Shown one piece after another: positions 1 through 64,000 of a DNA stretch of 64,000 nt. Positions within the stretch are counted from its first letter, which is position 1, and every line of letters starts with the position of its first letter. This DNA comes from an uncultured Eubacteriales bacterium. GTDB taxonomy: Bacteria > Bacillota > Clostridia > Oscillospirales > UMGS1783. The notes under the pieces are model-generated. The model did no database searches and was not told the origin of the DNA. It was given only the letters and a program-made list of their open reading frames with translations. A program made the position numbers and the translations under genes. The stretch lies in assembly GCA_934456365.1 (NCBI GenBank), contig CAKSHC010000002.1, forward strand, positions 160,508 to 224,507, given 5' to 3'.

Positions 1-695
1 AGATCAAGGCGATCATCGCTTCTCTGCATGAGTTCAACCCGATGATGGGCCACCGCGGCTGCCGCCTCACGGTCACCTATCCCGAAATCGCCAAGATGCA
101 GACCCGCGCCGTCATCCGCGCCGCGATCAACGTCAAGAAGAATCATCCCGATTGGGATATCAAGCCCGAGATCATGATCCCGCTGGTCGGTGAGGTCAAG
201 GAGTTCGTCTTCGTCAAGAAGATCGTCGTCGCCACCGCCGACGAGGAGATCAAGAATGCCGGCGTCGATCTCAAGTATGAGGTCGGCACCATGATCGAGA
301 TCCCCCGCGCCGCCCTCACGGCCGACGAGATCGCCAAAGAGGCCGACTTCTTCTGCTTCGGCACCAACGACCTGACCCAGATGACCTTCGGCTTCTCCCG
401 CGACGACGCCGGCAAGTTCCTCGGCGCCTACTACGATGCCAAGATCTTCGAAAGCGATCCCTTCGCCCGCCTCGATCAGAAGGGCGTGGGCAAGCTGATG
501 AAGATGGCCCTCGAGCTCGGCCGTCCGGCCAATGCGAAGCTCCATTGCGGTATCTGCGGCGAGCACGGCGGAGATCCCTCCTCGGTCGAATTCTGCAACG
601 AAATCGGCCTCGACTATGTCTCCTGCTCTCCTTTCCGCGTTCCCATCGCCCGGCTCTCGGCCGCGCAGGCAGCCATTTTGGCAAAGCGCAAGTAA
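1..695 (+). CDS. ppdK: pyruvate, phosphate dikinase, C-terminal PEP-utilising/TIM-barrel part (5' partial, runs off the window start)
   Basis: The frame is open from base 3. The sequence [20 protein letters not shown]...[17 protein letters not shown] is the conserved PPDK C-terminal catalytic region. Confidence 0.85.
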
Positions 696-708
696 GAATC
701 CAAAAGAA

Positions 709-745
709 AAAGCCTTGCAGGAAAATCCTGCAAGGCTTTTTTGTT
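709..745. terminator. bidirectional rho-independent terminator between convergent ppdK and MATE genes
   Basis: Hairpin gccttgcagg-aaaat-cctgcaaggc flanked by an A-run upstream and ttttttg downstream. Confidence 0.6.
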
Positions 746-783
746 CCCCCGCATACAGGCGGGCAAAAATCCTTTGAAGGGCT

Positions 784-2136
784 TCAGTGATCGAAGGCGC
801 GGCACCAGTTGGCCTTGAGATAATAGATCAGGAAGAAAATGCAGCTGAGCCCCCAGGTGATGGGGTAAACGAGGAAAAGCGTCTGGAATTCCACCCGCAA
901 AGCCATCAGCACCATCAGAATGGAAATGCGGATCAAACACCAGATGATGAGCATCACCGCCATCGGCACAAAGGCCCGCCCCGCCCCGCGGCAAACAGCC
1001 GCCACTGAATGGGCAAAGGCCATCAGAAAATAGAAGAGCGCAATGGTGCGGATCAGCCCCGTGCCCAGGCGAATCACCTCGGTCGAGGAATCGAAGATCG
1101 AGATCAGCTGCGGAGCAAAAAGATAGTAGCAGATCCCCAGCGCCTCGGCCAGAAGACAGGCCCCCAGAATGCCGATGTTGGCGCCCTTGCGCGCCCGCTT
1201 GGTTTCCCCGGCCCCCAAATTCTGGCTCACAAAGGTGGTCACCGTCGTGTTGAGGCTGGTCACCGGCAAAAAGATGAAGCCCTCGATTTTGCCGTGGGTT
1301 CCCACCGCCGCCATCGCCGCCGCGCCGAAGGTGTTGATCTGCGACTGCACAATCACATTGGCAAACCCGATCACCGAATCCTGAATTCCCGAGGGCAGCC
1401 CGTTTTTCAGAATGTCGCGCAGGCTCTCCCGGTCAAACCGGAGCTGCGAAAAGCGCAGCGGCACCAGGTTCTTTTTGCTGTGCAGCGAGATCAGGCACAA
1501 AGCAGCGCTCACGCACTGCGCTAAAACCGTGGCAAAAGCCGCGCCCCACACGTTGAGATCCATCGGCCCGACAAATAAAAGATCCAGCCCCACATTGAGC
1601 AGCGAAGAAACGATCAGATAGAAAAGCGGCCGGCGGCTGTCGCCCATGGCCGTCATGATCCCGCGGCAGGAATTGTAGATCACCAGCCCCAAAGCCCCCG
1701 CAAAATAGCAGCGGAAATAGGAGATCGCCCCCGGGAGAACCGCCGGATCGGTGTTCATCCAGCGCAGAAAGGTGGGGGTCAGCCCTATGCCCACCCCGGT
1801 CAGCAAAACCCCGCAGAAAAGCGAAAGGGAAAGATTCGTGTGGATGGCTTTTTTCAGCCGCTCGGTATCTCCCGCGCCGAAGCAGCGGGCGATGACCACG
1901 CCCGCCCCGGTGGAAAGCCCCGAGAAAAAGCTTACCAGAAGAAAGATCAGATTGCCCGAAGAGGCCACCGCAGCCAAAGCTTCGGTGCCCAAAAAGCGGC
2001 CGACAATGAGCGTGTCGGCCATATTATAGAGCTGCTGGAAGAGTAGGCTGACGAAAATCGGCCCGGTAAAACGCGCGAAAAGGGGCAGAATGCTCCCTTT
2101 TGTGAGGTCTAATTCTCTCGTTTGTTCCTTTTTCAT
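784..2136 (-). CDS. MATE family efflux transporter
   Basis: 450 aa, 12 predicted TM segments. The N-terminal motif FARFTGPIFVSLLFQQLYNMADTLIVGRFLG is typical of MatE/NorM/DinF. Confidence 0.85.
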   Translation of the reverse strand: MKKEQTRELDLTKGSILPLFARFTGPIFVSLLFQQLYNMADTLIVGRFLGTEALAAVASSGNLIFLLVSFFSGLSTGAGVVIARCFGAGDTERLKKAIHTNLSLSLFCGVLLTGVGIGLTPTFLRWMNTDPAVLPGAISYFRCYFAGALGLVIYNSCRGIMTAMGDSRRPLFYLIVSSLLNVGLDLLFVGPMDLNVWGAAFATVLAQCVSAALCLISLHSKKNLVPLRFSQLRFDRESLRDILKNGLPSGIQDSVIGFANVIVQSQINTFGAAAMAAVGTHGKIEGFIFLPVTSLNTTVTTFVSQNLGAGETKRARKGANIGILGACLLAEALGICYYLFAPQLISIFDSSTEVIRLGTGLIRTIALFYFLMAFAHSVAAVCRGAGRAFVPMAVMLIIWCLIRISILMVLMALRVEFQTLFLVYPITWGLSCIFFLIYYLKANWCRAFDH

Positions 2137-2390
2137 AACGTCCCCGTTCGGTTTTTTCGGAAAAATGGCGCCTTTGGCGCACTGAAAATCATTCTATCAC
2201 CGCGCGAAACCCTTGTCAAGGCGGGCAAAAAGGGAAGAAAACGGCTCTTTTGAAGAAGAAAACGGGATCAAAAGAGCCCTTTTTTCGCTCCTTTTTGCGA
2301 AAAAAGAGGCTGATTTTGCTCTGAAAAGCCGTTGTCGGAGCCCTCTTTTTCTGCATTTCGCGCCCGAAAAGCGGCATTTCGCGAAAAAAT

Positions 2391-2418
2391 TTAATTTTGC
2401 CTATTTTTGATTTATAAT
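2391..2418 (+). promoter_or_regulatory. putative sigma-A promoter for the surface-protein gene
   Basis: TTAATT-N16-TATAAT about 90 nt upstream of the RBS-supported start at 2511. The -35 element is weak. Confidence 0.3.
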
Positions 2419-2510
2419 GAGTAGCATGAGAAAGGATGCCCGTTTGCATTCGTTTTTCCCTTCGGCCGCCCGGGCCGGGGGTGCAGATCATTCCAATAGG
2501 AGGAATCCAG

Positions 2511-5500
2511 ATGAAGAAAAAACTGTTCGCTCTTCTTTTGAGCCTTGTGATGGTGGCGGCGCTTTTGCCCGTCACGGTACAGGCGGCGGAAACGGCGCAC
2601 GCAAACCACTGCGAGTGCGGCACCGAGAAGCTTTCCTATGGCGGCCATGCTCATACCGCCGGGATAGAATGGCGTGAAATTTCCAGCCTAAACCAGATCA
2701 ACCGGGACGGCTATTTTTATCTGACCGATACGTCGACCCGCCTGAATTCCTGGACTTGCGCGTATAATGCGACCGTCTGCCTCAACGGACACGACATCAT
2801 TCTGGTCGGCGACGATACGGGCATTACCGTTAATTCAGGAAAAACCCTGACGATCACCGACTGCCGGGAACCGATGGGCACGATCACCCATGCGATGAAA
2901 AGCGAAGAACAGAAGTATCAGGGCCGCGCGATCACCGTGAACGGCTCTCTGGTGCTCTACAACGGCGCCATCTCGGGCAACGAGGCGGAGGCATCCGGCG
3001 CGGGCGTGGCGGTTTACCAGGGCGGATCCTTTGTGATGCGCGGCGGCAAAATCTCCGAAAACAAGACCAGCGCCTGGAGCAGCGGCGGCGGCGTTTTTAT
3101 CCGCAAGGGCGAGTTTACCATGACCGGCGGAGTGATCGAGAAGAACTATGCGCAAGGCTCGGGCGGCGGCGTGTATAATGTGGCGGGGACGATCCTGCTC
3201 GACAGCAGCGCGACCATCCGGGAAAACGAGGCCAACTACGAGAGCGGCACCAGCTCGGGCGGCGGCGTTGCGAACTACCACGGCTCCTTCACCATGCAGG
3301 GCGGCACCATTGCGAACAACCGCTGCGGCGGCAACGGCGGCGGCGGGGTGTCGATCCAGGCGGAGTACGGCAATGGATTTACGACGAATTCGACCTTTAA
3401 CATGACCGGCGGCATCATTGCCGCAAACACCTCCAGCATGTACGGCGGCGGCCTTGGGCTCTATGCGGGGCAGAGTGTCCATACCATCGCGAACATCCGG
3501 GGCACGGCCCAGATTTACGATAATAAGGCGCAGAGCGGCGGCGGTGTGGCCGTCAACGGCGGCGCGATGCTTTATTTGTCTGAAAATGCGGCGATTTCTT
3601 CCAACAAGACCGGGGATTCGGTGCGCCGCGGCAACGGCGGCGGTGTTTTCCTCACCACGCCGGGCGGCTACAGCGGCTATGGTTACTTCATGATGCTCGG
3701 CGGCACTATTTCCGACAACACGGCTCAGCGCGGCGGAGGCGTTTTCGCTCCTGCCGGCACGACCTTTGAGATGCAGGGCGGCACCATCACCGGCAATAAG
3801 GCTGCGGATGGCGGCGGGGTTTACGCTCAGAGCGATAAGATTGTTCTGCGGTATACTCCCCAGATTATCGGGAATCAGGACAAAGAGGACGGCAGCGTCA
3901 GCAATCTCTTTTTCTACTATGGCAATGGATCGAATGCGGTTGTTCCCATTTCGGCAGGCGATCTGATGGACGGCGCGAGCATTGGCGTGTCGCTGTGGGA
4001 CGGCGCGACCTATCCGGCCATATTGACCCGCGATGCGGTCAATAAGGATTATTTCTTCGCCGACAAAGACGCCTACGAGGTGGCCAAAGCCGCCGACGGC
4101 ACCCTGATCCTGCAGGAGAGAACGACTCCTCCCGCCGAGCATAAGCACTGCGTGTGCGCGACCGGCGAGCTTTCGGCCGACGGGCATACCCACAACAAGG
4201 AGCAGGTCTGGACTCCGGTTTCCGATCTTTCCGAGATCACCGGCGCCGGCTACTACTACCTGACCAAGAATATCGTGCTGGAGCAGTATGTTTCGACCGA
4301 CAACAGCTATTCCTGCTACGGCTGGGTGGCTCCGGACGGAGCGGCGCTCTGCCTCAACGGCTACAGCATCACCATGAAAAACCCTGCCGAGGCGGATGTG
4401 GATAAAACGCAGGAAGAGAACAAGTATTACGACGGGTATGTGGATGTGATTCAGGTGGAGGGGACCTTCACCCTGACCGACTGCAAGCCCGCCGCGCAGC
4501 AGGGCACCATCACCCACGGCCAGGACGCCTCCGGCACGACCTACAACGGACGCGGTGTGCACGTGGAGGGCGGAGTCTTTAACCAGTTTGGCGGCAAGAT
4601 CTCCGGCAACACCACGGCTTATGATGTCGGCGGCGCCGGGGTGGCCGTCGAAAGGGGAAGCGACCGCGAAACCAAGGGCGCGTATAACCTCTACGGCGGC
4701 GAGATTTCCGGCAACACCGGGAAAAACGGCGGCGGGGTGAGCGTGTTCGGAGGAATCTTCCGGATGTTCGGCGGCCGCATCGTGGACAACACGGCCGACC
4801 ACATGATCCACGAGGAGTTCTACGGCAAGGGCGGCGGAGTGTACGTTGGCTGGACGAGCGAATTTGAGATGCTCGGCGGCGAGATCTCCGGCAACAGCGC
4901 CAATAAGATCGGTGCGGGCGTGTATCTGACGGCGTATGCCAAGCAGGGCGCGACCGTTTACTTCTCCGGCGGCACGGCGACCTTCAAGGTTTCCGGCGGC
5001 GCGGTGGTGGAGAATAACCGCGCGAACGGCGCTCTGAACAACGTGTATCTGGCTTCCGCGACCTCGGACTTTGATGCGGTGCAGTCGACGATCACGATCG
5101 CGGGCGCTCTGACGGGCCGGATCGGCGTGACGGCCGGTAAGGCTCCCGGGCTGATCGCGACCGGCGCGGCGGCCAACACCGACTACAGCGGCATTCTTCT
5201 CAGCGACAACGCCGACTATTCCATCATCCATAATCCCGGCGACGCCACCCAGCTCTGGCTTTCGGACGGCGCGCCTCTCCCGCCGGTTTACCGCATTGTG
5301 GAAGGCGCCAACGGCTCCTGGAAGCAGGAGAGCGAGGGCGGCCTGACCTTCCGCGCCGACGGCGACGTTTCGAAGTTTGCGGGTGTGACGGTGGATGGGG
5401 ATCGTCTGGACGCGGGCAACTATGAGGTCGCTTCCGACGCGACGGCGGTCACGCTGAAACCGGAATATCTGGCCTCTTTGGAGATCGGGGAGCACACGCT

Positions 5501-5894
5501 GGTCATCCTTTACAGCGACGGCGAGTGCAGCACGACCTTTACGGTCAAAGCCAACACCCCGCACGATCACCTCTTCGGCGAGGACTGGAAGGCCGACGGT
5601 GAGAACCACTGGCACGCATGCGAATGCGGCGAGGTGGCCGATAAGGCGGCGCATACCTTCGTTTGGAAGATCGACCGGGAGGCGACCGAGCAGGAAACCG
5701 GCCTCAAGCATGAGGAATGCTCGATCTGCGGCGCCAAGCGCAATGAGAACACCGTGATCGACAAGCTGGCGGGCGGCGGCGAAACGCCTCCGAACCCCAA
5801 CACCGGGGATACCCGGATCTGCCTGTGGGTGGCGTTGAGCCTGATTGCCGGTGCGTCGGTTGTGCTTTTCCAAAAGAAAAAGGAAAATCGATAA
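2511..5894 (+). CDS. cell-wall-sorted surface protein with two blocks of Pmp-like parallel beta-helix repeats and duplicated Cys/His modules
   Basis: Start placed at MKKKLF behind a GGAGG RBS. The track ORF 2436..5894 carries an unsupported 25-aa leader. The signal peptide ends at VQA. There are many GGGV...N beta-helix repeat units. The C-terminus is PPNPNTGDT, then a hydrophobic segment, then KKKENR, which is an NPxTG-type sorting signal. Confidence 0.8.
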   Translation: MKKKLFALLLSLVMVAALLPVTVQAAETAHANHCECGTEKLSYGGHAHTAGIEWREISSLNQINRDGYFYLTDTSTRLNSWTCAYNATVCLNGHDIILVGDDTGITVNSGKTLTITDCREPMGTITHAMKSEEQKYQGRAITVNGSLVLYNGAISGNEAEASGAGVAVYQGGSFVMRGGKISENKTSAWSSGGGVFIRKGEFTMTGGVIEKNYAQGSGGGVYNVAGTILLDSSATIRENEANYESGTSSGGGVANYHGSFTMQGGTIANNRCGGNGGGGVSIQAEYGNGFTTNSTFNMTGGIIAANTSSMYGGGLGLYAGQSVHTIANIRGTAQIYDNKAQSGGGVAVNGGAMLYLSENAAISSNKTGDSVRRGNGGGVFLTTPGGYSGYGYFMMLGGTISDNTAQRGGGVFAPAGTTFEMQGGTITGNKAADGGGVYAQSDKIVLRYTPQIIGNQDKEDGSVSNLFFYYGNGSNAVVPISAGDLMDGASIGVSLWDGATYPAILTRDAVNKDYFFADKDAYEVAKAADGTLILQERTTPPAEHKHCVCATGELSADGHTHNKEQVWTPVSDLSEITGAGYYYLTKNIVLEQYVSTDNSYSCYGWVAPDGAALCLNGYSITMKNPAEADVDKTQEENKYYDGYVDVIQVEGTFTLTDCKPAAQQGTITHGQDASGTTYNGRGVHVEGGVFNQFGGKISGNTTAYDVGGAGVAVERGSDRETKGAYNLYGGEISGNTGKNGGGVSVFGGIFRMFGGRIVDNTADHMIHEEFYGKGGGVYVGWTSEFEMLGGEISGNSANKIGAGVYLTAYAKQGATVYFSGGTATFKVSGGAVVENNRANGALNNVYLASATSDFDAVQSTITIAGALTGRIGVTAGKAPGLIATGAAANTDYSGILLSDNADYSIIHNPGDATQLWLSDGAPLPPVYRIVEGANGSWKQESEGGLTFRADGDVSKFAGVTVDGDRLDAGNYEVASDATAVTLKPEYLASLEIGEHTLVILYSDGECSTTFTVKANTPHDHLFGEDWKADGENHWHACECGEVADKAAHTFVWKIDREATEQETGLKHEECSICGAKRNENTVIDKLAGGGETPPNPNTGDTRICLWVALSLIAGASVVLFQKKKENR

Positions 5895-5909
5895 AGAAAA
5901 GGGGCGGCT

Positions 5910-5943
5910 ATCCGAGATAGCCGCCTTTTTTATGCGCTTTTTC
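5910..5943 (+). terminator. rho-independent terminator of the surface-protein gene
   Basis: Hairpin ggcggctatccgagatagccgcc followed by tttttta. Confidence 0.6.
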
Positions 5944-6009
5944 GGCGGCGGGACTTACGACAGGAATATCCGCTTCGGGATTTCGCGAAATGGAAAAAAG
6001 AAAGCAGAG

Positions 6010-6040
6010 CGATGCTCTGCTTTCTTTTTAGAAAGGAAAT
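6010..6040. terminator. bidirectional terminator at the 3' end of the long minus-strand gene run
   Basis: Hairpin gaaagcagagc-gatg-ctctgctttc with A-run and T-run flanks, directly downstream of the small minus-strand ORF. Confidence 0.5.
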
Positions 6041-6223
6041 TTAAGATACGGATTTTTTCTTCGGGCGGGAATGCAGCTTGCGGTAGGCCTTATCGCAGGG
6101 ATTTTCCAGCGATTTATCGCACTTTTCGCAGTAGTCGAAGCTGCCGCAGGCGTCTTTTCCCTCCTTTTCGCTTTTGAGCCATTTGGCCTTGTCGAGGGTT
6201 TGCTGCCGTTTGGTGATTGCCAT
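6041..6223 (-). CDS. small Cys-rich protein (60 aa; C-x5-C-x2-C-x7-C)
   Basis: An aaggaaagga RBS lies 7-10 nt upstream. The ORF sits 5 nt after mutY in the same tightly packed run. No family recognised. Confidence 0.4.
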   Translation of the reverse strand: MAITKRQQTLDKAKWLKSEKEGKDACGSFDYCEKCDKSLENPCDKAYRKLHSRPKKKSVS

Positions 6224-6228
6224 TGCTC

Positions 6229-7281
6229 TCAGTCCTTTCCTTTTTTTTCCATTTTACCACGATCCCCGGGGCTTGTCAAGGCGGCGGGGAGATAGGGGCG
6301 AAAGGCGGAAGGGAGGGCATAGCGGGTTTCGAGCTCCTGCGGGGAGGCCCAGACAAGGCCGGGCAGCTCGGGCGGCTCGGAAAGCTCGTAGCCCTGCATG
6401 CGCCATTCCACATGGGAAAAGAGATGCTTGGCGGGGCCGAGGCTTTGGGCGCCGGGAAGGGAATCGGCCGGGACAAAGCCGGGGAGCATGGGAAACTGCC
6501 AAAGCCCGGCAAGCAGGCCGGAATCCGGCCTTTTTTGCAGGGCGATGAGCCCCTTGCGGCGGCAAATCAGAACCGTCCATTCCTCGACGCGGCGCTCTTT
6601 CTTTTTGCGGGGAAGGGGATAGGCGCTTTGGGCCTCTTCGGCAAAGGCCCGGCAATGGGCTTGCAGGGGGCAGAGAGCGCAGCGGGGGACGCCGTTTGGC
6701 AGGCAGAGCACCTCGCCCAGCTCCATCAGCCCTTCGGTGAGGATTCTGGCGCTTTCGCCGGGGCGATAGAGGGGCAGGAGCCATTCGCGCGCCGTTTTGC
6801 GGGTTTTGGGATCGCCTCCGTCGAGGGGGAGGGCAAGCAGGCGGGCGAGGACGCGAACGACGTTGCCGTCTACCGCCGGTTCGGGGCGGAGGAAGGCGAT
6901 GGAGGCGATGGCGCCGGCGGTGTAGTCGCCCACGCCGGGGAGGTCGAGAAGCTCCCGGCGCGACGAGGGCATATTCCCTCCGAAGCGCTCGACGATCACG
7001 CGGGCGGCTTTTTGCAGGTTGCGGGCGCGGGAATAATAGCCGAGGCCTTCCCAGAGCTTGAGCAGGTCTTCCTCGCGGACTTCGGCGAGCGCGGGGATAT
7101 CCGGCAAAGCGGCGAGGAAGCGCTCGTAGGTGGAGATGGCGGCCTCGATGCGGGTTTGCTGGAGCATGATCTCACTGATCCAGACGTGGTAAGGCGAAGG
7201 GTCGGCTCGCCAGGGGAGGGGGCGGCCGTTTTGCTCAAACCAGGGGATCAGCTTTTCGGGGAGAAAGGAGAGATCGGGCAT
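6229..7281 (-). CDS. mutY: A/G-specific adenine DNA glycosylase
   Basis: HhH-GPD region (LPGVGDYTAGAIASIAF...VDGNVVRVLARL), a C-x6-C-x2-C-x5-C iron-sulfur loop, and a C-terminal NUDIX-like GLWQFP motif. Confidence 0.85.
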   Translation of the reverse strand: MPDLSFLPEKLIPWFEQNGRPLPWRADPSPYHVWISEIMLQQTRIEAAISTYERFLAALPDIPALAEVREEDLLKLWEGLGYYSRARNLQKAARVIVERFGGNMPSSRRELLDLPGVGDYTAGAIASIAFLRPEPAVDGNVVRVLARLLALPLDGGDPKTRKTAREWLLPLYRPGESARILTEGLMELGEVLCLPNGVPRCALCPLQAHCRAFAEEAQSAYPLPRKKKERRVEEWTVLICRRKGLIALQKRPDSGLLAGLWQFPMLPGFVPADSLPGAQSLGPAKHLFSHVEWRMQGYELSEPPELPGLVWASPQELETRYALPSAFRPYLPAALTSPGDRGKMEKKGKD

Positions 7282-7282
7282 A

Positions 7283-7837
7283 TCAGCTCTCCTTTTTTTC
7301 GATCAGAAAGAAGAAGGGGGCCGCGGGGGAATTGACGATGCGCACCAGGGTGGCGCAGAAGGCGAAGCGGCTGAGGGCGGAGAGCTCTTGGCGGATGAGC
7401 TCGCCCTCGGCGGCTCCCTCGGGGTGCCCGGGATAGACGGCCACCAGCAGCGCTCCGCCGGGGGCGAGGAGCTCCAGGGCGGCGCGGATGGCGGGCAGGG
7501 TGCTTTCGCGGCGGGTGGTCACGCTTTTATCGCCGCCCGGGAGCCAGCCGAGGTTGAAGAGCCCGGCGGCGATCGGCTCGGGGATATGGGCTTTGGCGTT
7601 GGCGTGGGAATCGTGGATCAGGGTGACGTTTTCGCGGCCATGCTCTTTTAAGAGGGCGGCCGTTTTGGAGAGGGCCTGGTCCTGGATATCGAAGGCATAG
7701 ACGCGCCCGGTTTCGCCGACCTGCTCGGAGAGCCAGAGGGTGTCGTGGCCGTTGCCCATGGTGAAATCCGCGGCGGCGGCGCCGGGGAAGAGGTGCGGCG
7801 CGATCAGCGCTTTTTGGGTGGAGAGAAGATCGATCAT
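7283..7837 (-). CDS. class I SAM-dependent methyltransferase (putative rRNA methylase, YtqB-like)
   Basis: 184 aa. The motif DFTMGNGHDTL...YAFDIQ fits the small putative rRNA methylase family. Confidence 0.65.
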   Translation of the reverse strand: MIDLLSTQKALIAPHLFPGAAAADFTMGNGHDTLWLSEQVGETGRVYAFDIQDQALSKTAALLKEHGRENVTLIHDSHANAKAHIPEPIAAGLFNLGWLPGGDKSVTTRRESTLPAIRAALELLAPGGALLVAVYPGHPEGAAEGELIRQELSALSRFAFCATLVRIVNSPAAPFFFLIEKKES

Positions 7838-8796
7838 TCTCTTACCTCGCTTTGCGGGAAGCGGGATTCGGTGAACTCGCGCAGGGCCCCGTCGTAGCGC
7901 GCGGGATCGGTCACGCGCAGGTGGGAATGCTTGCCGTGGGGGAACCAGACGACCATTTTATCGCTCTTTGTGCGGGCGATGATCTGTTCGGCGCGCTCGG
8001 GGAGGGAGAACACGTCTTCCCGGCTGTGGAGGAAGAGGATGGGGACTTTCAGGCGGGGCACAGAATAGTAGGGCCCGTGGGTGAAGGGATTTTTCCCGCT
8101 GTGGAGGAAGAGGAGGAACATGCATTCCTGCAGAACGGGGAAGGTGGGCTTATGGAGCTGCTTCATGTGGGTGCGGAAGGTTTCGGCGAAGGTGGTGAAG
8201 GCCCCGTCGGCGATCACGCCGTCCACGCAGCCCGGGCAGGCCGGATCGGTTGCGGCATAGAGGGCGGTGGCGCTGCCGATGCAGACGCCGTGGAGCAGCA
8301 CGCGCTGGCCCATTTTTTCCAGAAGGCGAAGCCAGGCGAGAACGTCGCGGTACTCGCGCAGGCCGACGGTATTGTATTTCCCGTCGCTTTTGCCGTGGGC
8401 GCGCCCGTCGATGACCAGCACGTTATAGCCGAGGGCTTTGTAGGGGATGGCGAAGTAGTAGGAATAGGTGAGGGCTTCGGCGCGGCCGGAGAGGAGAAAG
8501 ACGGTGCGGGGAAAGCCGAAGTCGAACCATTCGCCGTAGAGGTTGAAGCCGTCGTTTTGGATGTGCAGATCGGTTTTATGGGCGGCGTTTTGGGCACCCC
8601 AGGCCATGCCTTCATTGAACATGCGCACAGCCTCGGGATCCTCGGGGAAGGAGCAGACGCCGCGCGCCCAGTCGCTTTTCGAGCGGCGCACGAGCTGGCG
8701 GCGGTAAACGTCGGCTGCGAGGGGGAAGGTGAAGCAGAAAAGCCCCACCACCGATAGGGCCAGAAGGCCCAGCAAGATCCAGAAAATCAGCTCCAT
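7834..8796 (-). CDS. membrane-anchored alpha/beta hydrolase
   Basis: N-terminal TM helix, HGKSDG and GVCIGSAT nucleophile-elbow motifs. Confidence 0.7.
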   Translation of the reverse strand: MELIFWILLGLLALSVVGLFCFTFPLAADVYRRQLVRRSKSDWARGVCSFPEDPEAVRMFNEGMAWGAQNAAHKTDLHIQNDGFNLYGEWFDFGFPRTVFLLSGRAEALTYSYYFAIPYKALGYNVLVIDGRAHGKSDGKYNTVGLREYRDVLAWLRLLEKMGQRVLLHGVCIGSATALYAATDPACPGCVDGVIADGAFTTFAETFRTHMKQLHKPTFPVLQECMFLLFLHSGKNPFTHGPYYSVPRLKVPILFLHSREDVFSLPERAEQIIARTKSDKMVVWFPHGKHSHLRVTDPARYDGALREFTESRFPQSEVRE

Positions 8797-8806
8797 TGGC
8801 TTCTCC

Positions 8807-10375
8807 TTACGAGTGGGTCACGCCCACGATCAATTCATCCACATCCTGCCCGCCCCAGATCACACCGGTATCGGTGAGCGGGAAGGCTTCACGCAGCGTA
8901 TCCTCCAGGGCATAGCAATCGTCGGCGTTCAGGGACTGGCCGTAGAACAGGACGGCCATTTCGCGATCCTTTTCGGGGATTTGAGAAAGAGCCCGGCAGA
9001 GGACCTCGCCGCGGTCTTCTCCGGCTGCGATCAGGCGGCGGTCCAGCAGGGCCACGCAGTCGCCCTCGCGGCAGGAAACGCCGCCGATCTCGGCTTGGCG
9101 CACGGCGCGGCACAGGCGCAGGGTGGCGACGCTTTCCATGCCGCGCTGCATGGCGGCAAACTGGATGGCGGGATCGGTTTCCTGCGGGACGATCATGGAG
9201 AGGGCGAAGTAGCCCTCGACGAGCGAGCGGGTGGGCAGGATCCGCACGGTTTTCTTTTCGAAGAGCTCGGTGGCCTGCCGGGCGGCGGGGAGAAGGTCGG
9301 GATCGTTGGGGAGGACGATGATGGAATCGGCGTTGAGCGAGCGGTAGGCCTGGAGGAACTCCTCGGTGGAGGTGTTCATGGTTTGGCCGGCGTTGATCAC
9401 GAGGTCGCAGCCGAGGGATTCGAAGGTTTCGAGAAACCCGTCGCCCTGGGCGGCGGCGACGAAGGCGATGGCCTTATGCTCGCGCGCCGGCTCGGCGGGG
9501 GAGGCGGCGGCTTCGTCCATATTTTCGATTTTGGCGTGGACGAAGGTGCCGTATTTTTCGGCCTTTTGGAAGACCTCGAGCGGTTTTTTGGTGTGGACGT
9601 GGACCTTCACCAGGTCCCCTTCGCGGATGGCGACGATGGAGCGGCCGAGCGTTTTCAGATAGTCGATAAAGGAATCGATGTCGAAGCTCAGGTCGCGCTC
9701 GGGCAGGCGCAGGAGAAATTCGGTGCAGAAGCCGTAGGGCTCCTCCTTCTGCGGGTAGTTGACGGCCGAGCGCACGCTTAAGAGCCCTTCCACGCTGCCT
9801 TTGGAGAAGAGGGTGACCAGGCCCTGGCCGCCGCTGTCGACCACGCCGGCCTCCTTGAGGACGGGAAGCATTTCGGGGGTGCGGGAAAGGGTTTTGGCGC
9901 AGGCGTCGCGATAGATCGCCCAGAGCTCTTCGGCGGGAAGGCCCTCGCGAACGGCGGCCTGCGCCGCCCGGGCGCCTTCGCGCGAAACGGTGAGGATGGT
10001 GCCCTCGGTGGGGTTGACCACGGCGGCGGCCGCCTTTTCGGCGCCCCGGCGCAGGGCCTGGGCCAAGAGGGCGGCGTCGGCGCTTTCGTGGCCTTCAAAT
10101 GCCTGCGCGATACCCTTAAAGAGCTGCGACAAAATGACGCCCGAATTGCCGCGCGCGCCGAGCAGCATGCCCAGCGAGAGCTCGGCGGCGTATTGGCCGA
10201 GGTTTTCGTTGGAGCGGGCGCGGTTGAGCCCGTTTTCCACCGTCAGGCGCATATTGGTGCCGGTGTCGCCGTCGGACACCGGGAAAACGTTCATGGCGTT
10301 GATGGCCGTTTCCTGATTTTTCAGATTTTGCCAGCCGACCCGCACGAGGGTCTCAAAGAATGTTCCGGTCAACAT
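8807..10375 (-). CDS. fakA: DAK2-domain fusion protein YloV (fatty acid kinase ATP-binding subunit FakA family)
   Basis: The DGDTGTNM Dak2/DhaL motif near the N-terminus and the 522-aa length match YloV/FakA. Confidence 0.75.
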   Translation of the reverse strand: MLTGTFFETLVRVGWQNLKNQETAINAMNVFPVSDGDTGTNMRLTVENGLNRARSNENLGQYAAELSLGMLLGARGNSGVILSQLFKGIAQAFEGHESADAALLAQALRRGAEKAAAAVVNPTEGTILTVSREGARAAQAAVREGLPAEELWAIYRDACAKTLSRTPEMLPVLKEAGVVDSGGQGLVTLFSKGSVEGLLSVRSAVNYPQKEEPYGFCTEFLLRLPERDLSFDIDSFIDYLKTLGRSIVAIREGDLVKVHVHTKKPLEVFQKAEKYGTFVHAKIENMDEAAASPAEPAREHKAIAFVAAAQGDGFLETFESLGCDLVINAGQTMNTSTEEFLQAYRSLNADSIIVLPNDPDLLPAARQATELFEKKTVRILPTRSLVEGYFALSMIVPQETDPAIQFAAMQRGMESVATLRLCRAVRQAEIGGVSCREGDCVALLDRRLIAAGEDRGEVLCRALSQIPEKDREMAVLFYGQSLNADDCYALEDTLREAFPLTDTGVIWGGQDVDELIVGVTHS

Positions 10376-10384
10376 GTAGTCTCC

Positions 10385-11716
10385 TTACTTCCGGTCTTTG
10401 CCGATGGCGTCGATCGACGCGGGCAAAAAGAGCGACAGGATCGCCGAAGCCACCGCAGCGGCGATCACGAGATAGGGCATGGCGAAGCTCAGGCCGGCGT
10501 TTTTCAGATTGATCCAGACCGGCCCGACGGCCACGGCGGTGGCCAGGCCGGAGAAGAGGCCCTGGACGGCGAAATACATGGCCGGGTGCGACACGCCCTT
10601 ATCCACGGCGTCGCGGTGGGCGAGCGCCGAGGGGATCACATAGCCGACCGAGAAGAAGCTGCCCACGCCGAAGGAGGCGCACAAAGCGCCCAGGCAGGCA
10701 ATCGGCAGGCGCAGCGCCTGCGGCAGCGTTGCCGCCAGCGACATGGCGCACATGGCCACGATGAAGGTGCCGATCGAATAAAGATAGCCGACGCGGAAGC
10801 CGAATTTATGCACGATCTTGTTATAAAGCAAAAGGGTGAAGGGCACGGGGGCAAACACGCAGGCGGTGAGCACCGTGATCTGCCAGCCGACGAAAAGAAG
10901 GGTGCCGGAATAGTAGACGTTCTGGGCGGTGAGGAAAAGCTGAAGACAAAACTGCAGCGCGCAGTAGACGCCCATCCAGAGCCAGAAATGGCCGTTTTTG
11001 AAGGTGTATTTCAAGGATTCGATCATCCCGACCTGCTTTTCCACCGCAAGCTCCGGCTGATCCTTTTTGAGCGAGGAGGGCTCCTTGATGAGGAAGAGGG
11101 GGATGAGCATGGTGAGCACGAAGGGCAGGCAGATCAGGGCGATGGTGCGGATGTTGAGGTTGCCGACCAGCAGGGGGATCAGGGCATAGCCGACCACGAA
11201 ATAGATGATGTCGAAGGTGGATTTATAATTGGAAAGGCGCAGACGATCCTGCTCGTTGTCCACGATCTCGGAGAAGGTGGCATAATAGGTGACCATCACC
11301 AAGGTGTAGGCGCTGTAGAAGAGGCAGAGCAGGAAGCCGAACCAGACGGTGTTGAGCAGGCTCTCGCCGTTGGTGAGGGGCAGGAGGAAGAGGAGGTAGG
11401 CCGCGATCATGGGGATCATACCCGCCACGATCGAGGGGCGGCGGCGGCCGAAACGTGAGCGCAGGTTGTCGGTCAGGCTGGCGAGGGGGATGTCGATCAG
11501 CCCGTCGACGATCTTGGCTACCAGCACCAGCACGCTCCAGATCCCGGCGACGACCAGCGTTTTATTGAGGTAGGTCCAGTTTTCGATGTTTTTGGAAAAG
11601 CCCTGGGTCATGAGCGCGTCGCAAAGGTAGGAGGTGACGATCAGGTTGAGAAGATTGACCCCGCAGCCGCTGGCGGCATAGAGAAAGAGGGTGGATTTTT
11701 TCTGAATGGTTTTCAT
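10385..11716 (-). CDS. MFS transporter, GPH/MFS_2-like (D-x-x-G-R-R-R-P loop motif)
   Basis: 443 aa with about 12 TM segments. The LASLTDNLRSRFGRRRP motif between TM2 and TM3 is typical of the MelB/MFSD2A-type subfamily. Confidence 0.7.
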   Translation of the reverse strand: MKTIQKKSTLFLYAASGCGVNLLNLIVTSYLCDALMTQGFSKNIENWTYLNKTLVVAGIWSVLVLVAKIVDGLIDIPLASLTDNLRSRFGRRRPSIVAGMIPMIAAYLLFLLPLTNGESLLNTVWFGFLLCLFYSAYTLVMVTYYATFSEIVDNEQDRLRLSNYKSTFDIIYFVVGYALIPLLVGNLNIRTIALICLPFVLTMLIPLFLIKEPSSLKKDQPELAVEKQVGMIESLKYTFKNGHFWLWMGVYCALQFCLQLFLTAQNVYYSGTLLFVGWQITVLTACVFAPVPFTLLLYNKIVHKFGFRVGYLYSIGTFIVAMCAMSLAATLPQALRLPIACLGALCASFGVGSFFSVGYVIPSALAHRDAVDKGVSHPAMYFAVQGLFSGLATAVAVGPVWINLKNAGLSFAMPYLVIAAAVASAILSLFLPASIDAIGKDRK

Positions 11717-11720
11717 CGGT

Positions 11721-12674
11721 TCATGCCTTTCCCAGAATATGATCGATCAAAGCCTTTTCTTCGGCGAGATCCTCGGAGATGGGCTTGCCGAAATAATAGG
11801 CCGACATCAGCCCCGGGCCGACGTTGACTCCGTTGGCGGGGTAGACCTCGGTGAGCAGGATCTCTTTGGGAGCGAAGGTTTCGCGCACAAGCTCGACCAA
11901 AAGCTCGGCCTGCCTTTTCCGATCGGAATAGGCGATCACCACGATCTGCTCGGAGGGGTTTTCAATGGTTTTTTCCATATAGCGCAGGATGGCGTCGAGC
12001 CCGGCGCGCTCGCCCTTGGCCTTGCCCAAAACGGTGGTTTTGCCGCTCCGGTCGATCTCACCGAGAGGCTTGATGCCCACCAGTGTGCCAAAGAAGGCGG
12101 CACTGCCCGAAACGCGCCCTTTGCGGGCCACAAAGGTCAGATCGTCGAGCCAGCCCATCTGGTGGAAGCGGTCGCGGTTGGCGAGGAGCCAGGCGGCCGT
12201 TTCGTCAAGGCTTTCGCCGGCGGCGCGGTGGAGAGAGGCATGAATGGCCATCAGGCCGAAAAGGGAGGTGTAGCGTTTGGTATCCACGCAGATCACCCGC
12301 CGTCCGGGGCAGGCGGCCATGGCTTCCTCGGCGCCCCGGCAGGCGAAATCGTAGGTGCCGGAAAGGCCGGAGGAGATGGTGAGGCAGAGCACATCTTCGC
12401 CCTTTTTCAGATGCTCCTGAAAGGCGAGGGAGAATTCGGTGATGTTGGCCGGAGAGGTGGTATAGACGGCGTCTTTACGGCGCAGGGAGGCGTAGAAATC
12501 CTTCTGCGGCATGAAATCCCATTCGCAGCGGGAAGGGCGCTCGGTTTTATCGGGCAGGGTGATGTGTCCCGGGATCACCTCGATCCCGAATCTTTTCTGC
12601 AGCTCGGGGGAGAGGTCGCAGGTAACGTCGGCCAGGATGGTAAAAGACATGGCAAAGCTCCTTTCAGCAATCAC
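11721..12674 (-). CDS. DegV family fatty-acid-binding protein (FakB-like)
   Basis: 317 aa. The N-terminus ILADVTCDLSPELQKRFGIEVIPGHITL and the length fit DegV/EDD-domain proteins. Confidence 0.85.
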   Translation of the reverse strand: MIAERSFAMSFTILADVTCDLSPELQKRFGIEVIPGHITLPDKTERPSRCEWDFMPQKDFYASLRRKDAVYTTSPANITEFSLAFQEHLKKGEDVLCLTISSGLSGTYDFACRGAEEAMAACPGRRVICVDTKRYTSLFGLMAIHASLHRAAGESLDETAAWLLANRDRFHQMGWLDDLTFVARKGRVSGSAAFFGTLVGIKPLGEIDRSGKTTVLGKAKGERAGLDAILRYMEKTIENPSEQIVVIAYSDRKRQAELLVELVRETFAPKEILLTEVYPANGVNVGPGLMSAYYFGKPISEDLAEEKALIDHILGKA

Positions 12675-13587
12675 AGCTTGTCAAAAATTCGGAGAGGGCC
12701 TTTTCCAGCGGCGCACCGCCGGACAGAAAGCCCACGGCATGACCCGAGGCGGGCGAAAGGAAGAGCTCCTTACGCGCGGCGCAGGCCCTGTAGTTTTGCA
12801 GGGTATCGTCCGGGGAAACGACCCGGTCGGTTTCGGTGTGGAGAAAAAAGGTCGGAGTCCGGCAGCGAGAGAAGGCCTGCACCGTATCGCCGCCGGCGAG
12901 GGATGCGTGGGCAAAGAGGCGGGCAAAGAAATCGATCCCGCGGGCGATCAGAGGGGCAAAGGGGCCGAAGACCGGGCGGGCCAGACGGGTGATCTGCCGC
13001 AAGGGGGAGCGAAAGCCGCAGTCCACCATCAGAGCGTGCACGAAATCCGGCATTCGATCGGACAGGCGGGCAACGGTGTGGCCGCCCATGGAAAGGCCGC
13101 AGACCAGACAGGGCTCACCGCGGCGGCGGGCGGAGAGCTCGGTCAGCCAGCGGGCGAGGTCCTTTTCCTCGAGGGCTCCCAGGGTGATGCGGCGGCCGCC
13201 GCTTTCGCCGTGGCCGCGCTGCTCGATCATCAGGAGGTTGTAGCCGCGGCGGCGCAGGAAAAGCCCGAGTGAAGAAAAGTTGCTCAGATAAAAGGCCCGA
13301 TAGCCATGGACAAAAAGCGCTGTGCGGGAAAAGCCGCCGTCGTAGAAATGGCCGACGAGGCGGGCGCCGTCCTGTGCCCGGATTTCCCATTTTTGGGAGG
13401 GGAGGGCGCGGAGCTGAGCCATATCCTCCTTGAGGCGGGCGGCATAAGGGGCGTAGTGGGTGCGCGAAAGATCCAGCTCGTCGAGCGGGGGATCGGTGCC
13501 GCGGCGGGTGATCCGCTCAAAGAGAAAGAGGCAGATGGCAAAATAGATCAGAAGATTTCCCAGCAGGATCAGGAGAGCGATGGCCAT
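12664..13587 (-). CDS. membrane-anchored alpha/beta hydrolase (possible thioesterase/lipase)
   Basis: N-terminal TM helix, HGYRAFY...GHGESGG and GLSMGGHT serine-hydrolase motifs. Confidence 0.7.
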   Translation of the reverse strand: MAIALLILLGNLLIYFAICLFLFERITRRGTDPPLDELDLSRTHYAPYAARLKEDMAQLRALPSQKWEIRAQDGARLVGHFYDGGFSRTALFVHGYRAFYLSNFSSLGLFLRRRGYNLLMIEQRGHGESGGRRITLGALEEKDLARWLTELSARRRGEPCLVCGLSMGGHTVARLSDRMPDFVHALMVDCGFRSPLRQITRLARPVFGPFAPLIARGIDFFARLFAHASLAGGDTVQAFSRCRTPTFFLHTETDRVVSPDDTLQNYRACAARKELFLSPASGHAVGFLSGGAPLEKALSEFLTSCDC

Positions 13588-14576
13588 GTTGCCTCCTCTC
13601 CCCGCAGCCCGTCTTCGGTTTGCCGGACAAAAAAGCAGCGCAGTGAGGCCAGCTCATTTCCGGCGACCGAAAGGAAGACATCCGGCAGAGGCTGAAAGCT
13701 TTTGACCGGGGCATTTTCGGTTTCGATGGTTTTCGGTTCAAAACGCCCGGAGCCGAAGGCTTTGAAAAGGGCTTCCTTTTGGGTCCAGACCATCAGGAGC
13801 TTTTCCGGGCAAATGGCTTTCGCTTCCCGCTCGGTGAGAAAATGCCGGGCGGCGCCGTCTGGCGGGATGGCGCGGGCTTTGGCCTCCAGATCCACTCCCA
13901 CCGGTTTGCGGGAGAGGGCGACGGCGGCAAAGGAGCCGCTGTGGGACAGCGACAGGAAGCAGCGCTCGGAGAGGGGCTTGCCGTCGGCATTTTTATGGAC
14001 GGCGGCCCTTTCGGGGGTGAGCCCCAGCGAGCGGAAGAGGGCATACCCGAGCAAAAGACGGGCGAAGGCTCTTCTGCGCTTTTCCTCGCCCTCCGGCATG
14101 GCCGCCACCTCGGGATCTTTGATCGCGGGCAAAGGCGCGTCCGAGGCGATGGGAAGCAGGTAGACATCAAGCAGGGGACGCTCGCGCAGCGACCGGCGCA
14201 GCGCCTCGGCCTGGGTGCAGACCGGCTTTCCCGTCAGGCAGGAGGTGGCGAAATGCTCGCAGTTGTTGGTGAGGATATGGTAGCCGCGTTCGCCGAGGCG
14301 CGAAAGCGCGCACTGGGCGACCTTTTCGCGCGGGCGGGCCTGCAAACGCTCGAGGGGCGAGAGGGAGCAGACCTCCAAAAAGCCGCCGGCCAGGAAATCG
14401 GACAGGTCGGTGGCGAGCACCTCGATCTGCTCGGCGGGGGTGGGGTCGTGGTGGATGGGGTTGCGGCCGAACTGGACCACGCAGTCATCCGAGAGGTAGA
14501 CCCCGTAGTGGTAGAGCCCGTGGAAGCCGACCCGGATCAGGTCGCCGCGGCGGGCGGAGGTCAGGATCCATTTCAT
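13569..14576 (-). CDS. fusion protein: N-terminal LRAT/NlpC-P60-type papain-like acyltransferase domain joined to a C-terminal Sfp-type 4'-phosphopantetheinyl transferase
   Basis: The N-terminal roughly 130 aa carry HYGVY and NNCEHFATSC, the LRAT His/Cys catalytic motifs. The C-terminal half carries GKPL, LSLSHSG, GVDLE and WTQKEALFKAFG, which are the Sfp/EntD PPTase motifs. Confidence 0.65.
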   Translation of the reverse strand: MKWILTSARRGDLIRVGFHGLYHYGVYLSDDCVVQFGRNPIHHDPTPAEQIEVLATDLSDFLAGGFLEVCSLSPLERLQARPREKVAQCALSRLGERGYHILTNNCEHFATSCLTGKPVCTQAEALRRSLRERPLLDVYLLPIASDAPLPAIKDPEVAAMPEGEEKRRRAFARLLLGYALFRSLGLTPERAAVHKNADGKPLSERCFLSLSHSGSFAAVALSRKPVGVDLEAKARAIPPDGAARHFLTEREAKAICPEKLLMVWTQKEALFKAFGSGRFEPKTIETENAPVKSFQPLPDVFLSVAGNELASLRCFFVRQTEDGLRGEEATWPSLS

Positions 14577-14827
14577 TGGGCCGTTTTCGCCTCGATGAAA
14601 TCCACCACCTGAGAAACGGTTGTGAAATCGCCCATGCTCACCCCATCGAAGCGGATGTCAAAGGCCTCCTCGATGGCGATGACGATATAGAGGATCCCGA
14701 CCGATGAGAGACCGAGGTCGGTATGCAGATTGCTCTGCTCGGTCAGGCCGGCCAGTTTCTCTTCCGGCACGCTTCCCATCTGGCGGAGGATATCCGTCAG
14801 CTTTTCAAGAATGATCGCTCTGCGCAT
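14573..14827 (-). CDS. acyl carrier protein (stand-alone)
   Basis: 84 aa. The DLGLSSVGI motif is a phosphopantetheine-attachment site. Its start overlaps the PPTase-fusion gene by ATGA. Confidence 0.75.
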   Translation of the reverse strand: MRRAIILEKLTDILRQMGSVPEEKLAGLTEQSNLHTDLGLSSVGILYIVIAIEEAFDIRFDGVSMGDFTTVSQVVDFIEAKTAQ

Positions 14828-16319
14828 TTTTCTCCCTCAGAATCTTCATGCTGGGCGAACGCTCGAAATCGGCGTCGCGCACGATGATTTTGCTGACCCG
14901 TTCAAAGCCCGGCAGCCCGGCGTTGATTTTTTCCACTTCGGCGCGGATATGCGCTTCGGGATCGGCGATGCCCTGCGCCTTCAGGACGACCTGGCGCGGC
15001 ACCACCTGCAGGGAAAGGACCCCGTGGGAATCGACATAGACCAGGGAATCCTGGACGGCCTCGATGGTGTTGAAAAGCGTTTCCAGCTCGGCCGGAGAAA
15101 CCTTCTCGCCCGAGGGGAGCACCAGAACCTCCTTGATGCGGCCGGTGATGTAGAGGAAGCCTTCTTCGTCGAAGCGGACGAGGTCGCCGGTGCGCAGCCA
15201 GCCGTCGCAGAAGGCCTGCTTGTTGGCTTCGGGATCGAGGTAACCGTCCATGATGTTTTCGCCGCGCAGCCAGAGCTCGCCGTCGACGATCTTAAGCTCC
15301 TGTCCGGGATAGGGGAGGCCGACGGACGAGGGCTTTTTCAGGCTTTCGGGGTTGCCCGAAACGAGGTTGGCGCTTTCGGTGAGGCCGTAGCCGGCCAGCA
15401 GGGCGATGCCGAGCTTATCGTATTCCCGGATGAGGTAGGGCGGGACGACGGCGGCGCCGCAGACGATGGTTTTCAGATCGTCGCCGAGCATATTGCGGCC
15501 GAACTGCTTGGAGAGGTTGAGCGCCATTTCGGCTAGCGCCGGCACCATGACCATCACGGTGGGGCGGAAGGCGGCGATGTCGCGGAACATATCCTTGTTG
15601 TTGCGGGTGATGAAGATGGAGGAGCCGGTATAGAGCGAGGAGAGCAGGTTGCGGATCAGGCCGAAGACGTGGGTCAGCGGCAGGACCAGCAGGTAGCGCT
15701 GGCCGAAGATATCATGGATGCCGTAGCAGCCGTTGCGCACGCCGGCCATCAGCGCCCGGTGCGACAGCAGCGCGGCCTTGCTCTTTCCGGTGGTGCCGCC
15801 GGTGAAGAGCACGGTGGCGGGATCCTCGGGGGAAAGCTTGGCCATCGGCGCGCCCTGCTCGGGCAGGGAGGCGGCGGTGAATACGGGAACGCCGGTTTTT
15901 TCGGCGGCGAGAGCGGTGTTGGGCAGCATCGGCTCGCAGGAGAGGAGCGCCTTGAGGGAAAAGCCCGCGGTGCAGCCCAAAACGGCCTCGGCCGGGAGGT
16001 GGGGCGGCAGAAGCACAGCCACGCAGCCCGCGGTGGCGGCGCCGAGGAAGAAGACGGCGAAATCGGCGCAGTTGGGAAGATAGAGGCCGACCCGATCGCC
16101 CTTTTTCACGCCTTTTTCGGCCAGCGCCCGGCGCACCCGGGCTGCGCGCTCCTCCAGAGCGGAGAAGGAAAGGGTTTCTCCGTCGACCACGGCGGGCGAA
16201 TCGCCGTACTGGGAAAGGCAGCTTTCCCACATCTCGGCAAGGGTGGGATAGCTTCGGATGCGGGCGAAGGTTTCGGGGGTGGTGTAGGCGGCAAAGCACT
16301 CGAGCTTGGGATCGGTCAT
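14805..16319 (-). CDS. AMP-dependent synthetase/ligase (fatty acyl-AMP ligase or acyl-carrier-protein synthetase-like)
   Basis: ANL motifs FTGGTTGKSKAALLSH (A3) and GYGLTESAN (A5). 504 aa. Confidence 0.8.
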   Translation of the reverse strand: MTDPKLECFAAYTTPETFARIRSYPTLAEMWESCLSQYGDSPAVVDGETLSFSALEERAARVRRALAEKGVKKGDRVGLYLPNCADFAVFFLGAATAGCVAVLLPPHLPAEAVLGCTAGFSLKALLSCEPMLPNTALAAEKTGVPVFTAASLPEQGAPMAKLSPEDPATVLFTGGTTGKSKAALLSHRALMAGVRNGCYGIHDIFGQRYLLVLPLTHVFGLIRNLLSSLYTGSSIFITRNNKDMFRDIAAFRPTVMVMVPALAEMALNLSKQFGRNMLGDDLKTIVCGAAVVPPYLIREYDKLGIALLAGYGLTESANLVSGNPESLKKPSSVGLPYPGQELKIVDGELWLRGENIMDGYLDPEANKQAFCDGWLRTGDLVRFDEEGFLYITGRIKEVLVLPSGEKVSPAELETLFNTIEAVQDSLVYVDSHGVLSLQVVPRQVVLKAQGIADPEAHIRAEVEKINAGLPGFERVSKIIVRDADFERSPSMKILREKNAQSDHS

Positions 16320-16321
16320 AA

Positions 16322-17578
16322 TCAGTCCTCCTTTTCGGTCAGTGATTTTAATTTCAGCTCGGTTTCATGGAGCTCGTTTGCGATTCGTTCGATCTCCTGC
16401 ATGGGGGGAAGGCCCTTGCAGGCGGGCAGGGCAACCGGCGCGCCGAAGGCCAGCTTCTGACGGTGCAGGATGTTTTTGCGCGGGGCGATATAGACCGGGA
16501 CGATGGGCACGCCGGCGCGCAGGGCCATGAGGATCATGCCGGTTTTGAAGGCGCCGACGGGGTCGCCGGTGCGGTTGAGGCCGCCCTCGGGGAAGATCTG
16601 GATGGCGCAGCCCGCCTTGAGCTCCTCTTCGACCAGCCGGAAGGAGGAGAGGCGGAAGTCGGCCTTATCCACGGGGATGCAGTGGAGCTGGCGGAAGAGC
16701 CAGGTGAGAAAATCGTTGGCGTAGAGCGCGCGGGTGGCCAGCGAATGCAGCCGGCGGAACCATACGGCCATCAGCATGATGACGGGGTCCAGGAAGGAGC
16801 GGTGGTTGGCCATATACAGAACGCCGCCCCGGGGGTGCTTTTTCGCTTCGTCGTTGAGATAGAAGCGCTTGGGGCGAAGAAAGAGCCAAAGCGGGAGGGC
16901 GCCAGTGACGCGCACGAATTCGTAGAAGACGTGGTTTTTCGGCGGCTCGAGGCGCTTTTCCTCCAAAAGGCGGCCCAGGGTGGCCACCCGGGCGCGCAGC
17001 AGCTCGGTCACGGCGGCGAGGTTTTCCTTTTCGGAGAGGGAATCGTCCCAATGCTCGGACACGAGAAAGGGCTTGCCGATGATGACCCGCGCGCGGCGCG
17101 GGGAGAAGTAGGAGCCGTTGGTGTAGACGGGGATAATGGGCTTGCCCGAAAGATGGGCCAGGTAGACGGCGCTGGTTTTGAAGGGCAGGAGGGGCGTTTC
17201 ATCCTTTCGCGGCAGGCGCGATTCAGGGAAAATGCCGACCACGCCGCCCTTTTCGAGGATGGCGAGGCATTCGCTGAGGAAGGAGAAGTTTTTCGAGCTG
17301 CGGTCCACGAAGATTCCGCCCATGGCCCGCAGAAAGGGGCCGAGCAGCTTTTTGCGAAAGAGCACCTCGGCCATGAGGGTGCGCAGGGTGCGGCCGAAAA
17401 AGACAAAGAGCAAAACGGCGTAGTCGAAAACCGAGGTATGGTTGCAGACCACGATCGCTCCGCCCCGGATGCGCCGGCTCTGGGCGGCTTTCTCTTCGTA
17501 GTAGACCTTGGTGCGGAAGCAGAACCACTGGATGGGCCAGGCCGTGATCTTCACGAAGGCGTTGAAAAAGCGGATCAT
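16322..17578 (-). CDS. tandem lysophospholipid-acyltransferase (PlsC/LPLAT) didomain protein
   Basis: Two HX4D acyltransferase motifs in one 418-aa polypeptide: VCNHTSVFD in the N-terminal half and MANHRSFLD in the C-terminal half. Confidence 0.75.
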   Translation of the reverse strand: MIRFFNAFVKITAWPIQWFCFRTKVYYEEKAAQSRRIRGGAIVVCNHTSVFDYAVLLFVFFGRTLRTLMAEVLFRKKLLGPFLRAMGGIFVDRSSKNFSFLSECLAILEKGGVVGIFPESRLPRKDETPLLPFKTSAVYLAHLSGKPIIPVYTNGSYFSPRRARVIIGKPFLVSEHWDDSLSEKENLAAVTELLRARVATLGRLLEEKRLEPPKNHVFYEFVRVTGALPLWLFLRPKRFYLNDEAKKHPRGGVLYMANHRSFLDPVIMLMAVWFRRLHSLATRALYANDFLTWLFRQLHCIPVDKADFRLSSFRLVEEELKAGCAIQIFPEGGLNRTGDPVGAFKTGMILMALRAGVPIVPVYIAPRKNILHRQKLAFGAPVALPACKGLPPMQEIERIANELHETELKLKSLTEKED

Positions 17579-19458
17579 GCGCAGTCCCTCCCGGAAAGGA
17601 GGCGGCAGAAGTCCTCCACGGTGGCCGGGGCTTCCTGCCCGTCGGGCAGAGAGAAGCCGTAGGCGTCCTGAAGGGACGAGAGGAGGGAGAAATAATCCAG
17701 CGAGGAGCCGTTGAGGTCGAAGAAGAAGTTGGACTGCGGGGAGATGCCCTCGGGCTCGCGGTCGAGCGCCTGGGCAAACAGGCGGATCAGGGCATCGGTC
17801 AGCTCGCTGCGGCTTTCCTGAGCCGCTTCCCGGCCGGCGGGGCGCAGCTCGCCGTGCGCGAGGCGCTCAGCCAGTCGCTTGCGGCTGAGCTTGAAGTCCT
17901 CCGGCAAAAGGAGGGGGGAAACGGTCAGATAGAGCCCGACCTTGCCCAAAAGCCCGAGGCGGGAAAGCTCCTTCTGCGCTGCGTCGCGCAGGGCGGCGCA
18001 GGTCGCCTCGTCGGCAAAGGGGGAGAGCTGGATGAGAAGGGTGGGGCCGGAAACAAGGGCGAAGCCTTCGTTTTCCGGAAGCGAGAGCGAGGCTTCGATG
18101 AGGGTGGGGTTGAGGTTTTCCCCATCCGGGCCGATGACAAGATCGTCTTTCCGTCCGGCGAGGTAGAGGCGACCCTTTTTCAGCTCGGCCAGGTCGTCTG
18201 TTTTGAGCCAGCCGTCGGGCTTTTCCAGTTCACTGGCGGAGGTGAAAACGCGTTGGGCGGTGGTTTCGCCCCGCAGGAAGAGCTCGCCTTGCTCGGTTTT
18301 GTAGAAAACCGAGGCGAAGGGCTTTCCCGCCGAGCCGGAGATGCGCGTGCGGGGCACGCGGGAGAGCTCGACCGAGGTGATGCCGGCCTCGGTCATGCCG
18401 TAGCCGTTGGAAAGGCGGTAGCCGATGGCGTTGAAGAAGAGGAGCGTTTCGCGGGAAATGGCGCTGCCGCCGGCGATGGTGAAGCGGATGCTGCTGCCGA
18501 ACATTTTTGCGCGCACCGAAGAAAAAGCCAGCCTGGAAAAGAGCTTTGCCAGAAGCGGAAGGCCGGAAATGCGGTCATAGAGACGCAGGGCGCTTTGGAG
18601 CCTTTTCTCCTGCCCGGTTTTGCGGGCCTCGCGCAGCGCGGCGGCATAGACCTTATTCCAGAAGAGGGGCACGCAGAAGATGTGCGTGATCCCGTGCCAG
18701 CGCACCGTTTTGAGCACGGTATCGGGGGTGAGGTCGTTGAGGAAAACGAAGGTGCGCGAGAAGAAGGCGAACCACAGGTAAACGGCGAAGAGGCCGAAGA
18801 TATGATACAGAGGCAAAACGACCAGCTGCTTGAGGTGGCCCTGATAAAAGCCCTTCATATCGGGGCTTTTGCGGATGATGCGGCCGCTGTCGAAGATCTG
18901 CGCGGCAAGATTTGCGCCGGTATAGGCGCAGAGCTTGACCTCGCCGCCCGTGCCGGAGGACATCAGAAGAAGCTCGTTTGCCCAATGCGCTTCGGCCTCG
19001 CCTTCGTCCAAAAAGGGAGCCACGGTGGGGACGGCATAGGACGCCTCTTCGCTGACCACGGCGGCAACCTGATTGGCTGTCAGCAGCCGGTCGAGCGTTT
19101 GGCGATCCAGGCGGGTGTTGAGCAAAAGCGGGCGAAAGCCGAGCTGGGCGAGAGCCCACATCACGCAGAGGAAGTCCGGTCCGTTGGGCAGGGAAAGCCC
19201 TACGATCCGGCCTCTTTCCACGCCCGCAAGGCGCACGGAAAGGCCTGCGGCGAAGGCGCGGGTGCGCCGGTCGAAGTCGCCGTAGGTCATGAAATTCGTG
19301 TGCCCGCCGTCGCGGCTTTCGCAGAACACGGCGTCGCGCTGCTCGACGATCATTTCGTAGATCTCGTGCAGGGTGCGCCCGCTTGCCGCCAGGCGCGTGA
19401 CCTTATCGGCCACGAAGGCATCAATGGTTGAAAATCCACCGAGGAAATCTGGTTTCAC
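17575..19458 (-). CDS. adenylation (AMP-binding) domain fused to a C-terminal carrier (PCP/ACP-like) domain
   Basis: GTG start with a ggaaagga RBS. It has a deviant A3 motif LMSSGTGGEVK and a YGMTE A5 motif. The C-terminal FFDLNGSSLDYFSLLSSL resembles a thiolation-domain Ser motif. Confidence 0.7.
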   Translation of the reverse strand: MKPDFLGGFSTIDAFVADKVTRLAASGRTLHEIYEMIVEQRDAVFCESRDGGHTNFMTYGDFDRRTRAFAAGLSVRLAGVERGRIVGLSLPNGPDFLCVMWALAQLGFRPLLLNTRLDRQTLDRLLTANQVAAVVSEEASYAVPTVAPFLDEGEAEAHWANELLLMSSGTGGEVKLCAYTGANLAAQIFDSGRIIRKSPDMKGFYQGHLKQLVVLPLYHIFGLFAVYLWFAFFSRTFVFLNDLTPDTVLKTVRWHGITHIFCVPLFWNKVYAAALREARKTGQEKRLQSALRLYDRISGLPLLAKLFSRLAFSSVRAKMFGSSIRFTIAGGSAISRETLLFFNAIGYRLSNGYGMTEAGITSVELSRVPRTRISGSAGKPFASVFYKTEQGELFLRGETTAQRVFTSASELEKPDGWLKTDDLAELKKGRLYLAGRKDDLVIGPDGENLNPTLIEASLSLPENEGFALVSGPTLLIQLSPFADEATCAALRDAAQKELSRLGLLGKVGLYLTVSPLLLPEDFKLSRKRLAERLAHGELRPAGREAAQESRSELTDALIRLFAQALDREPEGISPQSNFFFDLNGSSLDYFSLLSSLQDAYGFSLPDGQEAPATVEDFCRLLSGRDCA

Positions 19459-19543
19459 GAAGCGTCCTTTCCCGATCGGTTTATTCTATGTGCGCCATAA
19501 GGGCAAAAGACCCGTCGATTTTTGACGAAAACACACATATTTA

Positions 19544-19572
19544 ATATTAACAGAACGGTCATTCTTTGTCAA
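19544..19572 (-). promoter_or_regulatory. strong sigma-A promoter driving the minus-strand lipid-module gene run
   Basis: On the minus strand: TTGACA-N17-TAATAT. An approximately 75-nt leader runs to the GTG start at 19458. Confidence 0.5.
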
Positions 19573-19602
19573 TGATTCGGGAAATTTTACAAGGCGAAAG
19601 AA

Positions 19603-19631
19603 AAGCCGGAAGCCTGGGCTTCCGGCGCTTT
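19603..19631 (-). terminator. rho-independent terminator after the small acidic-tail gene
   Basis: Minus-strand hairpin gccggaagcccaggcttccggc followed by ttttctttcg. Confidence 0.5.
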
Positions 19632-19632
19632 C

Positions 19633-19836
19633 TTATTCGGCTTTTTCGTTTTTTTCGGCGTTTTCCCCGGCCTTGGGGTCATCTCCCTCGGCGGCGGGTT
19701 TTTCTTCTTCGGGAGCAGCCCAGGCGTCGGCCTTCTGCACTCCGGTGGAAACCGTGTGGACAATGCTCTTGCCCAGCTGGGTAAAGGCCTTTCCGAGGCC
19801 GGTGCCCGTTTTTTTCCATTCGTCTCTCAATGCCAT
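19633..19836 (-). CDS. small protein (67 aa) with an acidic low-complexity tail
   Basis: MALRDEWKKTGTGLGKAF...EEKPAAEGDDPKAGENAEKNEKAE. A ggaaagggga RBS sits 6 nt upstream. The track ORF 19633..20178 has a spurious N-terminal extension. Confidence 0.4.
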   Translation of the reverse strand: MALRDEWKKTGTGLGKAFTQLGKSIVHTVSTGVQKADAWAAPEEEKPAAEGDDPKAGENAEKNEKAE

Positions 19837-20258
19837 TGTGAAAATCCCCTTTCCGGATTGAATTTTTCCAAAAGAGCCAGGGCGGATTCGATCCGTCCAG
19901 CCACATTGCCGGGGGCCAGCCCGGCCACGGCGGTGTTGCACTGGTCCATCGGGATGAGAATGCGCCGGGCGCGCGAGCGGGCCACGGCGGCGGCCATGGC
20001 GGGGGTGACCTCGCCTAAAAGCGCGTCGGCCATCACGATCCCCATCGGGCCTAAGATCACGTCGGCCTCGCGGCAGGCGACGATCACGGCGTTTTCTCCG
20101 GTGGCGCCCTTGGCGGGGCCGCCCTTGAGCATGGTCTGGGTGGCGGCCGAATTGGTGCCCACGGCGCGGATGGCGCACTCGGGCAGCCGTTCGGCCACGG
20201 CCTTGACGAGGAGCTTTCCCAAAGCGCCGCCCTGCCCGTCGATGATCAGAACGTTCAT
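19827..20258 (-). CDS. hypothetical protein (DUF3842-like)
   Basis: 143 aa, MNVLIIDGQGGALGKLLV... Its start overlaps the stop of the upstream capD-like gene by 4 nt. Confidence 0.45.
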   Translation of the reverse strand: MNVLIIDGQGGALGKLLVKAVAERLPECAIRAVGTNSAATQTMLKGGPAKGATGENAVIVACREADVILGPMGIVMADALLGEVTPAMAAAVARSRARRILIPMDQCNTAVAGLAPGNVAGRIESALALLEKFNPERGFSQWH

Positions 20259-22111
20259 TTCGAAGGCGCCTCGCTGACTCCGGTACCGCCGTACTGGGAA
20301 ATGATATCGAATACCAGATCGTGGACCTTGACGGGGTTGGGGTTGGCGCCCTTGGCCATGCGCTCGAGAGCGCCGAGACGATCGTGGAAGTTTTCCAGAT
20401 TCACGTCGGTGCCGCGCATCACGAAGATTTTTTCGTGGCTTGTGGCGTCGACCGATTCGCTGTCCTGCACCAGCTCTTCATAGAGCTTTTCGCCGGGACG
20501 CAGCCCGGTGGTCACGATCTGGATATCCACCCCCGGCTCGAAGCCCGAGAGGCGGATGAGGTTGGTGGCCAGGTCGTAGATTTTTACCGGCTGGCCCATA
20601 TCCAGAACGAAGATCTCGCCGCCGCGGGCGAGCGTGCCCGCCTTCATCACGAGGGAAACGGCTTCGGGAATGGTCATGAAATAGCGGGTCATATCCTTAT
20701 GGGTCACGGTAACGGGGCCGCCGGCGGCGATCTGCTTTTTGAAGGTGGGGATCACCGAGCCGTTGGAGCCCAGCACATTGCCGAAGCGCACGGCGGCGCA
20801 TTCGCAGCCGCAGCCGGCATAGGATTTCACCAGAAGCTCGGCCATGCGCTTGGTTGCGCCCATGATGTTGGTGGGGTTGACGGCCTTGTCGGTCGAGATC
20901 AGGATGAAGCGGGAAACGCCGCCCATCAGGCAGGCCTCCAGCAGGTTTTTGGTGCCGAAGATATTGTTTTTCACCGCTTCGACGGGGTTGATCTCCATCA
21001 TCGGCACATGCTTGTGGGCCGCGGCGTGGAACACGATATCCGGCTTGAACTGGCGGATCACCTGATCGAGGCGCTTGCGGTCGCGGATGCTGCCGAGGAT
21101 GAGCTCGTAGCGGGAGGTATCGAACCGCTGCTTGAACTCTTCGTTGATCTCGAAGAGGCCGTTTTCATGGATGTCGAAGATGATGAGCTTTTTGCAGCCG
21201 TGCAGGAGCGACTGACGGCAGAGCTCGCTTCCGATCGAGCCGGCGCCGCCCGTGACCAGGATGGTTTTCCCGTTGATGAAGCGGATCACGTCGCTCATAT
21301 CGGTGGAAACGTTTTTGCGGAAGAGGAGGTCTTCGATCGAAACGTCGCGGATGCCGTGGCCGTTGTTCATGAAGCTTTCGAAGTTGACGGCGTCTTTGAA
21401 AATGCGCAGGCGCACGTTGAGGGTTTTGCAGATATCATAGATCTCGCGCACCTCTTCGCTGCGGATGGAGGGGATGGCGATGATGACGTCGGTCGCGTTG
21501 TATTTGCGCACGGCGGCCGCCAGCCGGTCGATATCGCCCACGATGGGCACGCCGGCGATGCGCATGCCGTGCTTGGAGGTATCGGCGTCGCAGGCGGCGA
21601 CCGGATAGGTCCCGTCGCCGGGGTTTTCGCACAGGCGCTTGATGAGCATGGCGCCGGTGGAGCCCGCGCCCACGATCACCGCGCGGGAATGGGCCTTATC
21701 CGAGGAATGGCGGGTGGTGGCCATCCAGTGGCGGAAGCGCGGGATGATGCGCAGGCCGGTGGTGGCGCAGAACACGAGGAAGAGGTAGATCAGCGGGATG
21801 GTGCCCGACGGCAGAAGCCCCACCGCCCGCAGAAGCAGCAGGCAGAGCGCCGAAATGGCCGAGGAGAAGAACTGGCGGAAAACATCCGAAAAGCCCATAT
21901 AGGCCCAGATGCTGTTGTAGGTGCCCAGGGCGAAGGAGGCGGCCGCGAGGGTGAGCGGGGCGACGGTCAGATAAAGAAGCAGCGCGTGGATATCCACTCC
22001 GAAGCCGAAGAGCTGCCCCTCCAGCCGCAGCAGCACGGCGCAGAGCATGGCCAGGATCCCGATGATCAGATCCCCGAGCAGATATTCCCATTGCAAGCGT
22101 TTTTCTTTCAT
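20255..22111 (-). CDS. polysaccharide biosynthesis protein (CapD/PglF/WbpM-type membrane-anchored nucleotide-sugar 4,6-dehydratase)
   Basis: Start placed at MKEKRLQ behind an aaggaagg RBS. The track ORF's first 97 codons are arginine-rich junk. Four N-terminal TM segments, two Rossmann glycine motifs and a short-chain dehydrogenase fold. Confidence 0.8.
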   Translation of the reverse strand: MKEKRLQWEYLLGDLIIGILAMLCAVLLRLEGQLFGFGVDIHALLLYLTVAPLTLAAASFALGTYNSIWAYMGFSDVFRQFFSSAISALCLLLLRAVGLLPSGTIPLIYLFLVFCATTGLRIIPRFRHWMATTRHSSDKAHSRAVIVGAGSTGAMLIKRLCENPGDGTYPVAACDADTSKHGMRIAGVPIVGDIDRLAAAVRKYNATDVIIAIPSIRSEEVREIYDICKTLNVRLRIFKDAVNFESFMNNGHGIRDVSIEDLLFRKNVSTDMSDVIRFINGKTILVTGGAGSIGSELCRQSLLHGCKKLIIFDIHENGLFEINEEFKQRFDTSRYELILGSIRDRKRLDQVIRQFKPDIVFHAAAHKHVPMMEINPVEAVKNNIFGTKNLLEACLMGGVSRFILISTDKAVNPTNIMGATKRMAELLVKSYAGCGCECAAVRFGNVLGSNGSVIPTFKKQIAAGGPVTVTHKDMTRYFMTIPEAVSLVMKAGTLARGGEIFVLDMGQPVKIYDLATNLIRLSGFEPGVDIQIVTTGLRPGEKLYEELVQDSESVDATSHEKIFVMRGTDVNLENFHDRLGALERMAKGANPNPVKVHDLVFDIISQYGGTGVSEAPSK

Positions 22112-22112
22112 G

Positions 22113-22724
22113 TCAACCTTCCTTTTCCGCCCGCTTCCGGCTTTCCCGATAGGAGAATTCGCAGCCGCACCAGCTTTGCCGGTACAGCCCGTATTCCTTC
22201 GAGAGGGCAAGCGAGCGCAAGTATCCGTTTTCTTTTTTGAAATCCGACGGCAGCCAGCGCACTCCCGCGCGCCTGGCCGCTTCTTCGCCCAGCTCGTTGA
22301 CCCAGTCGGCATTCTTATGGGGCGACACCGAGAGGGTGGAGCAGAGCCAGGGGAAGCCGTTTGCACGGGCGAATTCCGCCGCGCGAAAAAGGCGCAGCGC
22401 ATAGCAGGCGCGGCAGCGCGCTCCCCGCTCCGGCTCGTCGCCGAAGCGCTCGGCCAGAGGGGCGAAGTCCTGCGGGGAGTAGAGCTCCTCGATCAGGGGG
22501 ATCCCCCGTTGGGCGAGAAACCACCGCTCTTCCTCGGCGCGGCGCCGGTATTCCTCCGGCGGGGCGATGTTGGGATTATAAAAATAGACCGTCAGATCAA
22601 AATGGGGAGCCAAGCGCTCAACCACGCTCGACGAGCAGGGGGCGCAGCAGGCATGCAGAAGCAGCCGGGGGCGATCCGTCTGCACGGCGAGGATCTCCCG
22701 CATCTCGGTGTTCCAGCGGCGCAA
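22113..22724 (-). CDS. queH: epoxyqueuosine reductase QueH (DUF208)
   Basis: The LLLHACCAPCSS motif and the conserved Cys pattern. TTG start with a GGAGG RBS. The stop sits 1 nt from the capD-like start. Confidence 0.8.
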   Translation of the reverse strand: MRRWNTEMREILAVQTDRPRLLLHACCAPCSSSVVERLAPHFDLTVYFYNPNIAPPEEYRRRAEEERWFLAQRGIPLIEELYSPQDFAPLAERFGDEPERGARCRACYALRLFRAAEFARANGFPWLCSTLSVSPHKNADWVNELGEEAARRAGVRWLPSDFKKENGYLRSLALSKEYGLYRQSWCGCEFSYRESRKRAEKEG

Positions 22725-22753
22725 GGCAATCCCTCCCCATAAAATCTCAAGCT

Positions 22754-22782
22754 ATTCTACCACAGTTTTCTTCAATTTTCAA
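22754..22782 (-). promoter_or_regulatory. sigma-A promoter for the queH operon (diverges from asnS)
   Basis: Minus strand: TTGAAA-N17-TAGAAT with an extended TG. Confidence 0.45.
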
Positions 22783-22804
22783 TCCTATTTTCTCCCGCCT
22801 TTTT

Positions 22805-22832
22805 CTTGACAACCGTTTCCGTTCGGTATAAT
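22805..22832 (+). promoter_or_regulatory. sigma-A promoter for asnS
   Basis: TTGACA-N15/16-TATAAT, about 30 nt upstream of the RBS. No T-box leader is present. Confidence 0.55.
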
Positions 22833-22865
22833 CTAAAGATAATAAAGATAAGGAGTCATTTCGAC

Positions 22866-24230
22866 ATGGATCTCAGAGAATTGTTTGCCGATCCCGAGCG
22901 TTTGAGCGGGCAGACGGTCCGGTTAGAGGGCTGGATCCGCAACCACCGCCGCCAGAAGGGCTTCGGCTTCATCGATTTTTACGACGGGACCTGCCTCCCC
23001 TCGCTTCAGCTGGTTTACGACGGCGCCCTGCCGGATTTCGACCGGATCGCCGCTCTGCGCGTCGGCTCGGCGATCCGCGCCGAGGGCGAGGTGGTGAAAA
23101 ACGAGCGCGGCGTCTGGGAGCTGCGGGTGGCTCGTATCGAGCTGGAGGGGGACTGCCCGGAGGATTATCCTTTGCAGCCCAAGCGCCATTCGATCGAGTT
23201 TCTGCGCGAGATCGCCTATCTGCGCCCGCGCACACGGCTGTTCCAGGCCGTTTTCCGGGTGCGTTCGGCGGCGGCGCAGGCCATCCACGATTATTTCCAG
23301 TCGCGCGGGTATGTGTATGTCCACACCCCGCTGATCACCGCCAACGACGGCGAGGGCGCGGGCAACACCTTTACCGTTTCGGCCTTTGATTTTGACAAGA
23401 TTTCGGGCAAGCCCGATTTTTCGAAGGATTTCTTCGGCAAGCAGACCTCGCTTGCCGTGACGGGGCAGCTGGAGGGCGAAACCTTCGCGATGGCCTTCAA
23501 GCGGATCTACACCTTCGGCCCCACCTTCCGCGCCGAGAATTCCAACACAAAGACCCATGCGGCCGAATTCTGGATGATCGAGCCGGAGGTCGCTTTCTGC
23601 GATCTTTCCCAGCTGATGGATCTGGAGGAGGATTTCCTCAAGGCCGTGATCCGGCAGGTGCTGGATACCTGCCCGGAGGAGCTTGCGCATCTGGATCGGG
23701 TGGCCGGAGGCGGCCTGATCGAGAAGCTGGAAGGCTTCCTGGCGGCACATGCCGTGCGGCTCACGCATGAGGAGGCCATCCGGGTTTTGCGCGAGTCGGG
23801 GGTGAAATTCGATTTCGAGCCCCGCTTCGGCGAGGATCTGGCCAAGGAGCACGAGAAGTATCTGACCGAGGTGTATGCCAAGGCGCCGGTTTTCGTGTAC
23901 GACTGGCCGAAGGAGATCAAGGCCTTCTACATGCGGCAGAACGACGACGGGAAAACCGTGGCGGCCGTGGATCTTCTGGTGCCCGGCGCGGGCGAGCTGA
24001 TGGGCGGCAGCCAGCGCGAGGAGCGCGAGCAGAAGCTGATCGACCGGATCGAGGAGCTCGGCATCAGCGCCGAGGCGATGGATTGGTACATCAAGCTGCG
24101 CCGCTATGGCGGCTGCACCCATTCCGGCTTCGGCATGGGCTTTGAGCGGCTGATTATTTATCTCACGGGCGTGGAGAACATCCGCGACGTGATCCCCTAT
24201 CCCAGAACACCCAACAACTGCGAATTTTAA
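22866..24230 (+). CDS. asnS: asparagine--tRNA ligase
   Basis: Start at MDLRELF behind an AAGGAG RBS. Class II motifs are present. The FTVSAFDFDKISGKPDFSKDFFGKQTSLAVTGQLEGE block is typical of AsnRS. Confidence 0.9.
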   Translation: MDLRELFADPERLSGQTVRLEGWIRNHRRQKGFGFIDFYDGTCLPSLQLVYDGALPDFDRIAALRVGSAIRAEGEVVKNERGVWELRVARIELEGDCPEDYPLQPKRHSIEFLREIAYLRPRTRLFQAVFRVRSAAAQAIHDYFQSRGYVYVHTPLITANDGEGAGNTFTVSAFDFDKISGKPDFSKDFFGKQTSLAVTGQLEGETFAMAFKRIYTFGPTFRAENSNTKTHAAEFWMIEPEVAFCDLSQLMDLEEDFLKAVIRQVLDTCPEELAHLDRVAGGGLIEKLEGFLAAHAVRLTHEEAIRVLRESGVKFDFEPRFGEDLAKEHEKYLTEVYAKAPVFVYDWPKEIKAFYMRQNDDGKTVAAVDLLVPGAGELMGGSQREEREQKLIDRIEELGISAEAMDWYIKLRRYGGCTHSGFGMGFERLIIYLTGVENIRDVIPYPRTPNNCEF

Positions 24231-24242
24231 GGAGGAGATCTC

Positions 24243-24641
24243 ATGCTCAAAGGCGGCATTCTGCATCCGCAGCTGCGGTCCCTGATGGGGCGGCTGCGCC
24301 ACATGGACACGCTGGTCATCGCCGACGCCGGGCTTCCCGTGCCGGCGGGGGTGGAGCGGGTTGATCTCGGCTGGCGGCCGGGCGATCCGGCGTATCTGGA
24401 TGTGCTCGAGGAGCTTCTGAAGGCCATGGTGGTGGAGCACGCCACCTTTGCCGAGGAGGCTTTGACCGTTTCTCCGGAATTTCATAAGAAGGCGCTGGCG
24501 CTTCTGCCCGAGGGCTGCCCGGTGGACTATCTGACCCATGCCGAGCTGAAAAAGCAGACCGAGAAGGCCATGGCGATCGTTCTCACCGGCGAGTTTACCC
24601 CCTATACCAACGTCATCCTGCGCTGCGGCTGCGCCTATTAA
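24243..24641 (+). CDS. rbsD: D-ribose pyranase / RbsD-FucU family mutarotase
   Basis: 132 aa. HMDTLVIADAGLPVP matches the RbsD/FucU active-site region. Confidence 0.7.
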   Translation: MLKGGILHPQLRSLMGRLRHMDTLVIADAGLPVPAGVERVDLGWRPGDPAYLDVLEELLKAMVVEHATFAEEALTVSPEFHKKALALLPEGCPVDYLTHAELKKQTEKAMAIVLTGEFTPYTNVILRCGCAY

Positions 24642-24647
24642 AAAGCC

Positions 24648-24676
24648 TTGACAAATGGGGCTTGTCCGGATATAAT
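24648..24676 (+). promoter_or_regulatory. sigma-A promoter for rpmH-rnpA-yidD-yidC-jag
   Basis: TTGACA-N17-TATAAT. Confidence 0.55.
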
Positions 24677-24737
24677 AGATAAGCAAACTTTGTAAATTTC
24701 GGATTTTTCCGTTTCCGTTCATAAGGGAGGTGTCAAA

Positions 24738-24872
24738 ATGGTTCGTACCTATCAACCCAAAAAGCGCCAGAGAAGCAAGGTCCATGGCTTCCGCAAGAGA
24801 ATGCATACCGCTTCCGGCCGCGCCGTCCTCGCTCGCAGAAGAGCTCGCGGCAGAGCAAGACTGTCCCACTGA
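24738..24872 (+). CDS. rpmH: 50S ribosomal protein L34
   Basis: 44 aa, [44 protein letters not shown]. It is below the 60-aa cut-off of the ORF track. RBS is GGGAGG. Confidence 0.9.
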
Positions 24873-24892
24873 TCGCAGGTTCGGGAGTTTAT

Positions 24893-25258
24893 ATGAAGAG
24901 CTTTGTTTCTTTGAATAAGAACAGAGATTTTATCAGGGCGTATCATAAGGGCCGCTCGGCCGTTACGCCCTGTCTTGCTTTATATATACGCCCAAACGGC
25001 AAGCCTGTCAACCGCGTCGGCATCACCGTCAGCAAGAAGATCGGCGGCGCTGTCGAGCGCAACCGCGCCAAGCGTATCATCCGCGCGGCCTATGTCCAGG
25101 CCGCCCCGCAGCTTCGGCCGGGCTTCGATCTTGTTTTCGTGGCCCGCAGCAGTACGGTGCGTAAAAAAACGCAGGATGTATACAAGGCGTTGATCGGAGC
25201 CGCCCGCCGGGAAAACCTCTTAATGGACTGCACGTTGTGTGCTGAGGATTCCGAATGA
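24893..25258 (+). CDS. rnpA: ribonuclease P protein component
   Basis: 121 aa, basic, [14 protein letters not shown]...[11 protein letters not shown]. Confidence 0.9.
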
Positions 25259-25482
25259 AGCGGCTTTTTCTCGCTCTGATCCGCTGGTATCAGACCAGCA
25301 TTTCGCCGCACACCCAGCCGCGCTGCCGCTTTGTGCCGACCTGTTCGGAGTATGCCCGGCAGGCCATTGAGATCCATGGAGCGGGCAAGGGGCTGCTGCT
25401 GGCGCTGTGGCGGTTTCTGCGCTGCAATCCCTTTGGGAAGTTCGGCGTGGATCCCGTTCCCCCCAAACACAAATGGAGGTAA
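25255..25482 (+). CDS. yidD: membrane protein insertion efficiency factor YidD
   Basis: 75 aa. The [15 protein letters not shown] motif. Overlaps rnpA by 4 nt. Confidence 0.9.
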
Positions 25483-25486
25483 AAAC

Positions 25487-26515
25487 TTGAGCAGTATTCT
25501 TGATATCATCAACGTCCCCATCGGATGGCTGATGAGCTGGCTGTATTCCTTTACGCAGAACTACGGACTGGCCATCCTTCTTTTGGCCGTGCTGACCAAG
25601 CTCCTGCTGATCCCGCTGGGCATCAAGCAGCAGAAGGGCCAGCTTTCTCAGATGAAATTTGCGCCGCGGGTGCGCCGGATCCAGGAAAAGTATGCCAACG
25701 ATCCCACCCGGCAGCAGCAGGAGATGCAGAAGCTCCAGGCCGAGGGCTACAGCCCCACCGCCGGCTGCTCGACTCTGCTGATCCAGTTTCCGATCCTGAT
25801 CGGTATCTACAACGTCATCCGCTACCCGCTCCAGTATGTCTGCGGCCTGTCCAAGGACATCATCGAGCAGCTGCTGACGCTCTACAACTCCACCTTCGGC
25901 ACCGAAATGACGGCGCAGACGGCCGAGTATCAGGTCAAGATCGTCGACGCGCTCAACAAGGGCTGGGACGCTTCGTCCATCCTGGGCGACAAGGTGGTTT
26001 CCCTGAACCTGGACTTCCTCGGGATGAACCTTTCCGAGGTGCCGGCCAAGATCAATTATTTCCTGCAGTCGATCATCCCCATTCCCAGCTTCACCGACTG
26101 GCTCTGGATCATCCCGGTTGTGTCGGCGCTGACGGCGGCTCTGAGCACCATCATCGCCAACAAGATGGGCCCCTCGCGCTATATGCAGAACCCCGCTCAG
26201 AATCCGGGCAGCAAGAGCACCATGATCCTGATGAATGTTCTGGGGCCGTATATGTCGTATGCCATTGCGTTTTCTGTGCCGGCCGGTCTGGGCTTCTACT
26301 GGATCTGCTCCAACATTCTGATGGCGGTTCAGGCCTTTGTTCTCAATAAGGTTTACGATCCGAAGAAGTATAAGGAACAGTTCGAGCGGGAAGAGGCCGA
26401 GCGCATCGCCCGCCGCAAGAAGAAAAAGGCCGCCGCGGCCCGGATTGCCGCCGAACAGAAAAAGCAGCTTGCCTCGGCGCCCGAGGATTCGGCCGAATCC
26501 GAAAAGGAAGAGTGA
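25487..26515 (+). CDS. yidC: YidC/Oxa1-family membrane protein insertase (short Firmicute type)
   Basis: TTG start 7 nt after GGAGG. The track ORF start 25331 runs through yidD out of frame. 5-TM core with a C-terminal basic tail. Confidence 0.8.
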   Translation: MSSILDIINVPIGWLMSWLYSFTQNYGLAILLLAVLTKLLLIPLGIKQQKGQLSQMKFAPRVRRIQEKYANDPTRQQQEMQKLQAEGYSPTAGCSTLLIQFPILIGIYNVIRYPLQYVCGLSKDIIEQLLTLYNSTFGTEMTAQTAEYQVKIVDALNKGWDASSILGDKVVSLNLDFLGMNLSEVPAKINYFLQSIIPIPSFTDWLWIIPVVSALTAALSTIIANKMGPSRYMQNPAQNPGSKSTMILMNVLGPYMSYAIAFSVPAGLGFYWICSNILMAVQAFVLNKVYDPKKYKEQFEREEAERIARRKKKKAAAARIAAEQKKQLASAPEDSAESEKEE

Positions 26516-26520
26516 GAACT

Positions 26521-27357
26521 ATGAAAAGAGAAGTCGTTGCGACCGGTAAGGATATCGACGAAGCCATCGATTCCGCCCTGATCGAGCTGGGTGTGGATCG
26601 GGACGAGGCTTCGGTGGAAATCATTGACGTGCCCTCCCGCGGCTTTCTGGGATTGGGCCGCTGCCCGGCCCGGGTCCGCGTTTGGGTGGGCGAGGACGAG
26701 GAGCCTGCTCCCGCCCCGGCCTCCGCGCCTGCGCCCGCGCCCGTGAAAAAGGAAGCGCCCGCTCCGGCCAAAAAGGAGCGCAGCGAGCGCCCTGAGCGGC
26801 GGGAAAGAGGCTCGCGCCCCGAGAAGCGGGAAAAGCCCCGCGCTCCGCGTGCGGAAAAGCCGCGTGCGCCGCGCCGCGAGGAAAGCGCGCCCGACGCCGA
26901 AACGGTTCAGGCTGCCCGGGAGTATTTCGAAGGGCTTTGCCGTCAGATCGGCCTGCCGGATACCGAGGTTTCCGCCTATGAAACCGAAAACAAAACGCTT
27001 CGTGTGGAGCTCCACGGCGAAGGGATGGGAATGCTCATCGGTAAGGGCGGAGAAACCATGTACGCCCTCCAGTATCTCGCCTCCCTCTCGCTCAACAAGA
27101 GCGAAGGGCAGTTCACCCGCCTGGAGCTTGATATTGAGGGCTACCGCGAAAAGCGCACGGCCGCGCTGGAAAAGCTGGCGCTGCGCACCGCGGAACGCGC
27201 GATCAAGCAGAAGCGCAACATCACCATGGAATATATGCAGCCCTACGAGCGCCGCGTGATCCATGCCACTTTGCAGAACCACGAGTCGGTCAGCACCCGC
27301 TCGGTCGGAGAGGATCCTTTCCGCCGGGTGATCGTGGTCTACGAAGGCCGCCGATAA
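26521..27357 (+). CDS. khpB: RNA-binding protein KhpB/Jag (Jag_N, KH, R3H)
   Basis: MKREVVATGKDIDEAIDSAL (Jag N domain), an acidic/basic low-complexity linker, and a KH plus R3H C-terminus. Confidence 0.85.
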   Translation: MKREVVATGKDIDEAIDSALIELGVDRDEASVEIIDVPSRGFLGLGRCPARVRVWVGEDEEPAPAPASAPAPAPVKKEAPAPAKKERSERPERRERGSRPEKREKPRAPRAEKPRAPRREESAPDAETVQAAREYFEGLCRQIGLPDTEVSAYETENKTLRVELHGEGMGMLIGKGGETMYALQYLASLSLNKSEGQFTRLELDIEGYREKRTAALEKLALRTAERAIKQKRNITMEYMQPYERRVIHATLQNHESVSTRSVGEDPFRRVIVVYEGRR

Positions 27358-27361
27358 GAAG

Positions 27362-27396
27362 AAACGGAGGAGATTCAATCTCCTCCGTTTTTGATT
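27362..27396 (+). terminator. rho-independent terminator after jag
   Basis: Hairpin aaacggaggagat-tcaa-tctcctccgttt followed by ttgatt. Confidence 0.6.
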
Positions 27397-27635
27397 AAGG
27401 AAAGCTTCTGCGCGCGGGTGAGCCGCTTGACGGCCGCCTCCCGGCGCAGCGCTTCGCTGCGCGAGAGGGCCGGCTCTTGATAAACGAGGGAAACCGGGCG
27501 GCGCGAGCGGGTGTATTTTGCGCCGCGGCCGGCGTTGTGGGCGGCAAGGCGCCGGGGCAGATCGTTGGTCATCCCGGTGTAGAGCGTGCCGTCGGCGGTT
27601 TGCAGGATGTATACGGTGTAGGTTTTCTCGTCCAT
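27375..27635 (-). CDS. GIY-YIG nuclease-domain protein (UPF0213-like)
   Basis: 86 aa, YTVYILQTADGTLYTGMTNDLPRRLAAHN. Confidence 0.8.
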   Translation of the reverse strand: MDEKTYTVYILQTADGTLYTGMTNDLPRRLAAHNAGRGAKYTRSRRPVSLVYQEPALSRSEALRREAAVKRLTRAQKLSLIKNGGD

Positions 27636-27706
27636 GGCGGATGCGGCCTTTCCCTTCTTTTGGGTTCAGTATAGCATGGCGCGCCCGCCTTGTCAAAGGC
27701 GGCGGT

Positions 27707-28390
27707 TCAGGAGAAAAGGGCGGCGGCGCGCGGGAAGGCGGGATAAAAATCCAGCCGGTCGAGAAGCTTTGAGAAAAGGCCGATCAGGGAGCCGTTGAAA
27801 AGAGCCATGAGGAGCGTGCCCCAGCCGATCCCCTGGATCCGGCCGAAAAAGGCGAAGGTCATTCCGAGGCTTATCGCGAGGCAGGAGAGGTCCACGATGG
27901 TTTTCAAAAGGGAGATTTTGATCCCGTAGCGCTCGGCGACGGCCTTTACGAAGAAATCATAGACCTGCGGATAGAGATAGGTTTTGAAAAACAGGGCGAC
28001 GGAAAAGGAGGTCAGGACAAAGCCCGCGCCGAAGAGAAGAAGGCGCGCCTCCAAAGCCATGCTGCCGGGCGGGGTTTGCTGCGGATCGAAGAAGGGGATC
28101 TTCCGCCACAGATCGAGCACAAGCCCATAGAGCAGGCAGGTGCCGAAGGAGCAGAGATAGATGGGGCGGAATTTTCGCAGAACCAGGCAAAGCAGGAGGA
28201 AGACTCCGGCCTGGATGAGGTATTCGGCCTGTCCGAAGGTGACAACGCCGGTTTTCAGGCTGAGCAGGTAAGCGGGCGCCACGATCATGGACACCCCGAA
28301 ATCGGCCGCGGAAAGCAGGGAAACGGCCAGCGCCAGCAGCACGATCGCCGCAAAATAAGCAAGCTCGCTTGCGATCCGGATCTTTTTCAT
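27707..28390 (-). CDS. integral membrane protein (YczE/YyaS-like, 6 TM)
   Basis: Hydrophobic profile only. The start is probably MKKIRIA. Confidence 0.45.
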   Translation of the reverse strand: MKKIRIASELAYFAAIVLLALAVSLLSAADFGVSMIVAPAYLLSLKTGVVTFGQAEYLIQAGVFLLLCLVLRKFRPIYLCSFGTCLLYGLVLDLWRKIPFFDPQQTPPGSMALEARLLLFGAGFVLTSFSVALFFKTYLYPQVYDFFVKAVAERYGIKISLLKTIVDLSCLAISLGMTFAFFGRIQGIGWGTLLMALFNGSLIGLFSKLLDRLDFYPAFPRAAALFS

Positions 28391-28624
28391 GGCATTTCTC
28401 CTTTTGATAAAAAACGCCATACGCCCTTTGGGGGCGTATGGCGAAAAATGAGCGATTCTCCGAAAAATCCATACGAATTTTACCCTTTCAGTTTACTCAT
28501 AAAAAGGGGAGCTGTCAAGAGGAAAAGGCGCGGCAAAAGGCCCACGGAGAAACTCTCCATGGGCCTTTCGCCTTCGGTTGAAAGCGCAAGTCTAAAAAAT
28601 TCAGTTTGCGTTCCCAGCGGGAAT

Positions 28625-28797
28625 TTACTGCATGTTGCTTTCATAACGGGAGATCATCTTTTTGACCATCTGCCCGCCGATCGAGCCCGCCTGCTTGGAG
28701 GTAAGGTCGCCGTTATAGCCCTGCTTCAGGGTAACGCCCACCTCACCGGCGCACTCGTTCTTAAAACGATTCAAAGCCTCTTTCGCCTTCGCGTCCA
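28625..28797 (-). CDS. alpha/beta-type small acid-soluble spore protein
   Basis: 57 aa, MDAKAKEALNRFKNECAGEVGVTLKQGYNGDLTSKQAGSIGGQMVKKMI. The SASP signature T-S-K-x-x-G-S-I-G-G is present. GGAGG RBS. The track ORF 28625..28957 has a spurious 53-aa extension. A CACAATA sequence upstream could be a forespore-type -10 element. Confidence 0.8.
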
Positions 28798-28949
28798 TGT
28801 GCTCACCTCCTTTTTTTAGGGTTCGCCTGTATTGTGCGCAGGGCGCGGGAAAATACCCATAGAAAAAACTGGTTTTCGAAAAAAATTCGGAAATTCCCTC
28901 GCCAAGCGGCGCATAAAATGGTATAATAATCGACAAAGGAGAAATCAAT

Positions 28950-29495
28950 ATGCGCATCTGTATTTTCGGAGCCGCCAGCTCGGATATTCATCCCGCCTTT
29001 ATCCGTTCGGCCGAGGCGATTTCCCGCGCGCTTGCCCGGGAAGGGCATTCGCTTGTGTTCGGCGGGGGCTGCAACGGGCTGATGGGCGCGGCGGCCCGCG
29101 GCTTTGCCGCCGAAAACGCCGAGATCATCGGCGTGATCCCGCATTTTCTGGAGGATGAGGGCATCGAGCCTGTTTTCTCCGAAAAATCCCGCCTGATCTA
29201 TACCGAAACCATGCACGAAAGAAAGGCCAAAATGGAAGAGCTGGCCGACGCTTTTCTCATCCTCCCGGGTGGCACCGGCACGCTGGAGGAATTTTTCGAG
29301 GTGCTGACCTTAAAAAAGCTCGGCCGCCACGAAAAGCGCATTCTGGTGTTCAGCCAAAACGGATACTACGATCCGATCCGCGGCATGCTCGAGCGGGTGG
29401 TGGAGGAAAAGTTTTCCGATTCCGGCCTGCTGGATTGCTGCCGGTTCTGCTCTTCGGAAGAGGAAGTTCTGTCGGAATTCAAAAAGGAGAAGTGA
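28950..29495 (+). CDS. LOG family protein (cytokinin riboside 5'-monophosphate phosphoribohydrolase-like, TIGR00730)
   Basis: GGGxxGLMG and PGGxGTxxE motifs. Confidence 0.85.
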   Translation: MRICIFGAASSDIHPAFIRSAEAISRALAREGHSLVFGGGCNGLMGAAARGFAAENAEIIGVIPHFLEDEGIEPVFSEKSRLIYTETMHERKAKMEELADAFLILPGGTGTLEEFFEVLTLKKLGRHEKRILVFSQNGYYDPIRGMLERVVEEKFSDSGLLDCCRFCSSEEEVLSEFKKEK

Positions 29496-29499
29496 TTGC

Positions 29500-30570
29500 A
29501 TGGATCAAACGGTCCAGTCCTTCAAATGCCCATCCTGCGGCTCGCCGCTCAAGTGGGGCGCCGAGAGCGGGAAGTTCGAATGCGCCGCCTGCGGCTCGAT
29601 CTATTCCCTCGAAGAGGTCAAAAACGCCGTTCGCGAAACCGAAAAGGAATTCGAATGGGGCGATTATAAGAAAAACCTCCGCGAGGATCCCATTCCCGCC
29701 ACCGCGTCCTACGTCTGCAAATCCTGCGGCGCGGAGCTGATCGTGGAAGGGACCACCGCGGCCACCCACTGCCCGTACTGCGACAATGTGGTGGTGCTGG
29801 AGCCCAACCTCACCGGCTCGATCCGGCCGAACGCCGTGATCCCCTTCAAGATCGATCAGAAGCGCCTGGCCGAGATCGTGCGCGGCTATGGAAAGGGCAA
29901 GCTTCTGTTGCCCAAGCGCTTTATCAGCGAAAACAAGATCCGCGAGGTGCAGGGGCTGTATGTGCCCTTCTGGCTCTTTTCCACCGGGGTCGACGGCAGC
30001 TGCTCTTTTGAGGCCACCCGCAGCCGCGCCTGGTCGGACAGCGAGTATGATTATGTGGAAACCTCGCATTTCCTGATTTCCTGCGAGGGGGACATGCGCT
30101 TTGAGAAGATCCCCGTGGACGGCTCCTCCCGCATGGACGACGCGCTGATGGATTCCATCGAGCCCTTCGACTATTCCGATTTGGTGGATTTCGACGAGCG
30201 CTACTTATCCGGCTTTCTGGCCGACCGGTTCGACGTCAGCGCCGACCAGAGTCTGCCCCGCGCTTCCTCGCGGGTGAAAAACAGCGCGGAGGATGTGTTC
30301 CGCTCGGCGGTGACGGGGTATGAAACGGTCACGCCGATCTCCTCCGATCTGTCTTTGCAGGATCCTTCGGTGCGCTATGTTTTGCTGCCCGTGTATCTGG
30401 TCACCTCGAAATACGGCGGCAAGCCCTTTACCTTCGCCGTCAACGGTCAGACCGGAAAGATCACCGGCCGGCTTCCCATTTCCTGGGGGCGCTTCTGGGG
30501 CTTTTTCGCTCTCTTCGGAGGGATCTCGGCCGTTGTCTTTACGCTGCTGATGCTGCTGTTTGGCGCTTGA
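29500..30570 (+). CDS. double zinc-ribbon membrane protein, YdjG-like
   Basis: Two CPxCG...CxxCG ribbons (CPSCGSPL...CAACGS and CKSCGAEL...CPYCDN), then a C-terminal TM helix. Size and architecture match B. subtilis YdjG. Confidence 0.55.
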   Translation: MDQTVQSFKCPSCGSPLKWGAESGKFECAACGSIYSLEEVKNAVRETEKEFEWGDYKKNLREDPIPATASYVCKSCGAELIVEGTTAATHCPYCDNVVVLEPNLTGSIRPNAVIPFKIDQKRLAEIVRGYGKGKLLLPKRFISENKIREVQGLYVPFWLFSTGVDGSCSFEATRSRAWSDSEYDYVETSHFLISCEGDMRFEKIPVDGSSRMDDALMDSIEPFDYSDLVDFDERYLSGFLADRFDVSADQSLPRASSRVKNSAEDVFRSAVTGYETVTPISSDLSLQDPSVRYVLLPVYLVTSKYGGKPFTFAVNGQTGKITGRLPISWGRFWGFFALFGGISAVVFTLLMLLFGA

Positions 30571-30584
30571 AGGAGGAAACCGAG

Positions 30585-31385
30585 ATGAAAAAAGCATTGA
30601 AAATTCTGATTCCCATTCTCCTGCTCGCGCTTCTGGCGCTTCCGGTGAGCGCGCAGAGCGCCTCGGTGTTTGACGAGGCGGGGCTTTTTGAAGAGCCCGA
30701 GGCCATCCGGCAAAAGGCCGCCGGGCTGGCGCAGGATTTTTCCATCGATGTGGTGGTTTTGACCGTTGACGATATCGACGGCGCCGATGTCAAGCTTTAC
30801 GCCGCCGATTACTACGATGAAAACGGCTTCGGGGTCGGCGCGGATCGCGACGGGCTGATCTTCTGCATCTGCACCGAGCCGAATAACCGCAGCTTTGCCT
30901 TTGTGACCACCGGGAAGGAAGAATATATCTTCACCGATTCCTCCATCGACCGCATCCTCGCCGAAATCAAGCCCTATCTTTCCGCCGGGGACTACGACGG
31001 AGGCGCGGAGGTCTTTTTTGCCGAGATGCGGCAGGCTAATCTCGACCCGCCCTCGGGGAGAACCAGCGCCGACGAGCCCATCCGGGAGAAGGGGGAGTTT
31101 CCGATCGTGACCGTTTTGGTGGGTGTTGCGATCGGGCTGGTGATCGGATTGATCGTGGTGCTGGCGGAGAAGAAAAAGCTCAATCCCGTGGCGCAGGCGG
31201 CGGGGGCGATGACCTATCTCGTGTCCGACAGCTTCCATCTTCGCGACAAAAGCGAGCTTTTTGCCGGAACGACCGTTTCCCGCACGGCGCGGCCCAAGTC
31301 CGATTCGTCGGGCAGCAGCGGAGGCGGCGGGCATTTCACCTCGTCCAGCGGCTCGAGCCACGGCGGCGGAAGCAGCAGCTTTTAA
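30585..31385 (+). CDS. TPM-domain (TLP18.3/Psb32/MOLO-1) protein, YdjH-like
   Basis: Signal peptide, TPM phosphatase-fold core, TM helix and a Gly/Ser-rich tail. Start at MKKALK behind a GGAGG RBS. Confidence 0.65.
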   Translation: MKKALKILIPILLLALLALPVSAQSASVFDEAGLFEEPEAIRQKAAGLAQDFSIDVVVLTVDDIDGADVKLYAADYYDENGFGVGADRDGLIFCICTEPNNRSFAFVTTGKEEYIFTDSSIDRILAEIKPYLSAGDYDGGAEVFFAEMRQANLDPPSGRTSADEPIREKGEFPIVTVLVGVAIGLVIGLIVVLAEKKKLNPVAQAAGAMTYLVSDSFHLRDKSELFAGTTVSRTARPKSDSSGSSGGGGHFTSSSGSSHGGGSSSF

Positions 31386-31406
31386 TATTGAAAGGAGAAT
31401 TGAATC

Positions 31407-32594
31407 ATGGGACTCATCAAAGCAGGGATCAGATCGGTCGGCGGGGTGCTGGCGGATCAGTGGAAAGAGTTTTTCTATTGCGAAGCGCTGGATAAAGAGG
31501 TGCTGGTCACCAAAGGCAAAAAGCGGGTGAGCGGCCGCTCGTCCAACACCAAAGGCAGCGACAACATCATCACCAGCGGCTCCGGCATCGCCGTGGCTGA
31601 CGGCCAGTGCATGATCATCGTCGAGCAGGGCAAGGTTGTGGAGGTCTGCGCCGAGCCCGGCGAATTCACCTACGACGCTTCCACCGAGCCCAGCGTCTTC
31701 TCGGGCAGCTTCGGCGACAGCCTGAAGAAAACCTTCCAGACCATCGGCAAGCGCTTCACCTTCGGCGGCGATACCGCCAAGGATCAGCGGGTGTATTATT
31801 TCAATACCAAAGAACTCATCGACAATAAATTCGGCACCGCCAACCCCGTCCCCTTCCGGGTGGTCGATTCCAAGATCGGGCTCGATATCGACGTGGCCGT
31901 GCGCTGCGCCGGGGTGTATTCCTATAAGATCGCCGATCCGATTCTGTTCTATACCAATGTCTGCGGCAATGTGGAGGAGGAATACCGGCGCGAAGAGCTC
32001 GATCCCCAGCTCAAGAGCGAATTCATCAGCGCATTGCAGCCTGCGTTCGGACGGTTGTCGGCGCTGGAGATGCGCCCCAACCAGATCGTGCTGCACAACA
32101 CCGAGCTCGAACAGGCCATGAACGAGGCGCTCTCGGCCAAGTGGGGCGAGCTGAGGGGGCTGAAGGTGGTGAGCGTGGCGCTGTCGACCGTCACGCTGCC
32201 GGAGGAAGACGCCGACCTCATCAAGCAGGCGCAGCGCAACGCCATGCTGCGCGACCCGTCGATGGCGGGCGCAACGCTGGTGGGCGCGCAGGCCGAGGCC
32301 ATGAAGGCCGCTGCGGCAAACGAAGCGGGAGCCATGACCGGCTTTATGGGCATGGGCATGGCCATGAACGCCGGCGGCACCAACGCGCAGAACCTTTTCG
32401 CGATGGGTCAGCAAAACCAGCAGCAAGGGCAGCCTGCGGCGCAGGGCGGCTGGCAGTGCGCCTGCGGAGCGGTAAACCAGGGCAACTTCTGCCAAAGCTG
32501 CGGGGCGAAGAAGCCGGAAGCGAAGTTCTGCCAAAACTGCGGCGCGCCCGCCTCGGGCAACTTCTGCCCAAATTGCGGCGCGAAGCTCAACTGA
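31407..32594 (+). CDS. SPFH/band-7-like protein with three C-terminal zinc-ribbons, YdjI-like
   Basis: N-terminal roughly 300-aa SPFH-like core, then a Gln-rich linker, then CACGAV..CQSCGAKK..CQNCGAP..CPNCGAKL. Confidence 0.6.
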   Translation: MGLIKAGIRSVGGVLADQWKEFFYCEALDKEVLVTKGKKRVSGRSSNTKGSDNIITSGSGIAVADGQCMIIVEQGKVVEVCAEPGEFTYDASTEPSVFSGSFGDSLKKTFQTIGKRFTFGGDTAKDQRVYYFNTKELIDNKFGTANPVPFRVVDSKIGLDIDVAVRCAGVYSYKIADPILFYTNVCGNVEEEYRREELDPQLKSEFISALQPAFGRLSALEMRPNQIVLHNTELEQAMNEALSAKWGELRGLKVVSVALSTVTLPEEDADLIKQAQRNAMLRDPSMAGATLVGAQAEAMKAAAANEAGAMTGFMGMGMAMNAGGTNAQNLFAMGQQNQQQGQPAAQGGWQCACGAVNQGNFCQSCGAKKPEAKFCQNCGAPASGNFCPNCGAKLN

Positions 32595-32658
32595 TCGAAA
32601 AAGAAAACGGGCTCCCGGAGAAGGCTTCTCCGGGGCCCTTTCTGCGAGGTGAAATTTC

Positions 32659-33705
32659 ATGAAGAGGAAGATGGGTTTTCTGCTGGCCGCCGTTTTGCTG
32701 ACGGCGCTTCTTGCGATGCCGGTCTGCGCGGCGCGGGCGGTTTCCCGGCCCGACGCGGTGGCCTGGCTGCGCGCGCAGGACAACGCCTACTACGATCTGG
32801 ACGGCGCGTACGGCGCGCAGTGCTCGGATTTTACCACGGCCTATATGAACTGGTGTGTGACCGGCGATCCTTACAGCGGTACCTACGGGGTGTGGAACGC
32901 CTGCGATTATCCCGATGTGGCGCGCGAGGATCCGGCCAACTGGATTGTGATCCCCAATCAGGAGGGGCTGGTGCCCGAGCCCGGCGATATTTTCGTTTCG
33001 GTGGGGAACTACCCCACCCTGGGGCACACCGGGGTGATTCTGGAGGCCCGGAGCGCGGATCGGGTTTCGCTGATCGATCAGAACACCCGCTGGGACGGCG
33101 CGCAGAACGCCACTCTTTATGAGGAAATGTGGATGGCCGGGTCTTATGAGGTCACCTACTACATCCGCTACCGCCACCTCACGGCAGACGGCCATACCCA
33201 CACCTACACCGCCTCGGTGCTGCGCCCGGCGACCTGCAGCGAGCCCGGCGAGCGGAAAATGACCTGCACCTGCGGGGATTCCTATACGGAGGAGATCCCG
33301 CCGGCGGCGCATTCCTTTGCCGAAGTCGAGCGGATCGAGCCGACCTGCGAGAAGGAGGGGCGGCTCCGGCTTCGCTGCTCTGTCTGCGGGGCGGAATCCG
33401 AGGAAACGATCCCAGCTGCCGGACATCAGGAAAAGCGGCTTCCCGGGCGCGCGCCGACGGCCACGGAGCCGGGGCTTGGCGACGGGAAGGTTTGCGCGGC
33501 CTGCGGCGCTGTGCTCCAAAAGCAGGAGGAGATTCCGGCGCTCGGCGCAAAGGAACCGGAGCCCGGTGAGCCACAGGCCGCGGCGGATTCTCCGGGGCCG
33601 GGGCCGCTTTTGTGGATTCTGCTTTCGGCGGGCGTTCTGCTTTTGGCGGGAGCGGGCCTTGCAATCTTTCTGATCCTACGAAAAAAGAAAAGCTCTTCCC
33701 GCTGA
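32659..33705 (+). CDS. secreted CHAP-domain amidase/peptidase with a Cys/His repeat region and a C-terminal membrane anchor
   Basis: Signal peptide; the CHAP Cys (GAQCSDF) and His (GHTGVIL); three approximately 35-aa C-x-C-G...IPAxGH repeats; a C-terminal TM helix followed by RKKKSSSR. Confidence 0.75.
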   Translation: MKRKMGFLLAAVLLTALLAMPVCAARAVSRPDAVAWLRAQDNAYYDLDGAYGAQCSDFTTAYMNWCVTGDPYSGTYGVWNACDYPDVAREDPANWIVIPNQEGLVPEPGDIFVSVGNYPTLGHTGVILEARSADRVSLIDQNTRWDGAQNATLYEEMWMAGSYEVTYYIRYRHLTADGHTHTYTASVLRPATCSEPGERKMTCTCGDSYTEEIPPAAHSFAEVERIEPTCEKEGRLRLRCSVCGAESEETIPAAGHQEKRLPGRAPTATEPGLGDGKVCAACGAVLQKQEEIPALGAKEPEPGEPQAAADSPGPGPLLWILLSAGVLLLAGAGLAIFLILRKKKSSSR

Positions 33706-33722
33706 GGGAAGAGCTTTTTTCA
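33686..33722 (+). terminator. rho-independent terminator after the CHAP gene
   Basis: Hairpin aaagctcttccc-gctga-gggaagagctttt followed by ttca. Confidence 0.55.
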
Positions 33723-35729
33723 AAGGTTTGCCGCCTGTTCCGAGGGGGCTGCCGCGTCGCGCAGGCCGCGATGGGCGGGGAGTGAGAGGTCGGGATCGGC
33801 GGCGAGGATGGAATCGGCCGCGGCACGGGCGGCGGTCAGCACGTCCATATCGGTCATCAGGTCGGCGATGGCGAAGCGCACCTCGCCGCTCTGGCGCTGC
33901 CCGAAAAACTCGCCGGGCCCGCGCTGGCGCAAATCTTCGCGGGCGAGGGCGAAGCCGTCGGTCGTTTTCTTCATGGCCGAGAGGCGCTCGTTGTCTTCCC
34001 GGGGACTGATGAGGATGCAGTAGCCGGGCAGCTTTCCGCGCCCCACCCGGCCGCGCAGCTGGTGGAGCTGCGAAAGGCCGAAGCGCTCGGCGTTTTCCAC
34101 CACGATCCCCGTGGCCCGTGGCACATCCAGCCCGACCTCGACCACCGTGGTGGCCACGAGCACCGAAAGCTCGCCCCGGTAAAAGCGATCCAGCACGTCC
34201 TGCTTGCGCCGGGCACCCATTTTCCCGTAGAGAATATCGCAGCTCAGGCCGCGCAGCGGGCCCTCGCTCAGCTCCCGGCAGAGCGTTTTCACATCCGCGA
34301 TCTCGCCGGTTTCGCTTTCCTCGGCCTTGGGGCAGACCACATAGGCCTGTTCCCCGGCCAGCACATGCTTTCTCACAAATCCATAGAGCCGTTCACGCAG
34401 CTCGGGGGTGACGACATAGGTTGCAGTCGGCGTTCTCCCCGGAGGCAGCTCGTCGAGCTGTGACACGTCCAGCTCGGCATAGAGGATCAGAGCCAGGGTG
34501 CGCGGGATGGGGGTGGCGCTCATCACCAGCACATGCGCCCCTTCGCCCTTTTGGGAGAGCGCCTGGCGCTGGCGCACGCCGAAGCGGTGCTGCTCGTCGG
34601 TGATGACCAGCCCCAGCCGGGCAAACTCGACCCGTTCGCCGAAGATCGCGTGGGTGCCGATCAAGAGATCGATCTCGCCCGCGGCAAGCTTTTGCAGAAT
34701 CTCCCGGCGCTCGGGAGCGTGGGTCGAGCCGGTCAGCAGGGCGCAGCGCACCCCGAAGGGGGCTAAAAAGCGGGTCATGGTGGAAAGATGCTGCGCGGCC
34801 AAAACCTCGGTCGGCGCCATCATGGCCGATTGATAGCCGTTTTGAAATAAGGCATACACGGCGGCGGCGGCGCAGACCGTTTTCCCGCTTCCCACATCGC
34901 CCTGGATCAGCCGGTTCTGCACCGTGCTTTGCCGATAATCGCTCAGAATTTCCTCGATCACCCGCTTTTGCGCGCCCGTCAGCGGGAAGGGGAGAGAGCG
35001 GAAAAAGGGCTCCATCGGCACGGGCTTTACCCGGACCGGCGTTTGGGCCCGCTCGCCGCGGCGCAGAAGGGAAAGGCGCAGCGAGAAGATCAGAAGCTCC
35101 TCGAAGGCCAGCCGCCGGCGAGCCTGTTCGACCTCCTCCGGGCTTTTGGGCTGATGCAGCATTCGATAGGCCTTGCCGCGAGAGCAAAGGCTTCGGCGGG
35201 CGCAAAGTGCGGGAGGCAAAACCTCGTCAAATTCCGTTAGATCTTCGAGGGCTTTGGCGATCGCCCGGCGCACGGCATATTGGTTCAGTCCGGCCGTAAG
35301 CGGGTAAACGGGCAGGATCTGCCCCTCGCCCCGCACCACGAGCGGATTGACCAGCTCCCGCCGCAGCGGAGAGCCGGTGACTTTTCCGTAGAAAATCACG
35401 GTTTCGCCGGGCTTGAGGGAAAGCGCTGTAAAGCGTGTGTTGAAAAAAACCAGATCAAAAATTCCCGAAGCGTCCCGTGCGGTTGTTTTATAAACCTCCA
35501 TGCCGGGGCGCAGCCGCACTCCGCGCGCGGCGGAAAGCACAGTCCCCCGCAGAGCGGCGACCTGCCCGAGAGGGGCGGCCGCGCAGGGCAGGGGATCTCT
35601 CAGATCCAGATATTCGCGCGGCACCAGCCGCAGAAGATCGCACACCGATTCCACGCCGAGCCTGCGAAAGAGCGCGGCGCGTTTGGGTCCGACCGAGGGA
35701 ACCGCTTCGATTTTGGTCGAGAGGTTCAT
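33720..35729 (-). CDS. recG: ATP-dependent DNA helicase RecG
   Basis: Start at MNLSTK. Its ATG overlaps the cysS TGA as ATGA. The 265 N-terminal codons of track ORF 33720..36548 are junk. Wedge domain, helicase motifs I-VI, Walker A GSGKT. Confidence 0.85.
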   Translation of the reverse strand: MNLSTKIEAVPSVGPKRAALFRRLGVESVCDLLRLVPREYLDLRDPLPCAAAPLGQVAALRGTVLSAARGVRLRPGMEVYKTTARDASGIFDLVFFNTRFTALSLKPGETVIFYGKVTGSPLRRELVNPLVVRGEGQILPVYPLTAGLNQYAVRRAIAKALEDLTEFDEVLPPALCARRSLCSRGKAYRMLHQPKSPEEVEQARRRLAFEELLIFSLRLSLLRRGERAQTPVRVKPVPMEPFFRSLPFPLTGAQKRVIEEILSDYRQSTVQNRLIQGDVGSGKTVCAAAAVYALFQNGYQSAMMAPTEVLAAQHLSTMTRFLAPFGVRCALLTGSTHAPERREILQKLAAGEIDLLIGTHAIFGERVEFARLGLVITDEQHRFGVRQRQALSQKGEGAHVLVMSATPIPRTLALILYAELDVSQLDELPPGRTPTATYVVTPELRERLYGFVRKHVLAGEQAYVVCPKAEESETGEIADVKTLCRELSEGPLRGLSCDILYGKMGARRKQDVLDRFYRGELSVLVATTVVEVGLDVPRATGIVVENAERFGLSQLHQLRGRVGRGKLPGYCILISPREDNERLSAMKKTTDGFALAREDLRQRGPGEFFGQRQSGEVRFAIADLMTDMDVLTAARAAADSILAADPDLSLPAHRGLRDAAAPSEQAANL

Positions 35730-37120
35730 GCCTTGTGCCATTTCACTCCCTGCGGGGTATCCTCCAGCAGGATGCCGCGGGCTTTGAGCTCGTCGCGGAT
35801 GCGGTCGGCCTCGGCGAAGTTTTTCGCGCTTCTGGCCTCCTGCCTCTGTGCGACCAGCGCTTCGATCTCGGATTCTTCTTTGGCGTCCATCGCCTTTTGC
35901 AGTACATTCATCGGACGGTCGAGATCCAGCGCCAGCACCTGATCGAAGTCCATCAGGAGGTCGTAGATGGCCTGATTTTTCGCGTCCGAGCGCACCAGGC
36001 TCCAGGCGATCCCCAGCGCCTTGGGCACATTGAGATCGTCGGCGCAGGCTGCATCGAAGGCGCGGCGGGCCTTTTCGAGCGTTTCCGAATCCACGGGGTC
36101 GGTGCCGCCCTTGTGGCGGGCCACGGCGGTCTTGAGGTTTTCCAGCGATTTCTGAGCGGACTTCATGGCCTCCCAGGTGAAGTTGATCTTGGAGCGGTAG
36201 TGGGCGTTGAGGCAGAAATAGCGGAAGGAGAGGGGATCGTAGCCCGCCTCCATCAGCTGGGAAACGGTGTAGGTGTTGCCGAGGCTTTTGCTCATTTTGC
36301 CGCCGTCGACCAGCATGAATTCGCCGTGCATCCACACGTTGACGGCCGGATGCCCCAAAGCGCCCTCCGACTGGGCGATTTCGTTTTCGTGGTGGATGGG
36401 GATATGATCCACCCCGCCGGTGTGGATGTCGAAGCGCTCGCCGAGGTAGCGCAGGCCCATAGCCGAGCACTCGATGTGCCAGCCCGGGAAGCCCATGCCC
36501 CAGGGCGAGGGCCACTGCATGATATGATTGGGCTGAGCCTTTTTCCAAAGGGCGAAGTCGGCGGGGTGGCGCTTTTCGTCGTTGATCTCCACCCGGGCGC
36601 CGGCCTGCTGCTCGTCGAAATTCATCCGGCTGAGCTTCCCGTAGCCGGGGAATTTGGAAATATCGTAGTAGATGCCGTCGGAGGTTTCGTAGCCGTAGCC
36701 CTTCTCGATCAGAGTTTGCACGAAATCGATCATCTGAGGGATATTGTCGGTCGCGCGCGGGATGAATTCCGGCTTTTCGATGTGGAGCCGGTCCAGATCC
36801 TGAAGGAAAACGTCTGTGTAGTAGGCGGCGATCTCCATCGGGTCCTTTTTCTGGGTACGGGCGGCCTTTTCCATTTTATCCTCGCCGTCGTCGGCGTCCG
36901 AGGTCAAGTGGCCGACGTCGGTGATGTTCATGCAGTGGCGCAGCGCGTAGCCGTTGCGGCGGAAGATGCGGCGCAGCTGATCCATGAAGATGTAGGTGCG
37001 CAGGTTGCCGATGTGGGCGTAGTTATACACCGTGGGGCCGCAGGAATACACGCTCACCTCGCCCGGCTTGATCGGCACGAATTCTTCCTTCTGTCTGGTC
37101 AGGGTGTTGTAAACAATCAT
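35726..37120 (-). CDS. cysS: cysteine--tRNA ligase
   Basis: HIGH (HIGNLRTY) and KMSKS motifs. 464 aa. Confidence 0.9.
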   Translation of the reverse strand: MIVYNTLTRQKEEFVPIKPGEVSVYSCGPTVYNYAHIGNLRTYIFMDQLRRIFRRNGYALRHCMNITDVGHLTSDADDGEDKMEKAARTQKKDPMEIAAYYTDVFLQDLDRLHIEKPEFIPRATDNIPQMIDFVQTLIEKGYGYETSDGIYYDISKFPGYGKLSRMNFDEQQAGARVEINDEKRHPADFALWKKAQPNHIMQWPSPWGMGFPGWHIECSAMGLRYLGERFDIHTGGVDHIPIHHENEIAQSEGALGHPAVNVWMHGEFMLVDGGKMSKSLGNTYTVSQLMEAGYDPLSFRYFCLNAHYRSKINFTWEAMKSAQKSLENLKTAVARHKGGTDPVDSETLEKARRAFDAACADDLNVPKALGIAWSLVRSDAKNQAIYDLLMDFDQVLALDLDRPMNVLQKAMDAKEESEIEALVAQRQEARSAKNFAEADRIRDELKARGILLEDTPQGVKWHKA

Positions 37121-37746
37121 GATTTCTCCTCCTTTTTCTCCAGCTGTGCAATCCGGATCTCGAGGCGGCAGAGCTCCTGGGCCACCGGATCGGGAATGTG
37201 AACCTGGTCGGTGTCGGCGCAGACGCGCACCCCGCCCAAACGCACCACCTTGGCCGGGCTGCCCACCGCGGTGGAATCCGGCGGGATGGGGCTTAATACC
37301 ACGGCTCCCGCCGCGATCTTCGAGCCCTCGCCCACGGTAAAGGGGCCCAGCACCTTGGCACCCGCTCCCACCATCACATTGCGCTCCAGCGTGGGGTGGC
37401 GCTTGCCTTTATCCTTGCCGGTGCCGCCCAGCGTGACTCCCTGATAGAGCACGCAGCCCTCGCCGACCTCGGCCGTTTCACCGATGACCACGCCGCTGCC
37501 GTGGTCGATAAACACGCCCGGAGCGATCTTTGCGCCCGGATGGATCTCGATCCCCGTGGCCCGGCGCGCCCTATGCGCTACCCATTCGGCCAGAAACGGG
37601 TGCCCCGATTCCCAGAGCTTATGCGCCCGGCGGTGCCGCCGCAGCGCCTTGACCCCGGCGTAAAAGAAAAACACCTGCGCCTTCGAGCGCGCCGCCGGGT
37701 CGTTCTGCATCGCCGCGGCGATGTCTTTTTTCCAAGCTTCGAACAT
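37117..37746 (-). CDS. cysE: serine O-acetyltransferase
   Basis: Hexapeptide-repeat left-handed beta-helix. Start at MFEAWKK behind an AGGAGAGG RBS. The track ORF is extended in the 5' direction. Confidence 0.85.
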   Translation of the reverse strand: MFEAWKKDIAAAMQNDPAARSKAQVFFFYAGVKALRRHRRAHKLWESGHPFLAEWVAHRARRATGIEIHPGAKIAPGVFIDHGSGVVIGETAEVGEGCVLYQGVTLGGTGKDKGKRHPTLERNVMVGAGAKVLGPFTVGEGSKIAAGAVVLSPIPPDSTAVGSPAKVVRLGGVRVCADTDQVHIPDPVAQELCRLEIRIAQLEKKEEKS

Positions 37747-37764
37747 GCTGCCTCTCCTGTCCAT

Positions 37765-38011
37765 AAAAAAACTCCGCGGGAAAAACCCCACGGAGGCGAA
37801 AATCATTCGCGGTCCCACTCCTGTTTGTTGCTCGCTGCGCCGGTATCGGGGCGCTGCCGCCGGGTGCTGCCCGGGCAAGGCCGAAGGCCCACGGCCGCAC
37901 AAGAAAAGCCTGCCCGAAGCGCGCTTGCAGCCCATGACGCGCTCTCTCTGCCGGAGTGCCTTTCTATTTTGCCGTTTTCTTTATTATAGCAAACCGAAGC
38001 CTGCTTGGCAA
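37765..38011 (-). promoter_or_regulatory. sigma-A promoter plus a Cys-specific T-box riboswitch leader of cysE-cysS(-recG)
   Basis: Minus strand: TTGCCA-N17-TATAAT. Stem I has AGAGAGA and GGGCUGCAAG (a UGC specifier followed by A). The T-box sequence is AGGAGUGGGACCGCG. The terminator CCUCCGUGGGGUUUUUCCCGCGGAG followed by U7 ends about 20 nt before the cysE start. Confidence 0.65.
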
Positions 38012-38566
38012 TCACTTTTTTGAAGCGAGATAGCTTCGGATGTAGTGAATTCCGCTTAAAATGCACAAAACGGTGGCCGCCCCCATCAGAACCTGCGCGA
38101 TCCAGATCAGGGGGGTGTCGATGAAGAAGAAATAGGCGCCGATGGCGATCATCTGCACAACGGTTTTGCATTTTCCGATCATATCGGCCGCCATCACCAC
38201 CCCCTGCCGCGCCGCCAGCATCCGCAGCGAGGAGATCGAAAACTCCCTCAGAAGCGTGACGGCCAGCGCGATGTACAAAACGGGGAGCCCGCGGTCGGCG
38301 TCGCGATACAGAAAGCCCATCATGGCGAAAACGATCAGAAGCTTATCGGCAATGGGATCGAGGAATTTTCCGAGGTCGGAAACCACGTTGTATTTCCGCG
38401 CCAGATTTCCGTCCAGGTAGTCGGTGATGCAGGCGATGAGGAAAAGCCCGCCCGGCAGCAGGATCCATAAAACCCGGTTGCCCGGATCCAAAACCGATAA
38501 AAGCACCAGAACCGCGCAGGACAGCACCGCCCGCGCCGCCGAAAGAATGTTCGGGATCTGTTTCAT
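38012..38566 (-). CDS. pgsA: CDP-diacylglycerol--glycerol-3-phosphate 3-phosphatidyltransferase
   Basis: CDP-alcohol phosphatidyltransferase motif DYLDGNLARK...GKFLDPIADK. Confidence 0.85.
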   Translation of the reverse strand: MKQIPNILSAARAVLSCAVLVLLSVLDPGNRVLWILLPGGLFLIACITDYLDGNLARKYNVVSDLGKFLDPIADKLLIVFAMMGFLYRDADRGLPVLYIALAVTLLREFSISSLRMLAARQGVVMAADMIGKCKTVVQMIAIGAYFFFIDTPLIWIAQVLMGAATVLCILSGIHYIRSYLASKK

Positions 38567-39882
38567 TCCAAAGCCTCCCCCACCAAATCATAGGTCAGCG
38601 CGCTTTTGATCTCCACGCGCACAAACTGCCCCGGCAAAACCTCTTCGCGGGACTGGAAAAACACCTTGCCGTCCACGTCCGGCGCGTCGCCCGCCGTGCG
38701 GCCCACATAGCAGTCGCTCTCTTCGTCGAAGCCCTCGCAGAGCACCTCGCACACCTGCCCGACCCGCTCGGCCAAAAGCTCCTCCGACAGGCGGCTTTGC
38801 AGCGACATCAGCGCGTCGAGCCGCGCCTGTTTGACCTCTTCGTCGATCTGCCCGGGCATTTCGGCCGCCTCAGTGCCCTCTTCGGGCGAGTAGGCGAAGG
38901 CGCCCAGCTTGTCAAACCGCATCTCCTTCACGAATTCGCACAGCCGCTCAAACTGCTCGTCGGTTTCTCCGGGAAAGCCCACGATCAGAGTGGTACGCAG
39001 CACAGCCTCCGGCAGCTCGCGGCGCAGCTTTTCGATCAGCTCGCGCAGGGAGGCCTCGTTTCCGGGGCGGCGCATGGCGCGCAGGATCGCCCCGTCGCAG
39101 TGCTGCATGGGGATATCGAAATAAGGCAGGATCTGCGGACGCGCCTTCATGCAGGCGATCAGATCGTCGCCGATGCGCTCGGGATAGCAGTACAGGAGCC
39201 GGATCCAGTGGAAGGGAAGCTCGCACAGGCGCTCCAGAAGCGGCACCAGCGCGCGCTCGCCCCGGTCGTTTCCGTAGGCGGTGGTGTCCTGCGCGATCAG
39301 GATCAGCTCCTGCACTCCGGCTTCGCTCAGGGCCCTGGCCTGATCGAGCAGATCGTCGATCGGCTGGGAGCGCAGCGGCCCGCGGATCAGCGGGATCGCG
39401 CAGTAGGTGCAGCGGTTGTTGCAGCCCTCGGCGATTTTTAAGTAGGCGGTATAGGAGGGGGTGGAGAGAATGCGGGGGCCGAAGAGGGGAGAATCGGTTT
39501 CCCCGTCGAAGGCGGCGAACCTGCGCCCGGCCAGCACCTCGTCGGCCGCTTCGGCCACGCGGGCTTCGCTGGTGGTGCCCAAAAACCCGTCGACCTCCGG
39601 GAATTCTTCGGCGATCTCTTCCCGGTAGCGCTGCGACAGGCAGCCGGTGACCAGAATGCCCTGAATTTTTCCCTGCCGCTTGAGCTCGGCCGCCGCCAGG
39701 ATCTGCTCGATCCCCTCGCGCTTGGCCGATTCAATGAAGCCGCAGGTGTTGATGAGCAGAAGATCGGCCTCCTCCGGCTCGGCCACGGGGCAAAGCCCGT
39801 GATCGGCCAGCGCGGCCAGCATGGTTTCGCTGTCCACCAGGTTTTTCGGACAGCCAAGGGAAATCAGTGCGACCTTTTTCAT
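38563..39882 (-). CDS. rimO: ribosomal protein S12 methylthiotransferase
   Basis: MTTase N-domain, a radical-SAM CNNRCTYCAIP motif, and a TRAM C-terminus. 439 aa. Confidence 0.8.
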   Translation of the reverse strand: MKKVALISLGCPKNLVDSETMLAALADHGLCPVAEPEEADLLLINTCGFIESAKREGIEQILAAAELKRQGKIQGILVTGCLSQRYREEIAEEFPEVDGFLGTTSEARVAEAADEVLAGRRFAAFDGETDSPLFGPRILSTPSYTAYLKIAEGCNNRCTYCAIPLIRGPLRSQPIDDLLDQARALSEAGVQELILIAQDTTAYGNDRGERALVPLLERLCELPFHWIRLLYCYPERIGDDLIACMKARPQILPYFDIPMQHCDGAILRAMRRPGNEASLRELIEKLRRELPEAVLRTTLIVGFPGETDEQFERLCEFVKEMRFDKLGAFAYSPEEGTEAAEMPGQIDEEVKQARLDALMSLQSRLSEELLAERVGQVCEVLCEGFDEESDCYVGRTAGDAPDVDGKVFFQSREEVLPGQFVRVEIKSALTYDLVGEALE

Positions 39883-40505
39883 GAAAATTCCTCCGCCGGA
39901 AAATCCGATACCCGGGCCATCGCTGCCCGGATATCGGAATATGAATATCCTTTTCTCAAATACTTCCCGATCAGCCGTTCCCGCTGCCGGGGATCGGCCA
40001 ACGCTTCGCTTTGACGGGCGAGCATCTCGCTTAACCGGGCGAGCGGATCGTCGTTTTCCTCCTCGAGCAGCTCGCCGATCAGCGCCCGGTCGTAGCCCTT
40101 GAGGGCCATCGCCTCGCGCGCCCGGCGTTCGCCGTAGCCGCGCCCCGAAAGAAGCGATTTCAGAAGCGCTTTTCCGGTGCGCCGGTCGTCCACAAAGCCC
40201 TGGCTCACACAGTAGCTCACAGCTTCGGCCGCCGCCTCGGGGGAGAGCTTGCGCCGGGTCAGCTTATCGAACAGGGCCTTTTCCGAGCAGTCGCCATAGC
40301 CCAGAAGCTCCACCGCCTTGCGCTTGGCAAAGAGCCGCTCCTGCGCCTCGGCCAAACGGGAGAGGGCGGGCGCGTCGAGCTCGGAGCCGAGAGAGATCTC
40401 CTGCTGGGCCAGAATATCCGGATAAACCGAAAGGGCATACTCGCCGTCCAGATGCAGGTAACAGAGCCCCCGCTTGCCTTCGCGGATGTCGGTCACCCGG
40501 CTCAT
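39879..40505 (-). CDS. recX: recombination regulator RecX
   Basis: 208 aa of three-helix repeats, immediately downstream of recA with a 4-nt overlap. Confidence 0.85.
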
Positions 40506-41629
40506 TCAAAATCATCCGCCGTGAGGATCACGTCGGTTTCGGGCTCAGCCTTGGCCTTGGCCGGAGCTTCCGCCACGGGCGCGGGCTTTTCCGGAGAGGG
40601 CTTGTTTTTGCCCTTGAAAGCGCCCTGCTTTTCCCGCTCGGCCTCCACGGCCGCCATGATCTTCTGCGCGATCTCCTCGGCCAGCGGTTCGTTATCCGCC
40701 AGGATCTGCTTGAGGTTGTCGCGACCCTGGCCGAGCCGCTCGCCCTGATAGCTGAACCAGCTGCCCGATTTTTCCAGGATATCGTATTTCACGCCGAGGT
40801 CCAGGATTTCGCCTTCGCGCGAAATGCCGGTGCCGAACATGATATCGAATTCCGCCTCGCGGAAGGGAGGCGCCACCTTGTTTTTCACGACCTTCACCCG
40901 CACGTGGTTGCCCACGCCCACGCCGCCGGCCTTGAGCGTTTCCACCCGGCGCACGTCGAGGCGGATGGTGGCGAAGAATTTCAGCGCCCGGCCGCCCGTC
41001 GTGACCTCCGGATTGCCGAACATCACCCCCACCTTCTCGCGAAGCTGGTTGATGAAGATCGCAATGCAGCCGGCGCGCGAAACCGCGCCCGAGAGCTTGC
41101 GCAATGCCTGCGACATCAGGCGCGCATGCAGGCCGACGTGGGCATCGCCCATATCGCCTTCGAGCTCGGCCTTGGGCACAAGGGCCGCCACCGAGTCGAC
41201 CACCACGATATCGATCGCGCCCGAGCGCACCAGCTCGTCGGCGATTTCGAGGGCCTGCTCGCCGTCGTCCGGCTGAGAGACCAGGAGCTCGTCCACATTC
41301 ACACCCAGATTCTGCGCGTAAACGGGATCCAGGGCATGCTCGGCATCGATAAAGGCCGCCGTGCCGCCCGCTTTCTGCACCTGCGCCACGGCATGCAGCG
41401 CCACCGTGGTTTTACCGGAAGATTCCGGCCCGTAGATCTCGATGATGCGCCCTTTCGGGTAGCCGCCGCAGCCCAGCGCCATATCCAGCGATAAGGAGCC
41501 CGTCGGCACATGCTCGATGGTCAGAGAGCTCTGCTCCCCGAGCCGCATCACGCTGCCCTTGCCAAACTTCTTTTCAATGGTTCCGATCGCCGTTTCCAGC
41601 GCTTTGCTCCGGTTGTCGTTTTTCTCCAT
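40502..41629 (-). CDS. recA: recombinase RecA
   Basis: Walker [10 protein letters not shown]. Start at MEKNDN with a GGAAGGGGAAG RBS. The track start 41668 lies inside the promoter. The C-terminus is an acidic/Ala-Pro-rich extension. Confidence 0.9.
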
Positions 41630-41658
41630 GATTCTTCCCCTTCCGTCATTCTGGAGCC

Positions 41659-41687
41659 AGTATACCATACCGGCCGCGGCTTGACAA
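41659..41687 (-). promoter_or_regulatory. sigma-A promoter of recA
   Basis: Minus strand: TTGTCA-N17-TATACT. No convincing GAAC-N4-GTTC LexA (Cheo) box was seen. Confidence 0.45.
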
Positions 41688-41710
41688 GAGGGGAAAATTT
41701 GAGTGTCCCG

Positions 41711-42343
41711 TTAATTGTACTTTGCGTCGCAGAAAGGGACGACGTCGCGGTCGTTGACCACCAGGAAGGGATGGTCGACCAGCGAGAGCATCGGCCGGTC
41801 GCGCAGGGAATCGGAGTAGGCGTAGGAATCGGCGCGGTCGATGGTGAGGTTGTGTTCCTGTAAGTAGATCCCGAGCCGGCGCACCTTTTCCTGACCCGCG
41901 CAGTTTTTCCCGGCGGGCAGGCAGGAGAAGCGGCCGTTTTTGAGGGGGCGCAGGGGGGAGGCCAGAATATCGTCGCAAAGACCGCGCCGGGCGAATTCGC
42001 GCACATACGGTTCAGGCGAGGCCGAAAGGATCAGCACCCGCCGGCCTTCTTTTTTGTGCTGCTCGAGAAGAGCCCAGGTCGCCTCGATGGCACGGGGGCG
42101 CAGCTTTTTTTCGAAAAAGGCGGCGAAATCCTCCGGGCGCATACGGCTCATCGGGGAGTAGACCACCGCCTTGAAAAGCTCGACCGGCAGAATTTTGCAG
42201 AGATAGAGAAGCAGGATCAGCGGGAAAACGGGAAGCCAAAGGGCGCAGAGCGGCGCCCGGGAAAGCCCGAAGAAATAGAAGGGAATCAGGCTGTCGCCGG
42301 GGGTGAGAGTGTCGTCAAGATCAAAAAGCGCAAAGGATTCCAT
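41711..42343 (-). CDS. HAD-IB family hydrolase
   Basis: FDLDDTL (motif I), ILSASP (motif II), and K...D...D (motif III). Confidence 0.7.
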   Translation of the reverse strand: MESFALFDLDDTLTPGDSLIPFYFFGLSRAPLCALWLPVFPLILLLYLCKILPVELFKAVVYSPMSRMRPEDFAAFFEKKLRPRAIEATWALLEQHKKEGRRVLILSASPEPYVREFARRGLCDDILASPLRPLKNGRFSCLPAGKNCAGQEKVRRLGIYLQEHNLTIDRADSYAYSDSLRDRPMLSLVDHPFLVVNDRDVVPFCDAKYN

Positions 42344-42367
42344 GGCTGCCTCCCGTTTTTCTCTTTA

Positions 42368-43447
42368 TTATAAGGGATTTCGGGCGCGTTTGCAAGCCCG
42401 GAAGCTCAAAAGCCAGGCCGCGAAAAGGGGAATCACCAAAAAGGGAGCGGCCAGAAAGGGATAGGCGCGCAAAGCCGCCAGAAGCTCGGCCGAATCGGCA
42501 AAGAGGATCAGCGAAAAGCCCAGCATTAGCGCCGCCACCGCCGGCGCCAGCCGCTCGGGGCGCTCCACCCGGGCGCACCCGCCCAGCGAATGCAGGCAGA
42601 AAAGCAGGCAAACGCAGGTTTTCAGATACATTCCCACAATGAAATGCACCGATAAGATCACTTCAATGCGCTGGAAAAAGCTGTTGATCTCCAAAACGGA
42701 AAGAGCCATATAGTAGGGATAGCTCAGCGCATACAGGCACCCCTCGCCCAGCACCCCCGCGGTGAGCGCATAGCAAAGCGCCGTCACGGCTCCCGAGCAG
42801 AAAAGCGAGGCTAAAAGCGGCTTTTCCACCCCCTTCGCCTCGCAGCGGAAGAGAAAGGGCATGCAGAAAAGCGCCTGCGCGAAGGGGTAGAAAAAGAGGG
42901 AAAGCGAGCCGAGGGCGAAATCCCCGAAGGGGCGGTTGAGCAGCGGCAGAAGCTGGGCCGGGTCGAAGCGGGAAAAGGAAAGAAGGAGGCTGAGCAGCAA
43001 AACGCCCGCCGCCAGCGGAAAGAGCAGCCGGCAAAGCCGCGCGGTGGCCGCCAGGCCGCTTTTGGCCGTCAGAGCCGTGGCCAGCGTGATCAGAAGGGAA
43101 AAGACGATGGCCAGAGCGCTCGTGCGCCCCACGATCAGGAGAAACCGGGTCACATAGGAGATCAGGATGGCTCCGGTCAGCAGGGAAAAGAGGGCGTAGA
43201 TCCCGAGCAGGATCCGGCCGAACACCCGCCCGAACAAAAGCAGCACCACTTCGTCGGCACGCTTGTCGGGGAAGCGGCGGCGCAGCGCGGCCGCCATGGC
43301 GTAAAGCGGCAGGGCCAGAAGCATGCCGCAAAGCGCCGCCAGGTAGGAATCCGAGCCGGCGAAATCGTTCATGCCCAGGACCAGCGTGGTGGAGGTTGTG
43401 GTCGTGAAGCAGACAGCAAACAGGGAAAGCTGCGAAACTTTTTTCAT
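42368..43447 (-). CDS. spore germination protein, GerAB/GerKB-type permease subunit
   Basis: 10-TM APC-like permease. Start at MKKVSQ. Confidence 0.75.
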   Translation of the reverse strand: MKKVSQLSLFAVCFTTTTSTTLVLGMNDFAGSDSYLAALCGMLLALPLYAMAAALRRRFPDKRADEVVLLLFGRVFGRILLGIYALFSLLTGAILISYVTRFLLIVGRTSALAIVFSLLITLATALTAKSGLAATARLCRLLFPLAAGVLLLSLLLSFSRFDPAQLLPLLNRPFGDFALGSLSLFFYPFAQALFCMPFLFRCEAKGVEKPLLASLFCSGAVTALCYALTAGVLGEGCLYALSYPYYMALSVLEINSFFQRIEVILSVHFIVGMYLKTCVCLLFCLHSLGGCARVERPERLAPAVAALMLGFSLILFADSAELLAALRAYPFLAAPFLVIPLFAAWLLSFRACKRARNPL

Positions 43448-43623
43448 AAAAACCACCTCGCCACCGAAAAGCTGTCGAAGAAAACGGCGCACAGAAAGAG
43501 CGCCAGCGCCGCGGCGCTGAGGGAAAAATAAAGCGGGGCCGGAGGCCTGTCCTCCTGCCGCGTCAGAAAATAGAAGAGCGGCAAAGCCAGCGCAAAGGTG
43601 AAGAAAAAGAGCAAACGGGACAT
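43444..43623 (-). CDS. small hydrophobic ORF (59 aa, 2 TM) between the ger C and B subunits
   Basis: MSRLLFFFTFALALPLFYFLTRQ... Its ATG sits right after the gerC-like stop region, and its TGA overlaps the gerB ATG (ATGA). Below the ORF-track cut-off. Unverified. Confidence 0.3.
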   Translation of the reverse strand: MSRLLFFFTFALALPLFYFLTRQEDRPPAPLYFSLSAAALALFLCAVFFDSFSVARWFL

Positions 43624-43636
43624 ACTGCCTCCTGAT

Positions 43637-44695
43637 TCATTCCGACTGGCCGTAGTCGACCAGATAGACTTCGCAGAAAATCGCGGGGGAAAGCTCGGCC
43701 AGCTCCTTTTCGGGCAGCCGGGCGCGCAGGCGCGCGTTTTTCAGGCCGAAGAGGTCGGCGTCCAGCCGCTGCGCCTTTTCCCAAAGGGCCTCGGCCCGGC
43801 GCGTCAGCGCCTCCTGCAAAAGCTCGCCCGGGTTTCCGCCCGGATCCCCCTGATCCAGCTCGGCCCGCACAAAGAAGGAGAGCGTTTCGCCCGAGGGGGC
43901 GGCCGAGAGGGAAACCTGCGTCTGGTCGGTGCGGAAGGAGCGGCCTTGGGCTGTCAGCACGCCTTGAGGGATCCCGTCGGTCATCAGCCGGAAAACCACC
44001 GTTTCCTCCTCGGAAAGCGAGCCGCAGAGCTTTCCTTCCCGCACCACAGCCGCCCCCGAGAGCGCCGGGCTTTCGCCTCTGGTGGAGAGCAGGGGCAAAA
44101 CCGCCGTTTTCGAGGCGCTTTTCATCGCCCCGTAGACCGAATAAACCGGCATTTCCACCCCGGTGCCGTTTTCCCGGGCGTTGTCGAGCAGGCTGCGAAG
44201 CCCATACGAGCAAACCGAGAAAAATTCCAGCTTTTGGCGCAAAAGCGCGCCGCTTTCTCCTTCGGTCACCGCCAGCGGCACGGCGATGCGCAGTGTGTAG
44301 GCGCGCAGCACCCATTCGGCGATGGTTTCGATCCCGTCCCGGCAGAGCTCCTGCGAAAGCAGGAGGATGGAGGCGTGGCTCCAGTAGATGGGCTTGCCCA
44401 TCTGCCGCTCCAGGGCGATGGTGGCGTCGCTCATGGTTTCGCCCTCGGCCGAAAAGCAGAGCGAGCCGGTCGGGCCCTCGGCCTCGCCGCCCGAAACATC
44501 GGCCACCTCGAGCGTCAGGCGGATGCGCCCGCCCTCGCCCCGGTCAAGCGCCGCGCCGGCCGCGATGGCGTAGGTTTCCAGCTCCCGCCCCGAGCCACCG
44601 GTCACGGTGCACAAAACGGTCAGAGCCGCCACCGCCGCGATCAGCGCCCAGGCCTGCCGCGCGCCGAGGCGGGTTTTCGCGTCATCCTTCCGCAC
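43637..44695 (-). CDS. spore germination protein, GerAC-type lipoprotein subunit
   Basis: The signal peptide ends with a lipobox-like LTVLC. The length and composition fit the Ger(x)C family. Confidence 0.7.
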   Translation of the reverse strand: MRKDDAKTRLGARQAWALIAAVAALTVLCTVTGGSGRELETYAIAAGAALDRGEGGRIRLTLEVADVSGGEAEGPTGSLCFSAEGETMSDATIALERQMGKPIYWSHASILLLSQELCRDGIETIAEWVLRAYTLRIAVPLAVTEGESGALLRQKLEFFSVCSYGLRSLLDNARENGTGVEMPVYSVYGAMKSASKTAVLPLLSTRGESPALSGAAVVREGKLCGSLSEEETVVFRLMTDGIPQGVLTAQGRSFRTDQTQVSLSAAPSGETLSFFVRAELDQGDPGGNPGELLQEALTRRAEALWEKAQRLDADLFGLKNARLRARLPEKELAELSPAIFCEVYLVDYGQSE

Positions 44696-46118
44696 CGTGA
44701 TCCCTCCCCGTTAAGGCATGGGTGGAAAGCCGCGCCCAGGGCGCGCGCAAAAGCGCGTCGCGCAGCTGCCCCGGCTTGTCCGGCACCAGATAATCGGTAA
44801 AGGCATAGCCGAAGGATTGGGTGGCGCACAGGCTCAGCAGAAGCACGCACAGCCCGAAGATCACCCCGTAAAAGCCCGAAAAGGAGGCGATCAGAAGCAT
44901 TCCGAAGCGCCCTACGACCGAAACCGTTTTGAGCTGAGGGTTGCAAAGCCCCGCCGCTCCCGTGGCCGCCGCCACGATCACCAGCGGCGCCGACACCAGC
45001 CGCGCCGACACGCTGGCCTCCCCCAGTACCAGAGCCCCCACGATCGAAAGGCTCTGCCCCATCGTGGGCGACATGCGGTAAGACGCGTCGCGCAGAAGCT
45101 CAAAGGCGATCAGCAGGATCAGCGTTTCCAGAACCAGCGGGAAGGGCACCCCCTCCCGCGCCGCCGCGATCGAGAGCAGAAGCTTGGTCGGGATCAGCTC
45201 CTGATGAAACTGCACCATCGAAACGTAAAGGGCCGGAAGCGTCAGCGAAACGAAAAAGCAGATCAGGCGCAAAACGCGCGAAAAGGAGGCGATCAGAAAG
45301 TTCTGATGGTAGTCGTCCACCCCCTGAAAATGCTCGATGAAGAAAAAGGGAGCCGTGATCATCACCGGGCTGCCGTCGATCAGCAGGCCCACCCGCCCCT
45401 CCAGCAGCTTGGAGGCCGCCGTGTCCGGCCGCTCGGTCAGCCCGGCGGTACGGAAAGGGGAGAGGGGCTTGTCCATGATCTTGGCGCAAAGGGGGTAGGC
45501 GTCGGTCAGATCCTCCTGCTTCACGGCGTTTAAGCGGCGGATCACCTCGTCGAGCAGGCTCTGCGGCGCCAGCCCCTCCAGATAGCAGACCGCGATCTTC
45601 TGCCGCACGGTTTCTCCCGTTTCCAGGAATTTCACCCGCAGCTTCGGCGAGCGCACCCGCCGGCGCAGAAGCGCCAGATTGGCGACGATCGATTCGGTAA
45701 AGCCCTCCCGCGATCCTACCGCCGCGCGCTCGCTCTGCGGCTCCTCCACGCTTCGCTGCGGAAAGCCCTTGGCCGAAACGACCAGCGCTCCCGGCGCGCC
45801 CTGCGCGAAGAAAAGGCAGTCGCCCGCCTGCAAAGAAAGCGCCAGCGGCTCGAGCCCCTCCTTTTCCTCCAGCTCGCCCGCGCGCACAAAGCGCCGCCGC
45901 AGAATCTCCCGGGCGCGCGCCGGCGTGAGCAGACAGGCCTCCTGCACCGGGCGGATCACCTGCTGCGCGATCTGGTCGGCGTCGCTCATCCCGTCAAAAT
46001 ACAGCACGCAGCATTCCACCCCCGCCGGGCCGCCGGACAGAAAACGGCGCTCGACGAGCGTGGGATCGTTTCCGAACAGCTGCCGCAGCTGCGCAATTTC
46101 TTCTCCCGTTTTCAGCAT
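44682..46118 (-). CDS. spore germination protein, GerAA-type subunit
   Basis: 478 aa with a soluble N-terminal domain and a 5-TM C-terminus. MLKTGEEIAQLRQLFGNDPTLVERRF resembles GerAA/GerKA. Confidence 0.8.
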   Translation of the reverse strand: MLKTGEEIAQLRQLFGNDPTLVERRFLSGGPAGVECCVLYFDGMSDADQIAQQVIRPVQEACLLTPARAREILRRRFVRAGELEEKEGLEPLALSLQAGDCLFFAQGAPGALVVSAKGFPQRSVEEPQSERAAVGSREGFTESIVANLALLRRRVRSPKLRVKFLETGETVRQKIAVCYLEGLAPQSLLDEVIRRLNAVKQEDLTDAYPLCAKIMDKPLSPFRTAGLTERPDTAASKLLEGRVGLLIDGSPVMITAPFFFIEHFQGVDDYHQNFLIASFSRVLRLICFFVSLTLPALYVSMVQFHQELIPTKLLLSIAAAREGVPFPLVLETLILLIAFELLRDASYRMSPTMGQSLSIVGALVLGEASVSARLVSAPLVIVAAATGAAGLCNPQLKTVSVVGRFGMLLIASFSGFYGVIFGLCVLLLSLCATQSFGYAFTDYLVPDKPGQLRDALLRAPWARLSTHALTGRDHGAEG

Positions 46119-46141
46119 CTTCCGCTCCTTTCTCTTTTCCG

Positions 46142-46170
46142 TAGTGTGGCCGCTGACGCGCCGTTTATCC
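46142..46170 (-). promoter_or_regulatory. putative forespore (sigma-G/F-type) promoter of the ger operon
   Basis: Minus strand: GGATA-N17-CACACTA, 17 nt upstream of the gerAA start with an AAAGGAG RBS. It matches the GnATR-N17/18-CAnnnTA pattern. Confidence 0.35.
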
Positions 46171-47067
46171 CAAAAGAGGAAAGAGAAGAAAGGCGATTAT
46201 GCCCGAAAGAAGCGCCGAAACCATCCGCCGCAGGCAAAATTTTCCGATCGAAAGCCCGGCGGCCTGCGCTTCGGGAAGGATCTGGGAAAGCACGCACAGC
46301 CCGCCCAGCTCAGCTAAAAAAGCCGCCGCCGCAAAGGAAAGCGCCGTGGGCGCGCTCAGGGCGCTCAGCCCCGTCGTCATTTCGAAAAATCCGCCGATAA
46401 GGGCCCGGGCCCAGTCCGGCAGCGCCCAAAGCGGCAAAAGCGCGACCAGCGAGGAATAGAAAAGAACCTGCGCGCAAATGCGCAGTAAGGTCGCCGCCCC
46501 GTCGCCCACCGCCTCGCCCAAAGCCGGAAGAAAGGGCGGCGAGGGCCGTTCGGGCACGCGCGCCGTATCCTCAGGGCGCTTTTTGCCCAAACGATACAAA
46601 GCATAATGGCAGACAAGGCAGATCCCCCATAAAAGCAGCCCCGCCTGCGCCTTTCCGAAAAGCCCTTCCCCGATCCGCGCGCAGAGAAAAGCCGGGCTCG
46701 GCGCGCACACCGCCTCCAAAAGCCGCTCGCCGCTTTGGCGCGAAAGCCGCCCCTGGCGCACCTGCGCGCAAAGCTCCAAAGCGCCCACGGGATACCCGCA
46801 GAAATTCCCCATCACAAAAGCTCCCGCCGCCGCGCCCGGGATCCCCAGCGCCCGGAAAAGAAACCCCAGCCGCCGCTCGATCCCGTCGGTTAGATAAAGC
46901 CGCCGGGAAAGGGCGCCCGTGCAGAGGAAAAGAAACAGAGAGGGAATCACCCCCGTGCGGCAAAGATTCAGCCCGTTTTCGATCGCCGCGCGCGCCGCCC
47001 CGGGGGAAAGGAGAATCGCCAACGCGCCCAATCCCAAAAAAAGCCCGCGCCAGAATTTCCGTCCCAT
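46165..47067 (-). CDS. nucleoside-recognition (Gate) domain membrane protein, YlbJ-like sporulation protein
   Basis: 300 aa and polytopic. Its N-terminal region resembles sporulation integral membrane protein YlbJ. Confidence 0.55.
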   Translation of the reverse strand: MGRKFWRGLFLGLGALAILLSPGAARAAIENGLNLCRTGVIPSLFLFLCTGALSRRLYLTDGIERRLGFLFRALGIPGAAAGAFVMGNFCGYPVGALELCAQVRQGRLSRQSGERLLEAVCAPSPAFLCARIGEGLFGKAQAGLLLWGICLVCHYALYRLGKKRPEDTARVPERPSPPFLPALGEAVGDGAATLLRICAQVLFYSSLVALLPLWALPDWARALIGGFFEMTTGLSALSAPTALSFAAAAFLAELGGLCVLSQILPEAQAAGLSIGKFCLRRMVSALLSGIIAFLLFPLLG

Positions 47068-47139
47068 TTCCCGCCCTCCCTTTCTATCAGGCTATTCGGC
47101 GGCATATCTATTTAATAAAAAAACAAGGGAGGAATTTCC

Positions 47140-47385
47140 ATGCCGATCCCGCTTCTTTTTCCCCGCGCCGAATGCGGCGGCGAGCCCCAGGTTGAAATTT
47201 TCGGCCGCTCCCGCCTCGTGGCCGATGGGGTGATGGGCGTTTTATCCTACGACGCCTGCTACGCCCGCCTCAAAACCCGCTCCTTCATTCTTGCGGTGAC
47301 CGGCGAGTCGCTCCTGCTCGATTTCCTCACCCCCACCTCGGTCGCCCTCTCGGGGCAGATCCGCCTTTTGGAATGGGAGGATTGA
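47140..47385 (+). CDS. yqfC: sporulation protein YqfC (YabP/YqfC family)
   Basis: 81 aa, directly upstream of yqfD and overlapping it. Confidence 0.65.
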   Translation: MPIPLLFPRAECGGEPQVEIFGRSRLVADGVMGVLSYDACYARLKTRSFILAVTGESLLLDFLTPTSVALSGQIRLLEWED

Positions 47386-47386
47386 G

Positions 47387-48547
47387 ATGAAGCTTGTCCG
47401 CTTTCTGCGCGGCGAGGTGCGGGTGCGCGCCACCGGCGACACGGCTGCCGTCCTCTCCCGGCTTCAGGTCGCCTCCCTCCCGGTCTACGACCTTTCGCCC
47501 GAGCCCGGCGCTTTGCGCTTCTCCCTTTCGCCCCGTGCCTTTGTGCGCGCCCGCCCCGTTTTGCGCCGCGCCCACGCCCGGCTGCACATTCTGAAAAAGC
47601 GCGGCCTGCCCTTCTGGGTGCGCCGCCACCGCCATCGCCCCATGCTGGCCCTCGGCGCCCTTTTCTTTCTGGCGCTGGTGGTGCTGTGCTCCCAGTTTAT
47701 CTGGGAGATCCGCCTGACCGGCTCGCCCCCCGAGCGGGAGGCGGCGCTGGCCGTTCTGCGCTCCGCCGGGCTGTATGAGGGGTGCTTCCGCCCCGGGGTC
47801 GACGCCACCGCCGTCGAGCAGGCGCTGCTCTCCTCCGATCTGGGGCTCTCGTTTGCCTCGGTCGTTTTCCGGGGCAGCGTGGCCGAGGTCGACCTCGCGC
47901 TGGCCGCCTCTCCGCCGCCCCTTTCCGAGGAAGCGCCCTGCCACCTCGTTGCCGGTCGGGCGGGGGTTGTGCGCGCGATGGAGATCACCGAGGGCACCCC
48001 GGCGGTGAGCGTGGGGGAGAGCGTGGAGCCCGGGCAGATTCTGGTGCGCGGCGAATGGCTCGACGACGAGGGCAATTCCGTGCGCCGGGCGCACGCCTCC
48101 GGCCGGGTCTGGGCATATTGCCCGGAGTCCTATGAGGTATTTGTTCCCTTCGAGGAGGAGGTCTCCTTTCTCACCGGGCGCGAAACCGAGGTTTTCCGCC
48201 TGAAAATCTTCACTTTTTCCTTCAATTTGTATTTTGGGGGTGGAATTCCCTATGAAGAATATGATAAAATAGAACAAGAAGAACATGCCGCCATCGGCAG
48301 CTTTCTCCTGCCCGTTTCCCGGATCCGCGTCACTGCGCGCGAGCGCGCGGTGACGCGCCGCTCCTTCTCGGCCGAGCAGGCCCGCGCCGAGGCGGAAAGC
48401 CGCCTGGAGGAAACCATTTCCCTCGCCGCCTTCGGCCAGGATTTCAGGGAAACCGAGCGGGTCTGGGAGGAATCCGAAACGGGGATCACCCTCATAAGCC
48501 GCGGCGTGACCACCCGGCTGATCGCCGTGGAACAAGCATGGGAGTAG
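47387..48547 (+). CDS. yqfD: sporulation protein YqfD (stage IV)
   Basis: 386 aa with a single TM segment near residue 95. Follows yqfC. Confidence 0.75.
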   Translation: MKLVRFLRGEVRVRATGDTAAVLSRLQVASLPVYDLSPEPGALRFSLSPRAFVRARPVLRRAHARLHILKKRGLPFWVRRHRHRPMLALGALFFLALVVLCSQFIWEIRLTGSPPEREAALAVLRSAGLYEGCFRPGVDATAVEQALLSSDLGLSFASVVFRGSVAEVDLALAASPPPLSEEAPCHLVAGRAGVVRAMEITEGTPAVSVGESVEPGQILVRGEWLDDEGNSVRRAHASGRVWAYCPESYEVFVPFEEEVSFLTGRETEVFRLKIFTFSFNLYFGGGIPYEEYDKIEQEEHAAIGSFLLPVSRIRVTARERAVTRRSFSAEQARAEAESRLEETISLAAFGQDFRETERVWEESETGITLISRGVTTRLIAVEQAWE

Positions 48548-48549
48548 CT

Positions 48550-49515
48550 ATGGAACAAAGCATCAAAATCCGCGCCGACGAGGCAGCCGCCGTTTTCGGC
48601 GCGGGCGATTGCCATCTGAAAAAAATCGAAGCCGCCTTCGGCGTGTCCATTGTCAACCGGGGCGACGATCTGAAAATCTCCGGCGAGGCGCAGAACGTGG
48701 AGGCCGCGATGAAGGCCGTGCGCTCCCTTCTGGTGGTGGCCGCCCATGGCGACGTCAGCGAGCAGAACGTCGGATATGTGACCGATATGGTCAAGGGCGG
48801 GGAAGACGGGTATCTCCGCTTTCTCGACAGCTCCTGCATCGGCGTCACCGCCTCCGGCAAGCCCGTCAAGGCCAAAACCCAGGGCCAGCAGGATTATATC
48901 GACGCCGTTTCTTCTCATACCGTTACCTTTGCCGTCGGCCCCGCCGGCACCGGCAAAACCTATCTTGCCGTCGCGCTGGCCGTGCGGGCGCTGCGCCAGA
49001 AGGAGATCAGCCGCATCGTCATCACCCGCCCCGCCGTCGAGGCCGGCGAAAAGCTCGGGTTTCTGCCCGGCGATCTGCAGGAAAAGGTGGATCCCTACCT
49101 GCGCCCGATCCACGACGCTCTGCGCGACCTCCTCGGCTCCGAGCCCTATCAGCGCCTGCTCGAGCGCGGCACCATCGAGATCGCCCCGCTTGCCTATATG
49201 CGCGGGCGCACTCTGGACGACAGCTTCATCATCCTCGACGAAGCGCAGAACACCACCCCCGAGCAGATGAAAATGTTTATCACCCGCTTCGGCTTCGGCA
49301 GCCGCGTCGTCGTCACCGGCGACCCCTCGCAGACCGACCTTCCCCACGGCACCCCCTCGGGCCTGCGCGAGGCGGTGCGCGCGCTCGGGAAGGTGCCCGA
49401 GATCGCCGTGATGCGCCTGACGGGGAAGGACATCGTCCGCCATCCCCTTGTGCAGAAAATCATCGAAGCCTATGAATCGTTCGAACACGCCAAAGAGAAG
49501 GGAAAAGAAAAATGA
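48550..49515 (+). CDS. phoH: PhoH family ATPase
   Basis: Walker A GPAGTGKTYLAV and Walker B ILDEAQN. Start at MEQSIKI. Confidence 0.9.
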   Translation: MEQSIKIRADEAAAVFGAGDCHLKKIEAAFGVSIVNRGDDLKISGEAQNVEAAMKAVRSLLVVAAHGDVSEQNVGYVTDMVKGGEDGYLRFLDSSCIGVTASGKPVKAKTQGQQDYIDAVSSHTVTFAVGPAGTGKTYLAVALAVRALRQKEISRIVITRPAVEAGEKLGFLPGDLQEKVDPYLRPIHDALRDLLGSEPYQRLLERGTIEIAPLAYMRGRTLDDSFIILDEAQNTTPEQMKMFITRFGFGSRVVVTGDPSQTDLPHGTPSGLREAVRALGKVPEIAVMRLTGKDIVRHPLVQKIIEAYESFEHAKEKGKEK

Positions 49516-49982
49516 AAATCACCGTCGGATTTGTCAATCAGCAAAAGGATGTGCCCATTGGCACCGAAGAAAAGGCTCTGATCCGCGAGGCCGTTCAGAA
49601 AACACTCGCCCTCGAGGCCTACGAGCGCTCCTGCGACGTTTCGGTCGCGCTGGTGGACGAGCCCACCATCCAAGGCCTCAACACCCGCTACCGCGCCGTC
49701 GACCGCGTGACCGACGTGCTCTCCTTCCCCGACGGCACCGCCGACCCCGACTCCGGCGTCATTGCACTGGGCGATGTGGTTATCTGTGCCCGCCGCGCCG
49801 AGGAGCAGGCCCGCTCCTTCGGCCATTCCTTCCAAAGAGAGCTCGCCTACCTCACCTCCCACAGCGTGCTCCACCTTCTGGGCTACGATCATGTGGACAG
49901 CGAGGAAGACGACCGGATCATGCGCCAGAAGCAAAACGCCGTGATGCGCGCCATGGGATTGGAGATCGACCATGCCGATTAA
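49512..49982 (+). CDS. ybeY: rRNA maturation endoribonuclease YbeY
   Basis: HSVLHLLGYDH zinc-binding motif. Confidence 0.9.
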   Translation: MKITVGFVNQQKDVPIGTEEKALIREAVQKTLALEAYERSCDVSVALVDEPTIQGLNTRYRAVDRVTDVLSFPDGTADPDSGVIALGDVVICARRAEEQARSFGHSFQRELAYLTSHSVLHLLGYDHVDSEEDDRIMRQKQNAVMRAMGLEIDHAD

Positions 49983-50874
49983 CCGTTCCGCCTTCGTCGC
50001 CCTCGCCGGGCTGCCCAACGTCGGGAAATCCACCCTTCTCAACTCCCTTCTGGAGCGCAAGATCGCCATCACCTCCCCCCGCCCGCAGACCACGCGCGGC
50101 CGTGTGGTCGGGATTTTGACCGAAGGGGAGAGCCAGGTCGTTTTCCTCGATACGCCCGGGGTCCATACCGCCAAAAGCGAGCTCGGAAGGAATATGAACC
50201 GCGCCGCCTTCGGCTGCCTGGCCGACGCCGATATTCAGATCCTGGTCACCACCCCCAAAAAAGGCCCCGCCCCTTTGGAGGAAAAGATCCTCGCCGAGCT
50301 CAAGCGCTCGGGAAAGCCGGCCATTCTCGTCATCAATAAGGTCGATCAGGCGGCCGATAAAACCCGCATTCTGGAAACGATCTCCGCCTTCTCGGGGCTT
50401 TGCGGATTCGCCGCCGTCGTTCCCCTCTGCGCCCGCAACGGCAAAGGCGTGGGTATTCTGAAAAAGGAGCTTTTTGCCCTGCTGCCCGAGGGAGTGGCCT
50501 ATTATCCCGAGGAAATGGTCACCGAAACCCCGCAGGCCGTCTACTGCGCCGAGGTGATCCGCGAAAAGCTGCTCACGGCGCTCTCCGAAGAGGTGCCCCA
50601 CGGCATCGCCGTCGATGTCTACCGCATAGCCCGCCGCGAAAACGGCATCTGGGACCTCGACGCCGATATCGTCTGCGAAAAGGAAAGCCATAAGGCCATC
50701 ATCATCGGCCGGGGCGGGGAAAAGCTCAAGGAGATCTCCTCCCGCGCCCGCCGGGAGCTCGAGGAATATTTCGGCGAAAAGGTCAACCTCAAGGTGTGGG
50801 TCAAGGTGCGCGCCGACTGGCGCAACGATCCCCGCGTCATCCGCTCCCTCGGCCTTTCCTCGGACGAAGCATGA
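49972..50874 (+). CDS. era: GTPase Era
   Basis: G1 motif GLPNVGKST, G3 DTPG, G4 NKVD and a C-terminal KH domain. Confidence 0.9.
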   Translation: MPINRSAFVALAGLPNVGKSTLLNSLLERKIAITSPRPQTTRGRVVGILTEGESQVVFLDTPGVHTAKSELGRNMNRAAFGCLADADIQILVTTPKKGPAPLEEKILAELKRSGKPAILVINKVDQAADKTRILETISAFSGLCGFAAVVPLCARNGKGVGILKKELFALLPEGVAYYPEEMVTETPQAVYCAEVIREKLLTALSEEVPHGIAVDVYRIARRENGIWDLDADIVCEKESHKAIIIGRGGEKLKEISSRARRELEEYFGEKVNLKVWVKVRADWRNDPRVIRSLGLSSDEA

Positions 50875-51623
50875 GCCGGCTTTTGAAAACCGACGGCGTG
50901 GTTCTCAAATGCGCCGACGGCGGAAAAAACTCCAAATTGCTCCTGCTCCTTACGAGAGAGCAGGGGCTTTTGCCCGTTCTGGCCCGCGGCGCCGCCTCGC
51001 TGAAAAGCCCGCTGTGCGCGCCGGCGGCGCAGTTTTGCTATTCCTCGTTCGTGCTCTTTCAGAGCGGAGAGCGCTGGCTTGTGAACGAAGCCTCGGTCAA
51101 GGAGCTTTTCTTCGATCTGCGCCTGGATCTGGAGCGCCTGAGCGCCGCCCAGGTCATCGCCGAGCTCGCGCTGGGGCTCTGCGCCGAAACGGTGCCCGAC
51201 GAGCCGCTGCTGCGCCTGGTGCTCAACTGCTTCTATGCCCTCTCCTCGCTCAAGCTGCCCCCTGCTTTGTGCAAGGCTGTTTTCGAGTGCCGCGCCGCCT
51301 GCATCGAGGGCTATGCTCCCGATCTGGACGCCTGCGCTGTCTGCGGCAGGGAGAGCGCCTCCGGAAAGCTCGACACCGTCGGCGGGCGCCTGTTCTGCCC
51401 CGATTGCCCGGCTCCGGCCACGGCGATCCCCCTTTCCGAGCAGGCGCTGGCGCTGCTGCGCCGCATGGGCGACCTGCCCGATGAAAAGCTCTTTTCCTTC
51501 TCGGCCTCCGGCGCGGCGCTGCGGGAGCTCTATTTCGCGGCCGAGCGCTATCTGCTTGATCAGACGGACCTTCACCCCCGATCCCTGAAATTTTTCCGAT
51601 CCCTCCAAGGAGAAACTCCATGA
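50871..51623 (+). CDS. recO: DNA repair protein RecO
   Basis: Start at MSRLLKTDGVVLK, overlapping the era stop as ATGA. OB-fold followed by a Cys4 zinc motif (CAVCG...CPDC). Confidence 0.8.
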   Translation: MSRLLKTDGVVLKCADGGKNSKLLLLLTREQGLLPVLARGAASLKSPLCAPAAQFCYSSFVLFQSGERWLVNEASVKELFFDLRLDLERLSAAQVIAELALGLCAETVPDEPLLRLVLNCFYALSSLKLPPALCKAVFECRAACIEGYAPDLDACAVCGRESASGKLDTVGGRLFCPDCPAPATAIPLSEQALALLRRMGDLPDEKLFSFSASGAALRELYFAAERYLLDQTDLHPRSLKFFRSLQGETP

Positions 51624-53986
51624 CCGATGAAAAATGCTTGAGGCTGCTCGAATTCGATAAGATCCTCGAGCGCCTTTCCCAGGAGGCGCAAACGGCCGCC
51701 GGCCGTCAAAAATGCCTCGCTCTTTCGCCCGAGTCCGACCGGATCGTCGCGCAGGAGCAGCTCGACCAGACCCGCGCCGCCCTCTGGCTCTACGACCATA
51801 AGGGCAGCTTCTCAATGCCCGCCCTCGGCGATCTGAGCGAGCTTCTGCGCCGCACCGGCGCGGGCGGGCTTTTGTCGCCCGCCGAGCTGTGCGATGTGGC
51901 CCGCGTCCTCGAGGCCTCCCGCCGCCTTGCAGCCTACCGCGGCGAGGAGGAAATTCCCGAGCCGGCGCTCGACGATTATTTCGTCCGCCTGCAGGGCAAT
52001 AAATTTTTTGAAGACCGCGTTTTCCGCTCCTTCACCCCCGAGGGTGAGCTGTGCGACGCCGCATCCCCCGCCCTCGGCGACATTCGTCGTAAAATGCAGC
52101 AGGCCCGCTCCCGCGTGCGCGAGGCGCTGCAGAAGCTCATCCGCTCGGCCCAGTATCAGAAGGCCCTGCAGGACCCCGTCGTCACCCAGCGCGGCGGGCG
52201 CTTCGTCGTGCCGGTCAAGGTCGAGCATAAGGGCGAGATCCAGGGTCTTGTCCACGACGTGTCCCCCTCGGGGATGACGCTTTTCGTCGAACCGGCCTCG
52301 GTCGTCGAGGCCAACAACGAGATCCGCATTCTGGAGGGCAGGGAAAAGCAGGAGGAGGAGCGCATCCTCGCCGAGCTCTCGGCCGCCGCCTGCGACGAGG
52401 CCGAGCGGCTGGAGGAGGATTATGCGCTGCTCGCCTTTTTCGACCTCTGCTTTGCCAAGGCGCGCCTCGCCGCCGCCTGGAAAGCCACCGAGCCCCGGCT
52501 CAACGAGCAGGGCAGGGTGGTGCTCAAGCGCGCCCGCCATCCGCTGATCGACCGGGAAAAGGTGGTGCCCATCGACCTCTCGCTCGGCAAAACGGCCGAT
52601 ACCCTCATCATCACCGGCCCCAACACCGGCGGCAAAACCGTCACTCTGAAAACCACCGGCCTTCTCTGCGCCCTCGCCGCCTCCGGCCTCTTTATCCCCT
52701 GCGACGACGGCTCGGAAATCGCCCTGTTTGACCGCATCCTGGTCGACATCGGCGACGAGCAGTCCATCGAGCAGTCGCTCTCCACCTTCTCCGGCCACAT
52801 GACCAATCTGGTCGCCATTCTGAAAAAGGTCACCGGCCGCTCCCTCTGCCTCTTCGACGAGCTGGGAGCCGGCACCGATCCCATCGAGGGCGCCGCATTG
52901 AGCCAGGCCATTTTGGAGGAGATCCGCGAAAAGGGCGCCAGGATCCTCTGTACCACCCATTATCCCGAGCTGAAGATCTATGCCCTCCAAACCGAAGGGG
53001 TGCAGAATGCCTCCTGCGAGTTTGATGTGGCCACCCTTCGCCCCACCTATCGGCTCATCCTCGGCACCCCCGGCCGCTCCAATGCCTTTGCCATTTCCGA
53101 GCGCCTTGGGCTGCCGCGCCCGATCCTGGAGCGCGCCGCCAACCATCTCGACCAGAGTGACGTCGACTTCGAAAAGCTTCTCCAGCGCATCGAGGAAAAC
53201 CGACTGGAAACCGAAAAAATGCGCCGCGAAGCGGAGGACGCCGAGCGTCGCGCCCGGGAAACTGAAAACCGCGCCAAAACCATGGCGCGCGACTACGAGA
53301 AAAAGCTCAATCAGGAGCTCGACCGGTCCCGCGCCGAGGGCAAGCGCGTCGTTGCTTCGGCCCGCGCCCGTATCGATTCGGTGCTCGACGAGCTCGATTC
53401 CCTCATCAAAGAAAAGGAACGCGCCGACTTCAAGGAGCGCGTCGGCGCCTTCCGCAGCAAAACGAAAGCCACCCTCAAGGAGCTTGACAACGAGATCGAC
53501 CCCGTCCGCGAAGAAAAAACGGTCTATGTCCTGCCCCGTCCTCTCAAAATCGGCGATACGGTGGAGGTCCCCGGCATCGCCCGCGCCGCCCGTGTCCTCT
53601 CCCTGCCCGACGGGAAGGGCAAGCTGCGTGTTTCCTCCGGCTCGATGAGCTTTGAGGTCGCCGCCTCTTCGGTGCGCCTGATCAGGCCGCCCCGCGAAAA
53701 GAAGGCCTATGTACCATCATCCACCGGCAAAGCGCAGGGTGCCGGCACCTCGCTCAATATCATCGGCAAGCGCGCCGCCGAGGCCGAGCCCGAGGTCGAG
53801 CAGTTTATCGACCGCGCGGTGCTCTGCAACCTTTCGGAGGTCACCATCGTCCACGGAAAAGGCACCGGTGCGCTGCGCCAGGCTGTTTGGGATCTGCTGC
53901 GCGCCCATCCCTCGGTCGAATCCATGCGTCTGGGCGCCTACGGCGAGGGCGACGCCGGGGTCACAGTAGTCAAGTTAAAGCAGTGA
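51620..53986 (+). CDS. mutS2: endonuclease MutS2
   Basis: Walker A GPNTGGKT, a long coiled-coil region, and a C-terminal Smr domain. Confidence 0.9.
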   Translation: MTDEKCLRLLEFDKILERLSQEAQTAAGRQKCLALSPESDRIVAQEQLDQTRAALWLYDHKGSFSMPALGDLSELLRRTGAGGLLSPAELCDVARVLEASRRLAAYRGEEEIPEPALDDYFVRLQGNKFFEDRVFRSFTPEGELCDAASPALGDIRRKMQQARSRVREALQKLIRSAQYQKALQDPVVTQRGGRFVVPVKVEHKGEIQGLVHDVSPSGMTLFVEPASVVEANNEIRILEGREKQEEERILAELSAAACDEAERLEEDYALLAFFDLCFAKARLAAAWKATEPRLNEQGRVVLKRARHPLIDREKVVPIDLSLGKTADTLIITGPNTGGKTVTLKTTGLLCALAASGLFIPCDDGSEIALFDRILVDIGDEQSIEQSLSTFSGHMTNLVAILKKVTGRSLCLFDELGAGTDPIEGAALSQAILEEIREKGARILCTTHYPELKIYALQTEGVQNASCEFDVATLRPTYRLILGTPGRSNAFAISERLGLPRPILERAANHLDQSDVDFEKLLQRIEENRLETEKMRREAEDAERRARETENRAKTMARDYEKKLNQELDRSRAEGKRVVASARARIDSVLDELDSLIKEKERADFKERVGAFRSKTKATLKELDNEIDPVREEKTVYVLPRPLKIGDTVEVPGIARAARVLSLPDGKGKLRVSSGSMSFEVAASSVRLIRPPREKKAYVPSSTGKAQGAGTSLNIIGKRAAEAEPEVEQFIDRAVLCNLSEVTIVHGKGTGALRQAVWDLLRAHPSVESMRLGAYGEGDAGVTVVKLKQ

Positions 53987-54315
53987 TGAACGAGGAATGA
54001 GAAATGAGAAATTAAGGTAGGCGCGGGGCGCGCCATCCGATAGAATGCCCTTGTCCTTTAACGCGCCGCAGGCGCGGCACCGATGAGCAAAAAGAAACGC
54101 CCCACACGCAAAAAGAACGAAGTTCTCTGCGTGGGGGCGGAGCGTTTGCGAGTCGAAAGGAGGGGAGCGAGCCGACCGCCGCCGGTGGCGGAGGAAGGAA
54201 GGCGAGCGAGTGGCCGCGGTCGAATTTTTCAAGCGAGCGCTGCGAGCGCCGAAAAAGGCGGGCACCGCAACAGGAGCAAGGAAGCGGGCGACGACATTTT
54301 TTTGTTTTTCAAACA

Positions 54316-54352
54316 AAAAAATCGTCGGAGCAAAGCGAACTTTGCTCCGACG
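54316..54352 (-). terminator. rho-independent terminator of the tRNA-Thr gene
   Basis: Minus strand: hairpin cgtcggagcaaag-ttcg-ctttgctccgacg followed by atttttttg. Confidence 0.55.
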
Positions 54353-54427
54353 TGGAGCTGGTGAAAGGAATCGAACCTTCAACCTGCTCATTACGAATGA
54401 GCTGCTCTACCATTGAGCCACACCAGC
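54353..54427 (-). tRNA. tRNA-Thr (anticodon CGU), CCA encoded
   Basis: The reverse complement GCTGGTGTGGCTCAATGGTAGAGCAGCTCATTCGTAATGAGCAGGTTGAAGGTTCGATTCCTTTCACCAGCTCCA folds as a cloverleaf: 7-bp acceptor stem, GCTC/GAGC D-stem, GCTCA/TGAGC anticodon stem with loop TTCGTAA, and a GGTTCGATTCC T-arm. Confidence 0.8.
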
Positions 54428-54499
54428 GATTGCAAAAGATATTGTACCAAATCCGTTTAGGTTTTGTCAATCATTTTTCAAGGATTAGGAGGAAAAATC

Positions 54500-54703
54500 A
54501 TGAAAATCCAGCTTTCCGTGTCCGGAATGGCCTGCGCCCACTGCGCCGCGCGCCTGAAAGCCGCTTTGGAGGCGCAGGCGGGCGTACTTTCCGCCGAGAC
54601 TTCCCATGAGGCGGGTCAGGCCGTCGTCACCTACGACGAAGCGAAGACCGATGAAAAGGCCATCCGCCAAACGGTGGAAGACGCCGGCTTCGATCTCAAC
54701 TGA
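54500..54703 (+). CDS. copZ: heavy-metal-associated (HMA) copper chaperone CopZ-like
   Basis: 67 aa. The GMACAHC metal-binding loop. AGGAGG RBS. The track ORF starts 36 nt earlier. Confidence 0.8.
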   Translation: MKIQLSVSGMACAHCAARLKAALEAQAGVLSAETSHEAGQAVVTYDEAKTDEKAIRQTVEDAGFDLN

Positions 54704-54706
54704 AAA

Positions 54707-54740
54707 AAGCGGGAGCATGATTCATGCTCCCGCTTTTTTG
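54707..54740. terminator. bidirectional terminator between copZ and the lacI-family gene
   Basis: Hairpin agcgggagcatg-att-catgctcccgct flanked by A6 and T6. Confidence 0.6.
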
Positions 54741-54744
54741 CCGG

Positions 54745-55797
54745 TTATTCCTCGTCCTTTAGTCGGCCGCGGGTGATCAGATAGGGATTGATGGAGATCA
54801 GCCCGGCCGAGCCGCCGTCGAGGCAGCTGAGCAGCGCGCGAAACGCCCGCCGCGCCTGCTCCTCCTGTCGCTGATCGATGATGGCCGCCAGGCTCCCGCT
54901 GCGCAGACAGGCGCAGTTTTCCCGGGTGGCGTCCACACCCACCAGGCGCACCTCCCGGCTTTTTCCCAGCTCTTCCAGCGCTTTGCAGACCATCCAGGCG
55001 CTGTAGGTGGAAACAAAGGCCGCGCGGGGCGCGTCGGGCGAGGAAAAGCGGGCCAGCGCCTTTTCGTAGGCTACCTCCGGATAATCGCAGCTGGCATGCA
55101 CCTGCCCGAGGGAAAGCCCGTAAAAGCCGAGCTCCTGCTCAAAATTGTCGATATAGCGCTTATACATGTCCTGCGGCGGCACCACCGCGGCAAACACATC
55201 GGCCCGCTCGCCCGGAGAAAGCACCGCGCCGAAGAAATCGGCGGCAATGCGCCCGCCCACTGCGCCGTCGAGCATCACATGCCCGCAGGTTTTGGTCAGC
55301 GTCAGCCGGTCGCCCAGCGAAACCACGGGGATCCCCTGCGCATGAATGCGCTCGATCGGGGCCCGCCGCCGGTCCTCGTAGATATCCGGATGGGAGAGGA
55401 TCAGCCCATCGTAGCCGCCTTCGGCCATCTCTTCGAAAACGGATTCCGCGTCTTCGCTGATTGTGGAATAGGTCAGAAGATGCAGCTCCAGCTTCCCGCC
55501 TTCGTATTCGGCCGTGGCCTGCGCAAAGCCCCGGCGGAACTTCTCAAAAATGGAGGGCGGGGTGTTCGGCATACCCACGGCGATGCGGATCAGGCTCTTA
55601 TGAAAATTGCGGGCCACGGTGTTGGGTTCGTAGCCCATCTGCTCGGCCAGCTCGCAGATCTGCGCCCGTTTGGCCGCGCTGATATTGCTCTTTCCGGCCA
55701 GCGCGTTGCTCACCGCCGCCGTCGAAACGCCCGTCATGCGGGCCAGGTCCTTGATCGTCACCTTATGAGAGGTCAGAACCTCTTTCTGATACAGCAT
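54745..55797 (-). CDS. LacI family transcriptional regulator
   Basis: N-terminal HTH (VTIKDLARMTGVSTAAVSNAL) and a periplasmic-binding-protein-like C-terminal domain. Confidence 0.85.
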   Translation of the reverse strand: MLYQKEVLTSHKVTIKDLARMTGVSTAAVSNALAGKSNISAAKRAQICELAEQMGYEPNTVARNFHKSLIRIAVGMPNTPPSIFEKFRRGFAQATAEYEGGKLELHLLTYSTISEDAESVFEEMAEGGYDGLILSHPDIYEDRRRAPIERIHAQGIPVVSLGDRLTLTKTCGHVMLDGAVGGRIAADFFGAVLSPGERADVFAAVVPPQDMYKRYIDNFEQELGFYGLSLGQVHASCDYPEVAYEKALARFSSPDAPRAAFVSTYSAWMVCKALEELGKSREVRLVGVDATRENCACLRSGSLAAIIDQRQEEQARRAFRALLSCLDGGSAGLISINPYLITRGRLKDEE

Positions 55798-55871
55798 CGC
55801 TTCTCTTCCTTTGTTTTAATCCTTTTTATTATAGCATTCGTTTTCCGGGCAAGTCAACCATGCCTTTTGGG

Positions 55872-55912
55872 GGTAAAACGTTTACCCTCCCCGATCCGTA
55901 AAATGTTTTACG
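55872..55912. promoter_or_regulatory. two adjacent CG-centred palindromes (LacI-type operator candidates) in the lacI-family gene's upstream region
   Basis: GGTAAAACGTTTACC (55872-55886) and CGTAAAATGTTTTACG (55897-55912). Confidence 0.4.
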
Positions 55913-55967
55913 TTTTTCCATAGGCAAGCAAAACGGGCGCATCCATCGATGCGCCCGCATTTTTCGC

Positions 55968-56543
55968 TTACCGAGCCTTGATGCGCGACCAGAGCAGGAT
56001 GATCGCCTGCCCGGGGATCCCCAGCGTGAAGATCAGCCAGAAATTCACCTTGGCGAAAACCAGCAGGGAAAGATACACCGAGCCCAGAACCGTCCACATC
56101 AGAAGCGAAACGATCAGGAAATTTTTGCGCGGATTGAACCAGACCGAATTGAAAACCAGCCAAAGGATCATCGAGGCCGGCACGGCGTAAACAAAAGGCA
56201 TCCAGGGAAACGAGGAGAGCGGCAGGATGAAAAATAAAGTGGCGATCATCCAGACGAGCAGAATGCACATCCCCGTGATAAAAGCCCGGTTGTGCTTTTC
56301 CCGGCGGCTCATCTCGGCGGCCGGCTGATCGTGCTCCGACTCCAAAAGATAATCCACCGAAACCGAAAACAGCGAGGCGATTTCTTTCAGAACCGACACG
56401 TCGGGAATCGATTCGCCCCGCTCCCATTTGGAAACGGCCTTGTCCGAATAGCTCAGGGCCTGCGCCAGCTCGATCTGCGTCATCCCGCTTTCCCGCCGCA
56501 GCGCCGCGATGTTGCGCGCCACCGTTTGCTTCAGATCTTCCAT
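55968..56543 (-). CDS. XRE-family HTH regulator with a C-terminal 4-TM membrane domain
   Basis: The HTH_3 motif (QIELAQALSYSDKAVSKWERGESIP), followed by hydrophobic segments. Confidence 0.8.
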   Translation of the reverse strand: MEDLKQTVARNIAALRRESGMTQIELAQALSYSDKAVSKWERGESIPDVSVLKEIASLFSVSVDYLLESEHDQPAAEMSRREKHNRAFITGMCILLVWMIATLFFILPLSSFPWMPFVYAVPASMILWLVFNSVWFNPRKNFLIVSLLMWTVLGSVYLSLLVFAKVNFWLIFTLGIPGQAIILLWSRIKAR

Positions 56544-56706
56544 CTTCGTCTCCTTTCCCGAAAGGTTTCTTTTATTATAGCATAAAAGCCTCCCGGTGAC
56601 AACCCGGAAAAATTCGCCCCCGTTCGACGGGATTTTTCATCCTCTTCCTGGTGCGGCCGATCGGTGCGGCGGCCCCGAATTTTTTGCAGCTTTTTTCGGG
56701 CCGTTC

Positions 56707-56757
56707 TTGAATTTGCCGATAGGCTATGGTATAGTATAATTAACTAATCGATCAGTT
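56707..56757 (+). promoter_or_regulatory. sigma-A promoter and a 16-bp near-palindromic operator upstream of the TetR-like gene
   Basis: TTGAAT-N17-TATAGT, followed by AACTAATCGATCAGTT (14/16 palindromic) between the -10 element and the RBS. Confidence 0.45.
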
Positions 56758-56780
56758 GCCAAAAGAAGGAAGGAACGGAT

Positions 56781-57386
56781 ATGAGAACGACAGAACAGCA
56801 GCACAACGAGCGCAAACGCGAGATCATGGAAAAGTGCTTTGCCTGCTATGCGGAAAACGGGCTGACGGGCACGGGCATCAAGGCTTTGGCAGCGGCCTGC
56901 GGCTGTACCACGGGAAATCTGTATTCCTATTTCAATAGCGTGGATGAGCTGATTTTGGAATCGACCGCCTACTGCATGGCAAAGGTGGAGGACGATTTCA
57001 TGAAAAAAGCCCCGACCGATCCCCGGGACGCCATGCGCTTTATCGAGGAGATCCCCTATTGGACGGCACGGGAGCACGGCAAGAAATACCGGCTGATGTA
57101 TCAGATTTACACCCATCCGAAATATATTGAATATGGCAAGAGGTTTTTCGAGGGCGTGAACGAGCGCTATACCGAGTATGCCAGGCAGCTGGAACCGAAG
57201 ATCGGCATTCCCTATACGACGATCACGCCGCTGATCTTCATCTTTGTGCGCGCCTGCGTGCACTACGCCATGTTCGAGGACGAATACTATCTGAAAGCCC
57301 AGATGGAGGTTCTGAAGCAGGGCGTTGCCCTGTTTGCTGATAAATACCGCTCACAATATCTGAATCACGGAGGGGATGCGAAATGA
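56781..57386 (+). CDS. TetR/AcrR family transcriptional regulator
   Basis: N-terminal HTH (CFACYAENGLTGTGIKALAAACGCTTGNLYSYF). Its stop overlaps the start of the following lipoprotein gene (ATGA). Confidence 0.65.
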   Translation: MRTTEQQHNERKREIMEKCFACYAENGLTGTGIKALAAACGCTTGNLYSYFNSVDELILESTAYCMAKVEDDFMKKAPTDPRDAMRFIEEIPYWTAREHGKKYRLMYQIYTHPKYIEYGKRFFEGVNERYTEYARQLEPKIGIPYTTITPLIFIFVRACVHYAMFEDEYYLKAQMEVLKQGVALFADKYRSQYLNHGGDAK

Positions 57387-58465
57387 GAAGATGGCTGCGA
57401 GGGATCGTTTGTCTGCTTGTGATGTCGGTCGTGCTTTTCGCCGGGTGCAGCAGCACTCAGCAAACAAGCACGGCACAGGACCGGCCGGAGGTGCGCAACA
57501 ACGGCACGGCGATCCAGTGGAAGTATGGCAGTGAGAGCGAGTGGCGCGACCTTGTGGCGCTTGCGGATCTTATGGGCGCCTCGGGAGAAAAGGGCGCGGC
57601 CGGGATCGCCGGTAAAGACGGCATTGATGGCAGAAACGGCGTCGATGGCAAAAACGGCGCCGACGGCAAAACCGTTGAGGTGAGAAAAACCGATTCCAGC
57701 ATTCAGTGGCGGGTTGAAGGCGGCGAGTGGCAGGATCTTGTGGCGCTCTCCGATCTTTCCGGCCCCTCCGGGAAAAGCGGCGCGGACGGAGCAAACGGCG
57801 CAAACGGCAAAACGCCGGAATTCCGGGTGAACGAAAACACCCTGCAATGGCGCTACATCGGCGATGAGATCTGGCTGAACCTGTATGATCTTTCCGCCTT
57901 GAAAGGGCTCGACGGCAAAGACGGCGCAGCCGGGAAAGACGGCGTAAACGGCAAAGACGGCACTGACGGCAAGGATGGAATCGACGGGCAAAATGGCAAG
58001 GACGGCAGCTGCCCAGGCTATTTTTACGCAGAGGGAAGCGTTTCGGCCTGGCCTCTTCAATACGGATCCCAAAAAATTTCTCTTTCGGAAGTCATCAACA
58101 AGGGCGGCCTGATCGCAGCCACACAGGACGGCGGCCTTACCCTGAAAAAGGGGCATACCTACCGCGTTATCATAAGCGGCTCGCTCGGGGTGTGCTCGGG
58201 CGCTTCCGATGGCAGCGGCTATTATGGCATTCAGCTGACAGACAGCAGCGCCACCCCCGACTTCTGCCGGGAGATCACCCGCATAAAACGGGACGGAGTG
58301 AGCGCAGCCATTCCCTACAGCACCGACTACCATTCCTTCCATTTCACCAGGCTGTACGACGCGTCCGCGCAGGATATAACCCTGAAATTCCTGTTTGAGC
58401 AATCCGAATACGATACCTATATCGAACGCTTCAGAGGCACGATCACCATAACCGCCCTGGACTGA
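57383..58465 (+). CDS. BclA-like collagen-repeat lipoprotein: lipobox signal, three QW-WxDL beta repeats interleaved with G-X-Y triplets, and a C-terminal beta-jellyroll (C1q-like) domain
   Basis: The lipobox is LFAGC. The repeats are IQWKYGSESEWRDLVALADL, IQWRVEGGEWQDLVALSDL and LQWRYIGDEIWLNLYDLSAL, each followed by (G-x-D/N-G) runs. The C-terminal 150 aa are beta-rich. Confidence 0.7.
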   Translation: MRRWLRGIVCLLVMSVVLFAGCSSTQQTSTAQDRPEVRNNGTAIQWKYGSESEWRDLVALADLMGASGEKGAAGIAGKDGIDGRNGVDGKNGADGKTVEVRKTDSSIQWRVEGGEWQDLVALSDLSGPSGKSGADGANGANGKTPEFRVNENTLQWRYIGDEIWLNLYDLSALKGLDGKDGAAGKDGVNGKDGTDGKDGIDGQNGKDGSCPGYFYAEGSVSAWPLQYGSQKISLSEVINKGGLIAATQDGGLTLKKGHTYRVIISGSLGVCSGASDGSGYYGIQLTDSSATPDFCREITRIKRDGVSAAIPYSTDYHSFHFTRLYDASAQDITLKFLFEQSEYDTYIERFRGTITITALD

Positions 58466-58495
58466 GCCGATCCACAGAAAACGGAGGTGCGGAAC

Positions 58496-60281
58496 ATGAA
58501 AAAACGAATCCTCGGCGTCCTGCTCGCCCTTTGTCTGGTGCTTGGAATGATGCCGACGGCCGTCTTTGCCGAAGGCGGCGCAAAGAAAAAGCATTACCCT
58601 CGGCACAACCGCTTTTGAGGGCGTTCAGAAAAGCAGCGTCCGGTTCGGCAGCTACAAGCAGTCGAGCGACGGCAGCGGCGGCTTTCAGACGGAGCCTGTC
58701 AGATGGCGCGTTCTGCGCCGCTCGGAGGGGCTGGTATGGCTCCTTTCGGATAAAATCCTGGATACCTATTATTACCACAGCGAAGACGGATGGTATCATG
58801 ATGTGTACTGGCAGGACACCCTGATGAAGCAATGGCTGAACAGCGAGCTTGAGGAGGGCGGATTTTCCGACGAGGCATTCAGCCCCGAGGAGTTTAAAGC
58901 CATTGCACTGAAAGAAGAACGGCTTGGCCGGGTGCTGCTCCTTTCCCGTGACGAAACGGAAGACCCCGAATGGTACGCAAACGGGCGCACCGCTCTTTTG
59001 GCAAAAGACAGCGATTACACCGCCTCCGGCGGAACGGTCGGGGCCCGCAACTTCGGGAAAAACGGCGCCTGGGTCCTTCGGGAAGACAAGGCCACGGCAT
59101 ACGTCTATTACGTGGATTCCGACGGGCAATACACCGACATTATGTACGGCGATTATTTTATCTTTGCCGTCCGCCCGTTTGTTTATATAGACGAAGCAAA
59201 GGTCCTCTTCACCTCTCCGGCCGTCGGCGGGAAAACGGCAATGGGGCTGACCGCTGTTTTCGGCTATGACGGAGAGGATTATAAGCTGACGGTGAAGGAC
59301 GATGAGAGAAACGGATTTCTTGCAAAGCTGAGGTCTTATGCGGGAAACATCGTTCAGTTTGATTACGAGGGCGCCAAAACGGGCGGCAATGAGTATCTTT
59401 CCGCAATGGTGCTCAACGGCGAAACCGTGAAATACTACGGCAGGCTCAAAAACGTCGGCGCCGCGGGCGAGGAAAGCGGAACGCTGACGCTCACTCTTCC
59501 CGTAAGCGTGGATGCGGAAAGCGGCGATCGGCTGTTTGTTTTCAACGAGCAGTGCAACGGCGACGGCAAAACTGACTATGCAAGCAGTTTGTGCGAGCTT
59601 GCGCTGAAATCGGCCGGCGCCGCGGCGCCCCGACTTCGCATCCATCCCGAAACCGACGAGTGGGAGGTTTCCTACGACGAGGGAACCACCTGGACCTCCC
59701 TCGGCGTGAAAGCGACCGGGATGAAAGGGGATAAGGGCGACGCCGGAGCGGACGGCGCGACCCCTCAGCTGAAAATCGGAAGCGACGCCCTCTGGTATGT
59801 TTCCCATGACGGCGGAACCACCTGGACCTCTCTCGGTGTGAAAGCCACGGGAGCGGACGGGAAAGACGGTCAGCCCGGCGCAGAGGGCAAGGACGGCACG
59901 ACCCCGCAGCTGAAAATCGGAAGCGACGCCCTCTGGTACGTTTCCCACGACGGCGGAGAAACCTGGATCTCTCTTGGCGTGAAAGCCTTTGGGGATAAAG
60001 GCGAAAAGGGAGATCGCGGAGAAAAAGGCGACGAAGGCGACAAAGGAGATAACGGCGCAGACGGCCGGATCCCCTTCATCGGCGAAAACGGCAACTGGTG
60101 GGTCGGGGAAAAGGATACCGGCGTAAAAGCGTCGGCGGCCGCGGCTGCCGCAGGGGATTTGGCGGGCGCTGAAAAAAGCCCGCTGGCGATCCTCGCGATC
60201 GCCGTCGCAGGGGTTTCGCTTTTGATCAACATCGTTTTGATTTCGTATACTGTGCTGAAAAAGAAAAAGAGCCCTGCTTGA
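58496..60281 (+). pseudogene. surface protein with collagen-like triplets and a C-terminal TM anchor; the reading frame is broken by a +1/-1 shift in an A-run about 85 nt after the start (sequencing error, pseudogene or slippage)
   Basis: ATG at 58496 encodes the signal peptide MKKRILGVLLALCLVLGMMPTAVFA..., then stops after HNRF. The 571-aa track ORF 58566..60281 continues in another frame from the GCAAAGAAAAAGC run. Deleting one A joins the two. The C-terminus is a TM helix followed by KKKKSPA. Confidence 0.6.
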
Positions 60282-60392
60282 GTGCCTCACAAGCTTTTTT
60301 CCCGCTTATAGGGCATCGATCGGGCGCAAGGCGGAAAACGGCACAAGTTCAAGAACCGCTCTGAATTCCGTTTATAAATGGAGGTATGGAAC

Positions 60393-63300
60393 ATGAAAGT
60401 ACGAGTCCTCGGTATCCTGCTCACGCTTTGCCTGGCGGCGAGCGCCGTGGCGCCCGTGGTGAGCCATTTTGCCCCGGGCGCAGCAGCCTCGGGCGCATAC
60501 GGCGCCCTGCTCGCGCCCGACACCACACCCCCTGCCGGATGGGAAGAAGATGCAAGCAACCCATACGGCACAAAGCAGGGGCAGCCCTTTGCCATCACCC
60601 CGTGGTATGAGCCGATTCTCTACGGCACCCGCAACGCGGAAAACGAAGCCGCAAAGGATCACACCAAGGTGTACGACAAGCTGACCCTCGGAAAAAATAT
60701 CATCGAGTCCCCGAGCGGTTCCTACAGCCTATCCTCGGTCGACAATGTCGCCTTCGCGGTCGGGACGGCTTACGACCCGCTCGGCACGGGCCGAAACGAC
60801 CACGCCATCTTTGTCGGCCTTTGCGATCTGGATAATACCAGGAACACGGCGAAGGTCTGCTTCTGGGTGCAGAATCTTGTAACCGATCAGCGCTCCGATC
60901 TTCAGAAAATCGCCGACGCGCCGAAGTGGGCGTGCAAAACCGACTACGGCGAGCTGGAATATCAGGAATTCCGCCACTATTTCAATGTCACGGCGGGCGA
61001 CTACGACGGCGACGGCAAGATGACCGCCGTGATCACCTATGCCGGCAGCGACGACCTCTGGGGGATCGCGGGCACGGGGATCGCCGGTGAACCGAAGTTT
61101 TACATAAGATCCTTCGCGGGCGCGGATACCTACTTCGGCGGTTGGGAAACAACCGAATACGAAAGAGATCAGATCACGAAATCCCTCGTTTCGCTTGACA
61201 TCGACCGCGACGGCTGCGACGAGCTTGCGGTTGTCGCCGGCGCCGCCGAGCCGCTTCCTTACAGCACCGGTATGGCGCCCGGGCTCCCCGGGGTTTCGGC
61301 GGATGCTTATGCCCTTTTTGTTTCAAAGCTGACGGTGTATAAAAACAACAGCGGAACCTTTAAGAAAATCTCGCAGAAAAAGCTGATGACCTTAAACCGC
61401 GAGGATGAGAAGGAAGACGGCAACCGATACTACGACCATATCCGCTTCCCGAACATCGCAGCGGCGGATATCAACTGCGACGGATACGAAGAGATCGTCG
61501 TCGCGGGATACCACAACGAAGTAAAGGAAGAAAAGCTCTACGGTTTTCTCGCCAATTCGGATGCCGACGCTTCGAATATGGGCTACGCCGTATACTACAG
61601 CGAAACCGACGCGATCACAAACGTCCAGAAGATCGCGATGAGCCGCTACACCGCAGGCGGAACGGACAATAACGGCGTGAAGCCCAAGCCCGCCATGACC
61701 GGCGTTGCCATCAACGGAAGGGGCACGCCCGAGCAGGTCTTCATCGCCGGCGGCCTTTATGAAGTGCAGGAAAACGGCGCGCTCAATCTTCTGTGCGATA
61801 CCGCGCGCGATAAAAACAAGAGCGCAAGATGGTGGTGGTATTATCAGGACGCCATCGCGGGCAACTTCGATCATAACACAGAGGGGCGCGAGCAGGTGAT
61901 CGCGCTTGCCGCCGAACGGCAGGACGGCACCAAAAATGCGCGCAAATTCGACCTCTTTACCGATGTATACTATGGCGAGAACTTCGGCAGCGGGGCTTTA
62001 TCGACCGCCGGCAAATATACGGTGACAGCCGAAAATGATGAATATTCCAAGCTGTGCCACGACGTCGACCTCGCCTGGGATATGCCGTATAACTGCATCC
62101 TGCTTGCGGGGGATGTGAACAAGGACGGTCTGTTTGCCCGCTATGAGGGCAAGGGCTACGGCTATTCCGACGCCCAGGTGCAGGCGGTGCTTCAGGCGGC
62201 TCCCTATTTTTCGGAGATCGGCGACTATGACCTCGACTTCTCCGACGGCTCCACCACCTATACCTTCTCCTCCGGCTATTCGGACACGAAATCCTCCTCG
62301 CACAATACCTCCTTCGGCGCGTCCATCGTTGTGCAGGGCGATCTGAAGGTGTGGCGATACGAGGCGACGCTCGGATATACCATGGACTTCACAAAAAGCA
62401 CCGAGGACACCCTTTCAAAGGAATACAGCGCTTCCTTCAATGCCGGCGGCAACGATTCCGTGGTGCTCTACCGCGTGCCGGCAACAACCTATTACTACTC
62501 CGTCTATGACCCCCAAAAGGGCGATTTCGACCTGAGCGAGAAAAACACCATCGCCCTCATGATCCCCGGCCAGCCGGTCTATACCATGCTCGACCGCGAG
62601 TATTACGACGAGTTTGCAAAGCTGTATAACGAAACCTATAAAGAGGATATCGCGGCGGGGAAAGCAAAGGCTTTGCCGCTGCTGACCCGTCATGTCCTGC
62701 CGGAAAACGCCGAGGGTGATCCGTTTGCCTATTGGTCAAATCCCGGCTCTTCCGACGAATCGGTCACGCAATTTGAGTCGCTGAGCAAGCAGAAATACGA
62801 GCTCGGCTTCGGCGCGAGCAGCATCACAAACGACTGGACGATAACCTCCGAGCACGCCGAAGGCATTGAAATGGCGCACGGGTTCTCCGCCTCGATGAAA
62901 AGCACCTGGGGCACGGATGCCTTCAATATGGGATTTGCGATCGATTTCAGCTACAGCCATGCCAAAGGAACGGTCTATACCACAACCGAGAGCAGCGGCG
63001 CCAGCGGCACGGTCAATAATATCGACCGCCGCTCGCTTCTGTCCTCCTACGGAATCGGGTATGACGTTTCCGGCCAGTACGGCTTTACCTGGGATTTCGG
63101 TATGCGCACCTGGACGGCGGGCGATCAGAAGATCCCCGTGTTCGGCTATGTGCTGACCAATCTTCGCGCCGCCCCGCCCGTGCCGGAGCTGACCGGCGTG
63201 TCCGTAACGGATCGTCAAAGCGCCAAAATCACCTGGGAAGCGCCCGCGGCAGACAGCCGCCGCCCCTTTGCCGGGTATCATATCTGGATGCGCCTGGACG

Positions 63301-64000
63301 ACGGCGAGTTTGAGCGCGTGACCGAAACGCCGCTTTCTCCGGAAATTCTTTCCTACACCTACCCCTCGCTTCAGGAGAACACCACCTATACCTTTGCGGT
63401 CACTTCCGTGAGCGGCAGCGGCATGGTGTCGGCGTTTTCCAACAGCAAAACCTTCTCAACCTTCTCGGGCGCCGACGGCCGGGAAATCGAATTCCGAAAC
63501 AACGGCAGCACCATCCAGTGGCGCTATGCGGGTGAGGGAGACGACGCTTACCGCGATCTCGTTTCGCTCGCCGATCTGACAGGCTCCGACGGCGCAGACG
63601 GAAAACAGATCGAGCTGCGGGTCTATAACGGGTTTGTGCAGTGGAAGTACAGCGGGGATTCCGCCTGGCGCGATCTGATCGCCCTGTCGGATCTGAAGGG
63701 CGAAAAGGGCGACCCCGGACAGGACGGGAAAGACGGCATAACGCCGCGGCTGAAAATAGACGACGACAACTTCTGGTATGTTTCGTATGACGGCGGCCAA
63801 AGCTGGATTTCCCTTGGCGTAAAAGCCACCGGAGAAACCGGCGCGCCGGGGCAGGAGGGGAAAGACGGCAAGGATGGGCGCGGAATCGCCAAAGCGGAGA
63901 TCAACGCAAACGGCGAGCTTACCCTCACCTATACGGACGGCACAACGGTCAACCTCGGTAAGGTCGTCGGCGCGGACGGGAAAGACGGTCAGATCCCCTT
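60393..64000 (+). CDS. giant secreted protein (more than 1200 aa, 3' partial) with FG-GAP/VCBS-like repeats, an unassigned beta-rich central region, an FN3 domain and collagen-like triplets
   Basis: ATG 8 nt after a GGAGGT RBS, with signal peptide MKVRVLGILLTLCLAASAVAP. The frame stays open to the window end, so it is absent from the ORF track. Calcium-binding-like loops DIDRDGCDELAV, DINCDGYEEIVVAG and GDVNKDGL. FN3-like region VPELTGVSVTDRQSAKITWEAP...TYTFAVTSVS. Then repeats IQWRYAGEGDDAYRDLVSLADL and VQWKYSGDSAWRDLIALSDL followed by G-x-x triplets. Confidence 0.7.
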   Translation, partial: MKVRVLGILLTLCLAASAVAPVVSHFAPGAAASGAYGALLAPDTTPPAGWEEDASNPYGTKQGQPFAITPWYEPILYGTRNAENEAAKDHTKVYDKLTLGKNIIESPSGSYSLSSVDNVAFAVGTAYDPLGTGRNDHAIFVGLCDLDNTRNTAKVCFWVQNLVTDQRSDLQKIADAPKWACKTDYGELEYQEFRHYFNVTAGDYDGDGKMTAVITYAGSDDLWGIAGTGIAGEPKFYIRSFAGADTYFGGWETTEYERDQITKSLVSLDIDRDGCDELAVVAGAAEPLPYSTGMAPGLPGVSADAYALFVSKLTVYKNNSGTFKKISQKKLMTLNREDEKEDGNRYYDHIRFPNIAAADINCDGYEEIVVAGYHNEVKEEKLYGFLANSDADASNMGYAVYYSETDAITNVQKIAMSRYTAGGTDNNGVKPKPAMTGVAINGRGTPEQVFIAGGLYEVQENGALNLLCDTARDKNKSARWWWYYQDAIAGNFDHNTEGREQVIALAAERQDGTKNARKFDLFTDVYYGENFGSGALSTAGKYTVTAENDEYSKLCHDVDLAWDMPYNCILLAGDVNKDGLFARYEGKGYGYSDAQVQAVLQAAPYFSEIGDYDLDFSDGSTTYTFSSGYSDTKSSSHNTSFGASIVVQGDLKVWRYEATLGYTMDFTKSTEDTLSKEYSASFNAGGNDSVVLYRVPATTYYYSVYDPQKGDFDLSEKNTIALMIPGQPVYTMLDREYYDEFAKLYNETYKEDIAAGKAKALPLLTRHVLPENAEGDPFAYWSNPGSSDESVTQFESLSKQKYELGFGASSITNDWTITSEHAEGIEMAHGFSASMKSTWGTDAFNMGFAIDFSYSHAKGTVYTTTESSGASGTVNNIDRRSLLSSYGIGYDVSGQYGFTWDFGMRTWTAGDQKIPVFGYVLTNLRAAPPVPELTGVSVTDRQSAKITWEAPAADSRRPFAGYHIWMRLDDGEFERVTETPLSPEILSYTYPSLQENTTYTFAVTSVSGSGMVSAFSNSKTFSTFSGADGREIEFRNNGSTIQWRYAGEGDDAYRDLVSLADLTGSDGADGKQIELRVYNGFVQWKYSGDSAWRDLIALSDLKGEKGDPGQDGKDGITPRLKIDDDNFWYVSYDGGQSWISLGVKATGETGAPGQEGKDGKDGRGIAKAEINANGELTLTYTDGTTVNLGKVVGADGKDGQIP

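Follow-up and report, generated by a model that had tools for sequence, protein, structure and literature searches.

A conserved ten-gene carrier-protein, acyltransferase and fatty acid kinase operon of Clostridia and its possible role in lipid salvage

A ten-gene operon that brings two ligases, two carrier domains and a tandem acyltransferase together with fatty acid kinase (Fak) genes, membrane-anchored hydrolases and a transporter is conserved among Clostridia. There is about an even chance that it acts as a Lands-cycle-like system for the uptake of outside fatty acids or lysolipids and their reacylation into membrane lipid, and would then be the functional counterpart, in a Gram-positive, of LplT/Aas together with Fak; it belongs to neither of those families. 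The initial annotation had proposed an uncharacterised, co-localised carrier-protein/acyltransferase/Fak system other than a plain PlsX/PlsY/PlsC set, and this proposal stands: the genes are co-localised in related genomes, the expected motifs are present and the cluster corresponds to no known lipid pathway. No published description of the ten-gene operon was found in the literature, and none of its genes matched an NCBIfam equivalog.

Gene content and boundaries

The operon lies on the minus strand of the 64-kb window, which is the whole stretch of DNA that was analysed. All nine ORFs described initially were found on the minus strand at the coordinates given (8807-19572); the conserved unit, however, is of ten genes, with a further hydrolase gene at 7834-8796. 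The features are as follows.

19544..19572, minus strand: promoter TTGACA-17-TAATAT, sigma-70-type, with TG extension; 10/12 match; about 85 nt upstream of the g1 start
17575..19458, minus strand: g1, adenylation-thiolation didomain, 627 aa (Pfam AMP-binding 1e-39, PP-binding 1.5e-7)
16322..17578, minus strand: g2, tandem PlsC/LPLAT-type acyltransferase, domains a and b, 418 aa (Pfam Acyltransferase, two stretches, 2e-48)
14805..16319, minus strand: g3, stand-alone acyl-CoA-synthetase-like ligase, 504 aa (Pfam AMP-binding 2.9e-69 plus AMP-binding_C_3)
14573..14827, minus strand: g4, stand-alone FAS-type acyl carrier protein, 84 aa (Pfam PP-binding)
13569..14576, minus strand: g5, LRAT/PLAAT-like Cys-His acyl hydrolase/transferase fused to an Sfp-type 4'-phosphopantetheinyl transferase (PPTase), 335 aa (Pfam LRAT 3e-19, ACPS 1e-9)
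12664..13587, minus strand: g6, alpha/beta hydrolase with Ser nucleophile and N-terminal TM anchor, 307 aa (Pfam Hydrolase_4 8.6e-21)
11721..12674, minus strand: g7, DegV/FakB-like putative fatty-acid-binding protein, 317 aa from GTG (Pfam DegV 1.8e-53)
10385..11716, minus strand: g8, MFS_2/GPH-type cation-coupled transporter, 443 aa (Pfam MFS_2 4.9e-34)
8807..10375, minus strand: g9, FakA/YloV-type fatty acid kinase catalytic subunit, 522 aa (Pfam Dak2, FakA_M, FakA_C)
7834..8796, minus strand: g10, second alpha/beta hydrolase, with Cys nucleophile and N-terminal TM anchor, 320 aa (Pfam Hydrolase_4/Abhydrolase_1)

The TTGACA-N17-TAATAT promoter was found where it had been predicted, at 19572-19544, directly after the terminator of the upstream gene (19626-19605), which sets the 5' boundary of the operon. 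Overlaps of 4, 23, 4, 19 and 11 nt and gaps of 2, 4 and 9 nt, taken from the coordinates, separate the first nine genes, in agreement with the earlier ranges of 4-23 and 2-9 nt. Pfam recovered exactly the domain set predicted for the nine ORFs (AMP-binding with PP-binding; Acyltransferase twice; AMP-binding; PP-binding; LRAT with ACPS; Hydrolase_4; DegV; MFS_2; Dak2 with FakA_M and FakA_C). Domain content was confirmed by Pfam for all ten proteins, and their catalytic residues, including the HX4D boxes and carrier Ser noted previously, are invariant in alignments of 26-71 orthologues. Downstream of the cluster lie two unrelated genes, one rRNA-methylase-like and then mutY, at junctions of a 4-nt overlap and a 1-nt gap. 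Co-transcription with the cluster is probable for both, but neither is conserved with it.

Conservation and modular structure

At least 567 species-level genomes of Clostridia carry the LRAT::PPTase fusion gene g5, the signature gene of the cluster; among the 80 fetched, every title pointed to gut or rumen. The expected conservation of gene neighbourhood across Clostridia was borne out: dozens of species-level genomes share the order although their proteins are only 30-60% identical, so that the cluster is more than a chance arrangement. The core order g1-MFS-PlsC-PlsC-ligase-ACP-LRAT::PPTase was seen at 24 loci and the full ten-gene order in at least 16 species-level genomes or loci; in this fused order the transporter gene has shifted to between degV and fakA.

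The cluster has a modular structure, on which the initial annotation was silent. Module 1 comprises A-T and PlsC-a (with or without MFS_2), module 2 ligase, ACP and PlsC-b, and module 3 LRAT::PPTase plus hydrolase. Module 4, the Fak block, comprises Ser hydrolase, DegV, FakA and Cys hydrolase (g6/g7/g9/g10) and is nearly all-or-none, with all four genes in 23 loci, none in 23 and a partial set in 2. At reduced loci either PlsC-b, ligase and ACP or A-T and PlsC-a stay as a set, each being an Aas-like synthetase-plus-acyltransferase unit, and variant loci exist without the transporter, the PPTase or the LRAT domain.

The Fak block and the carrier/acyltransferase block are joined in one operon in this window and lie apart in many genomes (type B loci, Fak-PlsX islands). 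This separation would fit an accidental placing of housekeeping Fak genes beside an unrelated carrier/acyltransferase cluster, with no common pathway, as would the finding that g9 is at least as close to the FakA proteins of Fak-PlsX islands as to its orthologues in the cluster. Such an accident is nevertheless very unlikely in view of the recurrence of the fused order at such low identity, the relocation of the transporter gene into the midst of the Fak genes, the translational-level coupling indicated by the overlaps and the gaps of 2-10 nt, and the retention of Fak genes alongside carriers in variants L083 and L085.

Ligases and carrier proteins

The g1 protein joins an adenylating enzyme of the acyl/aryl-acid type to a PCP-like carrier, with A4 His219, A10 Lys523 and carrier Ser586 invariant in 60/60 orthologues. 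Corresponding motifs of g3 (His217, Lys492, TGD/GYGLTE) are invariant in 65/65. The A4 motif reads LP[FL][YC]H[VI]FG in g1 (His 60/60) and LPL[TS]HVFG in g3 (His 65/65), which in both is the acyl/aryl-CoA-synthetase P-L-x-H-x-F-G motif and not the alpha-amino-binding Asp (FDxS), and both ligases fall under the cut-off of TIGR01733, the NRPS amino-acid adenylation test. The nearest PDB relatives of g3 are oxalate-CoA ligase and FadD13. The earlier description of this ligase as FAAL-like receives no clear support, its closest solved relatives being acyl-CoA synthetases: PDB neighbours at E<=1e-20 include FadD13, oxalate-CoA ligase and 4CL, with FadD10 the only one among named FAAL-type enzymes, and the AMP-binding match is shorter than the model and as such gives no hint of a FAAL insertion. 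The g3 and g4 genes overlap by 23 nt, and g3 is a putative acyl-ACP synthetase for g4. The latter matches NCBIfam ACP models below their cut-offs; its Ser42, in DLGL[SN]S, is invariant (71/71).

In the PDB, g1 comes closest to 4-chlorobenzoate-CoA ligase, MenE and FadD13. The nearest of these, with low identity to g1, are ligases of aryl acids (4-chlorobenzoate, o-succinylbenzoate), so fatty acid may not be a g1 substrate at all. These relatives would suit a cluster that makes a specialised lipid, perhaps for export, as would the natural-product hallmarks of an NRPS-like A-T didomain, a second carrier and a private Sfp-type PPTase, the invariant Cys of g10, as in transacylase-type hydrolases, and the want of an NCBIfam equivalog for any gene. 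The g1 T domain would then hold a non-fatty acid (hydroxy, aryl or other) as acceptor or head group, with g3/g4 supplying fatty acyl-ACP; the PlsC-type domains would acylate the intermediate, whether still tethered or already released, and offloading would fall to g10 or the LRAT domain and export to MFS_2. This scheme is nonetheless rather unlikely: Pfam finds neither tailoring enzymes nor any KS, C, R or TE domain, and the synthetase-plus-acyltransferase pair persists in loci without g3/g4 or without g1, so that the two sets look like parallel donor modules and not like donor and acceptor. Moreover, the Cys hydrolase goes with FakA/PlsX loci, not with carriers, and g8 resembles importers or flippases.

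Acyltransferase and LRAT::PPTase fusion

The two halves of g2 are separate genes in many other genomes, and in both halves the HX4D and FPE/P motifs are invariant. Among NCBIfam models g2 scores 143 bits on the AGPAT domain, 130 bits on the Aas-type PRK08633 and 50 bits on E. coli PlsC; the cut-offs of the bifunctional Aas equivalogs lie far above its scores (PRK08633, 130 vs 1221 bits; PRK08043, 36 vs 886).

The AF2 model of g5 (pLDDT 86.5) predicts a papain-like LRAT/PLAAT fold (NlpC/P60 superfamily) for the N-terminal half, a putative acyl hydrolase/transferase, which Foldseek matched to PLAAT2/3/4 (TM 0.71-0.80). H23, Q35 and C106 (NCEHF) are invariant, Gln35 as third catalytic residue standing in place of the PLAAT His35. 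The C-terminal half is modelled as an Sfp-type PPTase fold with the metal-ligand and W..KE..K residues (D229, W264, K267, E268 and K272, all invariant), and its top Foldseek matches are Sfp, AASDHPPT and PptT, with E down to 3.5e-9.

Ornithine and glycine lipid synthesis involves PlsC-type O-acyltransferases, and PLAAT enzymes are capable of N-acylating phosphatidylethanolamine, so that amide formation by the LRAT domain is in principle conceivable. An N-acyl amino-acid lipid or other aminolipid (OlsF, OlsBA, GlsAB), or a fatty-acid amide (FAA) of the Clostridial type, might therefore be the product, and the OlsF model does give a match, if a weak one (21.7 bits vs a cut-off of 620). Such a product is, however, highly improbable. 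The N-acyl amino-acid reading put forward in the initial annotation has lost ground because the ligases carry the acyl-CoA-synthetase motif, with its His and not the amino-acid-binding Asp invariant in both A domains, and because the ten proteins contain, by Pfam, neither an N-acyltransferase of OlsB/GlsB type nor a condensation domain. The gut Clostridial FAA pathway needs a free-standing condensation domain, OaaC, to form the amide (PMC13310621), and this is absent.

Hydrolases, Fak genes and transporter

In g6 the TM segment spans residues 1-27 and the triad GxS166MG, D254, H283 is invariant (30/30). The g10 gene, which with its cysteine nucleophile was not part of the initial annotation, starts 10 nt past g9 and follows a FakA-like gene in 23 of the 24 loci where such a gene is present and the downstream sequence runs on past g5 for 6.5 kb or more. 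GxC172xG, D261 and H290 are invariant (26/26), the Cys motif is kept in about 110 of 120 wider homologues, and the aligned position is Ser in g6 and in a third hydrolase. Profile matches of g10 are to esterases and monoglyceride lipases, and NCBI labels one homologue 'lysophospholipase'. Cys-nucleophile alpha/beta hydrolases are often transacylases, e.g. PHA synthases and some offloading thioesterases. Homologues of g10 adjoin FakA in 7/7 sampled cases and DegV-DegV-FakA-PlsX in 5/7, the latter tying the Fak block to canonical exogenous-fatty-acid assimilation.

The kinase subunit g9 passes the TIGR03599 YloV cut-off (485 bits vs 396) and falls below the S. aureus FakA equivalog (342 vs 975); the Mg/ATP-binding DGDTG, Cys217 and His259/261 are invariant. 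Its DegV-fold partner g7, a putative fatty-acid binder, passes TIGR00762 (187 bits vs 99.7) and not the FakB1 equivalog (93 vs 350); gene callers start it at ATG 12653 (309 aa) and not at GTG 12674. Neither PlsX nor PlsY was found anywhere in the 64-kb window, the operon included (Pfam; tblastn of the cluster region), and PlsX lies next to FakA in 5 related loci.

The g8 profile matched only four PDB entries, all MFSD2A orthologues (lysoPC symporters; best E = 2.5e-7), over about 120 residues around TM2-TM4, a region with the general GPH motif. NCBIfam MelB/GPH models also match g8 (E about 1e-13), no NCBIfam LplT model does, and the D71xxxD75 pair, the cation-site Asp pair of TM2, is invariant. 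A lysolipid importer or flippase is the putative role of g8; given how short the MFSD2A match is, its position over a general motif and the MelB/GPH matches, g8 could alternatively carry a sugar or export a product.

Proposed salvage and reacylation pathway

Salvage of fatty acids or lysolipids, one of the two roles first suggested, has gained support because the Fak genes and hydrolases form a block sited next to plsX elsewhere, because the only recognisable solved relatives of g8 are MFSD2A symporters and because g2 scores far better on Aas-type models than on E. coli PlsC. The A4 His and the acyl-CoA-ligase nearest structures of both ligases were also counted in its favour, as were the PLAAT-like fold of the g5 N-terminal half and the esterase and lipase matches of g10.

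The substrates, donors and acceptors of all ten proteins are predictions from sequence. In the proposed salvage pathway, g8 would import or flip lysolipid. Free fatty acid could be activated by two routes, either to acyl-phosphate by g9/g7 or, through the two ligases, via acyl-AMP to thioesters on the g1 T domain and the ACP g4, both carriers having been made holo by the Sfp-type half of g5. With one carrier each, g1 would serve as acyl donor for g2 domain a and g3/g4 for domain b, and the two LPLAT domains would fill sn-1 and sn-2 of a lysophospholipid or glycerophospho-backbone. On the deacylation side, g5, through its PLAAT-like half, and the membrane-anchored g6 and g10 would cleave native or foreign phospholipid to yield acyl chains or lysolipids, g10 possibly as a transacylase via an acyl-thioester intermediate. 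Likely benefits would be the incorporation of host or dietary lipid and the repair of membrane that phospholipase A2 has damaged in the gut.

Several features count against salvage. A private PPTase with two private carriers is commoner in secondary-metabolite clusters than in housekeeping lipid repair, and kinase and ligase activation stand side by side without explanation. The absence of plsX and plsY from the operon, the aryl-acid relatives of g1, the ambiguous match of g8 and the variants lacking transporter, PPTase or LRAT domain weigh in the same direction.

A more specific carrier-protein-based Lands cycle, with two new steps, is conceivable and distinctly unlikely. The PLAAT-like domain of g5 would strip an acyl chain from host, dietary or own phospholipid as acyl-Cys and pass it, without ATP, to the phosphopantetheine thiol of the PPTase-docked carrier, and g10 would convert acyl-phosphate or lipid ester to an enzyme thioester for onward transfer. 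If so, g10 would be a PlsX-independent bridge from fatty acid kinase to thioester-dependent acyltransferases.

Comparison with known systems

Each class of the mammalian Lands-cycle toolkit (PLAAT, MFSD2A, AGPAT/LPLAT, ACSL, ABHD lipases) has a counterpart in the operon, although similarity is remote (about 20-26% identity) and the mammalian enzymes use CoA where the bacterial operon would use carrier-protein thioesters. Unlike mammalian PLAAT, the g5 domain has no C-terminal membrane anchor, being fused to the PPTase instead, and has Gln35, not His. The OaaC-type fatty-acid-amide pathway (C + A + T) is likewise found in gut Clostridia and captures exogenous fatty acids with an adenylating enzyme and carrier, whereas the operon has PlsC-type O-acyltransferases in place of a C domain. 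In S. aureus, LpgD and PlsC serve the purpose proposed for the operon, the removal or recycling of lysophospholipid in a Gram-positive membrane (PMC10404611); the operon lacks their GDPD-type phospholipase D, and S. aureus lacks dedicated carriers, ligases and transporter.

With FakA/FakB, which act with PlsX in Firmicutes, the operon shares the three FakA domains of g9, its YloV score and the DegV protein g7, and in related genomes these genes adjoin plsX. It differs in having no plsX, in setting the Fak pair amid ligases, carriers, acyltransferases and two membrane hydrolases, and in a g7 far under the FakB1 cut-off. LplT-Aas, identified only in Gram-negatives (PMC11416262), resembles the operon in joining an MFS transporter to an acyl-carrier synthetase and an LPLAT-type acyltransferase with an acyl-carrier donor, and Aas-type models are the best for the g2 domains after the generic AGPAT domain. 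In the operon, however, the transporter is MFS_2/MFSD2A-like and not of the LplT family, the synthetase and the acyltransferase, each present twice, are not fused to one another, and private carriers (fused T and ACP) with their own PPTase take the place of housekeeping ACP, with a PLAAT-like domain, membrane hydrolases and Fak genes added.

Operon layout and flanking genes

All nine open reading frames of the initial annotation are present on the minus strand, running from 19458 to 8807, and the promoter claimed for them (TTGACA-17-TAATAT, 19572-19544, minus strand) was found immediately 3' of the strong terminator of the upstream gene (19626-19605). Pfam returned exactly the predicted domains for all nine, although the gene count was one short, as the operon has a tenth gene, g10.

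Operon genes and the two genes that follow (all minus strand), with Pfam domains and junctions from coordinates
g1, A-T didomain: AMP-binding and PP-binding; 4-nt overlap with g2
g2, tandem PlsC-type acyltransferase: Acyltransferase, two stretches; 2-nt gap to g3
g3, 504-aa ligase: AMP-binding; 23-nt overlap with g4
g4, stand-alone ACP: PP-binding; 4-nt overlap with g5
g5, LRAT::PPTase fusion: LRAT and ACPS; 19-nt overlap with g6
g6, TM-anchored Ser hydrolase: Hydrolase_4; 11-nt overlap with g7, or a 10-nt gap with the DegV start at the gene callers' ATG
g7, DegV/FakB-like: DegV; 4-nt gap to g8
g8, transporter: MFS_2; 9-nt gap to g9
g9, FakA/YloV-like: Dak2, FakA-like_M and FakA-like_C
g10, 7834-8796: second alpha/beta hydrolase, TM-anchored at its N-terminus; starts 10 nt 3' of g9
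g11, 7283-7837: rRNA-methylase-like (PF06962); 4-nt overlap with g10
g12, 6229-7281: mutY; 1-nt gap after g11

The first terminator downstream of the operon, g11 and mutY is a strong one at 5925-5903, and these two genes are probably co-transcribed with the lipid operon. They were rejected as members of the system because they are not conserved beside the cluster in related loci; in tblastn searches of 80 such loci, neither g11 and g12 nor the two genes upstream (DUF3842, CapD-like) ever occurred with it. Rfam detected no riboswitch or leader in the window, its sole match being one tRNA, and the 64 kb hold no paralogues of the cluster genes elsewhere.

Several flanking features were observed in passing:
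19827-20258, 19636-19836 and 20255-22402, minus strand: between them a CapD-like polysaccharide biosynthesis protein, a DUF3842 protein and a 67-aa Lys/Glu-rich protein, forming a separate upstream transcription unit that ends at the 19626-19605 terminator
6279-6251, minus strand: the region's best promoter-like match (TTGACA-17-TAAAAT, 11/12, with TG), within the 3' end of mutY and upstream of a 60-aa ORF annotated by gene callers in an identical metagenome contig
2436-5894, plus strand: a protein of 1152 aa that begins with a signal-like stretch and contains numerous Gly-rich 'GGGV' repeats and a Cys/His-rich segment (HxCxCG...) in two copies, with a weak CBM_X2 match and, at the C-terminus, an 'NPNTG' motif followed by a hydrophobic helix and basic tail; probably a wall-anchored surface protein

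Gene callers assign the CapD-like protein 618-621 aa, which makes the long N-terminal extension of the 715-aa ORF a probable over-call.

Ligases, carriers and acyltransferase

Catalytic motifs were judged on alignments of 26-71 orthologues per protein. The proposed carrier serines (Ser586 in g1, Ser42 in g4) and both HX4D boxes of g2 proved invariant or nearly so, as did the FPE and P motifs of both acyltransferase halves and motifs A3, A5, A7, A8 and A10 (Lys) of the two ligases, g1 and g3. No cluster protein matched an NCBIfam equivalog; g2 scored 143 bits with the AGPAT domain model, 130 bits with PRK08633, the model for Aas-type acyl-[ACP]-phospholipid acyltransferases, and only 50 bits with E. 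coli PlsC. A plain PlsX/PlsY/PlsC set was rejected, its genes being absent, and an ether-lipid ElbD-like or CAR-like system was rejected for want of a reductase domain.

In both ligases motif A4 reads P-L-x-His-x-F-G, a form typical of acyl/aryl-CoA synthetases of the ANL superfamily, NRPS amino-acid domains having Asp there. Among solved structures, g1 is closest to 4-chlorobenzoate-CoA ligase, MenE and FadD13, and g3 to oxalate-CoA ligase, FadD13 and 4CL; because of these relatives the FAAL-like label given to g3 is unsupported and, taken with the His form of A4, they make an alpha-amino-acid substrate unlikely for either enzyme, as judged from sequence. With A domains of the wrong type, and with neither an N-acyltransferase nor a C domain in the cluster, synthesis of an aminolipid or fatty-acid amide is a most improbable function, and the lipoamino-acid reading suggested initially was discarded on the same grounds. 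The clostridial FAA pathway requires a free-standing C domain, OaaC (PMC13310621). Dlt-like D-alanylation was likewise rejected, as MBOAT and DltD are lacking and the A domain is not of the amino-acid type.

LRAT::PPTase fusion, membrane hydrolases and transporter

In the LRAT half of g5, His23, Gln35 and Cys106 (NCEHF) are invariant or nearly so among the 26-71 aligned orthologues, as are the acidic and W..KE..K residues of the PPTase half. In Foldseek searches with an AlphaFold2 model (mean pLDDT 86.5), the C-terminal two-thirds matched Sfp, human AASDHPPT and PptT, and the N-terminal third matched PLAAT2/3/4 with target TM-scores of 0.71-0.80. The LRAT domain probably has its own role in the pathway, because it is kept even where the PPTase fusion is lacking: in one Lachnospiraceae MAG (L083, 2871-3302) the LRAT protein stands alone, is 143 aa long and has no PPTase.

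The two membrane hydrolases of the window differ in their nucleophile. Ser166, Asp254 and His283 of g6 are invariant or nearly so (26-71 orthologues), whereas the nucleophile elbow of g10 is G-x-Cys-x-G, a motif that all 26 aligned cluster orthologues have and that about 110 of 120 wider homologues share, with Asp261 and His290 conserved. Profile matches of g10 were to the Pf2001 esterase, other carboxylesterases and monoglyceride lipases, and one homologue is annotated by NCBI as 'lysophospholipase'. Both proteins are predicted to lie N-out/C-in, because basic residues follow the TM helix in sequence.

The only solved structures recognisable from the sequence of g8 were MFSD2A lysophosphatidylcholine symporters (E = 2.5e-4 for the single sequence); a 25-sequence profile retrieved four MFSD2A orthologues (E = 2.5e-7), with no MelB among the matches. 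TM2 of g8 carries an invariant DxxxD pair. Since the MFSD2A match is confined to about 120 residues and g8 is recognised by GPH/MelB family models too, the putative lysolipid assignment is a lead rather than proof.

Distribution and modular structure

A pattern scan for g5 over one genome per GTDB species confirmed at least 567 loci, and many g5 homologues have the same two-domain architecture; exact copies of g5 were found only in ENA and Logan metagenome contigs. Eighty of these loci were sampled for synteny by tblastn with the window's proteins. Of their titles, 78 name Clostridia itself or one of its orders, families or genera (including Oscillospiraceae, Acutalibacteraceae, Christensenellaceae and Ruminococcus), the other two being 'Acidiphilium sp. 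CAG:727' and 'Candidatus Coproplasma sp.'; tags for a host or organ, such as rumen, colon or cecum, occur in many isolate names. The locus titled 'Acidiphilium sp. CAG:727' (L059, FR898414.1) holds the full ten-gene cluster, otherwise seen almost only under Clostridia titles, and its title looks like a binning-era mislabel.

Conservation of the gene neighbourhood was borne out, cluster order being kept across the 80 loci at 30-60% identity. Sixteen loci have the full order g1 to g10 of the window (type A). In 24/80 (type B) the order is g1-MFS-PlsC-PlsC-ligase-ACP-LRAT::PPTase, with the PlsC domains as two separate genes, an MFS protein of about 640 aa that has further TM helices at its C-terminus and, after the LRAT::PPTase, a TM-anchored Ser hydrolase distinct from g6; the position aligned with the Cys of g10 is Ser in this hydrolase and in g6. 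Reduced forms also occur: four loci (L015, L032, L040, L076) have only the second acyltransferase domain (PlsC-b), ligase, ACP, LRAT::PPTase and a hydrolase, and L048 keeps the A-T didomain and the first acyltransferase domain (PlsC-a) without PlsC-b, ligase or ACP. Where enough downstream sequence was available, g6, g7, g9 and g10 (the Fak block) were all present in 23 loci, all absent in 23 and partial in 2. From this pattern and the reduced loci it follows that the cluster is assembled from four modules, namely {A-T, PlsC-a, usually MFS}, {PlsC-b, ligase, ACP}, {LRAT::PPTase, hydrolase} and an optional Fak block.

Other features of these loci were also recorded. The type B MFS_2 protein (L005:4973-6916 and others) is about 200 aa longer than g8, its extension comprising about four hydrophobic helices with no Pfam match. 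The type B hydrolase belongs to a third TM-anchored Ser alpha/beta hydrolase family (about 366 aa, GHSWGG), found in 36 loci in all and not in the window; it follows LRAT::PPTase in type B (L005:11026-12126, L013:11018-12127) and lies 3' of g10 in several type A loci (L041, L047, L048, L059, L060). Directly 3' of the cluster, 34/80 loci of both types encode small membrane proteins (150-200 aa) that combine a zinc ribbon at the N-terminus with a DUF4190-like TM region, often in 2-6 tandem copies (L013:12153-12689 and L017:12148-15438; also L002, L010, L011, L019, L046, L047, L051, L059, L060 and others); none adjoins the window's cluster.

The Fak block elsewhere

In g9, DGDTG, Cys217 and His259/261 are invariant or nearly so (26-71 orthologues); g9 exceeds the NCBIfam YloV cut-off and g7 that of the DegV domain. 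Genomic context was obtained for seven g10 homologues of 45-48% identity. Two sit in cluster variants: L083 has A-T, tandem PlsC, ACP, the 143-aa LRAT, hydrolase, DegV, FakA and the Cys hydrolase, and L085 has PlsC, ligase, ACP, hydrolase, DegV, MFS_2, FakA and the Cys hydrolase, without LRAT::PPTase. L083 also lacks the second ligase and MFS. The other five adjoin, in divergent orientation, a DegV-DegV-FakA-PlsX operon flanked by two further Hydrolase_4 genes, a GT2 and a polysaccharide-deacetylase-like gene. These contexts make the Cys hydrolase a Fak-associated protein (7/7) and the window's ten-gene layout a Fak/hydrolase block fused to a carrier/acyltransferase block. That Fak came to lie beside an unrelated cluster by chance is very unlikely, given that the fusion is recurrent, that the transporter has been relocated between degV and fakA, and that the genes are tightly coupled. 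The FakA of the five operons is 36-38% identical to g9, on a par with the cluster orthologues, and for this reason g9 is probably the ordinary fatty acid kinase.

The five operons (L084, L086, L087, L088, L089) have a common layout, with two Hydrolase_4 genes and GT2 on one side, then PlsX-FakA-DegV-DegV, and on the far side the divergent Cys-nucleophile hydrolase and the polysaccharide-deacetylase-like (PF01522/DUF2334) gene; L087 and L088 also have a TMEM164-family gene close by. Such an island may by itself serve as a locus for lipid scavenging.

Proposed function

From the observed domain identities, intact active sites and modular synteny we infer, as the most economical reading, a salvage and reacylation system. 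As a general function this has about an even chance of being right, and each individual step is much less probable. The transporter g8 would import or flip lysolipid, and FakA/DegV would activate fatty acids to acyl-phosphate. The two ligases would turn fatty acids into thioesters on two private carriers, both primed by the PPTase half of g5, and the two LPLAT domains, one carrier each, would acylate the two glycerol positions; deacylation would fall to the PLAAT-like domain and the membrane hydrolases. The gut provides substrates, among them bile phosphatidylcholine, lysoPC and free fatty acids, and also the threats, which are pancreatic and Paneth-cell PLA2.

The cluster might instead build a specialised lipid, a possible but rather unlikely function that would suit a private PPTase, an A-T didomain and the aryl-ligase-like neighbours of g1, with the Cys hydrolase as an offloading transacylase; chain-building or tailoring enzymes are absent, however, and both the parallel-module pattern and the Fak/PlsX linkage count against this function.

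The handling of lysophospholipids by Gram-positive gut anaerobes, and their use of the large flux of host and dietary phospholipid and fatty acid, are little understood, and the cluster, carried by Clostridia of gut and rumen in at least 567 species-level genomes, is a concrete, uncharacterised and directly testable candidate for the missing function. If the proposal is true, it would bear on membrane composition, on how the cells withstand bile and the secreted phospholipase A2 of the host and, possibly, on the pool of lysolipid and fatty acid reaching the host. It also contains two unexplored protein types, the LRAT::PPTase fusion and a large family of Cys-nucleophile alpha/beta hydrolases tied to fatty acid kinase.

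Comparison with known systems

Full-text literature searches found no description of the cluster, the LRAT::PPTase fusion or the Cys hydrolase family, and no paper in which 'LRAT' and 'phosphopantetheinyl transferase' occur together. LplT/Aas, which protects E. coli against phospholipase A2, is the only defined transport-and-reacylation system and is known solely from Gram-negatives, and other lysolipid transporters may exist (PMC11416262); S. aureus handles lysoPG by LpgD and PlsC instead (PMC10404611). The proposed logic of the cluster is like that of LplT/Aas, but its transporter is of another family, it has no bifunctional Aas, its carriers are private and its scores fall far below the equivalog cut-offs. 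We infer, by analogy, a cluster that would work like LplT/Aas plus Fak but that, for these reasons, is not a member of LplT/Aas. Its Fak components do fall within the definitions of their families, and it has counterparts of the PLAAT, MFSD2A, LPLAT, ACSL and ABHD proteins of the mammalian Lands cycle.

Follow-up and report, generated by a model that had tools for sequence, protein, structure and literature searches.

Bacterial members of the LRAT family are, to our knowledge, essentially unstudied. LRAT itself and the PLAAT (HRASLS) enzymes carry transmembrane anchors, and in all of the characterised LRAT/PLAAT enzymes that we know of the acyl donor is a glycerophospholipid ester and never a thioester (see also PMC10318531). 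The catalytic triad of the family is Cys-His-His (PMC10318531). Acyl transfer from a carrier thioester to an acceptor has been described for other Cys-His enzymes of the papain superfamily, namely BtrH (butirosin), CtaG (closthioamide) and AdmF (andrimid) (PMC7183216, PMC10318531), all of which serve antibiotic biosynthesis. Priming of carrier proteins is the province of phosphopantetheinyl transferases (PPTases), those of the Sfp type including Sfp, AusB, HetI, PptT and AASDHPPT, while the Aas/LplT system combines PlsC, an AMP-forming ligase and a major-facilitator transporter, and uses carrier proteins.

Here we describe a bacterial locus in which an LRAT-like domain and an Sfp-type PPTase are parts of one protein. 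The window analysed is a 64,000-nucleotide stretch of DNA from an uncultured Eubacteriales bacterium, and the fusion is encoded on its minus strand (13569..14576, ATG start, 335 amino acids) within a tightly packed and strongly conserved operon. Our reading, to which we give a probability of about one half, is that this is a bifunctional protein whose PPTase half would prime carrier proteins and whose LRAT half would be a thiotemplated transacylase, in an operon that would acylate lipids. A literature search returned no paper with both LRAT and phosphopantetheinyl transferase and none describing the fusion, and the operon was not found in the literature on bacterial LRAT with ACP, on DegV/PlsC/acyl-ACP synthetase operons or on exogenous fatty acids in Clostridia.

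The fusion is a genuine and widespread two-domain protein

A preliminary description of this open reading frame, made from the sequence alone, had named motifs of both families, and each of them is present with the residues as stated: HYGVY (aa 23-27) and NNCEHF (aa 104-109) in the LRAT half, and GKP (199-201), SLSHS (208-212), GVDLE (227-231) and WTQKEALFK (264-272) in the PPTase half. The domain assignments made there were also right, as judged by both Pfam and predicted-structure matches. LRAT (PF04970) matches aa 8-118 (E 3.1e-19, 69.9 bits against a cut-off of 24.3), spanning profile positions 3-119 of 120, and ACPS (PF01648) matches aa 225-293 (E 1e-9, 38.8 bits against a cut-off of 25); these are the only Pfam matches in the protein. 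Foldseek, run on the AF2 model of the fusion (pLDDT 88.6), matched both halves to known folds (LRAT/PLAAT and Sfp respectively). Together the domain and fold matches are far beyond chance.

The domain combination, which the preliminary description had not recognised, is not rare: its architecture and length are common to more than 200 sequence clusters. A homologue search gave 177 matches, and among the matches listed all 120 carry PF04970 and PF01648 in proteins of approximately 320-360 amino acids; both halves are present in 221 of the 268 proteins collected, and a relative is found in at least 510 GTDB species. The fusion and its relatives occur in gut and rumen Clostridia, and in Oscillospirales-type Clostridia this bacterial LRAT clade takes predominantly the LRAT-PPTase form. 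Other fusions of the clade were sought by searching with the LRAT half against 1.84 billion representative proteins and scanning the 39 matches of unusual length with Pfam, which yielded no fusion of LRAT to ACP, PlsC or ligase; the matches were LRAT on its own, LRAT-PPTase, fragments left by truncation or frameshift, and a small number of unrelated proteins with multiple repeats.

That the protein is an artefact or pseudo-enzyme, either two genes joined by a frameshift or an N-terminal non-catalytic NlpC/P60 look-alike, can be given next to no probability. Nothing was found in its favour (a minority of relatives do have a degenerate PPTase half), and it is at odds with the identical architecture and length of more than 200 clusters, with the number of species encoding a relative and with the fact that separate assemblies and different gene callers agree on the product; in a relative that is 90% identical, an independent gene call gave the same 335-amino acid product in the same operon. 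Purifying selection is seen on both halves (dN/dS 0.12 in the LRAT half, 0.17 over aa 135-300 of the PPTase half). The cluster numbers, the independent gene call and the purifying selection rule out a joining of two genes, and the look-alike is ruled out by the catalytic residues, as Cys106, His23 and the NCEHF motif are retained in 211 of 212 fusions. The open reading frame is thus a true fusion, and one that is under selection.

The LRAT half resembles PLAAT enzymes but is soluble and lacks the third histidine

The LRAT half (aa 1-134; 14175..14576, minus strand) is an LRAT/PLAAT-like domain of the circularly permuted NlpC/P60 type by PF04970 and Foldseek, the latter matching it to PLAAT3, PLAAT4 and HRASLS2 (target TM-scores 0.71-0.79; for 7zot, 7zom, 4dpz and 4dot E 5e-6 to 3e-5 and 0.71-0.78). 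By sequence and predicted fold this bacterial domain is related to the LRAT and PLAAT lipid acyltransferases of mammals, with the histidine before the cysteine, the cysteine in NCEHF and, as would be expected, the same acyl-Cys thioester chemistry. In alignment with PLAAT4/HRASLS2, His23 (14508-14510) corresponds to His23 and the catalytic Cys106 of NNCEHF (14259-14261) to Cys113, with Gln35 (14472-14474) at the position of PLAAT His35. The catalytic sets of both halves are intact in the fusion and conserved family-wide. The third residue of the LRAT triad is not a histidine: of 212 fusions, 197 have Gln at position 35, 8 have Ala and 5 have Glu, so that the LRAT half does not have the Cys-His-His triad, and among the stand-alone forms His is found in only 2 of 22. 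The polar Gln35 could still orient His23. The stand-alone forms keep His23 in 21 and Cys106 in 22 of 22 cases. A second invariant cysteine, Cys113 (14238-14240), which PLAAT/LRAT enzymes do not share, is kept in 210 of 212 fusions. The LRAT half is the constant and most strictly conserved element of the operon.

No transmembrane or hydrophobic segment was found in the fusion or in the stand-alone LRAT forms of 135-142 amino acids, whereas more distant bacterial LRATs do have a hydrophobic tail. Compared with PLAAT/LRAT enzymes the fusion is bacterial, cytoplasmic and without an anchor, and its clade, either PPTase-fused or stand-alone, is always found within an operon containing ACP and ligase genes. 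In place of a phospholipid, its acyl donor may be a carrier thioester.

The PPTase half is intact in the window but evolutionarily labile

The remainder of the protein (aa 135-335 and the stop codon; 13569..14174, minus strand) is an Sfp-type (group II) 4'-phosphopantetheinyl transferase by PF01648 and Foldseek, which matched it to Sfp (4mrt_A, E 2e-9, 208 aligned columns, target TM-score 0.60) and further to AASDHPPT and PptT. Like the known Sfp-type enzymes it has the full two-lobed fold (expected at some 200-230 amino acids), the Mg2+-binding Asp/Glu of GxDxE, the (W/F)xxKE(A/S)xxK motif and the S..H pair, and its gene adjoins presumed carrier substrates. The key residues in the window protein are G199-K200-P201, S209, H212, D229 (13890-13892), E231 (13884-13886), W264, K267, E268 and K272; among 212 fusions D229 and E268 are each conserved in 200, K267 in 202 and E231 in 183, with Gln in its place in 17 more. 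It differs from the known enzymes in the added N-terminal LRAT domain, in its NCBIfam matches (AusB and HetI PPTases), which stay below the equivalog cut-offs of those models, and in being labile, as it is absent or catalytically dead in some lineages.

Approximately 5% of fusions have a catalytically dead PPTase half, the PPTase half is missing from Lachnospiraceae versions, and it has been lost or gained repeatedly, at least 5 times. It is thus an accessory and evolutionarily dispensable domain, which weakens the case for obligatory channelling between the halves, and the repeated loss or gain means that they need not cooperate physically. The dead PPTase-like domains are retained in otherwise intact operons, which is compatible with a carrier-docking role. 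Within 10 kb on either side of LRAT-only genes no separate PPTase gene was found, except for a partial match at the end of one locus (L072). The open reading frame downstream of LRAT in another locus (L064) proved to be unrelated to the PPTase half.

An acyl carrier protein is coupled to the LRAT gene

Directly upstream of the fusion is a gene for a stand-alone ACP of 84 amino acids (14573..14827, minus strand; Pfam PP-binding E 3.3e-6, NCBIfam ACP models approximately 1e-10). The order of the two genes had been given the wrong way round, with the fusion stop over the ACP start; it is the TGA of the ACP gene that overlaps the ATG of the fusion, as ATGA at 14576-14573. The predicted phosphopantetheine site of this ACP, Ser42 in LGLSSV, is invariant in 74 of 74 sequences. 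There are good grounds for the earlier suggestion of ACP activation by the enzyme, because an ACP with this invariant serine is translationally coupled to the fusion. ACP lies immediately upstream of LRAT in 73 loci, with an overlap of ACP stop and LRAT start in 61 of them (4 nt in 48 and 1 nt in 13), and the two genes are adjacent in every locus that has a stand-alone ACP, including those without a FadD-like gene and those where LRAT is a stand-alone gene. All loci were retrieved with LRAT as the query, so that any statement that ACP always accompanies LRAT is conditional on this sampling.

Five loci (L038, L040, L041, L043 and L064) have LRAT without a stand-alone ACP, and the stand-alone ACP therefore cannot be the sole partner of LRAT. 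Loci of this kind keep a strong PPTase half and the gene for the AMP-binding/carrier protein that opens the operon. The carrier domain of this first protein, with Ser586 in GSSLDY invariant in 62 of 62 sequences, is likely to be a further target of the PPTase, judging from its sequence, and a role for the PPTase half in priming the carriers of the operon is well supported by the conserved residues on either side.

The gene content of the operon suggests a lipid-acylating system

In the window the gene order is AMP-binding/carrier protein, two PlsC domains, FadD-like ligase, ACP, LRAT-PPTase, anchored hydrolase, DegV/FakB, MFS_2, FakA and a second hydrolase, all on the minus strand. The first gene (17575..19458, 627 amino acids), found in nearly all related loci, encodes an AMP-binding adenylating domain (Pfam E 1e-39) with a C-terminal PP-binding carrier domain (E 1.5e-7). 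It is followed by a tandem PlsC-type acyltransferase (16322..17578, 418 amino acids; PF01553 twice, E 2e-48) with an HX4D motif in each domain (HTSVFD at aa 47 and HRSFLD at aa 259), which matches the PlsC part of the Aas-type model PRK08633 (E 5.8e-38) and in most related loci is two separate genes. The FadD-like adenylate-forming fatty-acid ligase (14805..16319, 504 amino acids; Pfam AMP-binding E 2.9e-69 plus AMP-binding_C_3) has long-chain fatty-acid ligases as its best NCBIfam matches, along with the ligase part of PRK06814 (acyl-[ACP]--phospholipid O-acyltransferase), and the last 23 nt of its gene are shared with the beginning of the ACP gene. Across 80 loci the FadD-like gene was never seen without ACP, and the ligase is presumed to be the loader of the stand-alone ACP.

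Downstream of the fusion, and overlapping its 3' end by 19 nt, is an alpha/beta hydrolase gene (12664..13587, 307 amino acids; Pfam Hydrolase_4 E 8.6e-21) whose product carries a transmembrane helix at its N-terminus and, as nucleophile elbow, GLSMG; an alpha/beta hydrolase comes after LRAT in all type-B loci. Next are a DegV/FakB-type fatty-acid-binding protein (11721..12674; Pfam DegV E 1.8e-53, TIGR00762 above cut-off and a weak match to FakB1), whose true start, going by the gene call in a relative (L081), may be an internal ATG, for a length of 309 amino acids, and a transporter of the MFS_2 (glycoside-pentoside-hexuronide) family (10385..11716, 443 amino acids; Pfam E 4.9e-34) with GPH and MelB models as its best NCBIfam matches, below their cut-offs. 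The block is completed by a FakA/YloV-type fatty acid kinase catalytic subunit (8807..10375, 522 amino acids; Pfam Dak2, FakA-like_M and FakA-like_C; 485 bits to TIGR03599 YloV against a cut-off of 396) and, as its last gene, in a position conserved in type-B loci, by a second alpha/beta hydrolase (7834..8796, 320 amino acids, hydrophobic N-terminus; Pfam Hydrolase_4 and Abhydrolase_1).

This content recalls Aas/LplT, with the PlsC, AMP-forming ligase and major-facilitator transporter as separate proteins. The PlsC and ligase match only parts of PRK08633 (130 bits against 1221) and PRK06814 (120 against 1349), far below the equivalog cut-offs. Unlike Aas/LplT, the operon has its acyltransferases, ligases and carriers each in duplicate, a transporter of the MFS_2/GPH type, and in addition an ACP, a PPTase and an LRAT domain of its own, FakA/FakB and two hydrolases. 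Identity of the transporter with LplT (MFS_1) was ruled out by its type and by the lack of any LplT match in NCBIfam.

Proposed function and its alternatives

We propose that the operon would activate free fatty acids by attaching them to dedicated carriers, for use in lipid acylation. The PPTase half, with CoA and Mg2+, would place phosphopantetheine on Ser42 of the ACP and Ser586 of the carrier domain. Going by domain content, fatty acids supplied by FakA/FakB, the hydrolases and the transporter would be loaded as thioesters by the FadD-like ligase and the AMP-binding/carrier protein, and the two PlsC domains would spend these thioesters on glycerolipid or lysolipid acceptors, in the manner of a disassembled Aas. 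The LRAT half would act as a soluble Cys106/His23(/Gln35) enzyme on a carrier-bound thioester, forming an acyl-Cys106 thioester and most likely moving the acyl chain from acyl-S-ACP to a lipid hydroxyl, an amine or water; it would then be a thiotemplated transacylase of the LRAT family. As two PlsC domains are already present, a third consumer of acyl-ACP needs a third acceptor. The fusion would hold together the enzymes that bind and use carriers, an arrangement that may be convenient and not obligatory.

Acyl transfer from acyl-ACP through Cys106, which had been put forward in the preliminary description, is plausible and is favoured by genetic linkage: the adjacency of ACP, the presence of an ACP-binding PPTase as the partner domain and the lack of a membrane anchor all point towards it. 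Against it count the phospholipid donors of the characterised LRAT/PLAAT enzymes that we know of and the two PlsC acyltransferases that the operon already has. The mechanism would be that of BtrH, CtaG and AdmF. These come from different families (BtrH_N/C39-like and transglutaminase-like), which Pfam does not relate to the fusion by sequence, and they act in antibiotic biosynthesis while the fusion sits in a housekeeping-type lipid operon. By analogy the fusion may thus work as they do, yet outside their families, genomic linkage being what suggests a carrier-bound donor for the LRAT half.

The main rival to the use of acyl-ACP is a PLAAT-like action on phospholipids, in which the LRAT half would attack an ester of a (lyso)phospholipid, either membrane-borne or scavenged, to form acyl-Cys106 and, as a phospholipase A/transacylase releasing or passing on the chain, feed lysolipid and free fatty acid to the ligases and PlsC in a Lands-type remodelling cycle, with the fusion to the PPTase reflecting shared regulation only. 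We consider this rather unlikely, although several observations agree with it. The nearest solved relatives are all PLAAT-type enzymes; LRAT survives in the loci without a stand-alone ACP; the PPTase half is dispensable in evolution; and the operon resembles one for lysolipid re-acylation, having Aas-type PlsC and ligase parts, anchored hydrolases, FakA/FakB and an MFS_2 transporter, a family that includes the lysolipid carrier MFSD2A. A PLAAT-like action would leave unexplained the near-universal overlap of ACP and LRAT, the choice of a carrier-binding enzyme as fused partner and the retention of dead PPTase domains, and it fits poorly with a soluble protein, even in the short stand-alone forms, whose third triad residue differs from that of the PLAATs.

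It is also conceivable, if improbable, that the LRAT half is an editing or releasing thioesterase, type II-like, which would clear misacylated or stalled carriers (for example those mis-primed by the PPTase with acyl-CoA) for reloading. Such a role would suit a soluble protein fused to a PPTase and coupled to an ACP, it dispenses with the third acceptor, and PLAAT-type enzymes do hydrolyse their own acyl-Cys intermediate. Known editing thioesterases are, however, alpha/beta hydrolases, of which the operon already has two, and are usually dispensable, whereas no part of the system is conserved as strictly as the LRAT half, which persists even in versions with a dead or missing PPTase half. A reversal of the proposed direction is a long shot: the LRAT half would be an ATP-independent phospholipid:ACP transacylase, passing acyl groups from (lyso)phospholipid via Cys106 to holo-ACP made by its own PPTase half. 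If true, this would account for ACP-LRAT loci without a FadD-like ligase, and it would give gut Clostridia a new route for harvesting acyl chains from host or dietary (lyso)phospholipids, by an enzyme that would be the first in the LRAT family to work by a thiotemplated mechanism.

Significance

Hundreds of species of gut and rumen Clostridia have this operon, and no element of it is more conserved than the LRAT half. Should the LRAT half use carrier-bound acyl groups as we propose, it would be the first LRAT-family enzyme, and only the fourth papain-like one, known to carry out thiotemplated acyl transfer, and the first of these to serve primary lipid metabolism. The PPTase half, which is active in some versions and dead or absent in others, offers a natural experiment on the reasons for which enzymes become fused, and the operon as a whole is a testable candidate for the uptake and incorporation of host or dietary fatty acids or lysolipids by abundant gut anaerobes.

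Domain structure and fold of the fusion protein

The minus-strand open reading frame at 13569-14576 starts with ATG and encodes a 335-amino-acid product in which all of the motifs named in the preliminary description were found: HYGVY (residues 23-27), NNCEHF (104-109, including Cys106), GKP (199-201), SLSHS (208-212), GVDLE (227-231) and WTQKEALFK (264-272). Residues 8-118 matched Pfam LRAT (PF04970; E = 3.1e-19, 69.9 bits against a cut-off of 24.3) and residues 225-293 matched ACPS (PF01648; E = 1e-9, 38.8 bits against a cut-off of 25). A PDB sequence search aligned the C-terminal half with Sfp and the N-terminal half with PLAAT4/RARRES3 and HRASLS2, where His23 pairs with their His23, Cys106 with the catalytic residue Cys113, and Gln35 takes the place of the second catalytic His, His35. 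An AlphaFold2 model, made with 24 homologues as input (mean pLDDT 88.6), gave Foldseek matches to PLAAT3, PLAAT4 and HRASLS2 for the N-terminal domain (target TM-scores 0.71-0.79), and to Sfp (4mrt_A, E = 2e-9, 208 columns), AASDHPPT and PptT for the C-terminal 200 residues. Pfam, PDB alignment and model comparison agree, confirming the fusion of an LRAT domain to an Sfp-type phosphopantetheinyl transferase (PPTase). By profile, motif and fold the N-terminal half belongs to the LRAT/PLAAT domain family, but it differs in having Gln as third triad residue, an extra invariant Cys113 and no membrane anchor.

A widespread and conserved family

A search of 5.8 billion proteins gave 177 matches to the fusion; the 120 listed all had both Pfam domains and a length of ~320-360 aa, and among the matches listed three shared 90-97% identity with the window protein and the others 36-43%. 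Their sole designation at NCBI is 'lecithin retinol acyltransferase family protein'. At least 510 GTDB species encode a relative (scanning one genome per species), all of them Clostridia from gut, rumen or faeces and mostly metagenome-assembled genomes, including Oscillospiraceae, Acutalibacteraceae, Ruminococcus, Christensenellaceae, 'Eubacteriales' and Lachnospiraceae.

For the 90%-identity relative, an independent pipeline had likewise called this 335-aa product, with no change in gene order. Against it the LRAT half has a dN/dS of 0.12 and residues 135-300 of the PPTase one of 0.17, with relaxed constraint only in the last 35 residues (0.61). Over 212 fusion-length proteins, His23, Cys106 and His108 were each kept in 211, Cys113 in 210, Gln35 in 197, Asp229 in 200, Lys267 in 202, Glu268 in 200 and the metal-binding Glu231 in 183. 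This conservation of catalytic residues rules out a non-catalytic look-alike lacking Cys and His and, together with the shared architecture and length, the independent gene call and the dN/dS values, it rules out two genes joined by a frameshift, these being the two doubts raised in the preliminary description. In another 17 of the 212 fusions Glu231 is replaced by Gln (GVDIQ) with the remaining PPTase motifs intact, and these appear to form one subclade. Cys113 (14238-14240) lies seven residues past Cys106 (NNCEHFAxxC) and was also kept in 22/22 stand-alone LRATs, while PLAATs do not have it; it may relay acyl groups or have a redox or a structural function.

The operon in the window and in related loci

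The fusion gene (14576-13569) is the fifth of ten minus-strand genes that overlap or are separated by 9 nt or less. Upstream lie genes for a 627-aa AMP-binding and carrier domain protein (AMP-carrier, 19458-17575), a protein with two PlsC domains that both carry HX4D (17578-16322), a FadD-like ligase (16319-14805) and an 84-aa ACP (14827-14573). The preliminary description had reversed the position of the ACP, whose TGA overlaps the ATG of the fusion (ATGA, 14576-14573). Downstream, overlapping the fusion by 19 nt, is an alpha/beta hydrolase with an N-terminal transmembrane helix (13587-12664), followed by DegV/FakB (12674-11721), an MFS_2 transporter (11716-10385), FakA/YloV (10375-8807, exceeding the TIGR03599 cut-off) and a second hydrolase (8796-7834).

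Both the PlsC and the ligase protein hit their respective regions in long models of fused acyl-[ACP]--phospholipid O-acyltransferases (Aas-type), scoring far under the equivalog cut-offs. The transporter is a GPH/MelB-type protein, which rules out LplT. The operon thus resembles an Aas-like system, taken apart and duplicated, that has carriers of its own and is combined with a fatty-acid kinase system; its domain content suggests that it would activate free fatty acids and attach them to lipids. By analogy with MFSD2A, the transporter could carry lysolipids or amphiphiles. No study of any operon member was found in a literature search.

When the window proteins were compared with ORFs from 80 related loci, the block proved to be conserved in two layouts. 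Type A runs AMP-carrier, ~640-aa MFS_2 (for example L001 4962-6908, between the AMP-carrier and PlsC genes), PlsC, PlsC, FadD, ACP, LRAT-PPTase; type B, that of the window, runs AMP-carrier, PlsC, PlsC, FadD, ACP, LRAT-PPTase, hydrolase, DegV, MFS_2, FakA, hydrolase. The FadD-like ligase was never present without the ACP in these 80 loci, and the ACP-LRAT pair occurs without the ligase in loci L012, L025, L026, L029, L067-L071, L076-L078 and others.

The operon's upstream neighbours, a DUF3842 protein (19827-20258, minus strand) and a Polysacc_synt_2/CoA_binding_3 dehydratase-type protein (20255-22402, minus strand), are also found at the locus of the 90%-identity relative (L081). Elsewhere in the window, which has a GC content of 61%, high for Clostridia, a 1152-aa protein (2436-5894, plus strand) has nearly no Pfam match (sub-threshold CBM_X2 only) and a 648-aa protein (22923-24869, minus strand) is essentially without one.

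The PPTase half is accessory to a constant LRAT

The C-terminal half is a bona fide Sfp-type PPTase, complete in what such an enzyme needs. Since the operon also encodes invariant candidate target serines, Ser42 of the ACP (74/74 sequences) and Ser586 in the carrier domain of the AMP-carrier (62/62), the sequence-based prediction that it primes the operon's carriers, made earlier for the ACP, is well supported. A strong PPTase half also occurs beside the AMP-carrier gene in loci without a stand-alone ACP.

Loci of Lachnospiraceae, Butyrivibrio and certain further lineages (L064-L080) have a stand-alone LRAT of 135-150 aa in the position after the ACP, and no PPTase was found within 10 kb of these genes, apart from a partial hit at the end of L072. 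Among 1.84 billion representative proteins, the nearest relatives of the LRAT half were almost all fusion-length or stand-alone, and no other informative LRAT fusion was found. About 12 fusion-length proteins retain the C-terminal domain without its catalytic residues (VSVAVS or VGIAIG, for instance, in place of GVDLE, and no W..KEA motif) with the LRAT His and Cys intact; two of these, P0210 (from two independent assemblies) and P0169, lie directly after the ACP in otherwise intact operons. In a neighbour-joining tree of LRAT domains, the stand-alone proteins are interspersed with the fusions at five or more positions. The LRAT is therefore the fixed core of the operon and the PPTase half an accessory, repeatedly gained or lost.

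Intact LRATs with a PPTase-like domain lacking GxDxE and W..KEA were seen right after the ACP in three complete operons (L083 5897-6823, L084 5847-6773, L085 5053-5925). An unusual multi-repeat architecture was seen in P0121 (1125 aa, 10 tandem LRAT-like stretches) and P0245 (489 aa, five), both from the search with the LRAT half.

The substrate of the LRAT half

For the LRAT half the chemistry can be predicted: the acyl chain would be bound to Cys106 as a thioester, and His23 would act as the base. That it acts on a carrier-bound thioester, as its proposed transfer of the ACP's acyl group implies, we consider about an even chance (probability roughly 0.5), the most likely route being from acyl-ACP to Cys106 and on to a further acceptor. 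The stand-alone ACP lies directly upstream of the LRAT in 73/73 loci having one, and its stop shares 4 nt with the LRAT start in 48 of them and 1 nt in another 13, an association conditional on all loci having been retrieved via the LRAT; the adjacency holds without the FadD-like gene and with a stand-alone LRAT. The only macromolecular partner of the fused domain is a carrier protein, and that domain is sometimes retained after catalytic death. PLAATs bear transmembrane anchors and, among bacterial LRATs, those more distantly related carry hydrophobic tails; the LRAT clade of the fusion is without any membrane anchor. There is also precedent in BtrH, CtaG and AdmF, papain-superfamily transacylases using carrier thioesters, stated in 2020 to be the only three such enzymes (PMC7183216, PMC10318531).

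Against a carrier thioester, five loci have an LRAT without a stand-alone ACP, two PlsC enzymes are already present in the operon and, to our knowledge, all characterised LRAT/PLAAT enzymes take a phospholipid ester as donor. The LRAT half might instead be a PLAAT-like phospholipase or transacylase supplying the re-acylation enzymes, a tentative reading that we find distinctly less probable than a carrier-bound substrate; a purely hydrolytic editing enzyme seems more doubtful still.

Neither domain is new; the architecture and its context are. A literature search found no paper naming LRAT together with phosphopantetheinyl transferase, and databases name the family only by its Pfam domain. The fusion is widespread in abundant gut anaerobes, places bacterial LRAT proteins in a pathway context and is open to direct testing with a small set of recombinant proteins.

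Follow-up and report, generated by a model that had tools for sequence, protein, structure and literature searches.

The acyltransferase gene and its operon

The window, by which we mean the whole stretch of 64,000 nucleotides analysed, carries a chromosomal operon of about ten tightly packed genes whose stops and starts overlap, in the order ligase-carrier, double acyltransferase (AT-AT), ligase 2, acyl carrier protein (ACP), LRAT-PPTase, hydrolase, DegV, MFS, FakA and Cys-hydrolase (all operon features below lie on the minus strand). The second gene (16322..17578) has an ATG start and encodes a protein of 418 aa in which the LPLAT profile PF01553 matches two separate stretches (E 2e-48 for the whole protein in Pfam). 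We refer to it as the fused ATN-ATC gene, a double LPLAT acyltransferase; the exact ORF, with VCNHTSVFD in one half and MANHRSFLD in the other, is the one in which the preliminary description had recognised two PlsC-type domains.

On one side the acyltransferase start is overlapped by 4 nt by the stop of ligase 1 (17575..19458; 627 aa), which according to domain profiles combines an AMP-binding domain with a C-terminal PP-binding carrier domain. This gene is found in essentially all related loci, with the P-loop Lys (80/80) and the carrier Ser (72/72) fully conserved. On the other side lie ligase 2 (14805..16319; 504 aa), an AMP-binding protein identified by domain profiles and structure relatives, whose core motifs are invariant, and a free-standing ACP (14573..14827; 84 aa; domain profiles) with its Ser conserved in 68 of 68 sequences. 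Against the PDB, the ligases found generic ANL relatives only, aryl/acyl-CoA ligases and NRPS A domains included. The next gene (13569..14576; 335 aa) joins an LRAT/PLAAT-like Cys-His domain to a 4'-phosphopantetheinyl transferase (PPTase), again by domain profiles; the LRAT domain aligns to PLAAT3/4 with the motif NCEHF, and its Cys and His are present in 69 of 69 relatives.

Further along are alpha/beta hydrolase 1 (12664..13587; GxSxG, Hydrolase_4 family by domain profile), with an invariant Ser (62/62), carboxylesterases as the closest solved structures and a hydrophobic N-terminal stretch that is possibly a membrane anchor; a DegV/FakB-like fatty-acid-binding protein (11721..12674; family profiles); a GPH-family MFS transporter (10385..11716; MFS_2 by family profiles); and a FakA/YloV-type fatty acid kinase subunit (8807..10375), which scores 485 bits, above the cut-off, with TIGR03599. 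The last conserved operon gene encodes alpha/beta hydrolase 2 (7834..8796), in which a Cys nucleophile (HG-I/V-C-I-G; 56/56) falls at the alignment position of the GFSMG Ser of esterase 5g59. In NCBIfam the transporter is matched by GPH/MelB-type models only, with scores under their cut-offs. A relation to Mfsd2a, a lysoPC symporter, was considered and rejected: it came from a single weak PDB match (E 2.5e-4) that was lost when a family profile was used, the 35-member profile having the sucrose transporter SUC1 as its sole PDB match (E 0.001). We therefore do not count the transporter in favour of a lysolipid substrate.

A promoter-like element, TTGACA-17-TAATAT with a TG extension (19544..19572), lies roughly 85 nt before the start of ligase 1, and farther upstream comes a terminator-like hairpin of 9 bp, 7 of them GC, followed by a T run (19605..19626); both are consensus matches only. 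The hairpin divides the operon from upstream DUF3842 and CapD-like genes. When the window was scanned with Rfam, the one RNA to appear was a tRNA at 54356-54427, and there was no regulatory RNA close to the operon.

Two LPLAT domains in one chain

When the halves were scanned apart, the N half matched PF01553 over aa 26-152 (profile positions 5-130 of 132; 82.3 bits) and the C half over about aa 247-364 (positions 10-131 of 132; 85 bits). With a cut-off of 23 bits, both scores are far beyond what chance occurrence of H....D would give. The two domains, ATN (aa 1-211; 16946..17578) and ATC (aa 212-418; 16322..16945), share 30% identity (E 5e-20), and their NHxxxxD motifs superpose in register. 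In ATN, motif I is NHTSVFD (17423..17443), with putative catalytic residues His47 and Asp52 following Asn46, and it aligns to NHqslmD of Thermotoga maritima PlsC (5kym); in ATC it is NHRSFLD (16787..16807), with Asn258 and putative catalytic His259 and Asp264. The His and Asp are invariant in both domains of all 90 relatives compared. Both HX4D motifs therefore occupy the motif I position of the fold; had one of them lain outside it, the reading in the preliminary description would have been refuted by its own test.

Motifs I-IV are kept in both halves in alignments of 28 and of 90 relatives. In the window protein, motifs II, III and IV of ATN read GGIFVDR93, FPESR121 and PIIPVYT, against family patterns in the 90 sequences of GGIxV[DN]R, FPE[SGA]R and P[IV]IPVYT; those of ATC read IPVDK, FPEGG and PIVPVYI, against IP[IV]D[RK], FPEGH[IV] and PIVPVY. 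The Arg after FPE in motif III is present in 89 of 90 ATN domains and in 8 of 90 ATC domains, and by this criterion the acceptor pockets of the two domains are predicted to differ.

A confident AlphaFold2 model of the 418-aa protein (pLDDT 86.4, pTM 0.71) repeats the strand-loop-helix order around each HX4D motif and places N-terminal helices ahead of each catalytic core, as in PlsC; the C-terminal helix of ATN spans aa 183-210 in its secondary structure. Foldseek matched the model to 5kym, PatA, plant GPAT, LpxM and GPAT1 with probability 1.00, and each of these spans one domain only. T. maritima PlsC was the best match both in sequence (E 2e-8) and in Foldseek (E 4e-8). Profile, HX4D motif, motifs II-IV and alpha/beta fold agree that both domains are members of the LPLAT/PlsC-like superfamily.

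The top family-model scores were to AGPAT (TIGR00530) and to the acyltransferase domain of Aas-type acyl-ACP:phospholipid acyltransferases (PRK08633). The domain-level cut-off of TIGR00530 (102.95) is exceeded when both domains are added together (142.7) but by neither alone, and the PRK08633 score of 130 bits is well below the cut-off of 1221. Scores also remained under the cut-offs of the Escherichia coli PlsC equivalog NF011593 (PRK15018; 49.8 bits against 501), the Aas equivalog NF005959 (36 against 886) and the OlsF model NF052615 (21.7 against 620).

Fused, split and single-domain forms

Relatives of the 418-aa protein occur in at least 212 species-level genomes, nearly all of them MAGs of gut or rumen Clostridia. 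The operon itself recurs in the 80 loci examined and is conserved in uncultured gut and rumen Clostridia; none of the 80 loci listed comes from a cultured organism. Among 84 related loci, about 60 have ATN and ATC as split genes, about 19 have them fused and three have ATN only. The single polypeptide is therefore not the defining feature that it had seemed to be, given that most relatives have two adjacent genes. In the split pairs these genes overlap, usually by 8-44 nt, and at the junction a true stop is followed by an ATG or GTG start with a GGAG-like RBS, an arrangement that reads as translational coupling. Comparison of fused and split junctions shows that the linker RLEPPKNH of the window protein (aa 209-216; 16931..16954) stands where split relatives have a Lys-rich tail, a stop, a start codon and a Lys-rich head. 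The fusion tethers two enzymes that are separate, coupled proteins in most relatives.

Since the genes of most relatives lie in different frames at exactly this point, one might suspect that an assembly error or frameshift had joined adjacent genes. We regard the chance of this as negligible and have rejected it: the identical ORF is found on 18 contigs from three sources (NCBI, ENA and Logan; the longest is 346,794 bp), 23 contigs with the 418-aa protein were read in a separate contig look-up, and there are independent fused clades at 31-50% identity. In a 51-member cluster at 90% identity, of which 40 members were read, 12 of the 15 members listed have 418 aa. Two relatives extend the fusion further, one joining AMP-binding and PP-binding domains to two AT domains (P0206; 1101 aa), the other an LRAT domain to two AT domains (P0191; 569 aa); both are confirmed by Pfam and each lies on a single short contig.

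Fused and split states are intermixed on the trees, and the occurrence of both forms argues, by Rosetta-stone reasoning, that the two enzymes act together. Built by NJ, the trees are crude and their internal branches short. Under reciprocal rooting, fused lineages come out basal in the subtrees of both domains, a pattern that points to fusion in the ancestor and later fission; because the internal branches are very short, we claim only that fusion or fission has been repeated.

The three ATN-only loci (L001, L021 and L030) have an otherwise complete operon and form one clade. The free ACP is absent from all three; ATC, ligase 2 and ACP are contiguous, and their joint absence is not independent evidence because a single deletion suffices. 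The free ACP tracks the second AT domain, occurring in 55 of the 59 two-AT loci. Ligase 2 is present in 42 of these loci. The idea that every AT domain has a ligase and a carrier to itself was downgraded, as the pairing is only partial: ligase 2 is missing from 17 of the 59 and the free ACP from four.

Proposed pathway and competing readings

The textbook LPLAT/PlsC enzyme is a single-domain protein fed by the housekeeping pool of acyl-ACP or acyl-CoA. Each half of the window protein resembles PlsC/AGPAT in matching PF01553 over its full length and in carrying motifs I-IV. The protein differs from PlsC in having two domains per chain, in the lack of the motif III Arg from ATC, and in its setting among its own ligases, carriers and PPTase rather than in a housekeeping plsX/plsY/plsC context. 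A similar set of components is that of Aas/LplT and of the MFS-AT-ligase fusions (PRK08633/PRK06814), in which an LPLAT, an adenylate-forming ligase, a carrier and an MFS protein re-esterify exogenous fatty acids. Yet in the window the acyltransferase and ligase are separate genes (the 418-aa protein lacks an AMP-binding domain), the AT domain is present twice, and the MFS protein is matched by GPH/MelB models rather than LplT-type ones. Aas uses the housekeeping ACP, whereas the window has dedicated carriers, namely a fused carrier domain and a private ACP served by a PPTase of its own; the distant P0206 does fuse ligase, carrier and both AT domains.

Our search of the literature on tandem PlsC/LPLAT proteins, LRAT-PPTase proteins and operon logic returned nothing on the window architecture, and yielded only OlsF, SqdA, the GPC pathway and the fatty acid amide (FAA) pathway of gut Clostridia. 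OlsF carries two acyltransferase domains in one polypeptide and performs two successive acylations of one lipid. The contrast with OlsF drawn in the preliminary description agrees with the OlsF papers: there an HX5D PlsC-like O-acyltransferase is paired with an OlsB/GNAT-like N-acyltransferase, whereas the window protein has the HX4D PlsC type twice. SqdA, an LPLAT with a single HX5D domain, acylates sulfoquinovosyl-glycerol with acyl-ACP as donor. Both the SqdA-dependent route and the GPC pathway, which leads to phosphatidylcholine in streptococci, Xanthomonas and yeast, start from uptake of a deacylated, glycerol-containing backbone that then receives two acyl chains via a lyso-intermediate; the transporters and acyltransferases of the streptococcal pathway are still unidentified (PMC6805115). 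SqdA and the GPC route are analogous to the window operon in logic only. In the FAA pathway, an adenylating enzyme is reported to load fatty acids on a dedicated carrier for a transferase (PMC13310621). That transferase, OaaC, is a free-standing NRPS condensation domain that forms amides, whereas the window has an LPLAT pair; FakA/DegV and the hydrolases also belong to the window operon.

We propose, with a probability of roughly 0.55, that the genuine ATN-ATC fusion is the transfer core of the operon and that it carries out two O-acylations on a glycerol-based acceptor, likely in sequence. Fatty acids would be captured, maybe after release by the operon hydrolases or binding by the DegV/FakA system, and would be adenylated by ligases 1 and 2. 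The acyl chains would pass as thioesters onto the carrier domain of ligase 1 and the free ACP, both primed by the operon PPTase, and ATN and ATC would each transfer one chain, giving two different O-acylations that probably lead from backbone to lyso-lipid to diacyl-lipid. The operon's function seems to be lipid synthesis from scavenged fatty acids. The sequence data establish the domain anatomy, the conserved catalytic residues, the relation of fused to split forms, the conservation of the operon and the fusions that tie ligase-carrier and LRAT to the AT domains. We infer that acylation takes place twice in succession and that the acceptor is a glycerolipid, and, from the operon and the ligase-carrier-AT-AT fusion, that the donors are probably carrier-bound. 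The donors named in the preliminary description were acyl-ACP and acyl-phosphate; carrier-bound chains are likely and acyl-phosphate is not. N-acylation, also suggested there, is improbable, as both domains are O-acyltransferases of the PlsC/AGPAT type and an OlsB-like domain is lacking.

A bolder version of this proposal, which we hold tentatively and would not bet on, is that the operon may be a self-contained, unrecognised route by which scavenged fatty acids, and possibly a backbone that is scavenged as well, become diacyl glycerolipids, run on carrier-protein logic with the LPLATs as first and second acylation enzymes. Its ligase-carrier pairs, private PPTase, PLAAT-like Cys enzyme and Cys-nucleophile hydrolase might then yield a membrane or bioactive lipid. 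Such a route would be a bacterial counterpart of genetically unassigned pathways in which a backbone is acylated twice, the GPC pathway among them.

What the locus offers is a paralogous LPLAT pair, fused here, that is hard-wired to its own ligases, carriers, PPTase, FakA system, hydrolases and transporter. If our main proposal is correct, abundant uncultured gut anaerobes would have a dedicated pathway to diacyl lipids from fatty acids of the diet or the host, and its genes would be candidates for double-acylation scavenging routes without assigned bacterial enzymes (PMC6805115). The locus adds to a known enzyme family without revealing a new principle; the natural fused, split, one-AT and two-AT variants make a ready experimental series.

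Sequential double acylation, as first suggested, is consistent with the setting in the operon and with the motif III difference between the domains; sequence does not separate it from action of the domains in parallel. On that account, which we consider possible though doubtful, each domain would independently re-acylate a different class of lysolipid in an Aas-like repair (1-acyl and 2-acyl lysophospholipids, for example, or different head groups), the lysolipids arising from membrane damage or import and the adjacent ligases activating scavenged fatty acids. It is in keeping with the difference in motif III between ATN and ATC, with the two stretches by which both halves score on the PRK08633 acyltransferase domain, and with a set of acyltransferase, adenylating ligase, carrier and MFS that mirrors the logic of E. 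coli Aas/LplT; the ATN-only loci indicate that one AT domain and one ligase-carrier can be self-sufficient. Against it, repeated fusion, strict adjacency and translational coupling suggest cooperation in one pathway, the MFS protein is GPH-type and not LplT-like, and scores against the Aas equivalog models lie far under their cut-offs.

The operon might instead be a small specialised biosynthetic cluster that combines ligase, carrier, PPTase and transferase in the manner of an NRPS system and whose diacylated product is an acylated glycoside, a glycosylglycerol or another bioactive lipid rather than an ordinary membrane phospholipid. A dedicated PPTase with two dedicated carriers is typical of specialised pathways, GPH-family transporters usually move glycosides, the ligases are as near to aryl/acyl-CoA ligases and NRPS A domains as to fatty-acid ligases, and the Cys-nucleophile hydrolase and LRAT domain are unusual additions; SqdA and the reported FAA route (ligase, carrier and condensation) are precedents. 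We nonetheless judge this reading unlikely, given that FakA and DegV, of the fatty acid kinase system, are part of the conserved gene set, that both AT domains are closest to glycerolipid enzymes of the AGPAT/Aas type, and that the conserved core is without a glycosyltransferase or an amino-acid-activating enzyme. Very improbable is a redundant or degenerate duplication, in which one domain is dead, structural or regulatory, or in which the protein is a housekeeping PlsC joined to its decayed copy. Loss of one active site is common in tandem duplicates, and ATC does lack the motif III Arg, but the PlsC equivalog score is about a tenth of its cut-off, HX4D, FPE(G) and motif IV show little or no variation in either domain family over 90 sequences ranging from under 35% to 94% identity, and in about 60 species ATC has survived as a gene of its own.

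Domains and fold of the double acyltransferase

The double acyltransferase (16322-17578, minus strand, ATG start, 418 aa) contains the motifs VCNHTSVFD and MANHRSFLD and, as the preliminary description had proposed, carries two PlsC-type (LPLAT, PF01553) domains. Pfam matched two separate stretches (E 2e-48), and each half alone covered nearly the whole profile: the N half (ATN, aa 26-152) positions 5-130 of 132 with 82.3 bits and the C half (ATC) positions 10-131 of 132 with 85 bits, the cut-off being 23. The halves share 30% identity across 166 residues (E 5e-20) with both NHxxxxD motifs in register, and in alignment the N-half motif superposes on the catalytic NHqslmD of Thermotoga PlsC (5kym). 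Residues N46, H47, D52, N258, H259 and D264 and both FPE motifs were invariant in a 28-member alignment, and the His and Asp of both domains were kept in 90/90 relatives, fused and split. Since both motifs are in register and their His and Asp invariant, neither HX4D lies outside motif I; both LPLAT domains are complete and their catalytic residues intact. The domains differ at motif III, where an Arg (R121) follows FPE[S/G/A] in 89/90 ATN domains, whereas ATC reads FPEGH[I/V] and has Arg in just 8/90. R121 is plausibly the counterpart of the Arg with which the EGTR motif of PlsB/PlsC-type enzymes binds the acceptor phosphate.

An AlphaFold2 model built from the 28-member alignment was confident (mean pLDDT 86.4, pTM 0.71): the secondary-structure order is repeated twice, with a strand-HX4D loop-helix unit in each repeat and a long helix (183-210) connecting the two. 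Foldseek against the PDB returned LPLAT-superfamily structures only, led by 5kym (PlsC) and followed by PatA, plant GPAT, LpxM and human GPAT1. No match reached beyond a single domain (TMq 0.35 or less), and the tandem arrangement is therefore absent from solved structures. The protein is an LPLAT superfamily member by all sequence and fold criteria tested; no further LPLAT was found among the window ORFs scanned.

The fusion is genuine and no artefact. The identical 418-aa protein is present on 18 contigs (NCBI, ENA, Logan; the longest 347 kb), its 90%-identity cluster has 51 members, of which 15 were listed, 12 of them 418 aa long, and a separate look-up read 23 contigs carrying it. Public records name it only generically, as '1-acyl-sn-glycerol-3-phosphate acyltransferase'.

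Fused and split relatives

A word-indexed search recovered about 40 full-length two-domain clusters at 31-50% identity, together with many half-length proteins closer to the N half (54-63%) and one like the C half. Exhaustive HMMER searching of 1.84 billion cluster representatives gave 161 proteins at E 1e-30 or better, the top 150 of which included 53 ATC-only, 41 ATN-only and 52 two-domain matches. Scanning one genome per species showed that at least 212 genomes encode a relative, almost all of them uncultured rumen or gut Clostridia MAGs (Lachnospiraceae, Oscillospiraceae, Ruminococcus) sampled from cattle, goat, sheep, deer, horse, chicken and human.

We typed stop-to-stop ORFs at 84 loci by phmmer and then by family HMMs built from those loci. 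ATN and ATC occupy separate ORFs in about 60 of the 84 and are fused in about 19, plus the window; three loci have ATN alone. The single-polypeptide tandem is real, yet the ATN/ATC pair, equivalent to two coupled genes, comes in two interchangeable forms and this is only one of them. The split junctions are real: ATN stops at TAA, TGA or TAG; ATC begins in a different frame with ATG, GTG or TTG, in most cases 8-44 nt before the ATN stop, and a GGAG-like sequence lies ahead of its start. The window protein has an 8-residue linker (RLEPPKNH, aa 209-216) that leads from the ATN C-terminal helix into the ATC N-terminal amphipathic helix, FYEFVRVTGALP, the counterpart of FYDFVKVTAAIP in split ATCs; it stands in place of the split forms' Lys-rich tail, stop codon, Met and Lys-rich head.

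In neighbour-joining trees, fused and split states were intermixed across at least 4-5 clades, which points to repeated fusion or fission; internal branches are short, and we limit the claim to this. When the paralogous domains were rooted reciprocally, the earliest branches were fused in both subtrees with split forms nested within, so that a fused ancestor would be the more parsimonious reading, and P0017 emerged as a re-fused protein inside a split clade. The three loci with only an N-type domain (L001, L021, L030) group as a single clade inside the split forms; ATC, ligase 2 and ACP are missing together from an otherwise complete operon, consistent with a single contiguous deletion.

The conserved operon and its possible reactions

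The double acyltransferase lies within a minus-strand gene run whose stops and starts overlap or are at most 10 nt apart. The run comprises a ligase-carrier (ligase 1, AMP-binding plus PP-binding; 17575-19458), the double acyltransferase, an AMP-binding ligase 2 (14805-16319), an ACP (14573-14827), an LRAT/PLAAT-like domain fused to a 4'-phosphopantetheinyl transferase (PPTase; 13569-14576), an alpha/beta hydrolase with GxSxG (12664-13587), DegV (11721-12674), an MFS_2 transporter (10385-11716), FakA/YloV (8807-10375; TIGR03599 above cut-off) and, as the operon's last hydrolase, a second alpha/beta hydrolase, ABH2 (7834-8796). The MFS match to Mfsd2a, the sole hint of a lysolipid transporter, failed a profile-based test.

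This gene order is repeated in related loci in four variants: a majority with split acyltransferases, ligase 2, ACP and LRAT, with or without PPTase and MFS; a Lachnospiraceae variant with fused acyltransferases, ACP and LRAT, lacking ligase 2, the PPTase domain and MFS; the ATN-only variant, lacking ATC, ligase 2 and ACP; and a few loci with both acyltransferases, lacking both ligase 2 and ACP. Of the 62 loci with sufficient flanking sequence, 59 have two acyltransferase domains; in these, the second domain was accompanied by a free ACP in 55/59 and by ligase 2 in 42/59. Fused acyltransferases mostly lack ligase 2 (13/15), and the window's pairing of a fused form with ligase 2 is thus uncommon. 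Fused domains with a free ACP, lacking both the second ligase and the PPTase domain, occur in L005-L014, L016, L017 and L023 (Lachnospiraceae MAGs, MFS absent) and in L048, L072 and L077 (MFS kept); here the ACP could be loaded via the LRAT domain, or by FakA/DegV plus PlsX from elsewhere.

Catalytic features of the partners are also conserved, including the carrier Ser (68/68 and 72/72), the ligase P-loop Lys with motifs A5 and A7, and the LRAT Cys and His (69/69), whose NCEHF motif lines up with PLAAT3/4. This papain-fold Cys-His domain, stand-alone in Lachnospiraceae-type loci, could draw on phospholipid to load a carrier, or else edit a carrier thioester. At the nucleophile elbow of ABH2 a Cys replaces Ser (H-G-I/V-C-I-G; 56/56 orthologues, Asp and His conserved) and lines up with the GFSMG Ser of esterase 5g59. 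In an alpha/beta hydrolase, Cys-Asp-His suggests that catalysis passes through an acyl-thioester, and ABH2 may be a transferase or thioesterase, no simple lipase.

Genetically, and in some relatives physically as well, the acyltransferases are tied to the ligase-carrier and second carrier, the PPTase and LRAT-type Cys enzyme, the fatty-acid kinase system and the hydrolases. P0206 (1101 aa, L087 3522-6827) joins AMP-binding and PP-binding domains to two acyltransferase domains, and P0191 (569 aa, L088 5202-6911), encoded directly after a ligase gene, joins LRAT to two. Both are Pfam-confirmed Rosetta stones, each from a single short metagenomic contig.

Sequential double acylation, the interpretation first offered for the tandem, is partly supported. 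The ligases would charge dedicated carriers with acyl chains, and ATN and ATC would each place one chain on a glycerol-type acceptor, probably in distinct reactions because motif III differs between them. The most economical reading would be that the backbone is O-acylated twice in succession, first to a lyso-lipid and then to a diacyl lipid. The chief alternative, supported by the existence of self-sufficient ATN-only operons, is that two kinds of lysolipid are re-acylated in parallel, in the manner of Aas. A specialised-lipid product is possible: the operon transporter is GPH-type, SqdA, a known LPLAT, acylates glycosyl-glycerol with acyl-ACP, and dedicated PPTase and carrier sets are typical of specialised pathways.

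Aas/LplT comes closest in functional logic (exogenous fatty acid, adenylating ligase, carrier, LPLAT), yet the double acyltransferase has no ligase domain and scores 36 against 886 for Aas, and the operon MFS is not of LplT type. Nor is the protein a PlsC equivalog (49.8 bits against 501). Both its domains are HX4D PlsC-type, unlike OlsF (21.7 against 620), a contrast already drawn in the preliminary description. Successive acylation would resemble the GPC pathway, whose bacterial enzymes are without assignment (PMC6805115), and the SqdA route in that a scavenged backbone is acylated twice. The literature searches turned up neither a PlsC-PlsC tandem nor this operon; the observation of the tandem is confirmed, and the object of greater interest is the conserved, uncharacterised operon surrounding it.

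Surroundings in the window

Two consensus matches upstream of ligase 1 (minus strand), a strong terminator-like hairpin (19605-19626; 9 bp, 7 GC, then a T run) and, directly after it, a promoter-like TTGACA-17-TAATAT with a near-consensus extended -10 (19544-19572), putatively set the operon apart as a transcription unit from the DUF3842 and CapD-like polysaccharide genes that lie upstream. Elsewhere the window is ordinary spore-former chromosome (GerA, YqfD, RecA, RecG, MutS2, Era, PhoH, YidC). It includes a sporulation and germination set at 42368-49515 (spore permease, GerA, YqfD, PhoH), and the host is therefore a spore-forming Clostridia-class organism. There is a single tRNA at 54356-54427 (minus strand). 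A 1152-aa ORF at 2436-5894 (plus strand), with a sub-threshold CBM_X2 match only (21 bits), may encode a large secreted or cell-surface protein of no recognised family. ORFs of 300-648 aa lacking a Pfam match at E 1e-5 or better lie at 22923-24869, 26353-27696, 46165-47067, 57365-58606 and 58443-60290 on the minus strand and at 29500-30570 on the plus strand; in this 62% GC window some may be spurious antisense frames and others genuine uncharacterised proteins.
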